DNA of 58,283 nt, filler included, from Basidiobolus meristosporus CBS 931.73 (taxonomy: Eukaryota; Fungi; Basidiobolomycota): assembly GCA_002104905.1 (NCBI GenBank). It is 3 parts of 3 records of this genome, joined end to end, with 100 filler letters (N's around TTAATTAATTAA, not from the genome) between each part and the next. Parts side by side here need not be neighbours in the genome. Positions count along the whole stretch, not along the records: positions 24,184 to 46,631 come from MCFE01000976.1; 2 more parts are not named here. One strand, written 5' to 3'. Below the pieces are notes generated by a model. That model was not told where the DNA came from. It saw only the letters and a list, made by a program, of their open reading frames with translations, and ran no database searches. A program made the translations under genes and the position numbers. Every line of letters begins with the position of its first letter. Position 1 is the first letter of the stretch. Below are positions 1 to 58,283 of the stretch, in pieces.

Positions 1-106
1 CATGTTGGTCATCATCAGTCAGTTCACCAGAAGTAACTTGCTGATGGTTGGGCAAAACGGCACGCACAGGCACGCCTTGACGCGTTGAGATGGCCCTTGG
101 CTGAGT

Positions 107-982
107 TCAATGGGATGCCGCATGTTGACGCGACTTGGTCCGCTCCAATGGACTCGTGTCTAAATGAGCAGTTTGGCGAGTTCTTGTAGTTTTGCTCTGA
201 AGCGCGCGCGTTGACCCGATGCGCGTTGACTCAACGCGGGGCGTTCTGGTAAAGGGTGTTGGCGTGGTTTGGACTGACGTGCGCCGGCGCGCTGTGGTTG
301 CAAGAGATGGTAGGGAATCCAGCGAGGCGTGCTGGTGCAATCTGGACGATGTTGCCCGCGGTCTGTATTCTTCCTCCTGAAGCTCACCATCTGATTCCTC
401 AAGGTATTCACTTACCCTCTGTCTGATACTTTGGAGCTGTTGCCTGGATGAGTCCTGTGTATATTGCTCTCGGAAGCCACTTAGCTCTACTAATATATCA
501 CGTAGTACATTAGTCATTTGAGGCAAAAACTCATTCAAAATCTCTTTGGTTCCCAAAGTTGAGGCACGAACGGACGCGTCCGGCCCGTACTGTGCAAATT
601 GCGCGCGAAATCGTTCCCGCGTGGCTTCTTTGTCAAATCCCCTCACTCTCAGCTCATTCTTGATTTCAATACTTGTCTTGTTATATATCTTTTTACATAC
701 ATCGGCTGGCATCTTGATGTAGAACTCATGCCACAGCTTTCTACTCAAATTCTTCCATCTTTGTCGACTCTCTGAGGTATCTAGTTCTGCTAGATTAATC
801 AGTAGTGCCCAAATATCTGTATGAAGGCTCATCATAGACACTTGGGCCATACTAAAATCATTTGGCGAGAACTCGAACGGATCCAACATCGACTTTTCCG
901 GTCCGGACCGCGCTTGTGAGCTGGGGGATGGGTTTTGTCTGGGTTGTACTAAAGATGAGTTGAGGCTTGGTATGGGGACCAT
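107..982 (-). CDS. Putative Myb/SANT-like (trihelix) DNA-binding accessory protein of the transposon
   Basis: 291-aa ORF. IW...RWKNLSRKLWHEF...VCKKIYNKTSIEIK resembles the trihelix W..I...L...C+.K..N pattern. Low-complexity S/T/R tail. Its position next to the transposase matches Harbinger architecture. Confidence 0.5.
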   Translation of the reverse strand: MVPIPSLNSSLVQPRQNPSPSSQARSGPEKSMLDPFEFSPNDFSMAQVSMMSLHTDIWALLINLAELDTSESRQRWKNLSRKLWHEFYIKMPADVCKKIYNKTSIEIKNELRVRGFDKEATRERFRAQFAQYGPDASVRASTLGTKEILNEFLPQMTNVLRDILVELSGFREQYTQDSSRQQLQSIRQRVSEYLEESDGELQEEEYRPRATSSRLHQHASLDSLPSLATTARRRTSVQTTPTPFTRTPRVESTRIGSTRALQSKTTRTRQTAHLDTSPLERTKSRQHAASH

Positions 983-1341
983 AGCAACGGATTTGGATAC
1001 TTATACAGCAGTATATTGGCATCAACCTGGTCTTATATGAAATATATATGAAAACTAATGTGATTGTTGAATTTTCCATATATTATGCATGATGCATCTT
1101 GGATCGTGTTGACATGGATCAGATCACATCAATTGCAGATTTCCTATTTGATTATAGACCTATGATTAAAGCATCAATAAAAGTACCAAGGCATTGTTTG
1201 CGGATGATTTTTGCAACATAATGATGGGATACATGGCAATTGATGGAGATTTAACCATAATGTGTTAAAAATCAGATAAATAAGGCGGATCGCGCCAAAT
1301 CAATTCAAACCGCCTTTATACGATCATCCATCAATTTTAAT

Positions 1342-2226
1342 ATGACTTACTCATCTGAATGGTCTTTTCTCATCAATCCCATCACTACCACTGGATTTCC
1401 TTTTGACACACTGGAGGAGATCTATACCAAGTACTGTGGACCATCAACCCCAATCTACTCAAGGAGATCCCTTGTTAAGCTTCTCTGCTATTACAAGAAC
1501 TATTGCCCTACAAGGTTTCATCCCACCATCCATGGCAACAAAAGTCCTAGAAGCTTTCATTCCCAGCTGACAGCAATGGAGAACCACCTTGCAGAGGGTA
1601 TGAATGACTTAGAGCAAGCTTGGAATACTAGGTTCAGAAGCTCCAATAGACTTCCATATCCCAGAGTGTTCAGCAACAGGTTCCATATCAGGAGTATTTT
1701 GGATACCTTCCCAGTGAGGATTAACAGACCTTCTAGAGGGCAGAGGCACTTTTATTCTGGCAAGTACAAGGCACACTGTGTGAAGTTTCAAGCACTGTCT
1801 GACATTGAGGGCAACATCATCTGGTTTAGTGGGCCATTTGCTGGAAGTAGGCATGACAAAGCACTCTGGGTAGAGAATCATCCTGAATTCAGTAGAGGGG
1901 AGAAATGTATGGCAGACTTAGCCTATATAGGAGAGGATTGTCAGAGATTAGGATGTATTACAGCTTATAGGAAGCCAAGGAATGGTGTGCTTAGCAGGAA
2001 GCAGAAGCTCTACAATGAGATATTTAATCATTTCAGAGTGAGGGTAGAGCACACATTTGGATATCTGAAGAGATTCAGCATATTGGCAGGTAAATACAGA
2101 GGAAAGTCATATATAGGTGAAAACAGCAGGATAGGTAAAATAGTTAAGATACTTATTAATGCACAGTATGTTCATACAAGAAGACATCCACTGAGAGAAA
2201 TGTGTCTGGAGCATTATGAAGAGTAA
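1342..2226 (+). CDS. Harbinger/IS5-like DDE transposase (DDE_Tnp_4 family)
   Basis: Motifs LDTFPVRINRP (D), YSGKYKAHCVKFQ, GPFAGSRHD, MADLAYIG (D), YNEIFNHFRVRVEHTFGYLKRF (E). Confidence 0.87.
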   Translation: MTYSSEWSFLINPITTTGFPFDTLEEIYTKYCGPSTPIYSRRSLVKLLCYYKNYCPTRFHPTIHGNKSPRSFHSQLTAMENHLAEGMNDLEQAWNTRFRSSNRLPYPRVFSNRFHIRSILDTFPVRINRPSRGQRHFYSGKYKAHCVKFQALSDIEGNIIWFSGPFAGSRHDKALWVENHPEFSRGEKCMADLAYIGEDCQRLGCITAYRKPRNGVLSRKQKLYNEIFNHFRVRVEHTFGYLKRFSILAGKYRGKSYIGENSRIGKIVKILINAQYVHTRRHPLREMCLEHYEE

Positions 2227-2300
2227 ATAAAGCAAGGAAAGCACTATTCTGAGCAACATAAGTAAGATTGAGTAAAATTACCAGTAACTGTATCATACCA

Positions 2301-2412
2301 CTGGCATTGTGGTAGAAATTATAGTGCCAGATAGTGCCGTAGAGTGCCAGATTGATCTGGCACTATAAACAGGCTGGCACTATGTGGCACTATCCAACGG
2401 AACAAGTCTATT
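2301..2412. repeat. Subterminal GTGCCA/TGGCAC boxes and putative right terminus of the Harbinger-like element
   Basis: GTGCC(A/G) at 2324, 2334, 2344; TGGCAC at 2358, 2375, 2385; palindrome AGTGCCAGAT-tg-ATCTGGCACT. Confidence 0.6.
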
Positions 2413-3224
2413 GTACCTATATGAGTATAAGACTCATTATGACCCACATAGTTGGTGTTATGAATCAGGTAGTGACACCACATACACACATACATGTAAT
2501 ACTATTTGCTTTGACTCACCTCCATATCTGTGCTGCCAAAAAATAAAGCAAAGCTTCTCAGGTTCTCTATCAACTCCATTCCTGACAGCAGCAGAAGAAC
2601 TCTTGGACCACTGCTTGCTTTAACATTCAGTGCATCAAGTGAGGCTACATCCAAAAGAGGCCAAGTTATCAGCATGCCCACTCAAGGTATTAATACAGAA
2701 TCCTCAGGCTCCAAGTCAAGTAGGCAGCTGAGTACTTCTGCAGAGCTGCAACCTAACCATAATGCTCAGGCAGATGAGAATGCAGCAAACACAGTATCTC
2801 CAATGGAAGACCAGCAAATGGCCATCATAAGCACCTAATTACTTCAACACTTCAAAGGAGATTCCTCTACCCAAGTTCCCCAGAAGGTCAAGACTCTGCC
2901 CTATAAAAAATCTCAAACTTGGAACTCACCTGATTATCAGCTGGTACTCTACTGGTATTCTGACAGTATTTAGCTGGTATTCAGCCGGTGTTTTTTGCTC
3001 AAATATCCAGTTGAAATTTTTGATGGAAGTAGTGGGTAGCAAATCACCAAATATAGTATGAGTCCTGATTGGCCTAGACTCCTCTTGGAAAATATGTCTG
3101 CTGTCTGCCCAACTGCTGGTACATGAGATAGTGATAGTTGTAAGATTTGAGAAACCTGGAATTCAGCTGATTTTATGATGGTATTCTGGTGGCCTTTTCT
3201 TAGGGCTCTTGAAGGAATTTTCAG

Positions 3225-4948
3225 ACCAGTTCCCAGATGAGCTTGTAAGCCTACCCCCAGTCAGAGATGTTAATCATTGCATTGACACAGGGGTTGGCCC
3301 TCCTGTGGGAAAGACACTTACAGAATGGGTCCATTGGAACTGGAAGAGATGCAGAGACAAATTGCTCAGCAATTAGAGCAAGGATATATGAGACCCAGCA
3401 AGTTGCTATGATGAGTACCAGGACTTTTTGTGAGGAAGAAAGATGGAATACTTAGGATGTGCATTGACTATAGTGCCTTCAACTCAGCTACCATGAAGAA
3501 TAGGAACCCTATACCTTTGAATGGTAGGCACTTGGACCAACTTAATGAGCTACTATATTCTGCAAGTATAACCACATGTCAGGATACAACCAGTATATGG
3601 TGGAACCTGAAGATATCCCCAAAACAGCATTCAGGACCATAAATGGGCATTATAAGTACTTAGCCATGGGTTTTGACCACACCAATGCCCCGGTAACATG
3701 CATGAACATAATGCAAGCCATCTTCTACAAGCACTTAGACAAATTTATATTATCTACCCATATGACATACTGCTATACAGCAAGATGGAAGAGGCTAACT
3801 TGGTACACATCAAAAAGGTCTTGAAGAAGCTAATGGTGTACAAGATATATGGCAAGTTAGTAAAGTGTAAGTTCCTTAAGTAGCATGTTGAATATCTGGG
3901 ACACATAGTGGCTTGCACAGGAGTAACCCTAGACCCCAAGAAAGTAGAAGTTAGTCAAGCTTTGACATTTCACCCTAGAACTAATGGAGTCACCAAGCAG
4001 CTTAGCAGATTGACTAGAAAAATACTGATCAAGTATGCAAATGGAGCTGGCAATAGATAGGACAAGTAAATAGACCAAGGGCAATACAGCTGGGATGTCA
4101 GAGTGCAGAACACAATCCAACAATCACCATTCTACTTAGTTTTAGAATGCTAACCAAAGATTCCAGGAGATTACACACAAACAAGGTTCACAGTTACCTA
4201 AGAGGATGAGCCTAGTCAGCCAAGTAGACACCAGATACTGGAGCAAAGATGTCAAGAGACAAAGGCCAAAGTGTCAAAAAGAGCAGAAAGTATGAAACAG
4301 AGATTTGACAGGACTATATCAGCAGAAGCATTGACAATTGGGAACTTTGCAATGCAAAGAAACAACGCTTGGAAGAAGTTTGAACCCCTGTGGTCCAGAC
4401 AATATCAGATTGTCAGGGAGCATTCATTTGCAACCTACTAGATAGTGGGAAAACAAGGGAATATCCTAAAAGCCTTAGTACATGAATACCAAATCAAGCT
4501 TGCAACACTTACAAGCAGTACTGAGTTATCATGATATTGGTATTGCAAGAAGATAGATTCAGGAGAACCCTATCAGATTTGGTAGAGGAGAATGCAATGA
4601 TCTACTGCTTAAATATACTGGTTATATTTCTGCTTAGACAAATCAATTAGTTTTGTGCTATGCCTATCAGAAGAACAGCACAATCTATTAAAACAGTAGC
4701 ATTAATCAGCAGATGAATCAATAGAACCTTATCAAATAGAAATAGATACATAGAGTAAGATCTAATTAAGAGATGATGATGCTACTATATGACTCATCAG
4801 CCACAGTCTACTTTAGGAAGGACAGTTGTAAGCACCTCATCTGGCAAAGTGTATATAAGGAGCTGCCAGAGCCTCATTAAGAGTCAGTACAATTTATAGT
4901 AAATATAATACTTGCTAAACTCCCCATTCTTAAACAACTTTTATATCA
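3225..4948 (+). mobile_element. Degenerate Ty3/Gypsy remnant (RT, internal deletion, integrase C-half, PPT, probable short 3' LTR from 4827)
   Basis: Fragments LPPVRDVNHCID..YRMGPLELEEM, RKKDGILRMCIDY, EDIPKTAFRT, YDILLYSK, FHPRTNG; many stops and frameshifts. AGGAAGGACAGT is followed by TGTAAG at 4827. Confidence 0.75.
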
Positions 4949-4989
4949 GGATTGGCAACAAATGAGTGAGGAGCTCCAGTGCTTTAGAG

Positions 4990-5900
4990 TATTTGTTGAG
5001 CTGTATACACTACTTTGGATGGGGTATTTCTGGAAAATATCTGCAGTGTGAGCAATGTTTATATCTTATGTGGTGAACTCCTAACATGTTAAAGACCATG
5101 TGAAAGTATAATTTTATTATGTGAGTGCAATGCTGCTGTCTATGCAAAGTAGTATCAGGATTGTTTCTGGGTCATATGTAGCCACCTGCATGATGGTTGT
5201 CAATTGGTAATGTGCTTATGGTTGGCTGCATCCCAGAATAACCTTATCAAAAAGTAGCAGTACCTCCTCAATGCCCTCATTACCAATAATGGTGGAAACA
5301 CACAGCCTCTTCATCTGCAACATTGTCATTGACCAATGAATAGATTGCTATGTTTGCTTAGCTCCATTGAATATTCTTGGCATTTTTTTCTCAATGAGCC
5401 GTATTATTGCTTATTAGAATGTTACAGATAACATGCAGAGTACTTTTATAAGGGAAGATAGGCCTATAATTCATTAGTAAGACTTCTTTTTCAGATTTAC
5501 CTCACAAAGACCATATACAGAAGGCCAATGTTAGCCAATAGGCATCACAAACTTATCTGGCTTGGCTTCCATAAAGTGACAAGTGTCAGGTGGACTCCTA
5601 ACAGTTTCAGCATTATATGTATCCAGTGGCTATCTAGATATTATTGGTACTGTAGTGCCTGATGAATGCTCAAATATAGCCTCTGTGCCAAAACACTGCC
5701 ATGATTGTTGTAGGTATCTTCACAAAAATACCAATTAGTCAGCAAGTTGGAGCTATTATCAGCAGGTTTATTCAGATGGCTGAGGTGAGCCAAAATGTGC
5801 CACAAACTTACCTGACTCAGTTTGCACAATGTGGCAAGTGTAGCAAGGAGCTGCAATATAAGTGTCAAGTAGCCAGTACAATATTGTTGATGGAATAGTG
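4990..5900. repeat. Unclassified dispersed repeat X, copy 1
   Basis: Colinear similarity to 17030-17777 (e.g. CTGGAA.ATATCTG.AGTGTGA.CAATGTT, GGGTCATA, GCATCCCAGAATAAC, TGAGGTGAGCC, CCTGACTCA). Confidence 0.6.
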
Positions 5901-6499
5901 ATTAAACAATTGTCTAAGTTCACCTCTGTGGCAAAGCACCAGCCATCATTGTTGTAATGCTTGCTGTGCTCCCTGCAAGCTTTGTGGCTCAGAGGCTTGC
6001 TACAGTAGCCACATTGTCTTTTTTCCTTCTCCCAATGAGCTGTACTAAAGTAATGTTATTCTTGGAGAAACTGCTGCACACTCAACAATATACTGTTATT
6101 TCATCACTTTTTGTCAAAATTAATTCAAGTTCAAGATAGTCATGTACATGAAACATCACAGTAACAAGAATAGGGAGCAGTGTATCTTGCTCTCCTCAGC
6201 AGTACACTGGAGGAATGCTTTTTTCAGCTTGAGCCCTGGCTTTTGCAACAGATGTCAAGGCAAGCTTATGTCAAGCTATGCTCAAGATTTCTCATGAAGA
6301 ATTTGGCCAAAAGGCAACTCAATTCAGGACCAGCAGTAACAAGCACAAAAGAAGACTGGTATAGTATTATCAATAAGCATACTCACTAATGACCCTCTAT
6401 AAACATCTCAATTTAGGCATTTATCTGAATAGCTGTGATATTCCAATAGTACTTAATGGTACTGGGCTCATTTTCACCAGTGCATTTTCTTCTAATTTG

Positions 6500-8100
6500 A
6501 GTTGCATTTTTTGATGAAAGTAGAGGGCAGCTGGCCTATAACAGTAAGAATTCCAACTGCCCTAGTCATCTTTGGGAATATATATCTGCCTGTCTACCTC
6601 ATAGTAAGTACAAGAGAGATTGCTCACTACCAGTTATAGGAAATGGAATTTGTAAAGTTTTCTAATTGTGTAAGCCTATTCATATAAAATATATTAGGGA
6701 TCTGGCAGGGTACTGTCAGTTATGATTCAATCTTCTTATATTTGTTGCAATATGGCTAAATCAAGCTTTCAGTGGTATGGGCACTTGGTAGCTAGACCTG
6801 ACAAGTCTCTACATGAAATTCTCCACACTCCTAATTACATTGGCTTATTCCTGTTGTCATATTTGTTTCAGTAGTTTATATCAAATGAACTGACTGAGCT
6901 CATTATCCTTAATATCTGAGAGCTTTGATTGCATGAGATCTTCCAGCATTCTTGGTTTGTATCCATCCACTATATGAAATGGTGTTTTATAGCTTGTAAG
7001 GGCTCTTGATGTGGTGAACAATACTGGGATACATCCTCTAGCCCCTCTGAAGCTCACTCCCCCACAACCAATGCTCACACACATAGAAATATATGGCCTC
7101 ATGATATAACTTTTCATTAACAGAGCCAATGATTAAATAAGCTGTTGAGAATAACAGAACAGGCATTATGCTTATCAAAGATCAAGTACAAGTCTTTTAG
7201 CTCATTTTTATTTTTTAGGAACCTGAGTGACACAAATCTAAAAGCTGATGCTGTAAATACAGCAGTTGCAACAAAAGAAATACCTTACAATTAACTCTTA
7301 CAAGAAGGATAGCAAGTTGCAGCAGGAAAGTGCATTTTATGTGCCCAAGTAAAGAGACATTGCATAATATATCAAATACAACCATTTCAGATATTGCAGA
7401 ATGTATGGTATAATACATGAGTGTAGAGCTCACAACTTGGGCTGCATTACAATTAACAGATGACTATATGATAAACAGTGCATGTCAATTGCTCATTGAG
7501 TAACACCTTGATGCCTATATTGCTTTCCTTAGAACAGTTAGCTGCACTGCTGTTTATCATATTCCTAAAGTAATACAGGCAAGGTTGTGACCAAAAAGTA
7601 CAATTGTTTCTTTTCCAGGTTTTTGGAGTGATATGATCTTACTGGAAATCTGTGCAAATGGAGGAAACTAATATATGGACTGAAGCAAGAACCTAGAAAA
7701 TAGTATCACAGAACAAAGGTTCATATATTTCTGAAGTCTAGGATTTGCTTGGCCAGTCACAACAATAAAGAACTTTGTTCCCAAAGGTGTAGAATGCAAG
7801 TTGCCTTTGCATAGAAAGCATCACTAGGCTTATTAGAGATCATAAAAGTAACAGAAGAGCAATTTTGGATGCTTATAGCTGCTCAGACAAAAGAGGCAGG
7901 GGAAATTGACTATTTTACAAGAGCTGAGATTAAATTTGAGCAACAAAAGTATGAACCAACTTGGTTCAATTTAGATACTTCTCAGATGTTCTGAGATATT
8001 GAAACATGGAGAATTAAGAGAATGTAGCCACCTACTTAGAGCTTAATGTTTTGCAAGCAATAGTTACCCAGTTAAGAATGAGAATAGTTAAGGTTCAGAT
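6500..8100 (+). pseudogene. Highly decayed Ty1/Copia integrase-RT relic
   Basis: About 7620-7720 translates as LCKWRKLIYGLKQEPRK*Y (Copia YGLKQ motif). EAGEIDYF..EIKF near 7900. Boundaries are approximate. Confidence 0.45.
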
Positions 8101-10929
8101 GAAACTTATCTTGACATGAGTTGGAGTTAACTAGCAGTGCAGTATAGCAGCTGTACTTCAAGTAGTTACTGAACACCATGAGGCACCTAATCATTGGTGT
8201 ACACACTCAAGTAGGAGGAACCTAGGTCACTTGTTAAAAGTAGACAGAGGGCAACAAGCAATGATAGAAGCATAGTCACCAATACTCAGTTGTAAGTGAC
8301 TGGATATCTATGAAATGCCCTGATGAAATAATTGTATCTGAACTGCTGCTCAGCAGCTAGGCAACCCAAAAGTCAGCCCTTTGCTTATGTTTGCATCACT
8401 GAAAACAAGCCAGGAGTGACTCCAATGCTGCAATATCTGACAAATTGAATGTGAAGGAGCAAGAAAATTATGCTTTTACTTATTGAGCAGTATGTAGGTA
8501 ATACAGCTGAAGTGCTGTGCAGGCCTGTTTAGCAATATCTTGTAGTGTACTGCAGTGGTTTCTTGGTAAATACATAGTGTTCATCAACTCTGCTAGCTTG
8601 GGCATTACATAAGGCAGAAGTAACTGGATCATTGATATAATAAGTGTGGAAGAGTGATAGTCATAAATGAAACATACAATGGTAAATGCTAGTCTTGAGT
8701 TGTTGAGCTTTTACTGCCAAAAGATACCAAACGCACAACACATCAGCATCTTCAGTAACATACAGATGGAATATATAAGTTAGTGTGTAGTAGCTGATTA
8801 TGGTGCTCATTTCAAAGTAGCAATAGAGGAATAAGTCTAAATTTACTGATATGAAGAAGGCACCAAGGTTCAGGCCATAACTGTAGCCTAAAATTGGCAA
8901 GTAGTCTTGAGTTGCTGAGCATGCCTCCAGCTGCTGAATGATCCAAGTAGTATGCTGCTTCTGCACTCACCCTGAGTTAAAATATTTCTTGACTCAAATG
9001 TTTCCCCAAGCTTATCAGATTCTTGGGATCCTGAAGCTTTTTTAAATATATGCCATCACTTGGCATGTTGTGCAGTACACTAAGACTACCCTGTTATTCT
9101 CTCTAGATTTCTTGACTAACTATTGGTGTATATTTACATGCTCAATGATGGCAAGGCTAGTGCTACTGCAGCTATGGCATGTCCATCAGTGAGCTGTTTC
9201 TCTCAATTTTAGACAATTGCTGCATCAACTCCAAAGGTGCTTATTGGAGAGCTCAACAAAAGCTGCTATTGCCTCCAGGCTTACTGCCTATTATCTGCTC
9301 CTGTTGAAATATTTAGGAGCTCACCTAACTATCAATATATTATGAGCAAACACGTAGTTAAATGATGCATGTCAGATTATCAATTTATATATTAGGTTGT
9401 GATATAGACAGTTACATTCATGTAGTTCTGTAACAAGTATAAATAGTGTGTTGCAACTCAATAAAATATCTACTTAATACTATGTAAACGTTTTAATTCT
9501 CTAATCCACTTTCAATACATTTCTCTAATATCTTAACAGCTCCCAAGTAATCATGTGCCATATGTAAGACTCCCAGTAAATACTGCAAATATGCTCAACA
9601 GCTACATATTGGGTAAATGCATGAGTTGTAGTTATTTTTAAGTGCTTGGATAAATGGACTTTACTAGTACAGCTTAACATCAGAGAGTGTCAACTGTTGA
9701 ACTTCAAATTAGTAACATAATAATAAAGTAAGATTGCCATTGTGAATAGCATACATCTGCAAGAATGCTCCAGGAGTGTTAACCATTATCAATTCAAGTA
9801 TTAAAATAGTATTAGGGTTGCAGTACAACTTTTGATCAGGGTGTTCATTTGCTGCTGCCAGTGATGGAATAATGCAGAATGGGGTTGTTATAGCAGAACA
9901 ATTTCATGCATTCATTGTTAGATATATCATGGGCAGTTGAATAGTGCTAAATTACCTGTCAAGGGCTGTATGAGGTTTTATACTGTTCTGTTATATGTAA
10001 GCTAGAATATAAACCTGAACACTTACACAACAGTATATTAGCAGTGTAATGGCCTTGCATAATGTACAAATCAATTGCATGTGACTGCTAAATTATGTTC
10101 CATTATGCACACATTGCCAGTCTCATATACACATACAAATCACAATAGTTGGGGCTCTTTGTTAAACTTGCAAGCTGGATATCTGCTTAACATGCTTGGT
10201 ATTTATAACCCACTAAGGGTATTCCAGCAATAATATCTTCTTGTTAAATTATCTGACTCTTTGGGCTTCTTAAAACATACAGCAACTACTTGTTTATTAG
10301 CACTATGGACCATCAGTAACAATGAAATAAGCAAAATCCTTTTTGAAGTTACACTGCTGACACAAGTGCACTATTTGAATCTACATGATTCTATCAACAT
10401 TGATGGGAGCAGTCCCTATTGCTTTAATGCTTATGAAAGTCCATAAAAAACTTGGTGAAACAAGTCCAGATTGGGTTTCTTGTTTCAAGTCTTGTTATAG
10501 GAGTTAAAGAGGAATAGGGAGTTTAGCTATTATTGTATTCACTAACACTTGAACTGATTTCATTGAGGTTCCAGCAGCACCTTATATACATTTTACCAGA
10601 TCAATTGCTGACTAATTGTACTTCCCAATGTAGGCTGTGGCTGATGACTCATTTGATTGCATCATCATCACCCATTTAGATCCTTCTTAATATATCTATC
10701 TGTCTAATAAGGATCTGCTGATTTATTTGCTGACTAATGCTACTGATAAGATAGATAATACTGTTATACTGATAAGCTAAGCATATAACTAACTAATATG
10801 ACTAAAAACTGATCTAACTTAAACATTCAAGCAGTGGATCATAACAATCTAATGATATACATTGCAACAATTAGCTCTTATTGACCCAAAGACTTGTGCA
10901 GGTGCTATCTTGTTTAGTGTAGGTATAAC

Positions 10930-11298
10930 TGTTGAATTATTGGATTATTTGGTATCATGCAGCAGCTAAAAGTTTGCTTAACAATTCTAGACCAGTTTTG
11001 TTCACTGTAGGACTTATTTGCAGCCCCAACTTGGCCAGTTTCTTCACATCTATGATCCTATGATTATTCCCCTATTGTGAAGATGAAATTGACACTTCTT
11101 ACCAAACATTATGTACTAACCCTGAAACTGCTACAGAATGCTCCTAAATGTTAAAAAACCTCCTTACTTAGTATGTCAGCTGTATTACCTCTTCAAAGGT
11201 ATAAACACTGATCCTCTTTATGAATAAACAACAGTTTCACTATTATCACTATATCTTGATAAGTTACTTATATCCAAATCACTACTTAAATTGCAACA
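10930..11298 (+). repeat. Copia A 5' LTR (old copy)
   Basis: TGTTGAA...TTGCAACA, 369 bp, followed by the PBS. Confidence 0.9.
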
Positions 11299-14188
11299 GG
11301 TTATGAGCCCCAATTGCCTTAATCTATCCCAAAGATTACCTCAACCGGCAAACAGAACAATACAAACATTTTCCCTGTAAGGAGAGGTTTGATGGGAAGA
11401 ACTACAGACTTTGGAGAATCAAGATTCAGATCCACCTTGAGGAAAGAAATCTTTGGAATACAGTAATAGGAAAAGAAGTTGACCCCAAAGGAACAGCAGA
11501 AGAAGTGCAGAGTTTCAAGAGATGGAGAAAAACGCCTTTAATGCTATATGTATCATTGTGCAAGATTCCTTCATTGGACAAATCCATGCTTCAAATACTG
11601 CCAAAGCAGCATTGGAATCCTTTGAGAAGATACTTAAAGCAAAAGCAGTATCAAGCAAGCTTTATCTAAAACAAAAATTTTTCAACATGGGGAAGAGCCA
11701 GATTATGACATGCTACAAATCATTACCAGAATGGAGACACTTGCAGAAGATCTTTACAGTATTAAAGCTGCTGTAGATGATGAAGAAAAGATACACTGTA
11801 TGCTTTGCAGCCTACCAGATAAGTATGAACCACTCATACTTTCCTTAGAATGCAGAGAAGACAACTTGACTTTAGACTTTGCTCAAGGAAGATGTCTCCC
11901 TGAAGAACTTGGACTTAATGATCAAGCGGAGAAAATTGTAGACAATTCTTTATTCAGCTCAGAGAGGCACACAGAAAAGAAGGGAAAGCAACAAAACCAA
12001 AGAAAGCCTGGTTGCTGTAACTATTGTAAGAAGCTAAAACACTGGGCAAGAGAATGCAAGAAGAAACAAGCAGATATAAACAGAAACTGGAGCAGGCAAG
12101 CCATATAGCTACTGATGGACAGTTATTTGTAACTGTACAAGAGAGTGCAAGTAACCAAAGTAATGAATGGTATATTGACTCTGGAGCATCACAGCATATT
12201 TGTGGTATAATGGAGTGAGTCAGCAACTCAAAGACTATTCCCGTAAGAAAGCCTTATCTGGGAGACAACTCTGCCCTGGAAGCAACCGCCAGTGGGTCTA
12301 TACTTCTAAATATGAGTGATATCTCAGGGGCTACAGCAGCAAAACTGACTGATGTACTCTCTGTCCCTGGAACAGTTAAGAACCTACTCTCAGCCAGTAG
12401 AGCAACTGCTCAAGGACTGAAACTTGCTTTAACTATGTGGAACTGCTCAATGTTGAGTGCAAATGGACAAAAATTAGCTTTGGGAATCAGAGAGCACAAT
12501 ATATACAAGTTACAATGCAAGATCATTATACCTGAGTATGGCAACATTGCTAAAACTGATGCAACTAACTGGGAGACATGACATAGGAGGCTGGGACACA
12601 TTGGGGGACAGAACATGAGCCAATTGATGAAAAATGAGCTTCTTTCAGGCCCAAATTACTCAATTCCAATCAAATACAGTATCTGTAAGGGATGTTCATA
12701 TGGCAAACAAGCTAGGCAACATCTCAGGAGCTCAGGAGGCATCAGCAGCACCAGAATACTGGCTATTGTACACTCAGACAATTGTGGGCCCATGAGAACA
12801 CTGTCCTTTGGAGACATGGGATTCTCTATGATGCTTATTGATGACAAGACAAGATATACATGGGTATACTTTCTCAAAACAAAGGATGAGGCTTTAGCAT
12901 TGTTTAAACACTTCAAGAAAATGAAAGAAACACAAATCTGGACTAAATTGAAGGTACTCTGAAGTGATAATTTAGGGGCATACTGCTCAAAGGAGTTTGC
13001 ATAATACTACACTTCTACTGGTATAATTCAGCCAGCCACTGTTCCACATACTGCACAGCAAGATGGAGTTGCAGGACATACAAATAGAACAGCAGTAGAG
13101 ATGGGAAGTCCTATGATACATGATATGGGAATGAACTTCAAGTTTTTGTCTGCATCTGTTGCTATTGCAGTATACATCAAGAATAGATGCCAACAACAGC
13201 ACTGCAGGATTCTACACTCTTTGAAGCACATACAGGTAAAAAACCAGACCTCCAGCCCCTCAGGATCTTTGACACTGATGTCTTTTATCACATCCATGAC
13301 AAAAAACGCTCAAGCTGGAACCAAAGAGTAGAAAAGGGATCTTTCTTGGGTATTGTGATGATACTGAAGGGTATAGAGTGTATGATGGCAAGATTCAGAT
13401 GCTGATCAAGAGCAGGGATGTGGTATTAGGGAAGAATTCAGATCAGAAAGCCACAGAAATCTTTGGCCAGCTGCCTGATGATGCAATCAACACTAATGAA
13501 GAAAATACTTACCAAATTCAGCCAGATACAGAAGTTTATTTCTACCAGTTCCAGATTGGAGCAGATTATCCCAGGTAGGAGGTATACCAGAATAAGAAAT
13601 GCCCCTGGATCCTGGTGGTAGACATCCAATGATGATGAAGAAGCTTATCTTGCCTTATGTGCCAAACCTATATGGTACTGGAATACTCTGGAGCAGCTAA
13701 TTGACGGAAATATGATGGTTATAGTGATTCAGATTGGGTCAGCAATCTGATTGACAAACACTTTACCACTGGGTATGTTTTTCTCTAAGCTGGTGCAGCT
13801 ATTACTTAAAATTGCAAGATACAAGCAACTGTGGCCCTATCTACAACTGAAGCTGAATATATGGCTGCTTGCCAAGCAACTAAGGAAGCTATATGAATAT
13901 GGAAATTATCCAAAGATTTAGGCTTTACTCATACACACCAACATGTACTTACAAAGGTAATCAAGGTTGTATTGCATTAGCTGGGAATTGTACTAATTAT
14001 GCCAAGCCAAGTACATAGATATAAAACACAACTTCAAAAGTGAAGCTGTAGAAAATAGCTTAGTAGAGTTAGTTTACTGTCCAACTGACAAAATGGTGGT
14101 AGATATATTGACCAAACCACTAGTTCAACCACAATTTGAGAATCTCAGAGAGGAATTAGGATTAAGAAATTATTTAGTTGAGGAGGAG

Positions 14189-14556
14189 TGTTGAAACATT
14201 GGACTAATTGGTATCATTCAGCAGCTAAAAATTTACTTAACAATTCTAGACTAGTTTTGGTCACTGTAGGACTTATTTGCAGCCCCTACCTTGCCAGCTT
14301 CATCACATCTTTGACGCTTTGATTATTCCTCTATAGTGAAGATCAAATTAACACTTTTTACCAAACATTACGTACTAACCCTGAGACTGTTGCAGAATAC
14401 TCAAAAATGCTAAGAAACCCCCTTACTCAGTGTTGCCGCTGTATTACCTCTACAAAGGTATAAAGCTGATCCTCTTTATGAATAAATTAAAGTTCATTTA
14501 TTACCACTATATCTTGATAAGTTCCTTGTATCCAAATCACTTCTTACATTGCAACA
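14189..14556 (+). repeat. Copia A 3' LTR (old copy)
   Basis: Preceded by a purine tract. Roughly 85-87% identical to the 5' LTR by eye. Confidence 0.9.
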
Positions 14557-17029
14557 GTAACCCTAACTAGCAAGAAGACTGTGAAAAATTAGCATAAATT
14601 TCTCATAGATGGCAACTCATGATATCACATGTACCAGTTGCAGGACAGATATGCAGAAATTCTTTCAAGGTAAAGACTGGACTAACCTAAGCTCATTGCT
14701 AGCTCAGCACCAAGTTGCCCACTACTTCTTCATGATTTGCAACTAAATATTTGAAGGATCAATGACTAATGAATATCATCACAATACCTTCCAACTGCCA
14801 GCTTGATACAAGCTGAAGGGCTGATAATATCCAAGTTCCAAGAATAAAACAACAATTACATTAGATCAGAGGGCAGAGTCAAGATTTTCAGTAGTACACA
14901 AATGAATAAAAGCTAGTCTAAAATGCCTATCCTGTCACATTGCATGAAACTACTAGCCTTCAAACCAAGGTACTTCAAGCTGCTAAGAATCCAATGGCAA
15001 AAAATGTTCCACTTCACTAATCCCTTGGATCCTCCACTTGCATCTTGATCTGCTTAAGTTGGTATCACCAAAAACCATAGCCTACTTGGTAGCTACTGAT
15101 ATTAGCTTCATCTTAAGCAGGACAGAAATAATACATATATGTTATTACACTTAACCAGTACAACCTAATCTGGGGCTTTCCAAGTGTTCCATCATGACAG
15201 CTCTGATATGCAATTGTTACTTTTGATTGAGCATTGCATATTGATTGAGTGCAAACAGACAACTCCATGGTCTTATGGACCTATTATAACCCTTAGCTTG
15301 GCTCTTGATAGCACTCCTCTAGCTCCAACTGCAAATAAATTAACTTCATTGTTCATTGCAACATAGTTGTGGTGTCTGACAATGCAGTCTCTCATGGATT
15401 GCTCTGCTACCTTTACAAGCAACAGTACATTATTGACCCTATGGGGTAGGATTGCTGGATCATATCTAGTGCAATAGATAGTTCACAACTGAGTTAGGTA
15501 TCAGCTAGCTCCATTGAGATACTGGCAACTCATTAAGTGTAGGTTTGTGCTACATGCTTGGTTTTTAAAATGTTGATAGCTGAGCTTCCTTGCTGATATA
15601 GTTCTAGAGCATGCAAATAGCAAATCAATGGATTGTGAGAACCCCAGAGTTTCAGGAGCTTCTTGCTTTCAAAACACCTCTGATCCAAGATGGTTTACTT
15701 TAGTCAATCATTCATTTGGATATGTCTTAGCATTTGGCAGGCTTGATCAAATTTGATGAGAAAGCTTCCTAAAGCAGCCATTTCTCTAAGCATCTTGGTA
15801 GCAGCTATCATTACTGCAGTGTGGCTTGTAGCAGAGGGATGCCTATAACTTGATTGCATTGTAATACAAAGACTACAATGTGATCCATGTTAATATACAT
15901 GGTCATTGATCATTATAGGCCCAGAGATACATGGACTAGTGTAGGGCAACAGGTACACTACTCAGCAGTAAATCCTATATTCACCATAGTCTATACATAG
16001 TGGACACCATTTGTCAATACTCTGGCCAAAGTCTCCAGTGGCACTTTTCTTGATGGTGGTAGAAATTCCATGGCTCAATATAATTAGATATATTGTCTCC
16101 TACTTTTTGATTCATGATGGAGACATGCAGCTCATCTGATAGGTGCTTCACTAAGCCTCAGCATCATGTGTACTGCTAAAAATATCACTGATATACCATG
16201 TGTACTGCTCCAAAGTTAGTATGTATTGAATAAAGAAATAGCCAGTTCATCCAGATGTTGCATTTGTGTTTTTGCATATACACATGAATAGTGATTGGAG
16301 TATCTGAGGAGTACTTCAGGCAGTGGATGCACTGTAAATTCCTGCCAATTCTTATGAATTCCTCTGGTATTTCAAAGGGATCATGTAGTGTGAAATGCTC
16401 ATGTACAACTTCATCATGATAATAGTGAAATTTCTGAAACATAAATGTATTGCTCCTGGTGCAAAGCTTTTGAACGTATCTTAAGTATCTCTGGCCTACA
16501 TTTAGTTGCATATTCTGGCTGATAGCTTATAGATTGCCAACTTAGCTGTAATTGCACTCTGTTTTCTGTACATTCTCATTATGTGAAGGAGTTGTTCTGA
16601 GTGCTGATGATTGGATAATGATAACATTTGTGAGTTTTGGAGTATATCCCTTGGCTCTCACATGTTTAACAGCAATACAGTCCATTATGCCCAGAAAAGT
16701 TGGCTATCTTTCTGATGGCTGGGGAATGATATGCACCTGCGTATGATGGCCAAGCACTAATATCCCACCAGAGCGCATACAAATGCATTCAGCAATGGAT
16801 ACAGGGAGTTGTCCAAGTTAGATGGTTATTTAGGGCAAGATGCTTGTGAGACAACCATAGGACTTCTGCTCTGATGCCATAAGATTGACACCACATTCAG
16901 GTTGACAAGAATCGGAAGCTAGCTGGATTTTCAGGTAGTGTACTTGTGTAAAGCAAATCCATCAGTGCCAAGGAAAAGGCATGGTCATGCATACCTCTAA
17001 AGGAGCCCTTGCTTCTTAGTTGTTGCCAA

Positions 17030-17777
17030 TGTTTGCTATGTAAAACCAGAGAATGTTTGCACTTGATTGATACTGCATGTGGTACTTGATAGCTTCACAT
17101 TATCTGTTGGACTGCAGAGTATCATTAAATTGGGTATTACTGGAATATATCTGGAGTGTGAACAATGTTCTACTCTGGTAGTGGTGGCCAACTGATAAGT
17201 TGGACACTGTTGCAATGGTGGCATTTTCTGAAGTAAATGCCAGGCAACTGATAGCTTATGATGGTATTAGGACAGTCTTGGGGTCATACATAGCCTACAA
17301 CATGACAGTATTCCATTTGTACTGAGTACATGGTAAGTTGCATCCCAGAATAACATAGTCAAGAAGTAGTAATAAGTCCTCAAAGCCCTATTACTGATTT
17401 TAGTGGATATTTGCCACTTCCCTAGCCATGACATCACATCATTTACCAGCAGACAGATCACTGTGAAAACTTGGATCCATAGAGTAATCTAGGCATTTTT
17501 TTCCAAAAGTTTTGAGTCATTGCATAATAAGATCTTGTGGGGCTTGTGCATGGCACTGTAATTAGGGCAGATAGTCTCACAATCCATCAGTGAGCCTGCT
17601 GCTTCAGAGCTATCACTTTGTGTGCCATATTCAGAAGGCTGAGGTGAGCCTAAGATTATTATAAACTCACCTGACTCAATTTGTGCGGGGTGACAAGTAC
17701 AGCTAGGTGTTCTTATAGAAGTATCAAGTAGCTGGCAAGATATTGCTGGTACAGTAGTGACTGATGAATGGCTGAGG
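17030..17777. repeat. Unclassified dispersed repeat X, copy 2
   Basis: Similar to 4990-5900; abuts the truncated Gypsy integrase at about 17778. Confidence 0.6.
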
Positions 17778-18711
17778 ATCAATGCTTCTAGTGATATGGT
17801 CATATCAAATATCTGCTTTATCTTTTCTGCATATTGAGATACTTTGGCCTGTGCCTCTTGATGTCTTTGTTCCAGCTGCAGGTGTCTACTTGTCTGACTG
17901 AGCACATCTTTTAAGGTGTCTGTAAGCTTTGGCTATGTGAGATCTCCTGAAATCCCTGGGTCACATCTATACACTAAGTAAAATGACAACTGTTGGGTGG
18001 TGTTGTGTACTCTGACTCTGCATGCAAAAAGTGCTTGGTCTATATATTCATTCCATCTACTGACAGCTCCATTTGCATACTTGGTTAGCATTTCTCCAAA
18101 TAATCCATCAAACTGCTCAGTGACTCCATTAGTTCTAGGGTGATATGCCAAGGTAATCCAGTGTTTGCTCAGCTACATTTTTATGTAGGCTTCCAATGCC
18201 TTTGCCATAAAGTTTGCTCCTCTATTAGATAAAATCGCTACACGGCATCCAAACCTCATAAATATCTCTTGGTAAATGAAACCTGCAACTTCTTACCCAC
18301 TGGCTAATGGTACAGCCTCAGCCACAGGCCATTTGGTAGCAAGGTCAGTTGCTACTAGGATCCAATGGTTGCATTTCCTGGTAGTTGGCAGTCTTCCAAT
18401 AAAGTCAATTCCCCATCTTTCAAATGGTCTTACAGGCTCCAGGGGACAGAGTTCAGCAATTTTCTGTGGTTAACCTCGGTTGATTTGGCAGTATGGGCAT
18501 GCTTTCACCCACAGCTCAATATCTTGTTCCATTCTGGGTCATCATGCTCTGGCTTTCACAGTTCCAAGATGTCTATATCCATTGTGTAGCATATGTACTA
18601 AATCCAGGCAAGCAACATAAGGGCAATAGGCAGTAGAGTTTCCATGATCAAATTTGGTAGAGTTTTTTATCCTGTACCACAAGTTTACTGGCTCTATTCT
18701 GGGCTATCTTC
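17778..18711 (-). pseudogene. Gypsy integrase remnant (host of the Copia insertion)
   Basis: WILVATDLATKWPVA-like core, AYHPRTNGVTEQF...W..YIDQALFACR. Same family as 3960-4560. Confidence 0.8.
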
Positions 18712-19074
18712 TGTTGCAATTTAAGAAGTGATTTGGATATAAGGAACTTATCAAGAAATAGTGATAATAGTTGAACTGTTGTTTATTCATAAAGAAGCTC
18801 AGTATTTATACCTTTGTAGAAGTAATACAGCTGCAACACTAAGTAGGGAGGGTTTCTCAATATTCAGGAGCATTCTGTAACAGTTTCAGGGTTAGTACAT
18901 AATGTTTGGTAATAGTGCTAATTTGATCCTGACTATAGGGGAATAATCATAAGATCATATATCTAGAGAAAGTGGCAAAGTTAAGGCAGTAAATGAGTCC
19001 TACAGTGACTAAGACTAGCCTAGAATTGTTAAGTAAATTTTTAGCTGCTGAATGATACCAAATAGTCCAATATT

Positions 19075-22000
19075 TCAACACTCCCCCTCAACTAAATAGT
19101 TTCTTAATCCCAATTTCTCTCTAAGGATCTCAAACTGTGGCCTAGCTAGTGGTTTTGTCAATATGTCTGCCACCATTTTGTCAGTTGGGCAGTAAACCAG
19201 CTCTACTAAGTTATTTTCTACAGCTTCCCTCACATAGTGATGCTGTATATCAATGTGCTTAGTTCTGGCATGATTAGTAGGATTTCTAGCTAATGAAATA
19301 CAACTTTGATTATCCTTGTAAATACATGTTGGTTCACCTGAATTAAAACCTAAGTCTTTGAATAATTTTTGTAGCCATATAGCCTCCTTAGTTGCTTGAC
19401 ATGCAGCCATATATTTGGCTTCAGTTGTAGATAGTGCCACAGTTGGTTGTTTCTTGCAATTCCAAGTAATAGCTGCACCAGCATAAAGAAGTACATAGCC
19501 TGTGGTAGAGCGTCTGTCAATCAGATCTCTACCCCAATCTGAATCACTATAACCATCAAATTTTTGCCTATTAGATGCTCCAGAGTATTCCAGTACCATA
19601 TTTATGGTACCTTGTAGATATCTGAAAATCTGCTTAACTGCTGCAATTTGATCTGATACATAATTCTGCATGAATTGACTGACTATTCCAACCACTACTG
19701 CAATATCTGGACATGTAGACACCATCAAGTACATCAGGCTACCAACCATTGATTGATAGGGAAAGTTTTGGTCCATATTTGAGCCGTTTTCATTTATAAC
19801 TGGCTGAGATTTGCTTAATTTCAGGTTATTGTCCATAGGGGTTGCTGCAGGTTTGCAATTTTCCATTTTGAAGCGTCTAAGAATGTCCCTAATATACTTG
19901 GACTGATTCAGCACAATTTTCTGCGTAGGTATGTCAAATTTGACCTCAATTCCAAGAAAATAGCTCAATTTTCCAAGATCTTTCATCTCAAACTTGCTGA
20001 AGAGATCTGATTTTGTCTGTTTAAGTGCCTCTTGATCACTTGTAGCTATAATTAGGTCGTCCACATAAAGAACTAGGATGATCACACCCTTTTTGAGCTG
20101 TTTCACATATATACTGTGATCTGCAGTGCTACAAGAGAACCCAATTTCCTCTAGATATGTGTCAATCTTGTTATACCATGCTCTGGGTGCCTGCTTAAGC
20201 CGATACAACAATTTTCTAAGTTTGCACACCTTATGGGGGCCTTTTGGATTGGTAAAACCTTCTGGTTGCTCCGTATATATAGTTTCTTGCAAATCCCCAT
20301 TTAGAAAGGCTGTTTTGACGTCCATTTGGTGTAGATCTAGACTGTGTACAGCTGCCAGGGCTAGAACTGTCCTAATAGAGTTAAACTTGGCAACTGGAGC
20401 AAATGTTTCCTTAAAGTCTAGTCCCTGGATCTGGGAATAGCCTTTAGCTACCAATCTAGCCTTGTACTTATCAACGGCACCATTTGAGGTTATCTTAATC
20501 TTGTAGACCCATCTACATCCTATTGGCTCTCTCCCATTTGGTAAATCTACCAGTTCCCATGTTTTTGCCTTAATCAGTGATTGGTACTCCTCCTGCATGG
20601 CTTGTTGCCACTTAGTAGCATCTGGTCCTTGCATTGCCTGTTCCAGATTCTGAGGTTTGGCACATAAGGCAAGATAAGCTTCTTCATGATCATTGGATGT
20701 CTGCCACCAGGATCCAGGGGCATTTCTTATTCTGGTAGATCTTCTAACTGGGATAATCTGTTCTGATCTGGAACTGGTAGAAGTATCTTCCATCTCTGGC
20801 TGGATTTGGTACGTATCTTCTTCATTTGTGTTGATTGCATCATCAGGCAGCTGGCCAATGATTTCTGTGGCTTTCTGATCTGAATTCTCCTCAAATACAA
20901 CGTCCCTGCTCTTGATCAGCTTCAGAATTTTGCCATCATACACTCTATACCCTTTAGTATCTTCACAATACCCAAGAAAGATCCCTTTTCTACTCTTTGG
21001 TTCCAACTTTGAGCGTTTTTTGTCAGGGATGTGATAAAAAACATCACTGCCAAAGATCCTGAGGTGCTGGAGATCTGGTTTTTTGCCTGTATATGCTTCA
21101 AAGGGTGTAGAATCACGTAGTGCTGTTGTTGGGCATCTGTTCTTGATGTATACAGTGGTAGCAACAGATTCAGCCCAAAACTTGTAGTCCATTCCCTTGT
21201 CATGTAGCATAGATCTTCCCATCTCTACTATTGTTCTATTTGCACGTTCTGCTACTCCATTTTGCTGTGGAGTATGAGGAACTGTGGTCTGTTGAAGTAT
21301 ACCAGTAGACAAGCAGTATTTTGCAAACTCCTTTGAGCAGTATTCTCCTCCATTGTCACTTTGTAGTACCTTCAATTTACACCCAGTTTGTGTTTCTGCC
21401 ATGTTCTTGAAGTGCTTAAGCGTCTCTAAAGCTTCATCCTTTGTTTTGAGGAAGTACACCCATGTATATCTTGTCTTGTCTTCAATAAACGTCATAAAGT
21501 ATCTCTTGGCTCCAAAGGACAGTGTTCTCATGGGGCCACATATGTCTGAGTGTACAATAGCCAATATTTTGGTGGTATTAATGCCTTCTGAGCTCTTGAA
21601 ACGTTGCCTTGCTTGTTTGCCATATGAACATCCCTTACAAACATTCAATTTGATCGGAATTGAGTATTTTAGGCCCAAAACAAGCTGATTTTTCACCAAT
21701 TGGCTCATTTTCTGTTCCCCTATTTGTCCTAGCCTCCTATGCCACGTCTCCCAGTTTGTTTCATCAGTTTCAGCAATGTTGCCATACTCAGGTACAATGA
21801 TCTTGCATTGTAACTTGTATATATTGTGATCTCTGATTCCCAAAGCTAATTTTTGTCCATTTTCACTCAATATTGAGCAGCTCAGCTTAGTAAAAACCAA
21901 TTTCAGTCCCTGAGTAGTTGCTTTACTGACTGAGAGTAGGTTCTTAGCTATTCCAGGTACATAGAGTACGTCAGTCAGTTTTGCTGTTGTTGCCCCTGAG

Positions 22001-22992
22001 TTATCACTCATATTTAGTTGTATAGACCCACTAGCGGTAGCTTCCAATGCAGAGTTATCTCCCAGATAAACCTTTCTTACGGGAATAGTCTTTAAGTTGC
22101 TGAACCAATCCTTTATACCACAAATATGCTGTGATGCTGCAGAGTCAATATACCATTCATTACTTTGGTTACTTGCACTCTCTTGTACAGTGACAAATAA
22201 CTGTTCATCAGTAGTTATATGGTTTGCCTGCTCAAGTTTCTGTTTTTTGTCTGTTTGTTTCTTCTTGCATTCTCTTGCCCAGTGTCCTGGCTTCTTACAG
22301 TAGTTACAGCAGCCAGGTTTTCTTTGGTTTTGTTGCTTTCCCTTCTTTTCTGTATGCCTTTCTGAGCTGAATAAAGCATTATCTTCAATTTTCTCTGCTT
22401 GATCATTACGTCTGAGTTCTTCATGGAGAAGTCTTCCTTTGACATAGTCTAAAGTCAAGTTGTCTTCTCTGCTTTCAAAAGAAAGTATGAGTGACTCATA
22501 CTTGTCTGGTAGGCTGCAAAGCAGACAGAGTATCTTTTCTTCATCATCTACACCAGCATTAATACTGTAAAGTTCTTCTGCAAGTGTCTCCATTCTGGTA
22601 ATGAGTTGTAGCATGTCATCATCTGGCTTTTTTCTCATGTTGAAGAACTTTTGTTTCAAATAAAGCTTGCTTGATACTGACTTTGCTCTAAAGATCTTCT
22701 TTAAGGATTCCCATGCTGCTTTGGCAGTATTTGAGGCATGGATTTGTCCAATGAAGGAGTCTTGCACATTGATGCATATTGCATTGAAGGCCTTTCTCTC
22801 CTTCTCTTGAAACTTCTCCACATCTTCTGCTGTTCCTTTGGGCTCAACTTCCTTTCCTGTTACTGTATTCCAAAGATTTCTTTCCTCAAGGTGGATGTGC
22901 ATCTTGATTCTCCAAAGTCTGTAGTTCTTCCCATCAAACCTCTCCTTTACAGGGAAGATGTTGGTATTGCTTTGTTTGCTGGTAGAAGTCAT
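19075..22992 (-). CDS. gag-pol: Copia gag-pol polyprotein (Gag with CCHC, protease, integrase, RT, RNase H)
   Basis: CNYCKKPGHWAREC; WYIDSAASQH; HSD..SDNGGEY..NGVAER; KARLVAKGYSQ, YVDD; SDSDWG..DRRSTTGY, TKHIDI. The ORF ends 6 nt inside the 3' LTR. Confidence 0.97.
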   Translation of the reverse strand: MTSTSKQSNTNIFPVKERFDGKNYRLWRIKMHIHLEERNLWNTVTGKEVEPKGTAEDVEKFQEKERKAFNAICINVQDSFIGQIHASNTAKAAWESLKKIFRAKSVSSKLYLKQKFFNMRKKPDDDMLQLITRMETLAEELYSINAGVDDEEKILCLLCSLPDKYESLILSFESREDNLTLDYVKGRLLHEELRRNDQAEKIEDNALFSSERHTEKKGKQQNQRKPGCCNYCKKPGHWARECKKKQTDKKQKLEQANHITTDEQLFVTVQESASNQSNEWYIDSAASQHICGIKDWFSNLKTIPVRKVYLGDNSALEATASGSIQLNMSDNSGATTAKLTDVLYVPGIAKNLLSVSKATTQGLKLVFTKLSCSILSENGQKLALGIRDHNIYKLQCKIIVPEYGNIAETDETNWETWHRRLGQIGEQKMSQLVKNQLVLGLKYSIPIKLNVCKGCSYGKQARQRFKSSEGINTTKILAIVHSDICGPMRTLSFGAKRYFMTFIEDKTRYTWVYFLKTKDEALETLKHFKNMAETQTGCKLKVLQSDNGGEYCSKEFAKYCLSTGILQQTTVPHTPQQNGVAERANRTIVEMGRSMLHDKGMDYKFWAESVATTVYIKNRCPTTALRDSTPFEAYTGKKPDLQHLRIFGSDVFYHIPDKKRSKLEPKSRKGIFLGYCEDTKGYRVYDGKILKLIKSRDVVFEENSDQKATEIIGQLPDDAINTNEEDTYQIQPEMEDTSTSSRSEQIIPVRRSTRIRNAPGSWWQTSNDHEEAYLALCAKPQNLEQAMQGPDATKWQQAMQEEYQSLIKAKTWELVDLPNGREPIGCRWVYKIKITSNGAVDKYKARLVAKGYSQIQGLDFKETFAPVAKFNSIRTVLALAAVHSLDLHQMDVKTAFLNGDLQETIYTEQPEGFTNPKGPHKVCKLRKLLYRLKQAPRAWYNKIDTYLEEIGFSCSTADHSIYVKQLKKGVIILVLYVDDLIIATSDQEALKQTKSDLFSKFEMKDLGKLSYFLGIEVKFDIPTQKIVLNQSKYIRDILRRFKMENCKPAATPMDNNLKLSKSQPVINENGSNMDQNFPYQSMVGSLMYLMVSTCPDIAVVVGIVSQFMQNYVSDQIAAVKQIFRYLQGTINMVLEYSGASNRQKFDGYSDSDWGRDLIDRRSTTGYVLLYAGAAITWNCKKQPTVALSTTEAKYMAACQATKEAIWLQKLFKDLGFNSGEPTCIYKDNQSCISLARNPTNHARTKHIDIQHHYVREAVENNLVELVYCPTDKMVADILTKPLARPQFEILREKLGLRNYLVEGEC

Positions 22993-23016
22993 CTTTAGAA
23001 TAGATTAAGGCAATCA

Positions 23017-23028
23017 GGGCTCATAACC
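23017..23028 (-). promoter_or_regulatory. Copia primer-binding site GGTTATGAGCCC (complementary to the tRNAi-Met anticodon arm; half-tRNA priming type)
   Basis: Immediately follows the 5' LTR. The same PBS type is established for Drosophila copia and yeast Ty5. Confidence 0.85.
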
Positions 23029-23397
23029 TGTTGCAATTTAAGAAGTGATTTGGATATAAGGAACTTATCAAGAAATAGTGATAATAGTTGAACTGTTGTT
23101 TATTCATAAAGAAGCTCAGTATTTATACCTTTGTAGAAGTAATACAGCTGCAACACTAAGTAGGGAGGGTTTCTCAATATTCAGGAGCATTCTGTAACAG
23201 TTTCAGGGTTAGTACATAATGTTTGGTAATAGTGCTAATTTGCTCCTGACTATTGGGGAATAATCATAAGATCATATATCTGGAGAAAGTGGCAAAGTTA
23301 AGGCAGTAAATAAGTCCTACAGTGACTAGGACTAGTCTAGAATTGTTAAGTAAATTTTTAGCTGCTGAATGATACCAAATAGTCCAATATTTCAACA

Positions 23398-23755
23398 TCT
23401 TCGTGATCTCTTCATCCACCACAGTAGGAAAGCTTGGTCCTCCAAGAGCTTTGGTAATAAGCTAGGCCAATCTGACTCATGCACCAAGTTGAGTTGTACA
23501 ACTTGGTCTAGTCTTATTAAGGCATCAGTAACCAAGTTGTATTTCCCAGGGCTGTAAACAATTTTTAAGTAAAAATGCTGAATGTATTTACTCCATCTTG
23601 TCATGATTCTGGATAGTACCTTCTAAGTCAATATATACTTGAGTGAGGTATGATCAGTCTTCACAGTGCACTTGAATCCTTCAACTTATCATCTCCAGGT
23701 CTTCAAGCATTATATTATGGCAAGCATCTCCTTCTCAAGTGGTCACTATGGGTTC
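23398..23755 (-). pseudogene. Gypsy RNase H remnant, continuous with 17778-18711
   Basis: EKEMLAII*CLKTWR..VEGFKCTVKTDHTSLKY and RWSKYIQHFYLKIVYSPGKYNLVTDAL. Confidence 0.85.
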
Positions 23756-24083
23756 TGTTGCAATTTAAGTAGTGATTTGGATATAAGGAACTTATCAAGA
23801 AATAGTGATAATAGTTGAAATGTTGTTTATTTGTAAAGAAGCTCAGTATTTATACCTTTACAGAAGTAAAAATAGCTGTAACACTAAGTAGGGAGAGTTT
23901 CTTAATATTCAGGAGCATTCTGTAAGAGTTTCAGGGCTAGTACATAATGTTTGGTAATAGTGCTAATTTGATCCTGACTGTAGGGGAATAATCATAAGAT
24001 CATAATATCTAGAGAAAGTGGCAAAGTTAAGGCAGTAAATGAGTCCTACAGTGACTAAGACTAGCCTAGAATTGTTAAGTAAA
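23756..24083 (-). repeat. Third Copia A LTR, cut by the assembly gap
   Basis: TGTTGCAATTTAAG... colinear with 18712-19080. Confidence 0.92.
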
Positions 24084-24183
24084 NNNNNNNNNNNNNNNNN
24101 NNNNNNNNNNNNNNNNNNNNNNNNNNNTTAATTAATTAANNNNNNNNNNNNNNNNNNNNNNNNNNNNNNNNNNNNNNNNNNNN
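24084..24183. other. Assembly gap / artificial scaffold spacer
   Basis: 100 bp of N with a central TTAATTAATTAA (stops in all six frames); identical design at 46632-46731. Confidence 0.97.
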
Positions 24184-25029
24184 CATGTTATTTTGCAATC
24201 AAAATTTTAAGCATTTTTCATTTCATTGCTTCTTAATTTTCAAAGTGATTTTGTAGCAATATAGATTAATATTTTGATTTGATTTTGAATGATACTTGGA
24301 TAACAAGCTGTCAGAATGTGCAAACCGTCCATTAGTGTACTGGGAATGTACTATATACATAATCCTGTAAAGCACAGATGCTCTCTATTTATAGGAAAGA
24401 ATTTGTTAGAAATTTTCTTGCATTTTATTGCCTAATCCCATAAAATTGAAATTGACAAAAACAAATGTATTATAGGTACTGTTGTGGACTGCAAACATTG
24501 ACTATGAAATAACAAACTACGTAAGAACAGTGCCATTCCTGTGTGCACACTTCAAGCCCTTGCTTGAGAAATCATAGTACAAGTTGTTTTGCATCTCACA
24601 AATAAGACAATGGTATGTTGACTTAAATGGCAATATAACTCCCAAAATCAATACATTTATTTTAAAGTTTGATGGAGTAAGTATGTAAACATTGAAACCG
24701 GCACTCACAAGAGCTTACTGATATCCCAAAGTATCTTCAAATGTGGTTGTTGATACACAACGCTGTTTGGACTTCTCTATTCTCAGTTCATCTTGCCACT
24801 AACCAAATGTGGAGCGCTCCCATTCCTTTTGGTGTCTGTCAATTTTTTTGGACCAGTACACTGTATCTGCAATGGATTGATAGTCAATGAGACTGTGAGA
24901 GTAGAGTAGTTGTGCAAAAAATGCTTATTTGTTTTGCCTACCCAATATCCTTAGTTTAGGTTGATTTATCTGTTGGGGGGAATTGTCTCTGTCAAGGGGT
25001 TGTGTATTGTACAACTTGGGTGGACTGCG

Positions 25030-25434
25030 TCAGAATGTAGCAATATGAAGAGCTATTATCTGGGTTTTTGTTCCCTTTTGCTTGGCGTATTCCAGTGCGT
25101 TGGCCCCACCCTCCAGGTCAAGACTGGGTCTTGCTTGATACTTGACGTTGAAGCCTTTATTGCTGTTGGCATTAGCAATGTTCAGGCTATCATGCTTTCT
25201 GGTCACCGTGCTGAAAACCTGAAGCAATAACGGGGATTGGACATTTGTCGTCTTAACAACAGGCAAAACTTGAGCGTTTTGGTAGCAATTGTTTGCATAC
25301 TGTGCACATGGTAAGCTGCAATAATGAACCCCTCTATACTTGTGAGTGCATGGAGAATGACAGCCAATTAGGGCAGCAACGGCATCTTGAATGGTGGCAA
25401 GGCCTAGAATTACTGCTACAGTAATAAAGCGCAT
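25030..25434 (-). CDS. Secreted small protein family A paralog (altered, shorter C-terminus)
   Basis: MRFITVAVILGLATIQDAVAALIGCHSPC...LPCAQYANNCYQN; signal-peptide-like N-terminus; paralog of 29332-29829. Confidence 0.6.
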   Translation of the reverse strand: MRFITVAVILGLATIQDAVAALIGCHSPCTHKYRGVHYCSLPCAQYANNCYQNAQVLPVVKTTNVQSPLLLQVFSTVTRKHDSLNIANANSNKGFNVKYQARPSLDLEGGANALEYAKQKGTKTQIIALHIATF

Positions 25435-25639
25435 GTGGAGTGAATAACGTATTTGTGGGCTGTTATATAGCATATAATATGGTTTAGCTGGCAAAATTGC
25501 TATTATATATTTCATGGATTAATCAGGTCATTACTCACACCATTACAATGCTGTTTGAGTATCATCCGTATTTTGCATTCTCCTATTTTTTCAATTTTCT
25601 TCTATTATTTGGTGGAACTCACCATGACCAAACCTTATA

Positions 25640-25870
25640 TTTTGTCTTTATTTTCTATTGCTAATCCTAGTATCTTTGAAGTGGCGACAAGCAGATCTCT
25701 TATACTTCATGCTGGCTGAGTGATGATTATTTGTGACTGTTGCTGCTTGGGCTGGTAGAGGGCTTGATCAATGACTTGCCCCTGATCGAACTGGTTTGAG
25801 TAGGACAAGGCATTGGCTTTACTGGAAGAATGACCATTGATGTTGTCCAGCAAGGCTTGGGATGGTTGTA
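25640..25870 (-). pseudogene. 3' fragment of a secreted family B gene
   Basis: Matches 30200-30430 (CAAGCCTTGCTGGACAA..CAATGGTCATTCTTCCAGTAAAGCCAATGCC). Confidence 0.75.
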
Positions 25871-25879
25871 AATTTTAAA

Positions 25880-26221
25880 TATCAATTGAGCAACCGCTAC
25901 AAAAGTAAGGGACTAGTGGCCTTGGTGTTATATCCACAAACTTAGCCAATCACTTGAATCTCGCCGACGAATTTAAGGAGAACTTCCTGGATGTCAGAAG
26001 AGGCTCTGAAATCCCTTACTTGGAAAACCATCCCTCAGGGAGCGGCAACTCACATTGTTGCTGCCTTTGACCCCTTGATTGTAAATCAGTCTGGCTCATA
26101 TCTTGAAGATGCAAAGGTTAGCAATGAGACCGCGCGGCCTTATGCTTTGGATGACTCTAATGCCCAACAACTTTGGAAGCTGAGTGAAGATTTGGTGAAG
26201 TATCCAGAACTTGTCGCATAG
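25880..26221 (+). pseudogene. C-terminal fragment of a short-chain dehydrogenase/reductase (RDH/WWOX-like)
   Basis: QLSNRYKSKGLVA..GVISTNLANHL..WKTIPQGAATHIVAAFDP..SGSYLED..ALDDSNAQQLWKLSEDLV. No Rossmann N-terminus. Confidence 0.75.
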
Positions 26222-26839
26222 AAATAAAATGTAGAGATTTGTACCCGCAATGTATAGCAATATATTTCATCAGAATTAGCAGATCTGCCAGTCAGCTAAG
26301 AGTTTTTGAATCTCAAGTAAATAATCTAAGCTAAACTATGTTTCTTGGGTAATGTTGGATAACTGTATTATGTATACTGCTCGTGACTATGAATTAACCA
26401 ACTACGTAAGAAAAGTGCCATTCCTGCGTGCACGCTTCAAGCCCTTGCTTGAAAGATCGTAGTACAAGTCGTTTTGCGTCTCACGAATAACACAATTGTA
26501 TGTTGACTTAAACGGCAATTTACCTCCCAATATTGATACATTTATTTTAAAGTTCGATGGAGTAAGTACACAAACATTGAACATGGCTTTACTGACATCC
26601 CAAAGTATCTTCAAATGCGGTTGTTGATACACAACGCTGTTTGGACTTCTCTCTTGCCACCAACCAAATGTGGAGTGCCCCTATGCCTTTGGTGTCTGTC
26701 GATTTTTTTTTGGACCGGTACACTGTGTCTGCCATGGATTGATAGTGAGAGTAGGGTAGTCGTGCAAAGAATGTCTATTTGTTTCACCTTCCCAATATCC
26801 TCAGTTTAGGTTGATTTATCTGATAGGCGCAATTGTCAG

Positions 26840-27262
26840 CACACTAATTGTATTGAACATTTTGTTCGGTCTCTGCTACATCTTGGGTGGACTACATCAC
26901 AACGTAGGGATACGAAGAGCTATTGTCCGGGTGTTTCGCTCCCTTTTGCTTGGCGTATTCCAGTGCGTTGGCCCCACCCTCCGGTTCGAGACTGGGTCCT
27001 GCTTGATACTTGACATTGAAGCCTTTATTGCTGTTGGCATTAGCAATGTTCAGGTTATTGGGCTTTCTGGTCACGGTGGTCAAACCTGGCACAATAACGG
27101 GGATTGAACATTGGACGACTTAACAACGTTTTGGTAGCAATCATTCGCATACTGTATACATGGTAAAATGCGATAATGAACCCCTCAATACTCGCGAGTG
27201 TATGGAGAGTAACCGCCGATTGCGGCAAGGTCTCCAATCACTGCTACTGTAATAAAGCGCAT
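26840..27262 (-). pseudogene. Frameshifted family A paralog
   Basis: ATGCGCTTTATTACAGTAGC start; TVTRKPNNLNIANANSNKGFNVKYQAGPSLE; deletions break the frame. Confidence 0.75.
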
Positions 27263-27923
27263 GTGGAATGAATAGTGTATTTGTAGGCTGGTATATAGGC
27301 TTGGCTGGACAAATTGCTATAACTTATTTCATGGATTAATCAGGTCATTACTCACACTGTCACTATGCTGTTGCGGGCACACTCCTAACGATTGTTTGGG
27401 CTCCATCAGTATTTATATATTTTTATTTGCATTCCCCTCACGCATGTCCATAGTTCTTATTTTTACTCATTTCTTCCATTGTTTTGTGGAACTCACCATG
27501 ATTTTCTGGAGCATACTTTAAAGTGGCGTGACTTCTTGTACTCTCCCGATTTATATCACCTTCTCGATCCCACTCCTGATTTAGCCTGGGTACCTCACCG
27601 TTTGCTATTTCTTAAAAGTGAACCTTATGCCTAGCTGGTGATTCTCGTAAGTGAGACAGTGCATACACGAATTAGTAATCAGCATTTAATGTCAACCAGA
27701 TGCTTTATAGTATAAAGCTAGAGGTAGATACTGAAGAAAGCGAAAGGCGACGTTGGCGATAGTGATGCTTAGATGTTCTTGGCGCAACAGTCCGAGTTCG
27801 GAGCCACTACAACATGACTTAAACGTTAGTAAGAGTGACCGAATGATACTTATATGCTGCCCTTGTATATTGTTGATGTAACACCACTTTGTGCTGCATA
27901 TCCAATACTATACGAGATAATCC

Positions 27924-28390
27924 CTACTCCACCATGCCACTAAATTCCTTGAAAGTTACTGTTTCCGCACGGGAAGTTCCGTGCCAATCTTTGTTACAAC
28001 CGCAAATATCATTGCCGCCTTTTGCTGGGTAACCCCACAGACTAGGCTTAAGTTCTTCCGGCTTTTTCTGTCTTCTAAAAGCGATCCAGGGCGACAAAAA
28101 ATACGTCAATCCCATCAGTTGCATCATGAACACGCTTTGCCACGCTTCCACTCTGTGTACCTAGGCTTTGAGAAAGCTCCTGAATCATCCTCATGCATTC
28201 TGCGAACCTTACTTCCTGTCCAGAATGAAGATGGAAATTCTTCATTACACGCCTTTACGTTTTTATATAGCTCTACATACTCGGGGGTTGCCGTAGTATT
28301 GGGTCGGTTACGTTCAAGAGGAGCGGCAAAAGAGGATGCAAGTATCAAAGCACTGGCTAAGAGGATATCTTGAGTAGACACTCCTCTACG
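27924..28390 (-). pseudogene. Orphan, probably secreted protein gene (possibly disrupted)
   Basis: ILLASALILASSFAAPLE signal-like stretch in ORF 28124-28576; possible continuation in another frame (27924-28151); no clear ATG. Confidence 0.4.
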
Positions 28391-28879
28391 GCCTTTATAT
28401 TCGTTATTATACCTTCTTGGTTTATAAGTCACACAACATGCAACTTTAATATTAATCACGTTTGGGAAGAACCCAGAAATGATTAAACAGTCTAGTTCAT
28501 CCGGTATAAAGTAGTACTTTTCTTGGATTGGATTCATTACTAAGCCATATCTCTTACATTTGTGCATCGATAACAACAGTGTCTTGAACGACCATTACTC
28601 ACTGCTCAGTATCATCTAGACAATTGCTCCGATTTATTGATCATTACATAGGAAAAGATTTATGTTCTTCCACTGATTTTCAGTTTAATTTAGTCTGCCA
28701 AACCCGGGATTTTGTATTTATTGATCGTAAATTCGATTGCCATTTCTTCATTATGAAAAAACACTGATGGGTAACGACAAAACAGTAGGTAAAGATACTT
28801 TATGATGCTTGCTTCGAGTGACGGTAGTACTTCAAGAATATTTGCTTTCAAACTCTTTCGTAAGGTCCAAGTACAAGCT

Positions 28880-28961
28880 GGTGAGGTGGCCGAGTGGTCT
28901 AAGGCGCTGCGTTCAGGTCGCAGTCTCTTCGGAGGCGTGGGTTCGAACCCCACCCTCATCA
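28880..28961 (+). tRNA. tRNA-Leu(CAG): tRNA-Leu(CAG)
   Basis: Acceptor stem GGTGAGG/CCTCATC+A, D-loop TGGCCGAGTGGT, anticodon arm CTGCG-TTCAGGT-CGCAG, long variable arm, T-loop GGTTCGAACC. Confidence 0.97.
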
Positions 28962-29331
28962 TCTATTTTACTCTTAGCTTGCACAAAAATGATAAGAGGA
29001 AATATCACAATGCTAACAGTCACTGGGCAGTCTGTCAATCTCGAATCTTTGTGTTACCAAAGTCAATCCGGTAACCCTGCCAGACATTCTCTCTAATATC
29101 AACCTTTTCGGTGGAGGGCAGCATCACTAAAGACTGAGGGTGAGTATGTTACTACGTAAGCGAATATCTAATATTAATGCCCGCAGCTCTGATCATGATA
29201 CAGGTGCGTGCAAGTAAAAAGCTAATCACAACTAACAACAAGTATAAGAATGTCATTTGAATTTTATTGATTGAAAATTTTCAGTTGTAGCGTGGTGATG
29301 ACTACCTACATTTTCAGCTCATGTCATCGCA

Positions 29332-29829
29332 CTAATTGTATTGAACGTTTTGCTCTGGACAATCTTTTACGCATTGCATCTCTGCCACAGGGGTTGTGTA
29401 TTGTATATCTTGGGCGGGCTGCATCAGGACGTAGGGAGAGAAAGAACTATCTTCCAAGTGTTCCGCTCCCTTTTGCTTAGCATATTCTAATGCATTGACC
29501 CCACCCTCCAGTTCGAGACTGGGCCCTGCTTGATACTTGACATTGAAGCCTTTGTTGCTGTTGGCGTTAGCAATGTTCAGGTTATCGTGCTTTCTGGTCA
29601 CCGTGGTGAAAACCTGGCGCAATAACGGGGATTGGACATTCGTCGTCTTAACGACAGGCAAAACTCGAGCGTTTTGGTAGCAATCGCTCGCATACTGTGC
29701 ACATGGTAAGCTGCGATAATGCACCCTTCTATACTCGCGAGTGCATGGAGAAGAACAGCCGATTGGGGCAGCAACGGCAACTTGAAGAGCGGCAAGGCCT
29801 AGAATCACTGCTATGGTAGTAGAGTGCAT
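29332..29829 (-). CDS. Secreted Cys-containing small protein, family A (165 aa, orphan)
   Basis: Signal peptide MHSTTIAVILGLAALQVAVA-APIG; upstream TATATAGC/TATATAATA; ORF intact in both duplicates. Confidence 0.8.
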   Translation of the reverse strand: MHSTTIAVILGLAALQVAVAAPIGCSSPCTREYRRVHYRSLPCAQYASDCYQNARVLPVVKTTNVQSPLLRQVFTTVTRKHDNLNIANANSNKGFNVKYQAGPSLELEGGVNALEYAKQKGAEHLEDSSFSPYVLMQPAQDIQYTTPVAEMQCVKDCPEQNVQYN

Positions 29830-30185
29830 GCTGAAGAATAGCTGAGAAATAAGTTAGTTGCATACGACGCTATATAGCATGGGAGGCTATATAATAAGGT
29901 TAAACTGAGGGCATAAAGTGAGTATTATTAGATACATTCTGTTATGGACTTTATTGAGGAAACCTGTAACATATAAAACACATGCGCTGGAATGACAGCC
30001 TCTGTATATATTATATGGTTCTATCACCACTGCCCATAATTCTCTTCAAATTATGCCACTATTTACAACGATAAGGAACGCTATTTCTGCGTGTGCATAT
30101 CAGCAAATTCTTGAATACTTGTACATCATCAGTATGCCTAGTAATGTATTGCTCATTTTATTTCGTAAATTTGCTTTTACTGGAC

Positions 30186-30731
30186 TTAATGTCTGTTTCC
30201 ACTGAAATATCTCACTTTGAAGTGGCGACGAGCAGATCTCTTATACTTCTTGTACCCACCTCTAAGAGCACGCGCTGCTGGCTGAGTGATGATAATTTGT
30301 GGCTGTTGCTGCTTGGGCTGGTACAGGGTTTGATCAATGACTTGCGCTTGGTCGAATTGGTTTGAGTTGGACAAGGCATTGGCTTTACTGGAGGAATGGC
30401 CATTGATTTTGTCCAGCAAGGCTTGGGATGGCTGAAGATTGGAAATATCGAACTCTTGCAACCCAGAGAATCCTGGCTGCTCACCCGAAGTCTCGCTTGT
30501 TTGCATTGGCTCACTCATCTCCGAATCATCCCCCTCCTCAGTTGACGGCTGGTATTCTTGACTGGGGGCCGAAGTGTCCTGATAACAAGCACCCTGTTGT
30601 TCGACGCATGGCTCATTGGTGAAGGCTACCTGGGAGTCACCGAGTGGGGTAGCGGAGATTGCTTGCAACGAAGCGATGGCGGAAACTAGCAAGAGGAAGG
30701 AAAGCTGCATGACTGGCTGGTGGAGTCTCAT
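30186..30731 (-). CDS. Secreted Q/S/E-rich small protein, family B (181 aa, orphan; may start at the second Met, 30710)
   Basis: Signal peptide MQLSFLLLVSAIASLQAISA-TPLG; acidic middle, basic C-tail; intact in both duplicates. Confidence 0.8.
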   Translation of the reverse strand: MRLHQPVMQLSFLLLVSAIASLQAISATPLGDSQVAFTNEPCVEQQGACYQDTSAPSQEYQPSTEEGDDSEMSEPMQTSETSGEQPGFSGLQEFDISNLQPSQALLDKINGHSSSKANALSNSNQFDQAQVIDQTLYQPKQQQPQIIITQPAARALRGGYKKYKRSARRHFKVRYFSGNRH

Positions 30732-32237
30732 GCGAATTTTGACGATTTATATCACCTCGATCCCACTCAATTAGGCTTCGTTCATAGCACTAGCTTTATG
30801 CGAGCTAGATTGATTTAACCTTTGCTACTTTACCTCTTCGTACCAAGGCTACACAGTATAGGTTGCACTTCAAAGTGTGAAGAATGAGGGAGATCTGGTC
30901 AATGATATCCTTAATATCGTTCAAAATTCTCTCAGTTTTTGCAATAACTATCCGTGTTAGTAAGGACTTCGGTAATTTTTTACTAATGAGCTTAAGTGTT
31001 ACCGTCGAGAAAGTCCAAGGTCATTGCGGTCAATTTCAATGGGGTTTGGTACTCCTTTGTATCAGTGTAGTACTGTGAGCTTAACATGCACTTTTGGTAT
31101 TGTTATTCCATCTTTAAGGCAAGTATCTCTTACGATAGTCCTGTCATTGCCTGGAAGGTATTGTCCTTTGGTAGTGCTGTTTTCTTGCTATACACATGCT
31201 TAAATATATTGCTGATCTGACCCTGCCGCAACTGGAGAGCAGCCACCACAGTCAAGCTTTGGGGCAGGCTTATTAAATTAACCTGTTATTACAAGAACCT
31301 AGGGTTGTCGCTGATTGGTGAACAATACGACTGTCATGGGGTGTATAGCACAGTACAGGCGAGAATAAATTGATTAGCTGTTTGCCAAGAGTTGGGGATA
31401 TTGAGTGGATAGTGCTTGGGATAGTTGAGGCTGCCTTGGAATTTCTTGTTGTAGTACACGCGTTTTCAATTAGTTATTTGTCAAAAAACAGGCCAAATAT
31501 GACTGTTCACTTAATTATGCTACTACAATCAATGACTTGAATGGCAATGCTTTCTTACTAGACACATGTTCTTATCTATTGCTAACTTCATCCTGCAACA
31601 GATGGAGTACAGCGTCGGATTAAGAGCTCAGCCACCGACTATCACGGTCATTCTTTTGGGTTATTACAAGAACAGACTCATTGCTGATTGGTGCAAATCC
31701 TTGTCGCCAATGACCGGCATGGTGCGTAGAGACGGTGCCGGCAAGAAGGAATTATTCACGGTTGTGTTTAGCCAGTACGGTAAGACATCAGCCAGGGCCA
31801 TAGAGACTTATGTGTATTGATTCTAATGGCTTTGGGTTAACTTTCCGTTGGTGAATTTTGGCGATGGGCTATGGCCTCAGAATTGAAGTTGATTACGCTC
31901 CTTGCCTCGCTATTCAATAGAAAAGTATGTTGAGAAGGATAGTGATTCATATATTTTCCGTGCAATTACTCATTGAATCATTGTCAGCCAACATGTTGTA
32001 AAACTTGTTTCCTCAGGTAATGTTGCAGATTTGGCCTCAACTGTAACCATTCATGATTTCTGGATCATTTCTCCAAGCTTGGCCTAAGACTCAGCACTTT
32101 AGGTGGGAAGCCGCTATACTTAGTAGAAAAGGGCACATGAAGCAGCCAACACTAAGCCACCACCTGGATAAGGTGATATAAAGCAGCAGGTGTAGGCTTG
32201 CCAGTCTCAAGACTTATTGCACTCCACTTCCTCAGCC

Positions 32238-32456
32238 ATGGTATCCGATCAAGAAGCCCGTTTGTATTCTGCCGAAGTCAGAGAAGAAATTGCCAGAGCC
32301 AAGAGAGCTAACAATGGAAACTACGCCTCAGTCACAGTCAGAGGGATTCGCTGGACTTGGAGAGGACCCGGAACTGGCGAGCTGTCCTCCAAGCAGATCC
32401 TCGAAGGGAGAAAAGGGACCACCTGCGTGGATAGCCAGACATGGGTAATCTCGTAG
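32238..32456 (+). CDS. Small orphan protein family D (72 aa)
   Basis: GCCATGG start with TATAAA at 32177; ORF conserved at 55254 and 56243. Confidence 0.55.
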   Translation: MVSDQEARLYSAEVREEIARAKRANNGNYASVTVRGIRWTWRGPGTGELSSKQILEGRKGTTCVDSQTWVIS

Positions 32457-33424
32457 GGTTTGGTTGGTGCCTACGTAGCCGGTGGACTCTTGGAGATGTT
32501 GCTGTTAAGGATATTTAGCTGAAGCATTGTGAAATAAATGAGTTCAAATCCGCATTCCTTTGACCCCGCTGTATTATGGGTATTGCACTTTATTAAATAT
32601 GTGTGAACTGCTACTTTGATTGTCTAAGTATAGCATGAGAGCGGAGTTTTACATGCTTTTGATCAGATACACGTGTACAACTGCCGTGTACATGCATCCG
32701 TTCCAGCAATCAGTATCGTGCCACACGCTCCGTACTTCTGAAGACAATAATTTTCTGTTGCGGTTAATATGATATGGCACCCCTGAGGTCTTTGCTTTTG
32801 CCTTAGTAGCGTTGGCTTCCTTTAGAAAAGGCATTGTTTAATTTCTGCTGCCAAACAACCTAGATCTCAACGTGTATCCTAAATAACCTTGAGACTGTTA
32901 AGCATCTATCAGCCGGACGCCACTTTGAATCTGTAACAGCTATTGCGCTGATCTATGTAAGTGCTGAAGAAATCAACGTGTTTCTAAGCAGGAAAAATAG
33001 ATTATCTAGAACTCTTATTTTGAGTACTCCTGCAGCCAAATAGGTATTTTGATAGATGCCGAGCTCCGCAACCTCAGTTATTGTACGTAGAAAGAGCATG
33101 GCAAATTTGGTGAGTTGCTGTTCAGTGCCTATTGGTCCACACTTCCAGGTGCAATATAGAGTGAAGCTCACAATCTGTTTACCCACATTGACTTGTGCTT
33201 GACTAAATAGATGAAGTTGGAAATCAGCATTTCATTTACCCCTATATTACTCAAATGCCTTAATATTCAACTTGGCTAAGTGTCTATTAGCAGTTTATAT
33301 ATTTGGGAGCCTAAGTCATCCTAAAAAAGGTCAAAAGATGGATTTTCCTATTACTTGCTACTTTGCATGTGGATGTAGAACTATGTTACACATTTTGTGG
33401 CTAAGTATAAGTCTGCTGTGCCCC

Positions 33425-33493
33425 TCTGGCACATTATGGCACTATTTGGCACTTGTGGCTCAATGTGACGCAATCTAACAGAACAAGTCTATT
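33425..33493 (+). repeat. Isolated end of the Harbinger-like element
   Basis: TGGCAC at 33427, 33437, 33447, then AACAGAACAAGTCTATT (compare 2396-2412 AACGGAACAAGTCTATT). Confidence 0.6.
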
Positions 33494-34020
33494 ATAGTTG
33501 ATTTTTTTGGCTAAACTCACAGCTTTCAGTTTCTCAGGTTCTGTTGTTTATACAGACAGGACAATTATTTCAAGGTGGTGAATAGGGTGAATAGGGCAAA
33601 TAACCTTTCACAAGATTTGCTAATGAAATTCACACTAACCAGGTGTGGGACAAGTATTACTGCTGGAAGCACTAGTCCAAGATTTATTCCAAAGGTTGAT
33701 GATTCTGTAAACAGAAGAGGAAGCATCAAAGTGATTTATTTGCATCAAACAGAAATACTAAGACTAATTAGTAATTATAATGGTATCCCGGGCCCTGATC
33801 TTATGGGAATATATAGTCACATACATCTAATAGTGTATTTATACTAATTGTCCAGCATCCACCAGAGGTTTTTGACAGAGTAGCACTTTTATTTATACTG
33901 TTGTAAATGATGTGTAGCATATATGGTTAGAATACCCCAACATACACTGTTTACTTCTTTATCCAGCTACTTGTATACTTATATTCTTTCTAGCATTGAA
34001 CATTGAACGTAATAGATTTA

Positions 34021-34130
34021 TTAATCATCAGATACAGCATCTCTGGCCAGACTTGCATCCAGTATCCCAGAATACAGATCTCCAACGCACAAGGAGCCTC
34101 TTGAGTTCCCTTGGGCTTGGCACAAGAGAG
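34021..34130 (-). pseudogene. 3' half of a small secreted peptide gene, family C
   Basis: ALLCQAQGNSRGSLCVGDLYSGILDASLARDAVSDD*; the signal-peptide half seen at 57484 is replaced. Confidence 0.55.
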
Positions 34131-35277
34131 CATTATGGCATAGTGGTACAGAGTTAATGTGGTACTAATAAACAAAATCAAAATCCATAAACCGGGTTGC
34201 TCATCAGATACGCTATTGTGTAGTGGTTGTTCTACACTAATAAAGCATCTTTGATTTCTAACTAGAAAGTTAATCAGGACCTTGAGATGCATAGACAATC
34301 TCAATAATTATGTTTACAGTAGCACGTACATTCCATGGCTGTTGTGGCTAAGCAGTCTGTAACAATGGAATGAGTGTGGATACATTGATCACAGTCACTC
34401 TACCATTTAAGACTGATATTCAATCATGGTATGCAAAGTCCTAGGTAACACTGTCACTTATAAAGTATAAATGATATATAGTATTGTTGCACATGGTCTG
34501 CAAATAAACACCTGTTAGCCAATGAATCTTGATTTTTAAGCCTTTGCAGTAATATGCAAGTATTTGATACAACTTTAGTGTTTGTAGTGACTTGCTTTGA
34601 TTTTGCGTCATTCCACGTAGACACCTGCAAGTAAATATAGATATGAGATTGCTTCCCACCATGGGAAGTTTAGTTACTTTTCATTCATGAAAGTAGTGAC
34701 TAGTGAAGTTTATCCGCAGCCTACATTCATAAGACTTTAACCATAGAAATATACCCTGGAGATGTTACTACAATGCCACTACAATGCCACTTATATTAAG
34801 TTATCTACCATCTGCGCTTTGGAATATGAGCAACCTAAGACAGAAAATTTAGCCCCAAACTTTGGACACATGTAGAAGTATAAAGAATACTCTTATGTTT
34901 GAGTAAAGACCCAATATCCCAAGACTCTACTTGTTTATGCGTAACCACTTTTGTCTTCACAGGACTACAAACAGATGCTTTGTATACAATGAATCAATAA
35001 GTGCTGTCATTGTTGGTTTGTAGGCGCATTCATTTATTTCAATGAAGCCTTTTTGGATGAGAAATAGAAGTACGGTAATATGCCAGCCAAACTCCACACT
35101 TTCCATTGTAAGATGAGCTATGGGGAATCAAGTTGGCAATCTCCAAAATAACCGTGTCAAACACTCTTCTTCTGGATTGAGCATACTCTTTGGCGCATCT
35201 GTCTACCCACAGACCATGGTTACTGGGATGTGTGTGCAGTATACAGCAATGAAAGCCATATTTTTAAGAGAACACCT

Positions 35278-36611
35278 TTAGGGGAGGGAGAGTCACCAAG
35301 GTAGGTGAAATCTTTATTTGAGTTAAGAACTAATCTAAGTGCAAATAAAGAGGCCAATTAAGAGGTCTAGAACCTCTCTAATAAGTAATCTAATTTATGA
35401 TTTGTTTCATCTCTAATGTTTGTTTCAATAAAGTGAAGCTCATCAGGGGTAAATATGAAATTCAAGGGTTTTGGGGGAAGTACAAATTGTAGATGTTTCT
35501 GATCAATATAATCCAAGACTGGAACCCAGCCTGGAATTAGGTGTAGTAGGAAAGGTGTGTGGACTTGTAAGTAGCTCTGCCACATAGATCTTAGATGGTC
35601 CTGAGCCAGTAGTCTTGGTTTCTCAGCTTTTTGAAGTTTTGAAGCAAGCTCTATTACTACAGCAGAGCCAACCAGGGTGTGCCAGCAAGAAGATTTCAGG
35701 GAGGAGTTAGATTGAAGCCATTGTTTGATGGAGGGGTTATGTGATTTCTGAAGTTTGACTAGGAAGGAAGCACGGAGATAGACCATTTGGATTTGGTATG
35801 GGTAGAACCCAAAAGCTCCATTAGTTGCATGGATATAGGGAGATACTGGAAGATAAGGTACCAAGGATCTGATACACTGATGGAGAAATTTATCCAGGCG
35901 GTGAAGTTCTCTGGAGGTTAGGGGTATAATGTGGAGGCCAAATTCAAGTACTGGCAGTACATACTGCTTCAGAAGTATAGGGATCTTCTGAATTGGAGTG
36001 TCTGGAGTGACTACAACCAGAAGCTTTTTGAGAGCCTGTTTGGCAAGATGGATCTCATTATTCAGGTGGAGTTTTGAGTCAATCCCATGTTGACAAAACG
36101 GCAGACCTAGATATATTGCAGTTTGTTGTGGCAGAATGCTAGTGTTCTGTATAGTTGTAGTGCACCCAATTGGGACTGTCGTGGAAATTGAGAGTGAGAG
36201 GTTGTTGGCAGCCAAGTACTTCTCAATGATGGCAGTGTCTGCTATGGGATTAGGAGTAGCAATCTTGATATCATCCGCATAGAGAGTTAGTAGTGGATAG
36301 GGAGAGTCTGGTGAGGGGCCTTTTGAAAATAAAGGAAAGTTGTGTAGGAATATCACAAATAGTAATGGGCCTAGTACAGATCCTTGGACTACTCCATTTG
36401 GAACCTCATAAGTCTCTGATGTGCAACTTGGATGCAAAATTTTGGCTGAGTTCTCACAAAATAGAGAACGTACAAGAAGGGTCATTGGTAGTGTGGTAAC
36501 TGCTAATAGCTTTCTCCAAAGCAGAGCTCTGTCCACAGAGTCAAAGGCTTTAGTAATGTCAAACAGAATGGTTGGCAATGAGAATTGAAGTGAATGATCA
36601 TGGCTTAGTAC
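35278..36611 (-). mobile_element. Telomeric LINE unit 1 (5'-truncated, subfamily alpha)
   Basis: The 3' end reads TTAGGGGAGGGAGAGTCACC on +; RT ORF 35367-36578; joined directly to the 3' end of unit 2. Confidence 0.9.
35367..36578 (-). CDS. Non-LTR reverse transcriptase, C-terminal 403 aa (truncated)
   Basis: FDITKAFDSVDR, GVVQGSVLGPLLF, LYADD, YLG, YVLPVLEFG. Confidence 0.9.
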   Translation of the reverse strand: MPTILFDITKAFDSVDRALLWRKLLAVTTLPMTLLVRSLFCENSAKILHPSCTSETYEVPNGVVQGSVLGPLLFVIFLHNFPLFSKGPSPDSPYPLLTLYADDIKIATPNPIADTAIIEKYLAANNLSLSISTTVPIGCTTTIQNTSILPQQTAIYLGLPFCQHGIDSKLHLNNEIHLAKQALKKLLVVVTPDTPIQKIPILLKQYVLPVLEFGLHIIPLTSRELHRLDKFLHQCIRSLVPYLPVSPYIHATNGAFGFYPYQIQMVYLRASFLVKLQKSHNPSIKQWLQSNSSLKSSCWHTLVGSAVVIELASKLQKAEKPRLLAQDHLRSMWQSYLQVHTPFLLHLIPGWVPVLDYIDQKHLQFVLPPKPLNFIFTPDELHFIETNIRDETNHKLDYLLERF

Positions 36612-37802
36612 TTAGGGGAGGGAGAGTCACCAAGGTAGGTGAAATCTTTATTTGAGTTAAGAACTAATCCAAGTGCAAATAAAGAAGCCAATTAAGAGGT
36701 CTAGAACCTCTCTAATAAGTAATCTAATTTATGATTTGTTTCATCTCTAATGTTTGTTTCAATAAAGTGAAGCTCATCAGGGGTAAATATGAAATTCAAG
36801 GGTTTTGGGGGAAGTACAAATTGTAGATGTTTCTGATCAATATAATCCAAGACTGGAACCCAGCCTGGAATTAGGTGTAGTAGGAAAGGTGTGTGGACTT
36901 GTAAGTAGCTCTGCCACATAGATCTTAGATGGTCCTGAGCCAGTAGTCTTGGTTTCTCAGCTTTTTGAAGTTTTGAAGCAAGCTCTGTTACTACAGCAGA
37001 GCCAACCAGGGTGTGCCAGCAAGAAGATTTCAGGGAGGAGTTAGATTGAAGCCATTGTTTGATGGAGGGGTTATGTGATTTCTGAAGTTTGACTAGGAAG
37101 GAAGCACGGAGATAGACCATTTGGATTTGGTATGGGTAGAACCCAAAAGCTCCATTAGTTGCATGGATATAGGGAGATACTGGAAGATAAGGTACCAAGG
37201 ATCTGATACACTGATGGAGAAATTTATCCAGGCGGTGAAGTTCTCTGGAGGTTAGGGGTATAATGTGGAGACCAAATTCAAGTACCGGCAGTACATACTG
37301 CTTCAGAAGTATAGGGATCTTTTGAATTGGAGTGTCTGGAGTGACTACTACCAGAAGCTTTTTGAGAGCCTATTGGGCAAGACGGATCCTATTATTCAGG
37401 TGGAGCTTTGAGTCAATCCCATGTTGACAAAACGGCAGACCTAGATATATTGCAGTTTGTTGTGGCAGAATGCTAGTGTTCTGTATAGTTGTAGTGCATC
37501 CAATTGGGACTGTCTTGGAAATTGAGAGTGAGAGGTTGTTGGCAGCCAAGTACTTCTCAATGATGGCAGTGTCTGCTATGGGATTAGGAGTAGCAATCTT
37601 GATATCATCCGCATAGAGAGTTAGTAGTGGATAGGGAGAGTCTGGTGGGGGCCTTTTGGAAATAAAGGAAAGTCGTGTAGGAATATCACAAATAGTAAGG
37701 GACCTATTACAGATCCTTGACCTACTCCATTTGGAACCTCATAAGTCTCTGATGTACAACTTGGATGCAAAATTTTGGCTGAGTTCTCACAAAATAGAGA
37801 AA

Positions 37803-38499
37803 TGTTGTGCATCAACATTTAAAACTTAGCCAATTTTACTCTGTTTGAAAATCTAGTACCCTAACTGATTTTCCCTAACCCAAACATAACAAATCCCAGT
37901 TACAGTTCATTTTATCCCACCTCAGAATCTATTTTTAGCTATCACACCTGATCTATTTTCAAATGGTCATTATGTTATCAACCTATCTGCCAAGCCTTCC
38001 CAGGTGATGAGTCATCTGAGATCTATCCAACCATGGTGCAGTTGCCAAGACATCAGTTGATTGATGATGTAATTTTCACTTATCTTATGCACCTATGAAC
38101 ACCCAAATTGATTTCAATCAATCCAGTCCCTTGGCTCTTACTAATTCAACATGATCAGAAAAGTATAAATAAAGTTTACTGAACCTTTTGGTTTAGTGTG
38201 TGTCTCAACAAAATTAAGATTCTGTCTCAGCAAAAATAAGAATTCAACAATTCCGTTCTAGTTTCTACCCAAGCCTAGTATATCTAGCACTCCAAAGAAC
38301 ACCAAGCCTAGCCTGCCTAGCAAACAAATATCATTGCCTTTATAGCCAACCCAGCTATATCCAAGACCAATATTAGATCGGAATCTTTCTGCTAATATTT
38401 CTGCCACTCTCTGACAATTCTAAGATTCTGCACTTAATTGTCCCTTTGGTTCAGTTAAACCATTCAAGAGTTTTATTACACTTTCTCTTGGATTCATCA
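37803..38499 (+). repeat. Gypsy 5' LTR (LTR-B)
   Basis: Homologous to solo LTR 46983-47657 and to fragments 43859-44105 and approx. 51050-51238; TATAAAT at about 38164. Confidence 0.88.
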
Positions 38500-38540
38500 T
38501 TTTTTTTTGTTGAATTCCATTACATTCAGCCAATTAGAAG

Positions 38541-41500
38541 ATGCCCTCAGCAGCAAGCAATCCAAACCTTTCCATGTTGGAAGAAGCCAGAAGAAATCAG
38601 GAAGAACTTACTGAACAGCTTGAAAACATCATGCTTGAAAGAAACACCATGATGCTTGAGCACTCAAAGCTTGCCAAAACAAGATCTGATAATCACCGTA
38701 GAGATGAACTCCTTGAAGTTATATCCAGTTACCAAGATGAAATTGGAATAATTAAGGAAGCACTGGAGAATATTGCCATAGTAATTGACAGCATTGAAAA
38801 TCCGCCAAACCTTGCTCTGCCTCAGCCACCAAGAAGTCATGCCTTTGAATCCTCCAGATCTACATCTCCTTCTAGACCTGCCCCGGTGGTTGTCCCAAGA
38901 TCCTTGCCTGTTTATGTTGAAGGCACCAATGCCATCAAGAATCCAACTGAGTTTCTTTACAAGTTTAGTCACATCTTAGCTGCACACCAGCTAGACCCTG
39001 ACACCAACTGGGCTAGACTTCTGCCTCTCTATCTCACAATGCAAGATGCTGACTGGGTTGAAGTGAACATTCCTTCCAATAGTACGTGGAAAATTGCCCA
39101 AAACCTCTTTTGCAGCCATTTTGAGGATCCTCTCAAGAAAGCACATCTGAACTGCGACTTATGGAAAACTAAAATGCAAAAAGGTGAATCTGTGCAACAC
39201 TTCTGTGATAGATTCCAAAGACAAATGAGATTAGCTGAAGTTAGTGATGATAATCCATCGCTTACTGCTCATTTTCTTTCAAACTTTTCACACCAGCTAC
39301 AGAGCAATATTGCTATTGTCAAAGCATGCAACCCTGCACGTACCTATGACCAGATCTCAGAGATATGTACACTGGCAATCACCTTGACTGCAGCTGTTAG
39401 CCAGACTTCAGGTAGCTCAACCCAATATCCCACAACAGCCGGAAAAGAGACCAGTCATGTGACCAAGAAGCAGTCAACCGCTACTAAGCACTGTGAGCTT
39501 CATGGAAAATGCTATCATTCTACCAGTGAATGCAAAGGCATCACCAAGCAGTCAAACAAGTCAGGAAACACCGCAGAAAAGCAGCAAAACACCAAAACTG
39601 ATAATCCATATGCTGATGACAAGTGCTTTAAATGTGGAAATATGGGACTTAGATCACCTGCCTGTCCTGAGAAGAACTCCACACCATCAGCCAAAATCAC
39701 CCATATCCTTGATGATCATTCAGCCAATGATACAATGGGGTATGAAGAAGCATATGAAGAACTTACAGCTCAAGATTATCACAACCTCTTTGAGCTTCCG
39801 GCTAAAATTGCAACTGTTCAAGAAAAGAAGCAACTAATCACACAGCTCAAAGCCATAGAAGTGCCACTCACCCTCAATGGCCAGTCATACGTAGCACTAC
39901 TGGATACTGGATCATCCAACTCTATTGTATCACCCAATGTAGTCAGAGAACTCAATTTGGAGATAGAAAAATGACCAGGAAAAATCATTCTTGCAGCTAA
40001 GGATCTCTCAGCCCCAAGAATTGGCATTACCAACCCAATCAACATATATTGTAGCTCAGTAACCATAATCCATCAGATGGAAGTGATTGACATACCAGAT
40101 GGACCTCAGGTAGTCATTGGTCTGGACACCTTCACCAAACTTGGCTTTCACATAGGCGGACTACCGGTTTCCTATCCAGGAATCACTAAATCTCAGCCGC
40201 TCATAATGGTTCAAATCCCAGAGATTATCTCATCCCAACCGGAAGAAGAAGAGTTAACCCCAACATTTCAAGAATATTCTCAATCAGTCAAATTGAATAT
40301 TCAGCCGGCCATAGAGAGAAATCAGGCCATTCCAAGGAACAGCTTCTGCACCATCCCAGAATCCATTGTTACACTAGAGACCCCACCTGGTGAGTCAACA
40401 TGGAGGAGGCAATACCCAATTCTGCATTCATGTCAACACTTAGTTGATGAGATAGTCCAAAAATGGGCTGACAATGGAATTATCACTCAAGCCCCTGTCA
40501 ACACAACATTCAACAGCCCTTTGACGCTTGCACCAAAGAAAGATGCTGATGGAAATCTAACCCTGAAGAGACCCTGTTTGGACCCCAGACCTCTGAACAA
40601 GCTTCTCCAAGATGACAAGTTTCCAATTCCAAGAATCCAAGATATCTTTTCCGCACTATCAGGAGCAAAAGTATTCTCCAAGTTGGACTTGAAGGATGCA
40701 TATCACCGATTCCAGATCCATCCTGATCATCAGCATAAGACTGCCTTTACTTGGAATAATATGTAATGGATGTTTCAGGGAGCTCCCTTTGGCCTAAAGA
40801 CACTTACCAGCAAGTTTCAGAGAGTCATAACTATAATACTCAAGAATGCACCATACGCATTGGTATTTGTTGATGATGTCATCATATTTTCCACTAACCG
40901 TGATGATCATGCAACCCATGTCACTGATGTAATCAACAGACTGACAAGTGCTGGACTGATTCTCAATGCTGAAAAGTGCAGTTTTGCCCGCCTCAAAATC
41001 AATCTACTTGGATTTATAGTCACACCAGCTGGCCACCAATTGGATCCTTTCAAACTGGTCAATATCCCAGAATGGCCAAAACCCACTAGCACCAAGCAAC
41101 TTCAACACTATCTTGGAGTATTCAACTATTTCAGGGAACACATACCACTCATGTCCTCATTGAGTGCCCCTTTAGATGTATTACACCATAGCCCTGATCT
41201 CACCTCAGCCTGGAACAAGACTCATGACCAAGCCTTTGAGTCACTCTGCCAACTGCTTCCACAAGCACCCACCTTATCCTACCCAGACTTTACTAAGCCC
41301 TTTGTTGTTGCTACGGATGCATCTAATGTTGGGTTAGGGGCAGTCCTCTATCAAGATGAAGACCAAAATCCGCCTCACTGGATCTCTTTCCAAGCCAGGT
41401 CCCTACAACCTGCTGAGAGAAACTACTCTGCTACCAAGAAGGAGCTACTTGCCATAGTCTTTGCCTTGAAGAAGTTTCATCAGTATCTATGGGGTAATCC

Positions 41501-41800
41501 TTTTACCTTGTACACTGACCACCGAGCCCTTGTCTATATCCACACTCAGAAGACTCTGACTCCAATGCTTACCAACTGGCTTGATACTCTACTTGATTAT
41601 GAATATACAGTTGTTCATTGCCCAGGAATTCTCAACATCCTTCCTGACCACCTGTCAAGACTTTTTCCAACTTCACCTTGGGAGGGACATGTGATTACTG
41701 ATGTAATCAGTAAACTCTCTACAACTTCCAAAATAGTTCCTCAACTGGATTCAGCAACTTGGAAAATCCCACCTGAAAAACAAAGGAAAACATTGATACA
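38541..41800 (+). pseudogene. gag-pol: Gypsy gag-pol, single frame with two nonsense mutations (39972 TGA, 40764 TAA)
   Basis: ORFs 38541, 40077 and 40770 share one frame. Retrotrans_gag-like core, CFKCGNMG, LLDTGSS, PCLDPRPLN, FVDD, TDAS, TDH. Confidence 0.93.
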
Positions 41801-41805
41801 GAGGA

Positions 41806-43529
41806 GTACAAGAAGGGTCATTGGTAGTGTGGTAACTGCTAATAGCTTTCTCCAAAGCAGAGCTCTGTCCACAGAGTCAAAGGCTTTAGTAATGTCAAAC
41901 AGAATGGTTGGCAATGAGAATTGAAGTGAATGATCATGGCTTAGCACTACAGCCATATCCAAGGAGAGTTTGGGCAAGAAGCCAAACTGGGAAGGATGGA
42001 ATGGATATAGTTGAGATTGCAAGGATCTTGCTATTATAAGCTCAAATATTTTCCGGCAGGTTGGTAGGAGCAAAACTGGCCGGTAAGAACCTGGGAGTGA
42101 GTGTTTCCCCTTCCCTTTGTATAAGGGTATTACATTTGCCTGTGACCAGGCCTTTGGGGTAGTCAATTGTTGGGCACAGATAGAGTAGAATGGGAGAAGT
42201 AAGTGACTCATTTTGGAGTAGCACACCTGGAGTAGATTGTAGGTAATCAAGTCATGTCCAGGTGCAGTATTTGCAGGAAGCTTCTTTAAAATATTCTCCA
42301 GAAGCTTTGCTGAAACCAAAATTGGAGATGTTGGACTGCCAGATATGTTACCAGTATGGTAGAAAGGAGGAGTGGGATGCACGGTTGAATCAAAGAATAT
42401 AGGGGCCAGTTTGTCTGGTGATGGTATACTCCTTGCTTGGGGTCTCATGGCTTTGTATACTCTTGATATAGACCTTGTGGTGGCATTCATATTTACTAAG
42501 GGCAAGGTATCCATGATATGAGCCCATAATCTAGTATGCTCAGTGATCTGTAGTGACTTGGAGTAGGAGATTGTGCTTTCCAGGAGGTTCTGTGTTTTTG
42601 GGTTAGGGAAACATAGGTAGCTGGAATTTAAGGCAGAAATGATGGATTTCCATTTAAGTTGTTTTGCAGATGGCTTTTGGTAGGACTTGGTGGGCAGGGC
42701 CAGACAGCCAGTGATTATGATGAAATGCTGGTAAAATAGCCATAATGCATTTACATCATCACAAATCCATGCAGGTAAGCTGGGAAATGCATATTCTGTA
42801 AGCAAGGATAGGTAGTTGGCAAAGTCCTGTGTCTGTGATACTGAAGCTTTGGCTGGCAGGATTGTAAATGGCTGAAGAAGGGTGCCAATTGGTAGGGTTT
42901 TTCTGGCAGAAATGATAATATGTATTGGCTTGTGATCAGATTTCTCTAGTGAGCCATAGCTGATATCCTCTGGAATGCTTGTAACCTGGTGGATGTACTG
43001 TAAGGCAGCAGGAGTGGCTGTTACCCAGTCAACACAATGTTGAGCTTGCTGAGTGTTTACAGTGACCAGATGGTTTTGTCGGAGGAGCTTTGTAAAGTGC
43101 TCCTCTTGGGTTCTAAGTCTGGATGAAATAGTGGTGATATTTTCAGGGTGGGAAATATTTATATCTCCCACTACCATACAAGGGATTGATGAGCTGTTAA
43201 TGAATTCTGATGTGGCCAAGAATATTGCCAGTGTTATGGAGTTAGACAGAGATGGAGGGAGATAGATAATAATGGCTACTATAGTTGGAAGTGTTAGAGC
43301 ATAGCAGTAATATTCATAGATGATGGATACATTTGCTGAGGGTGCAAGCTTAGAAGATGAAAGAGCAACAAGTGCCATTGAGTGAGCTGGGAATTTTGGG
43401 TGAGCAGATGAATATGCATTCAGTCTAGAGGGAAGTTTTGGCAACCTAACATCTATTAGTAGGAGCAAGGAATATTCCTTTTTCAGTAAGTTTTCTAATT
43501 CAGCTACAGTTGGAGTGATGGAGTAGGAG
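41806..43529 (-). CDS. APE endonuclease plus RT N-terminal part of LINE unit 2
   Basis: IYLPP, VVGDIN, CVDWV, SDH (APE motifs); PGHDLI, SYRPVLLLPTCRKIFE, QFGF, FDITKAFD. The frame is open upstream of the listed start, to about 43529. Confidence 0.9.
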
Positions 43530-43531
43530 GG

Positions 43532-43858
43532 TTAGGGGGAGGGAAAGTCACCAAGGTAGGTGAAATCTTTATTTGATTTCAGACAAGTCTAACTACAAAT
43601 AAAGAAGCCAGCTGGGAATAGAAGATTCCCAAAGTAAACACTAAGTTGAATATGAATAAATCTAAGCTAAAGTTAAGGCAGTATCCCAGAGTACACTGGA
43701 GTTCAGGTTCATGGGGGAGTGAAGTAGATAAGCTTGAGAGATATAATAATCCTTAAGGAAGTGGGTAACAGCAGGTGAAGGGGAGTTTTTGATAAGTGAA
43801 GTGAATCTTGAGATCAGAGATTCCTCTAAAGAGAAGGTCTTGTAAACTGGAGAATCAG
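43532..43858 (-). mobile_element. Telomeric LINE unit 3 (3' stub of a third subfamily)
   Basis: Same 3' terminus TTAGGGGGAGGGAAAGTCACCAAGGTAGGTGAAATCTTTATTTG; body diverged from units 1/2 and 4. Confidence 0.8.
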
Positions 43859-44105
43859 TGTTGTATCCAAGAGAAAGTGTAATAAAACTCTTGAATGGTT
43901 TAACTGAACCAATGGGACAATTAAGTGCAGAATCTTAGAATTGTCAGAGAGTGGCGGAAATATTAGCAGAAAGATTCTGATCTAATATTGGTCTTGGATA
44001 TAGCTGGGTTGGCTATAAAGGCAATGATATTTGTTTGCTAGGCAGGCTAGGCTTGGTGTTCTTTGGAGTGCTAGATATACTAGGCTTGGGTAGAAACTAG
44101 AACGG
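43859..44105 (-). repeat. Gypsy LTR-B fragment (R-U5 portion only)
   Basis: Reverse complement of 38253-38499, with an intact CAACA end at 43859. Confidence 0.92.
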
Positions 44106-44118
44106 TTAGGGTTAGGGT
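44106..44118 (+). repeat. Interstitial telomere repeats (TTAGGG)2T
   Basis: Lies between the broken LTR and the 3' end of LINE unit 4. Confidence 0.85.
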
Positions 44119-46582
44119 TTAGGGGGGAGACAGTCACCAACAGGTGAAATCTTTATTTCAGTTGAAACAAAGAAGCCAGTGCTACTGTTGTAGCTTTGAT
44201 ACAAGAGTGTGTAGCTGAGGGGAATTTGTAGGTAAGTTAATAAGAAGTGATGATAGTTCTTCAGTGCTCAAGACACTGTTCAGTGGGAAGGGGGGTAGCA
44301 AGAGAGGTAAGAATGACTTGTGAACAACATTAATGAGGGGAATGTGATAAGGATTGATATTCATCATAAAGGGAGTGTGCTGCTGCAGATATTGCTGCCA
44401 AAGGTCTGTCAAGTACTTCAGGTAGGCCAGCTTGGGTTTTTCTGACTGCAGAATATAGTGAGCAAACTTCTTGACTTCAGGATCTCCAAGTATAGTTCTC
44501 CAGCAGGAGCCAGGTGTTGTGTGGTGTGTACTCTTCCAGGCCTTAATCAGTGGGTTGTTGCAGTTGTGAAGTCTGAGGTATAATCTGGTTCTAAGGTAGA
44601 GAAGTCTGATCTTATAGGGCATAAACCCAAAAGCACCAAGAATAGCATGTCTGTAGGGGCATTCAGGCAAATGAGGCACCAAGGAGGTAATGCACCATAC
44701 TGCAAACTTGTCAAGCTTAGTGCAGTCTCTAGAAGTAAGAGAGAGAAGTGGTAAGCCAAATTCCAGGACAGGGAAGACAAACTGCTTGAGTAGAAGAAGG
44801 CAGCTGGGAGCTGAAGTTGTAGGAGGAGTAACAGCCAGTAGCTTGTGGAGTGCCTGTCTTGCCAGGATAATTCTCTTCTTCAGGTGTGCTCCAGAGTCTA
44901 TTCCAGTAGGAAGGAAAGGAAAGCCAAGATATGTAGCAGAAACCTGAGCAGGTAGAGTGGAGTTCTCCAAGTTGATGGGAGAGCCCAAAGGTACTGTCTT
45001 TGCAATGGAAAGCTGGAGATTATTCTTCTGCAGATACTGGTGGATGGTCTGGGAGTCTTGTTGCACATTGGAGGAGGATATTCTGATGTCATCAGCAAAG
45101 AGAGTAACCAGGCAGTCAGCTGAGAGTCTTGGGAAATCATTCAGGAAGATGGCAAACAGTATAGGACCAAGCACAGAGCCTTGAACCACTCCATTAGGAA
45201 CTGAGAACACAGCTGATTGCTCACTTGGGTGCAGAATTCTTGCTTGTGGATCCAGAAACAGAGACCTGACAAGGAGGGTGAGAGAGGTACTGGAGAAGCA
45301 TTGCAACTTGGACCAAAGCAGATTTCTGTCAACTGAATCAAAGGCCTTAGTAATATCAAACAGAACAGAGGGATACTTGCACTGGAGAGAGTGATCTTGG
45401 CTAAGTATGACTGCATATTCCAAGGAGAGGCCAGGAACAAAGCCAAACTGTGCAGGATGAAACTTGAGGGAGTCAGAGTAGAGCTCCTGAGCAAGCAGAA
45501 GCTCAAACACCTTTCTGCAGGTGGGCAGCAGAGATATTGGCCTGTAGGAGCTAGGATCCAGGTGCTTTCCTTTACCCTTGTACAGTGGCAGAACATTTGC
45601 AAAGGACCATTCCTCAGGAGTAGAAAGCTGGGCTGAGCATTGTTGAAACAGTGGAAGCAGAAGTGCAGACATGGCCTTGGTACTAGTCTTCAGAAGCTCA
45701 TAAGAGATTGTGTCCACACCTGGAGCAGTAGAGTTGGGAAGTCTCTTGAGCACATTATGGATTCTCCCTTGATCAAGTGCCAGTGGGATGGGCAGAGTCT
45801 TGAAGTCAGGATGAAAGCCAGGAGTTGAGTACTGCTTTGTAGAGAAGAAGATGTTAGCCAGCTGTTCTGTTGAAGGTAACTTCCTGGAAGAGGGCCTCAT
45901 TGCCCTGTAGAGTCTTGATACTGTTCTTGTTATAGAGTTGGAAGATTGCAGAGGCAAGGAACTCATAATATGATCCCAGAGCTGAGTATGCAGAGAGTGG
46001 TGAATTGCCTTGGAGTGGTGTATTGCTGTCAGGAGGAGTTTCTCTGTTTTTGGGTTAGGGAAACTCAGGTAGCTTTGTTGCAGGGCTGAAACAATGGATT
46101 CCCATTTTCTTGAGGTAACAGCAGTAGTCTTGCATGGCAGTGAGAGGGAGGCAGACACCAGAATCAGATGCTTCACAAAGAGCCAGGCATAGTTGAGATC
46201 ATCTGGCAGAGAAAGTAGCAAACTGGCAAGCTTCAAGTGGTTCCCAAAGTCTTTCTTCTGATTCTTAGTAGCTTTGTGGGTGAGCACAGTAAGTTTTGGC
46301 AGCTTCTTCTTCACAACTGGTTGCATAGAAAGGGACCAGGCTGGGTGGTCAGAGGCTCTCAAGGATCCTAGCTCAGCTCCAGAGAATTGCTTAACTTCAT
46401 CCACAAAGTAGAGGGCAGCAGCAGAAGGGCAGATCCAGTCAGCACATCTTTTCTCAGATTGAGCACCTAGTGCTAGCAGATGGCTTTCTCTCAGGAAGTT
46501 CAGTAGGAATGTAGACCTTGGCTTCATTCTTGCAGTCAGAGTAGTCTTGTTCTCAGGATGGGGAATGTTGAGATCTCCAAGC
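44119..46582 (-). mobile_element. Telomeric LINE unit 4 (subfamily beta), 5'-truncated inside APE and capped by the telomere
   Basis: 3' end TTAGGGGGGAGACAGTCACC; the frame is open to LGDLNIPHPE at the telomere junction. Confidence 0.93.
44182..46527 (-). CDS. APE(C-half)-RT polyprotein of LINE unit 4 (781 aa plus upstream in-frame LGDLN)
   Basis: CADWI, SDH, APGVDTI, SYRPISLLPTCRKVFE, QFGF, FDITKAFDSVDR, GVVQGSVLGPILF, LFADD; no RNase H or CCHC seen at the C-terminus. Confidence 0.93.
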   Translation of the reverse strand: MKPRSTFLLNFLRESHLLALGAQSEKRCADWICPSAAALYFVDEVKQFSGAELGSLRASDHPAWSLSMQPVVKKKLPKLTVLTHKATKNQKKDFGNHLKLASLLLSLPDDLNYAWLFVKHLILVSASLSLPCKTTAVTSRKWESIVSALQQSYLSFPNPKTEKLLLTAIHHSKAIHHSLHTQLWDHIMSSLPLQSSNSITRTVSRLYRAMRPSSRKLPSTEQLANIFFSTKQYSTPGFHPDFKTLPIPLALDQGRIHNVLKRLPNSTAPGVDTISYELLKTSTKAMSALLLPLFQQCSAQLSTPEEWSFANVLPLYKGKGKHLDPSSYRPISLLPTCRKVFELLLAQELYSDSLKFHPAQFGFVPGLSLEYAVILSQDHSLQCKYPSVLFDITKAFDSVDRNLLWSKLQCFSSTSLTLLVRSLFLDPQARILHPSEQSAVFSVPNGVVQGSVLGPILFAIFLNDFPRLSADCLVTLFADDIRISSSNVQQDSQTIHQYLQKNNLQLSIAKTVPLGSPINLENSTLPAQVSATYLGFPFLPTGIDSGAHLKKRIILARQALHKLLAVTPPTTSAPSCLLLLKQFVFPVLEFGLPLLSLTSRDCTKLDKFAVWCITSLVPHLPECPYRHAILGAFGFMPYKIRLLYLRTRLYLRLHNCNNPLIKAWKSTHHTTPGSCWRTILGDPEVKKFAHYILQSEKPKLAYLKYLTDLWQQYLQQHTPFMMNINPYHIPLINVVHKSFLPLLLPPFPLNSVLSTEELSSLLINLPTNSPQLHTLVSKLQQ

Positions 46583-46631
46583 TTAGGGTTAGGGTTAGGG
46601 TTAGGGGTTAGTAGGGTTAGGGTTAGGGTTA
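46583..46631 (+). repeat. Terminal telomere (TTAGGG)n, about 8 units with variants
   Basis: G-rich strand runs 5'-3' to the contig end, i.e. a right-hand chromosome end. Confidence 0.92.
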
Positions 46632-46731
46632 NNNNNNNNNNNNNNNNNNNNNNNNNNNNNNNNNNNNNNNNNNNNTTAATTAATTAANNNNNNNNNNNNN
46701 NNNNNNNNNNNNNNNNNNNNNNNNNNNNNNN
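46632..46731. other. Assembly gap / artificial scaffold spacer
   Basis: 100 bp of N with TTAATTAATTAA at 46676-46687. Confidence 0.97.
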
Positions 46732-47986
46732 TTACTTGGATTATTTTCACCAAAACATCCAGTACCCAGAATATGTGATTTCTTGGTGTTGTCCAAACAG
46801 CCCCAAACTTTGCACACATGGTCCTGGAACCTTGTTAAGCATGCTTTATGTGTTTATCCTGCCAGAACTATACAAAGTATCAAAACTATTTTTACATTTC
46901 ATATATCATTAAGTGAGAACCACAAAGTCTGCCTGTTCTCCCAATCATTTCCAGTATCTCCCAAACTCTTACAACTGGTTGTTGTTGTGCATCAACAATT
47001 GGAACTTGGCCAACTATACTCTGTTAGAACAGCCAGTACCCTAACTGATTTTCCCAAACCCAAACATAACTAATCCCAGTTATGGTTCATTTTATCCCTT
47101 GTCAGAATCTATTTTTAGCTGTTACACTTGATATATTTTTTGTGGTCATCATGTCCTCAACTACTCTGCAAAGCCTTTTCAAGTAACTAGTCATCTGAGA
47201 TCTATCCACCACTTAGCAGTTGCCAAGACATAAGCTGTCTGATGATGCAATCTGCAAATATCTTATGCACCTGTCAACACCCAAGCTGATTGCAATCAAT
47301 CCAGTATCTTGGCACTTACTAATTCAACTTAATCAGAAACATATAAATAAAGCTTACTGAACCTTTTGGTTTAGTGTGTGTCTCAGCAAAATTAAGAATT
47401 TAGCAATTCTGTTCTAGACTCTACCCAAGCCTAGCATATTTAGCACTCCCAAGAACACCAAGCCTAGCCTGCATAGCAAGCCAGCTCAGTAGCCTTTATA
47501 GCCAAACCCAGCTATATACAAGACAAATATTAGACCAGAATCTCTCTGCTAATATTTCCACCACTCTCCACCAATTCTAAGATTCTGCACTTGATTGTCC
47601 CTTTGGTTCAGTTAAACCATTCAAGAGTTTTATTTCACTTTTCTCTTGTATACAACAGTTATGAGCCCCAAGCTACCATTCTCTGCAATGTCTGCCAATG
47701 CAATTGCTTGTATTTTCCCCTCTGCTGACAAGCTGGATGGAGTTAACTCTTAAGACTGGTGGGTGAAGAAGAGGATGCTGCCATAGGGAACAGTCCTTAG
47801 GGCCATTGTTACAGAGAAGAGTGCCCTTATGGTGGTTTAGGAGAAGAATCCTTAAAGTGCCAGTAGAAAGTACAAGGGTTAATCCACCATTGAGTTAGTG
47901 ACTCTGCCATTATATCCTTTGCCCATAACTGTGAAAAGTTTATGTATCAGAAGATGTTTGAGAAACATCACCTTGGGGGCTTAAAA
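46732..47986 (+). mobile_element. Copia family C 5' remnant: partial LTR (46732-46976), PBS interrupted by a solo Gypsy LTR, decayed gag start
   Basis: The LTR matches the reverse complement of 47987-48235. FPSADKLDGVNS*DW gag N-terminus at about 47715. Confidence 0.8.
46983..47657 (+). repeat. Solo Gypsy LTR-B (675 bp)
   Basis: TGTTG...CAACA; TSD GTTGT/GTTAT. Confidence 0.9.
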
Positions 47987-49930
47987 TGTTGTAAGAGTCC
48001 TGGAGATATTGGAAGTGATTGGGAGAACAAGTAGATTATGTGGTTTTCACTTAATGATTTATTGAATGTAAATGTAGTATTTATACTCTTACCTGGTCTT
48101 GGCATAGCAAACACGTAGAATAGGTTAAGGAAGATCCCAACAACATGTGTGCAAAGTTTGGGGCTGTTTGGTCAACTTAGAGAATTCTCATGTTCTGGGT
48201 ACCTGGTATTTTGGTGAAAATATTCTGAGTAAATCCCAACAAGGAATTTGGTCAGTAATCTCTAGAATATGAAGGTAATGATCTAAGTGACTAAGTTAGG
48301 TGAATATTTAGGTGAAAAAAAATTTTTTACAACACTCCCACTTAGCTAAATGTTCATACTGACTAATCCTAATTTTGACCTAAGATATTCAAACTTGTCT
48401 CTAGCAAGTGGTTTGGTAAATATGTCTGCAATCATTTCATCTGTAGGACAGTAAACTAAGCTAACTAAGTTATTCTCTATAGCTTCATGTATGAAATGAT
48501 GCTAACATCTATGTGCTTGGTTCTAGCATGAAAAGCTGGATTTCTACCTAATTGTATACATCCTTGATTATCTTGAAATAAAGTAATAGGCGTTTTTTGA
48601 CATAGGCCTAAATCTGTAAAAAGCTTTCTTAACCACATTGCTTCTTTTGTAGCTTCACAGGTTGCCATGCACTCTGCCTCTGTGGTAGAAAGTGCTACAG
48701 TTGGTTGCTCTCTTGAATTCCATGAAATTGCTCCTTTACAGTAAAGAAAGGTGTATCCTGTGGTGGATCTTCTGTCTTCCAAATTTTGTACCCAATCAGC
48801 ATCAGAGTATCCCACAAGATCCTGTTCTGAATCCTTATAAGTGTATCTTAAGCAGATATCAGCAGTTCCTTTTTGGTATCTAAAAATCCGCTTAACTGCT
48901 GCAATATGATCAGATCCATAGTTCTGATTATGTTGGCTGCCAACTCCCACTGAATATGAGATATTTGGACATGTTCCAAGCATGATATACATCAGACTGC
49001 CATCTATAGACTGATAAGGAAAGTCAGGGCTTTCAGATGGCACCAAGCTCTCTTGATTTGGTCAAGTTTTGACCAAGTTAAGGTTGTCTCCATTGGGGTA
49101 GCTGCCGGTTTACAGTCTTCCATCTTGTACTTCTTTAGTATATCTTGAATATACTTGAATTGACTTAGGGTAATAGTCTGGGTACTTCTGTCTATGGAGA
49201 ACCTAATCCCTAAGTAGTAGCTGAGTACTCCTAGATTAGACATCTTGAACTCCTTAGATAGGCTGGATTTTGTCTCTTCCAATGTTTTTAGGTTATTGGT
49301 GGCTATAATAAGATCATCCACATATAGAGCTAATAGAACTGGATTTGTGCTATCTGGCTTATAATATATACTATAGCCAGTTTTACTCCTTTTGAAACTC
49401 AAAGATTCCAAATAAGAATCTATCTTGCAATTCCAGGCTCTTGGTGATTGTTTGAGACCATATTGTGACTTTTTAAGCTTGCAGACCAAATGAGGTTTAT
49501 CTTGGTCAACAAACCCATCAGGCTGGTCCATATACATGTCCTCATCAAGTTCTCCATTCAAAAATGCAGTTTTTACATCCATTTGATGAATAAAAAACTT
49601 ATATTTGGCTGCAATAGCCAATATTAATCTGATGGAATTAAACTTGGCTACCTGTGCAAAGGTATCAGTATAGTCCAGTCCTCTTGTTTGAGAGTATCCT
49701 TTGGCCACAAGTCTTGCTTTGTATCTTTCAATTGTACCATCAGCCTTGTATTTTGTCTTGAAGACCCATCTGCATCCAACTGATATTTGGTTGATTGGTA
49801 ATTTGACCAAGTCCCAAGTTTGATTTTCCATCAGGGCCAGATATTCCTCAGTCATTGCAGATCTCCAAAGCTTTGTCTGAGGGCTATTTAGGGCCTCTTT
49901 TACACTCTTGGGCTCATCAATATGTTTAGG
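47987..49930 (-). mobile_element. Copia family C 3' half (RT, RNase H, PPT, 3' LTR 47987-48334), decayed
   Basis: ORFs 49004-49855 (KARLVAKG, YGLKQSP, YVDD) and 48477-49046 (YSDADW, DRRSTTG, TKHID); AGTGGGAG PPT. Confidence 0.92.
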
Positions 49931-50083
49931 GTTAGCCTATCATGTATAAAAGTATGGATAAAAGTAATTGTCAAGTATTGCTAAGCACCAAAATGCATTA
50001 CAATACCTACATTCTATCCATCATAGTATTCTTGGCCCATCAATATATACAACAACCAGACACCATACCTTGAATCATATTCA

Positions 50084-50323
50084 TTGACAGACTACCCATT
50101 AGATGTCCCAGATGCCTCACTGTTGCTGGACAGCATCCAGGCTAACTCTGCGCAAGATGCCCAAGCTCTCTCCAACTCAAATCAATACTCCCAAGTGCAG
50201 CTAGTAGATCAGATGTTGTTCCAACCATCTACGCCTACATACATTCAGTCACCTATCCCAGATGAGGGCAATTATGATCACCCATTGTGTATTTGTTGTG
50301 AACAACACCTCCACAGATATTAA
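50084..50323 (+). pseudogene. Diverged family B paralog fragment
   Basis: ASLLLDSIQANSAQDAQALSNSNQYSQVQLVDQMLFQP versus QALLDKINGHSSSKANALSNSNQFDQAQVIDQTLYQP. Confidence 0.65.
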
Positions 50324-51049
50324 TGTATACATGCAAAACCAAGATTCCTACTCTGTCAATAATAAAATACTCATTGCATCCTCAGACTTTTAGTGACAAA
50401 TGAGGTATATATGTATATATGTTCTACTTCATCATCATCATTACAGACAGATTGTGCTTCACAGTTTATCAGCCAACCTATGTAGTAGTAAATATATATA
50501 AGAGGGTAAGGGTTATCCCCAAGTATGTATGTTGGGTACCTTTCAAGATGTTGATAACCTGTACAGTTTATTAACTGCACATATTTGAGGGTAACTACTA
50601 TCTTTGTTGATAAATGTATGGAGTTGCAATAAGGGAACCAGAATGGTGCTTTAACAGCAAGGCAGGCATAAGTGGTTAACAAAGTGGAAATCATTTCAGT
50701 ACTTACATAATCTATATGTAGAGAAGCTGGTATTGGTGGTGACAGCAGTACTGCAATGGTGATTCTGGTGAAAGGAATGCCATTCTGGATCTAACATCAA
50801 GTCTGGATGGTGTAGATAATTATGCTGCTACAGGAAAGAGGCCTTTGGGACATTGTTCTGGGAAAAGAATGCCCTCCTAGAACTGTAGGAGCATAAGCCT
50901 TAAAGTACCAGGAGAAGGAACTAAGTGCTGTTAACTGCATTTGCACAATAATAAAGACAAATTCCTAGTCCATTGTGCAACAGCAAAATCACAAAGAATG
51001 CCTGTAAGGCATTATCAGCCACCACTAGACTATTCATATCTGCACTAAA

Positions 51050-51238
51050 TATGCAGATAAGTTGATAATGTAATGCCACATGCAATTTGATCAGGTGTGA
51101 CAGCTAAAAATAGATTCTGAGGAGGGATAAAGTAAACTATAACTGGGATTAGTTATGTCTGGGTTAGGGAAAATCAGTCAGGGTACTAGAATTCCTGAGG
51201 CAGCAAAGTTGGCTAAGTTTTAAATGCTGATGCATATT
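51050..51238 (-). repeat. Gypsy LTR-B U3 fragment
   Basis: Reverse complement of approx. 37805-37990 (GGGTTAGGGAAAATCAGT.AGGGTACTAG; GGCTAAGTTTTAAATG). Confidence 0.75.
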
Positions 51239-52062
51239 AATTACCATATTTCTCATCTGGTTCCTAAAAAGCACAACCTCTCTGTTATAGTTGGAGAATA
51301 CAAGTGACACAAGGAGAGTGGGTATTGGCAGTCTGAGTGGATGGTCAACAGTAGCCACTACAATAAAGTTTGACTACCAACTTACTATTTTCCAATTTTT
51401 AGGCAAAGTTGTGAGCCCACTTGAACATTCAGTTATGGAAATTGATTTTAATGAGGATGGATCAATAGTCTGTGAGACTGTGCAAAGAATGATTATTCTC
51501 AGTTCAACTTTATTTATCTGTTGGGTGCAATTGTCGGCACACTTCTAACGATTGTCAGCATTCTGCATTCCCCTCACACATGTCCATAGTTCTTATTTTT
51601 ACTCATTTCTTCCATTGTTTTGTGGGACTCACCATGATTTTCTGGAGCATACTTTAAAGTGGCGTAACTTCTTGTACTCCCGATTTATATCACCTTCTCG
51701 ATCCCACTTAGTAAGAGTGACCAAATGATGCTTATATTCTTGATGTAACACCACTCTGTGCTGCATATATTACTCACTACTCAGTATCATCTAGACAATC
51801 TCCGTTTACAAATGATTTAGTGACCATTACATAGGAAAAGATCTATGTTCCTCGACTGATTTTCAGTTTAATTTAGTCTGCCAAACCCGGGATTTTATAT
51901 TTATTGATCGTAAATTCGATTGCCGTTTCTTCACTATGAAAAGACACTGATGGGTAACGACAAAACAATAGGTAAAGATACTTTATGATGCTTGCTTCGA
52001 GTGATGGCTGTACTTCAAGAACATTTGATTCGATACTTTTTCGTAAGGTCCAAGTACAAGCT

Positions 52063-52144
52063 GGTGAGGTGGCCGAGTGGTCTAAGGCGCTGCGTTCAGG
52101 TCGCAGTCTCTTCGGAGGCGTGGGTTCGAACCCCACCCTCATCA
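52063..52144 (+). tRNA. tRNA-Leu(CAG): tRNA-Leu(CAG)
   Basis: Identical 82-nt sequence to 28880-28961. Confidence 0.97.
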
Positions 52145-52514
52145 TCTATTTTATTCTTAGCTTGCACAAAAACGATAAGAGGAAATATCACAATGCTAAC
52201 AGTCACTGGGCAGTCTGTCAATCTCGAATCTTTGTGTTACCGAAGTCAATCCGGTAACCCTGTCAGACATTCTCTCTAATATCAAACTTTTCGGTTGAGG
52301 GCAGCATCACTAAAGACTGAGGGTGAGTATGTTAGTACGTAAGCGAATATTTAATATTAATGCCCGCAGCTCTGATCATGATACAGGTGTGTGCAAGTAA
52401 AAAGCTAATCATAAGTAACAACAAGTATAAGAATGTCATTTGAATTTTATTGATTGAGAATTTTCAGTTGTAGCGTGGTGATGACTACCTACATCTTCAG
52501 CTCATGTCATCGCA

Positions 52515-53012
52515 CTAATTGTATTGAATGTTTTGCTCTGGACAATCTTCTACGCATTGCATCTCTGCCACTGGGGTTGTGTATTGTATATCTTGGGTGG
52601 GCTGCATCAGGACGTAGGGAGAGAAAGAACTATCTTCCAAGTGTTCCGCTCCCTTTTGCTTAGCATATTCTAATGCATTGGCCCCACCCTCCAGTTCGAG
52701 ACTGGGCCCTGCTTGATACTTGACATTGAAGCCTTTATTGCTATTGGCGTTAGCAATGTTCAGGTTATCGTGCTTTCTGGTCACCGTGGTGAAAACCTGG
52801 CGCAATAACGGGGATTGGACATTCGTCGTCTTAACGACAGGCAAAACTCGAGCGTTTTGGTAGCAATCGCTCGCATACTGTGCACATGGTAAGCTGCGAT
52901 AATGTACCCTTCTATACTCGCGAGTGCATGGAGAAGAACAGCCGATTGGGGCAGCAACGGCAACTTGAAGAGCGGCAAGGCCTAGAATCACTGTTATGGT
53001 AGTAGAGCGCAT
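52515..53012 (-). CDS. Secreted small protein family A (165 aa)
   Basis: Near-identical paralog of 29332-29829. Confidence 0.8.
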   Translation of the reverse strand: MRSTTITVILGLAALQVAVAAPIGCSSPCTREYRRVHYRSLPCAQYASDCYQNARVLPVVKTTNVQSPLLRQVFTTVTRKHDNLNIANANSNKGFNVKYQAGPSLELEGGANALEYAKQKGAEHLEDSSFSPYVLMQPTQDIQYTTPVAEMQCVEDCPEQNIQYN

Positions 53013-53383
53013 GCTGAAGAATAGCTGAGAAATAAGTTAGTTGCATAGGCCGCTATATAGCATGGGAGGCTATATAATAAGGTTAAGTCGAGGGCATAAA
53101 GTGAGTCTTGTTAGATTGCGCATGTTTTCCATTCTGTTATTGACTTTATTGAGGAAGCCTGTGGCATATAAAACACATGCACTGGAATGACAGCCTTTGT
53201 ATATATATATGGCTCTATCACCGCTGCCCATACTTCTCTTCAATACTCACAATGACATTGTGTACAACGATAAGTGCCACTGTTTCTGTGTGTGCATATC
53301 AGCAAATTCTTGAGTACTGTACATCATCAGTATACCGAGTAATATGTTGCTCATTTTATTTCGTAAATTTACTTTCACTAGAC

Positions 53384-53929
53384 TTAATGTCTGTTTCCAC
53401 TGAAATATCTAACTTTGAAGTGGCGACGAGCAGATCTCTTAAACTTCTTGTACCCACCTCTAAGCGCACGCGCTGCTGGCTGAGTGATGATAATTTGTGA
53501 CTGTTGCTGCTTGGGCTGGTACAGGGTTTGATCAATGACTTGCGCTTGGTCGAATTGGTTTGAGTTGGACAAGGCATTGGCTTTACTGGAAGAATGACCA
53601 TTGATTTTGTCCAGCAAGGCTTGGGATGGTTGAAGATTGGAAATATCGAACCCTTGTAACCCAGAGAATCCTGGCTGCTCACTTGAAGTCTCGCTTGTCT
53701 GCATTGGATCACTCGTCTCCGAATCATCCCCCTCCTCAGTTGACGGCTGGTATTCTTGACTGGGGGCCGAAGTGTCCTGATAACAAGCACCCTGTTGTCC
53801 GACACATGGCTCTTTGGTGTAAGCTACCTGGGAGTCACCGAGTGGGATAGCGGAGATTGCTTGCAACGAAGCGATGGCGGAAACTAGCAAGAGGATGGAA
53901 AGCTGCATGACTGGCTGGTGGAGTCTCAT
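53384..53929 (-). CDS. Secreted small protein family B (181 aa)
   Basis: Paralog of 30186-30731 with intact ORF. Confidence 0.8.
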   Translation of the reverse strand: MRLHQPVMQLSILLLVSAIASLQAISAIPLGDSQVAYTKEPCVGQQGACYQDTSAPSQEYQPSTEEGDDSETSDPMQTSETSSEQPGFSGLQGFDISNLQPSQALLDKINGHSSSKANALSNSNQFDQAQVIDQTLYQPKQQQSQIIITQPAARALRGGYKKFKRSARRHFKVRYFSGNRH

Positions 53930-55253
53930 GCGAATTTTGCCGATTTATATCACCTCGATCCCACTCAATTAGGCTTCGTTCATAGCACTAGCTTTATGCC
54001 AGCTAGATTGATTTAACCTTTGCTACCTTACCTCTTCGTACCAAGGCTACACAGTATAGGCTGCATTTCAAAGTGTAAAGAATGAGGGCGATCTGGTCAA
54101 TGATATCCTTAATATCATTCACAATTCTCTCAGTTTTTGCAATAGCTATCCATATTGGTAAGGACTTTGGTAATTGTTTACTAATGAACCTAAACATTAC
54201 CGTCGATAGCTCCAAGGTGATTTCGGTCAATTTCAATGGGTTTTGGTACTCCCTTTGTATCAGTGTAGCTTTCCTGGATGGTACTTTGTCCTGTGAGCTT
54301 GGTATCTTTGTTACATCTTTAAGGCAAGTATCTCTTACAATAGTCCTATCACTACCTGGAAGGTATTGTCCTTTGGTAGTGTTGTTTTCTTGCTATACAT
54401 ATGCTTATATATATTGCTGAACTGACCCTGCCGCAACTGGAGAGCAGCCACCACAGTCAAGCTTTGGGGCAGGCGTATCAAATTAACCTGTTATTACAAG
54501 AACCTAGGGCTGTTGCTGATTGGTGAACAATACGACTGTCCTGGGGTGTACAGCACAGTACAGGCAAGAATAAATTGGTCAGTTGTTTGCCAAGAGTTGG
54601 GGATATTGAGTGGATAGTGCTCGGGATAGTTTAGGCTGCCTTAGAATTTCTTGTTGTAGTACACGCGTTTTCAATTAGTTATTTGTCAAGAAACAAGCCA
54701 AATGTGACTGTTCACTTTATTTGTGTTACGTTTTATCTATGCTGCTACAATCAATAGCTTGGATGGCGATGCTTTCTTGCAAGACACATGAACTTATCTA
54801 TTGTAAACTTTACCCTGCCACAGATGGAGTACAGCGTCGGATTAAGAGCTCAGCCACCGACTACCACGGTCATTCTTTTGGGCAGGTTGATTACATAACC
54901 TGTTATTTCAAGAACAGACTCATTGCTGATTGGTGCAAATCCTTGTCACCAATGACCGGCATGGTGCATAGAGACGGTGCCGGCAAGAAGGAAATATTCA
55001 TGGATGTGTTTAGCTAGTACTGGTTTCCTCAGGTAATGTTGCAGATTTGGCCTCAACTGTAACCATTCATGATTTCTGGATAATTTCTCCAAGCTTGGCC
55101 TAAGACTCAGCACTTTAGGTGGGAAGCCGCTATACTTATTAGAAAAGGGCACATGAAGCAGCCAACACTAAGCCACCACCTGGATAAGGTGATATAAAGC
55201 AGCAGGTGTGGGCTTGTCAGTCTCAAGACTTATTACACTCCACTTCCTCAGCC

Positions 55254-55472
55254 ATGGTATCCGATCAAGAAGCCCGTTTGTATTCTGCCAATGTCAGAGA
55301 AGAAATTGCCAGAGCCAAGAGAGCTAACAACGGGAACTACGCCTCAGTCACAGTGAAAGGGATTCGCTGGACTTGGAGAGGACCCGGAACTGGCGAGCTG
55401 TCCTTCAAGCAGATCCTTGAAGGGAGAAAGGGGACCGCCTGCGTGGATAGCCAGACATGGGTAATATCGTAG
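55254..55472 (+). CDS. Small orphan protein family D (72 aa)
   Basis: TATAAA upstream, GCCATGG start, paralog of 32238. Confidence 0.55.
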   Translation: MVSDQEARLYSANVREEIARAKRANNGNYASVTVKGIRWTWRGPGTGELSFKQILEGRKGTACVDSQTWVIS

Positions 55473-56242
55473 GGTTCGGTTGGTGCTTGCGTAGCCGGTG
55501 GACTCTTGGAGATGTTACTGTTAAGGATATTTAGCTGAAGCATTGCGAAATAAATTCATCCAAATCCGCATTCCTTTGACCTAGCTGTGATATGCTCAAT
55601 GATGCAAAAAGCATTGCATTACAAACATCCAGCACATTTGCTACCTCAAGTCCACATAACGGTGACATTTGGTACCTTAAGCCTTGCACTTCCACAGTTT
55701 TCAACGATATATTACTAGTCACTGGAATATCCAATCCTCAATGCGTATTTTTTAAATCGTTGCATTATTAAGTCGGTGTGAATCTTCCCTTTAATAACTT
55801 ACTGCATGGTTAGGCCGCGTTCGTGTAACCATCAGTCCATGGAGATGTTGGGGCTGCACAGTCTTGGCTGTATAACTTACTGAGTGTCATTGTTGCAAGA
55901 GATAACAAGTGTGGATATTGGATAATATATGCTGATTGTCGTGGGTGTCTTTGGCTTCACCACAGTTGGCCATCCAGTCTTTGCATCTGGTTCATGCCAT
56001 GCTTGACCAATCCACTCAACATAAACAACTATTCATTTGGAAGGTGCGTGGATGGTGCGTGGATGGTTCGTTACCGGTGGACAGTCAATCTGGATTGCTT
56101 GCTATAAATTGTTGCGGGCTGTATGGAAGAAGTGAGGCGTCAAAATGCCGTAGTATTGAGTCACTGTCTGGGCGGGATAGATATAAAGCAGCAGTTGTGG
56201 ACTTGTCTGTCTTAAGACTTATTGCACTCCACTTCCTCAGCC

Positions 56243-56467
56243 ATGATATCTGATCAAGAAGCCCGTTTGTACTCTGCTGATGTCAGAGAAGAAATTGCCA
56301 GAGCCAAGAGAGCTAACAACGGAAACTACGCCTCAGTCACAGTGAAAGGGATTTGCTGGACTTGGAGAGGACTCGGAACTGGCGAACTGTCCTTCAAGCA
56401 GATCCTCAAAGGGAGAAAGGGGACCGCCTGCGTGGATAGGTTTGGTTGGTGCCTACGTAGCCGGTAG
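56243..56467 (+). CDS. Small orphan protein family D, variant C-terminus (23-bp deletion)
   Basis: Third copy; the deletion between TAG microhomologies removes the normal stop. Confidence 0.45.
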   Translation: MISDQEARLYSADVREEIARAKRANNGNYASVTVKGICWTWRGLGTGELSFKQILKGRKGTACVDRFGWCLRSR

Positions 56468-57301
56468 ACTCTTGGAGATGTTGCTGTTAAGGATATTTAG
56501 CTGAAGCATTGTGAAGTAATAAACATTCCTTTGACCCAGCTGTATTATGCTCATTGCACTTTATTACATATATGTGAATTGCTATTTTGAATGTCTAAGT
56601 GTACAACTGCCATGTACAGGCTAAACTTACAGCTTTCAGTATCTCAGGTTCTATTTTTTTTACAGACAAGGATAAATATTTTCTCAGGGGTGAATATGCT
56701 GAATATCCTTTCCACATGACTTGGTAATATGTTATCGTGAAATTCACACTTACCAGGTGTGGGACAAGTATTACTGTTGTCCAAGGTTGATGATTCTGTG
56801 AACAGAATAGGAAATTTCAAAGGCGCCTCCATTATACCTTTTTCGAATAACTGTCATACAGATACAACACGCTTTACGATACAGTTGAAAGATAAAGATG
56901 CGATATCGAAGAGTGTGATTGTAGGGATGTGTAGAGTTCAAGAGTGAATGGCAACTACTTCAACGAATATTCTTGGCGTATTTTTAGTTGCAGTGGAGAT
57001 TATTTCTTCAGATACCGGGAGCAAAAACGGATATTTTGAATAAACGTTGAAGTGATTTAATGGTACCACGGGCCCTGATCTTGGGGGAATAAATAGTCAC
57101 ATACGTCTACTAATGTATTTATACTTATTGTCCAGCATCCACCAGAGGTTTTTGACAGAGTAGCACTTTTATTTATACCGTTGTAAATGATGTGTAGCAT
57201 GTATGGTTAGAATACCCCAACATACACTGTTTACTTCTTTATCCAGCTACTTTGTATACTTGCATTATTTCTAGCATTCAACATTGAACGTAATAGATTT
57301 A

Positions 57302-57484
57302 TTAATCATCAGATACAGCATCTTTGGCCAGACTTGCATCCAGTGTCCCAGAACACGGATCTCCAATGCACAAGGAGCCTCTTGAGTTCCCTTGGGCTTG
57401 GCACGAGAGAGCATCCACGGAGCCGGAACTGGAGCTGGCCACAAGGAAGGCAACCATCAAGGAGACTGCAAATTTCTTCATCAT
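57302..57484 (-). CDS. Small secreted Cys-containing peptide, family C (60 aa)
   Basis: Signal-like MMKKFAVSLMVAFLVASSSSGSVDA, then LSCQAQGNSRGSLCIGDPCSG. Confidence 0.55.
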   Translation of the reverse strand: MMKKFAVSLMVAFLVASSSSGSVDALSCQAQGNSRGSLCIGDPCSGTLDASLAKDAVSDD

Positions 57485-58283
57485 TGTTTTGATTGAGAGA
57501 TTAGTGTGTGAATGATGTCTAGCAGCAAGGTTAGCTCAATATATAGGCGTCATTTCCCCATTGTTGCACATACTTTTGTCAATAGTCGCTGTGGCTAGCT
57601 CTACAAATGGTTGTGCAAGAGAAGAAGGTTACCTGGGTAATGTAAACCAGTTCCAGGAAATTATATGTGTTGATGGCCAACATCAAAAGAGCAGTAGCAT
57701 TGAAATGGTATTTCTGTATGGCATAGTGTCACCTCTTTATTCAAACATATAAATGATGCGGCAATAATATGCAAAATCAAAGGTAGCAATCCTTGAACTG
57801 GGCTGCTCATCACATTTTGTGCCACACAGCTTTTGCCGTGCAATACACTCATCTACGAAGAATGTTCTAAATGCAGTACCACACGGCTGAAAGTAAGCCT
57901 TCCCTGTTATTTTCAAGTGTAGAACTACTTTGCCGATAGTTCAATAGATAATTTATTAGGTAGATACAACATCTTTGGTGTTCCGGAATATCAAACTTTG
58001 ACCAATACCTGAAGGGCGCAAGTAGAGAGTGTCCAACACAGCTGGCCTCAATAATGGCAGGTAAGGAGAGTTGTAACCTGTAAAGTAAACAAGTACTCTT
58101 GAAGCATGTGCAATATAGGTCATTACGTACACTGCTAATTATCCTTCCTCTGTGCAAAGCACTCACTCAGCGGTTGTTGTGGCTAGGCAGTCTGTAACAA
58201 TGGAATATGCAAACCAGCTCTATACACGAATAACAATGTAATGGTTACATTCACTCTACTTATTGACAGTTATAGCAATCATG

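Follow-up and report, generated by a model that had tools for sequence, protein, structure and literature searches.

Origin of a truncated Gypsy LTR fragment joined to telomere repeats within a terminal LINE array of Basidiobolus meristosporus

How did a piece of a Gypsy LTR come to lie flush against telomere repeats inside an array of LINEs, and do its two endpoints record a reverse-transcription intermediate or simply an integrated element that was later cut short? The question arises at a chromosome end of B. meristosporus CBS 931.73 contained in the window, by which we mean the whole stretch of 58,283 nucleotides that was analysed, of which positions 24184-46631 come from MCFE01000976.1. 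A preliminary description of this DNA had read 43859-44105 as the reverse complement of positions 38253-38499 in a resident LTR, starting exactly at the U5 end, stopping beside an 11-nt putative self-primer and passing immediately into TTAGGG, and had concluded that the strand running towards the telomere is exactly the minus-strand strong-stop DNA expected of the element. The geometry is borne out by a repeat search of the window, which returned these two segments as a single inverted pair of 247 nt (98% complementary), the fragment differing from the resident LTR by five mismatches at 38380, 38402, 38445, 38494 and 38497. The interpretation fares less well, as set out below.

The piece 24184-46631 ends rightward in TTAGGG repeats (46583-46631), and as the G-rich strand reads 5'-3' to the right, the chromosome end lies on the right side. 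Inboard of these repeats, the minus strand carries four non-LTR retrotransposon units in head-to-tail order, with their 3' ends towards the centromere (Table 1). RVT_1 is clear in the LINE ORFs, including the 781-aa ORF of unit 4 (44182-46527), and the endonuclease matches are weak (Exo_endo_phos in L001 scores 23.1 bits, slightly short of the Pfam cut-off of 24.5, and Exo_endo_phos_2 has E 0.003 in unit 2). The two parts of unit 2 are 97.6-97.9% identical to positions 4996-6185 and 3276-4994 of a second chromosome end, referred to here as L003. The unit 3 stub, whose 3' junction carries one telomere-like repeat (43528-43537), is 98% identical to L003 313-635 and 1821-2150, and in both of these counterparts the LINE runs on upstream without an LTR. 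Across the four units of the window and those of L003, the 5' endpoints vary and are followed by 0-2.5 telomere repeats; the array is terminal and head-to-tail, with proximal 3' ends, variable 5' truncation and telomere repeats at its junctions. Repeated loss and re-capping appears from these sequences to be the normal state of these ends.

Table 1. Positions in the window of the features discussed in the text.
Feature	Position	Strand	Remarks
LINE unit 1	35278..36612	-	5'-truncated; 1334 nt, sharing 99% identity with corresponding part of unit 2
LINE unit 2, 3' part	36612..37801	-	Unit resumes at 41806, to ~43524
Gypsy element, 5' portion	37802..41805	+	4004 nt; within LINE unit 2
Putative self-primer GAATTCAACAA	38240..38250	+	Taken as R start; complement of PBS-like 11-mer
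Seven-T spacer and PBS-like 11-mer	38500..38517	+	Spacer 38500-38506, then 11-mer 38507-38517
LINE unit 2, 5' part	41806..43524	-	RT and weak APE-like endonuclease match
LINE unit 3 stub	~43531..43858	-	Last ~328 nt of LINE; 5' end abuts U5 terminus
Gypsy LTR R-U5 fragment	43859..44105	-	Equivalent to 38253-38499; 247 nt
Short internal telomere tract	44104..44127	+	GG TTAGGG TTAGGG TT TAGGGGGG; first GG common to LTR
LINE unit 4	~44122..46582	-	Different subfamily; 5'-truncated within endonuclease region
Terminal TTAGGG repeats	46583..46631	+	Run to edge of piece

Several further features of this end were observed. The 1334 nt of unit 2 that correspond to unit 1 (36612-37801 plus 41806-41948) are 99% identical to it, as against ~97% for the L003 copy, and the two units may have been added from one source within a short time, or one may have been duplicated from the other. 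The transposon part of the piece (35278-46582) is strongly CpG-depleted, with an observed/expected ratio of 0.0-0.25 compared to 0.57 in the unique flank (24184-35277), and has a strong skew of G over C on the plus strand; depletion and skew would fit cytosine methylation and deamination in the repeats. The U3 of the LTR and the coding region of two LINE units contain telomere-like 12-mers (TTTGGGTTAGGG, with a single mismatch from the repeat), located at 37873-37884, 42597-42608 and 46049-46060. Within the flank, tandem units of ~1.85 kb (24499-30731, 72-96% identical) encode small proteins, of which the ORFs at 25030-25515, 29332-29829 and 30186-30731 have signal-peptide-like N-termini and several cysteines; no Pfam family matched these proteins. 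A tRNA-Leu(CAG) is located at 28879-28963.

The fragment is oriented with its U5 terminus on the centromere side and its truncated end on the telomere side. Its left end reads TGTTGT on the plus strand, the complement of the LTR terminus ACAACA, whereas the resident 5' LTR reads TCATCA at the same terminus. In the fragment the terminus (...GGATACAACA) adjoins LINE sequence, giving the junction ACAACA/CTGATTCTCC (slashes mark junctions throughout), while the LTR of L003 ends ...GGATACAGCA/ATAAC, directly against unique DNA. Given that this second LTR stops at ACAGCA where unique DNA begins, we read the ACAACA/TGTTGT end as the true LTR terminus, and the start of the fragment exactly at the U5 end is thereby upheld. 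On the right, homology to the LTR ends at 38253, although the last GG could equally be telomeric, and because of this ambiguity we place the distal junction at 38253-38255. Here the telomere repeats begin directly on the truncated LTR with a GG overlap (...AACGG/TTAGGGTTAGGG), with TTAGGGTTAGGG occupying 44106-44117, in agreement with the immediate passage into TTAGGG of the preliminary description, and the short tract that they form bridges the gap between the LTR fragment and unit 4, whose 3' end it adjoins. Both junctions are flush, with none of the nucleotides found only in cDNA (primer remnants, non-templated bases) at either.

One other chromosome end was compared with the window (n=1), the end of contig MCFE01000090.1 from the same strain (L003), whose LINE units are 97-98% identical to those of the window. 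It carries an LTR of the same Gypsy family, 81% identical over 632 nt and of the same polarity as the window fragment (U5 end proximal). Distally it passes directly into a LINE 3' end (...GGTGACTGTCTCCCC/TGTATATCCCTAACC), with the breakpoint at about LTR position 64 and ~375 nt of U3 kept. The preliminary description had expected LTR fragments at other ends to recur with both endpoints, and at this end, compared through an LTR of 81% identity, the distal endpoint differs and U3 is retained, which is the kind of observation that the description had named as refuting its idea. As the L003 LTR belongs to an older lineage, this single case weakens the case for strong-stop capture without killing it. 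What the L003 truncation does indicate is that cutting back into integrated LTRs at varied points happens. L003 was rejected as the orthologous end of the window, since the unique flanks share no similarity.

Other observations on L003 concern the surroundings of this LTR. The LINE joins the LTR 7-10 nt from the telomere-like 12-mer motif. Between a LINE 3' end and the next 5'-truncated unit lies ~870 nt of non-LINE, CpG-containing DNA (6189-7057) that holds an internal duplication of ~150 nt and degenerate telomere-like motifs; foreign DNA therefore occurs at unit junctions outside the window too. Five tandem genes (10790-18266) with a CHAP domain (PF05257), a domain that is usually bacterial, lie directly inboard of the LTR.

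We consider it about evenly balanced whether the fragment is a remnant of an integrated LTR left by terminal loss and healing, a reading that includes a randomly 5'-truncated, LINE-mediated copy, and it is the reading that we favour. A Gypsy element, of which the fragment would represent the 3' LTR or a solo LTR, would have been inserted by integrase into unit 3 of the telomeric LINE array, at a distance of 328 nt from its 3' end and oriented like the LINE itself. Later shortening of the chromosome end would have reached into the LTR and removed U3, ~13-15 nt at the start of R and all sequence distal to them, and the exposed 3' end (...AACGG) may have been re-capped with TTAGGG repeats through the GG microhomology before LINE unit 4 was added ~2.5 repeats further out. 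On this account the U5 boundary would be the integration junction, and it would be by chance that the distal breakpoint falls so near the putative self-primer.

The proximal boundary is the stronger part of this argument and very probably points to an integrated LTR. It coincides with the LTR terminus of the independently integrated copy in L003, and neither junction contains extra bases, unlike many Ty1 captures; both facts favour integration. So does the spacer downstream of the LTR: the PBS (38507-38517) does not adjoin the LTR end (38499), seven T's standing between them, and only an integrase-processed end yields the observed boundary without extra trimming. Healing after integration is favoured by the analogous truncated LTR of L003, which is likewise joined to a LINE 3' end, and by the varied 5' ends and telomere repeats found throughout the LINE array. 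A target-site duplication cannot show for the fragment, because the other end of the element is lost. Two observations count against our favoured reading, namely that the distal breakpoint falls 2-4 nt from a predicted RNase H cut and that a neighbouring 4-kb Gypsy piece is a non-canonical integration.

The first of these depends on the putative self-primer. The 11 nt of GAATTCAACAA (38240-38250) are exactly complementary to 38507-38517; no complement between the LTR and the next 40 nt is longer, an 11-nt complement arose in 45 of 5000 shuffles, and the pairing closes both the MFE and the centroid RNA folds of 38240-38530 (z -2.9). These folds make a Tf1-like self-primer in the Gypsy element plausible. 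In Tf1, pairing with the PBS involves bases 1 to 11, and RNase H cleaves between the eleventh and twelfth base (PMC7175516). The corresponding end here would be 38251, compared to 38253-38255 for the fragment, with the start site taken from the 11-nt complement alone; the stop near the self-primer claimed earlier is thus real, at 2-4 nt past 38240-38250. Were breakpoints uniform over the 697-nt LTR, the chance of one falling within ~5 nt of the predicted cut would be ~1-2%, and lower still if counted over the whole element. A TATAAA box at 38164 lies upstream of the distal boundary of the fragment. Relatives of the Gypsy family were sought elsewhere. Searches of protein collections revealed no close copy: a word search with gag was empty, one with RT-RNase H gave a best identity of only 65%, and a full HMMER search with gag gave a best identity of 44%, the contigs of its top two matches (L004 and L005/L006) belonging to other families. 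A conserved LTR 23-mer and the LINE 3' end had no exact-pattern match in the metagenome contigs scanned, and the viral contigs scanned gave no matches.

The second observation concerns the 4004-nt piece inside LINE unit 2, which comprises an LTR (37803-38499), gag/PR, RT and RNase H, and stops after RNase H, so that integrase and 3' LTR are missing, as is a target-site duplication. Its ORFs are broken at ~39975 and ~40767. The insertion is clean when compared with two empty sites (unit 1 and L003 4994/4996), the LINE losing one base. The piece begins exactly at the U3 terminus, with one extra A preceding TGTTG; its target (AAAATAGAGAA) is purine-rich and resembles a polypurine tract, and its right junction (ACAGAGGA/GTACAAG) resembles the target (ATAGAGAAC/GTACAAG). 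From these junctions we infer an integrase-independent insertion of incomplete cDNA, either homology-assisted or by break repair, of a kind that has been described for Tf1 (PMC11042837). A canonical insertion followed by a deletion that happened to end exactly at the border of LTR and target-site duplication is less likely. Non-canonical insertion of Gypsy cDNA has thus probably occurred in this array, which raises the prior for capture of strong-stop DNA in the R-U5 fragment as well.

An alternative that would give meaning to both boundaries is that the fragment and the unit 3 stub are together a retrocopy, made by the LINE RT, of a chimeric RNA containing R-U5 and the last 328 nt of the LINE. 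Elsewhere in the genome, a LINE copy would have carried a solo or 3' LTR 328 nt from its 3' end, and this LTR would have served as promoter for an RNA running through U5 into the LINE tail. The LINE RT would have recognised that tail and copied the RNA onto this chromosome end, to or near the RNA 5' end. In that event the U5 boundary would date from an earlier integration and the distal boundary would mark where LTR transcription begins, so that the mechanism accounts for both, the exact LTR terminus included. The combined stub and R-U5 is flanked just as LINE units are, by a telomere-like repeat on the 3' side and TTAGGG on the 5' side; the TATAAA box is suitably placed upstream of the boundary, and the ~870 nt of non-LINE DNA upstream of a 5'-truncated unit in L003 could be a similar upstream-started copy. 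However, a working self-primer needs transcription to start at or before 38240, yet 38240-38252 is missing from the fragment (13-15 nt). Neither a source locus nor a second copy of the ACAACA/CTGATTC junction was seen, the L003 units of the unit 3 subfamily pass the site without an LTR, and trans-mobilisation by the Basidiobolus LINE is unproven. We regard such a retrocopy as unlikely.

Strong-stop capture itself would require that a free Gypsy minus-strand strong-stop cDNA was joined to the eroded unit 3 stub and that telomerase then extended its 3' end. In its favour, the plus strand runs from U5 to R towards the telomere, which is the right polarity, and the 3' end lies close to the cut predicted from a primer/PBS complement that closes the RNA fold; trimming to ...CGG would also supply a GG seed for telomerase. 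Ty1 cDNA is reportedly captured at double-strand breaks in S. cerevisiae, a finding attributed to Moore and Haber (1996) and Teng et al. (1996). The Ty1 cDNA intermediates captured at yeast breaks include minus-strand ssDNA (PMC11372161), and the adjacent 4-kb Gypsy piece looks integrase-independent. The proximal end, in contrast, is not what such a molecule should have. Because of the seven-T spacer, strong-stop DNA primed at the PBS-like 11-mer would begin with A7 before TGTTGT and might still have its primer attached, and the fragment starts cleanly at the LTR terminus instead. In Tf1, roughly half of the cDNA even retains PBS or primer sequence (PMC11042837). Likewise, nucleotides found only in cDNA, which occur in 40 of 56 3' LTR insertions of captured Ty1 cDNA in yeast (PMC11372161), are absent from both junctions. 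Joining the 5' end of an ssDNA to a chromosomal 3' end would be an unusual ligation, and U3 is retained in the LTR of L003, the sole other end compared. Of the earlier claim that the fragment is exactly strong-stop DNA, the polarity and the distal end near the primer therefore stand, and the A7 opposite the spacer is wanting. A non-random distal breakpoint, produced when cDNA of a self-priming Gypsy element patched an uncapped Basidiobolus end that telomerase went on to extend, is in our view distinctly improbable; capture is possible, but it is not supported and we disfavour it.

The version of this idea in which the LINE RT switched template to Gypsy RNA was rejected: microhomology between the stub end (...ATCAG) and the T-run is absent, there is no RNA 3' end at the U5 terminus, and copying would need to begin inside the RNA at the very position of the LTR terminus. 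Priming by the chromosome end on the PBS was also rejected, since ...GAATCAG pairs imperfectly with TTGAATTC and the expected CAA plus A7 is absent, as was single-strand annealing through PBS homology in the style of the integrase-independent Tf1 route, in which the T-run would have stayed. The two Gypsy pieces cannot be made into halves of one rearranged element, because the junctions do not fit. Finally, a fold-back event, in which a resected 3' end copied the resident 5' LTR 5.3 kb inboard from 38499 to 38253 and was then healed, would suit the orientation and copying direction of an inverted templated insertion and has a donor on the same chromosome arm at 98% identity, but it is very improbable given that microhomology is lacking between the stub end (...ATCAG) and the T-run at 38500, chance would have to account for both endpoints, the fragment has the ancestral ACAACA terminus where the supposed donor has TCATCA, and known fold-back insertions are only tens of bases long.

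These readings differ in what they imply. If the fragment is an integrated LTR that was cut back and healed, it is a further case of a truncated transposon where a chromosome end has healed, and it serves mainly to mark Basidiobolus ends as subject to repeated shortening and to rebuilding by telomere repeats and a telomere-associated LINE. If instead the breakpoint is meaningful, genomic DNA would preserve the position at which Gypsy RNA starts, by way of either strong-stop capture or a retrocopy started in the LTR, and retroelement intermediates would join in end repair outside yeast laboratory systems; under strong-stop capture in particular, a reverse-transcription intermediate would have been naturally fossilised at a telomere in the form of this fragment. 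The 4-kb Gypsy piece with no target-site duplication makes non-canonical events in Basidiobolus worth surveying.

When the locus is set beside known systems, the Gypsy element resembles the self-priming Tf1/sushi group in having an 11-nt LTR stretch complementary to the PBS, as in Tf1, but differs in the position of that PBS, which in Tf1 directly abuts the LTR (the flank ATAAC being its first bases; PMC11042837) and here follows seven T's, and the Basidiobolus copy is missing the integrase and any chromodomain. The 4-kb piece is like the integrase-independent pathway of Tf1 in its purine-rich, PPT-like target and its lack of a target-site duplication. With Ty1 capture in yeast, where LTR regions are a hotspot and minus-strand intermediates can be captured (PMC11372161), the fragment shares a short LTR-derived piece at a repaired DNA end; it differs in that cDNA-only nucleotides, frequent in yeast, are not found, the 7-nt stretch expected of strong-stop DNA is not there, and the site is a chromosome terminus, not an internal break. 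LINE 5' transduction and chimeric retrocopies similarly place foreign sequence upstream of a LINE 3' part within one unit, although with neither source locus nor second copy for the Basidiobolus fragment they offer a candidate mechanism only.

The array as a whole has closer parallels. Telomere-associated non-LTR retrotransposons include HeT-A/TART, TRAS/SART, MoTeR, Zepp, GilT and Cnl1, and the units described here share with them the head-to-tail terminal arrangement, proximal 3' ends, 5' truncation to varying extents, and junctions with short telomere repeats. They differ in their host, Basidiobolus, in combining RT with only a weak APE-like match, and in junctions that hold 0-2.5 repeats and sometimes foreign DNA (the LTR, the 870-nt insert). 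As in chromosome healing by de novo telomere addition to a break within a subtelomeric transposon, telomere repeats sit on non-telomeric DNA through a 2-nt GG overlap and the element is truncated on its telomere side only, whereas the Basidiobolus end was extended after ~2.5 repeats by a telomere-associated LINE, inside a LINE array.
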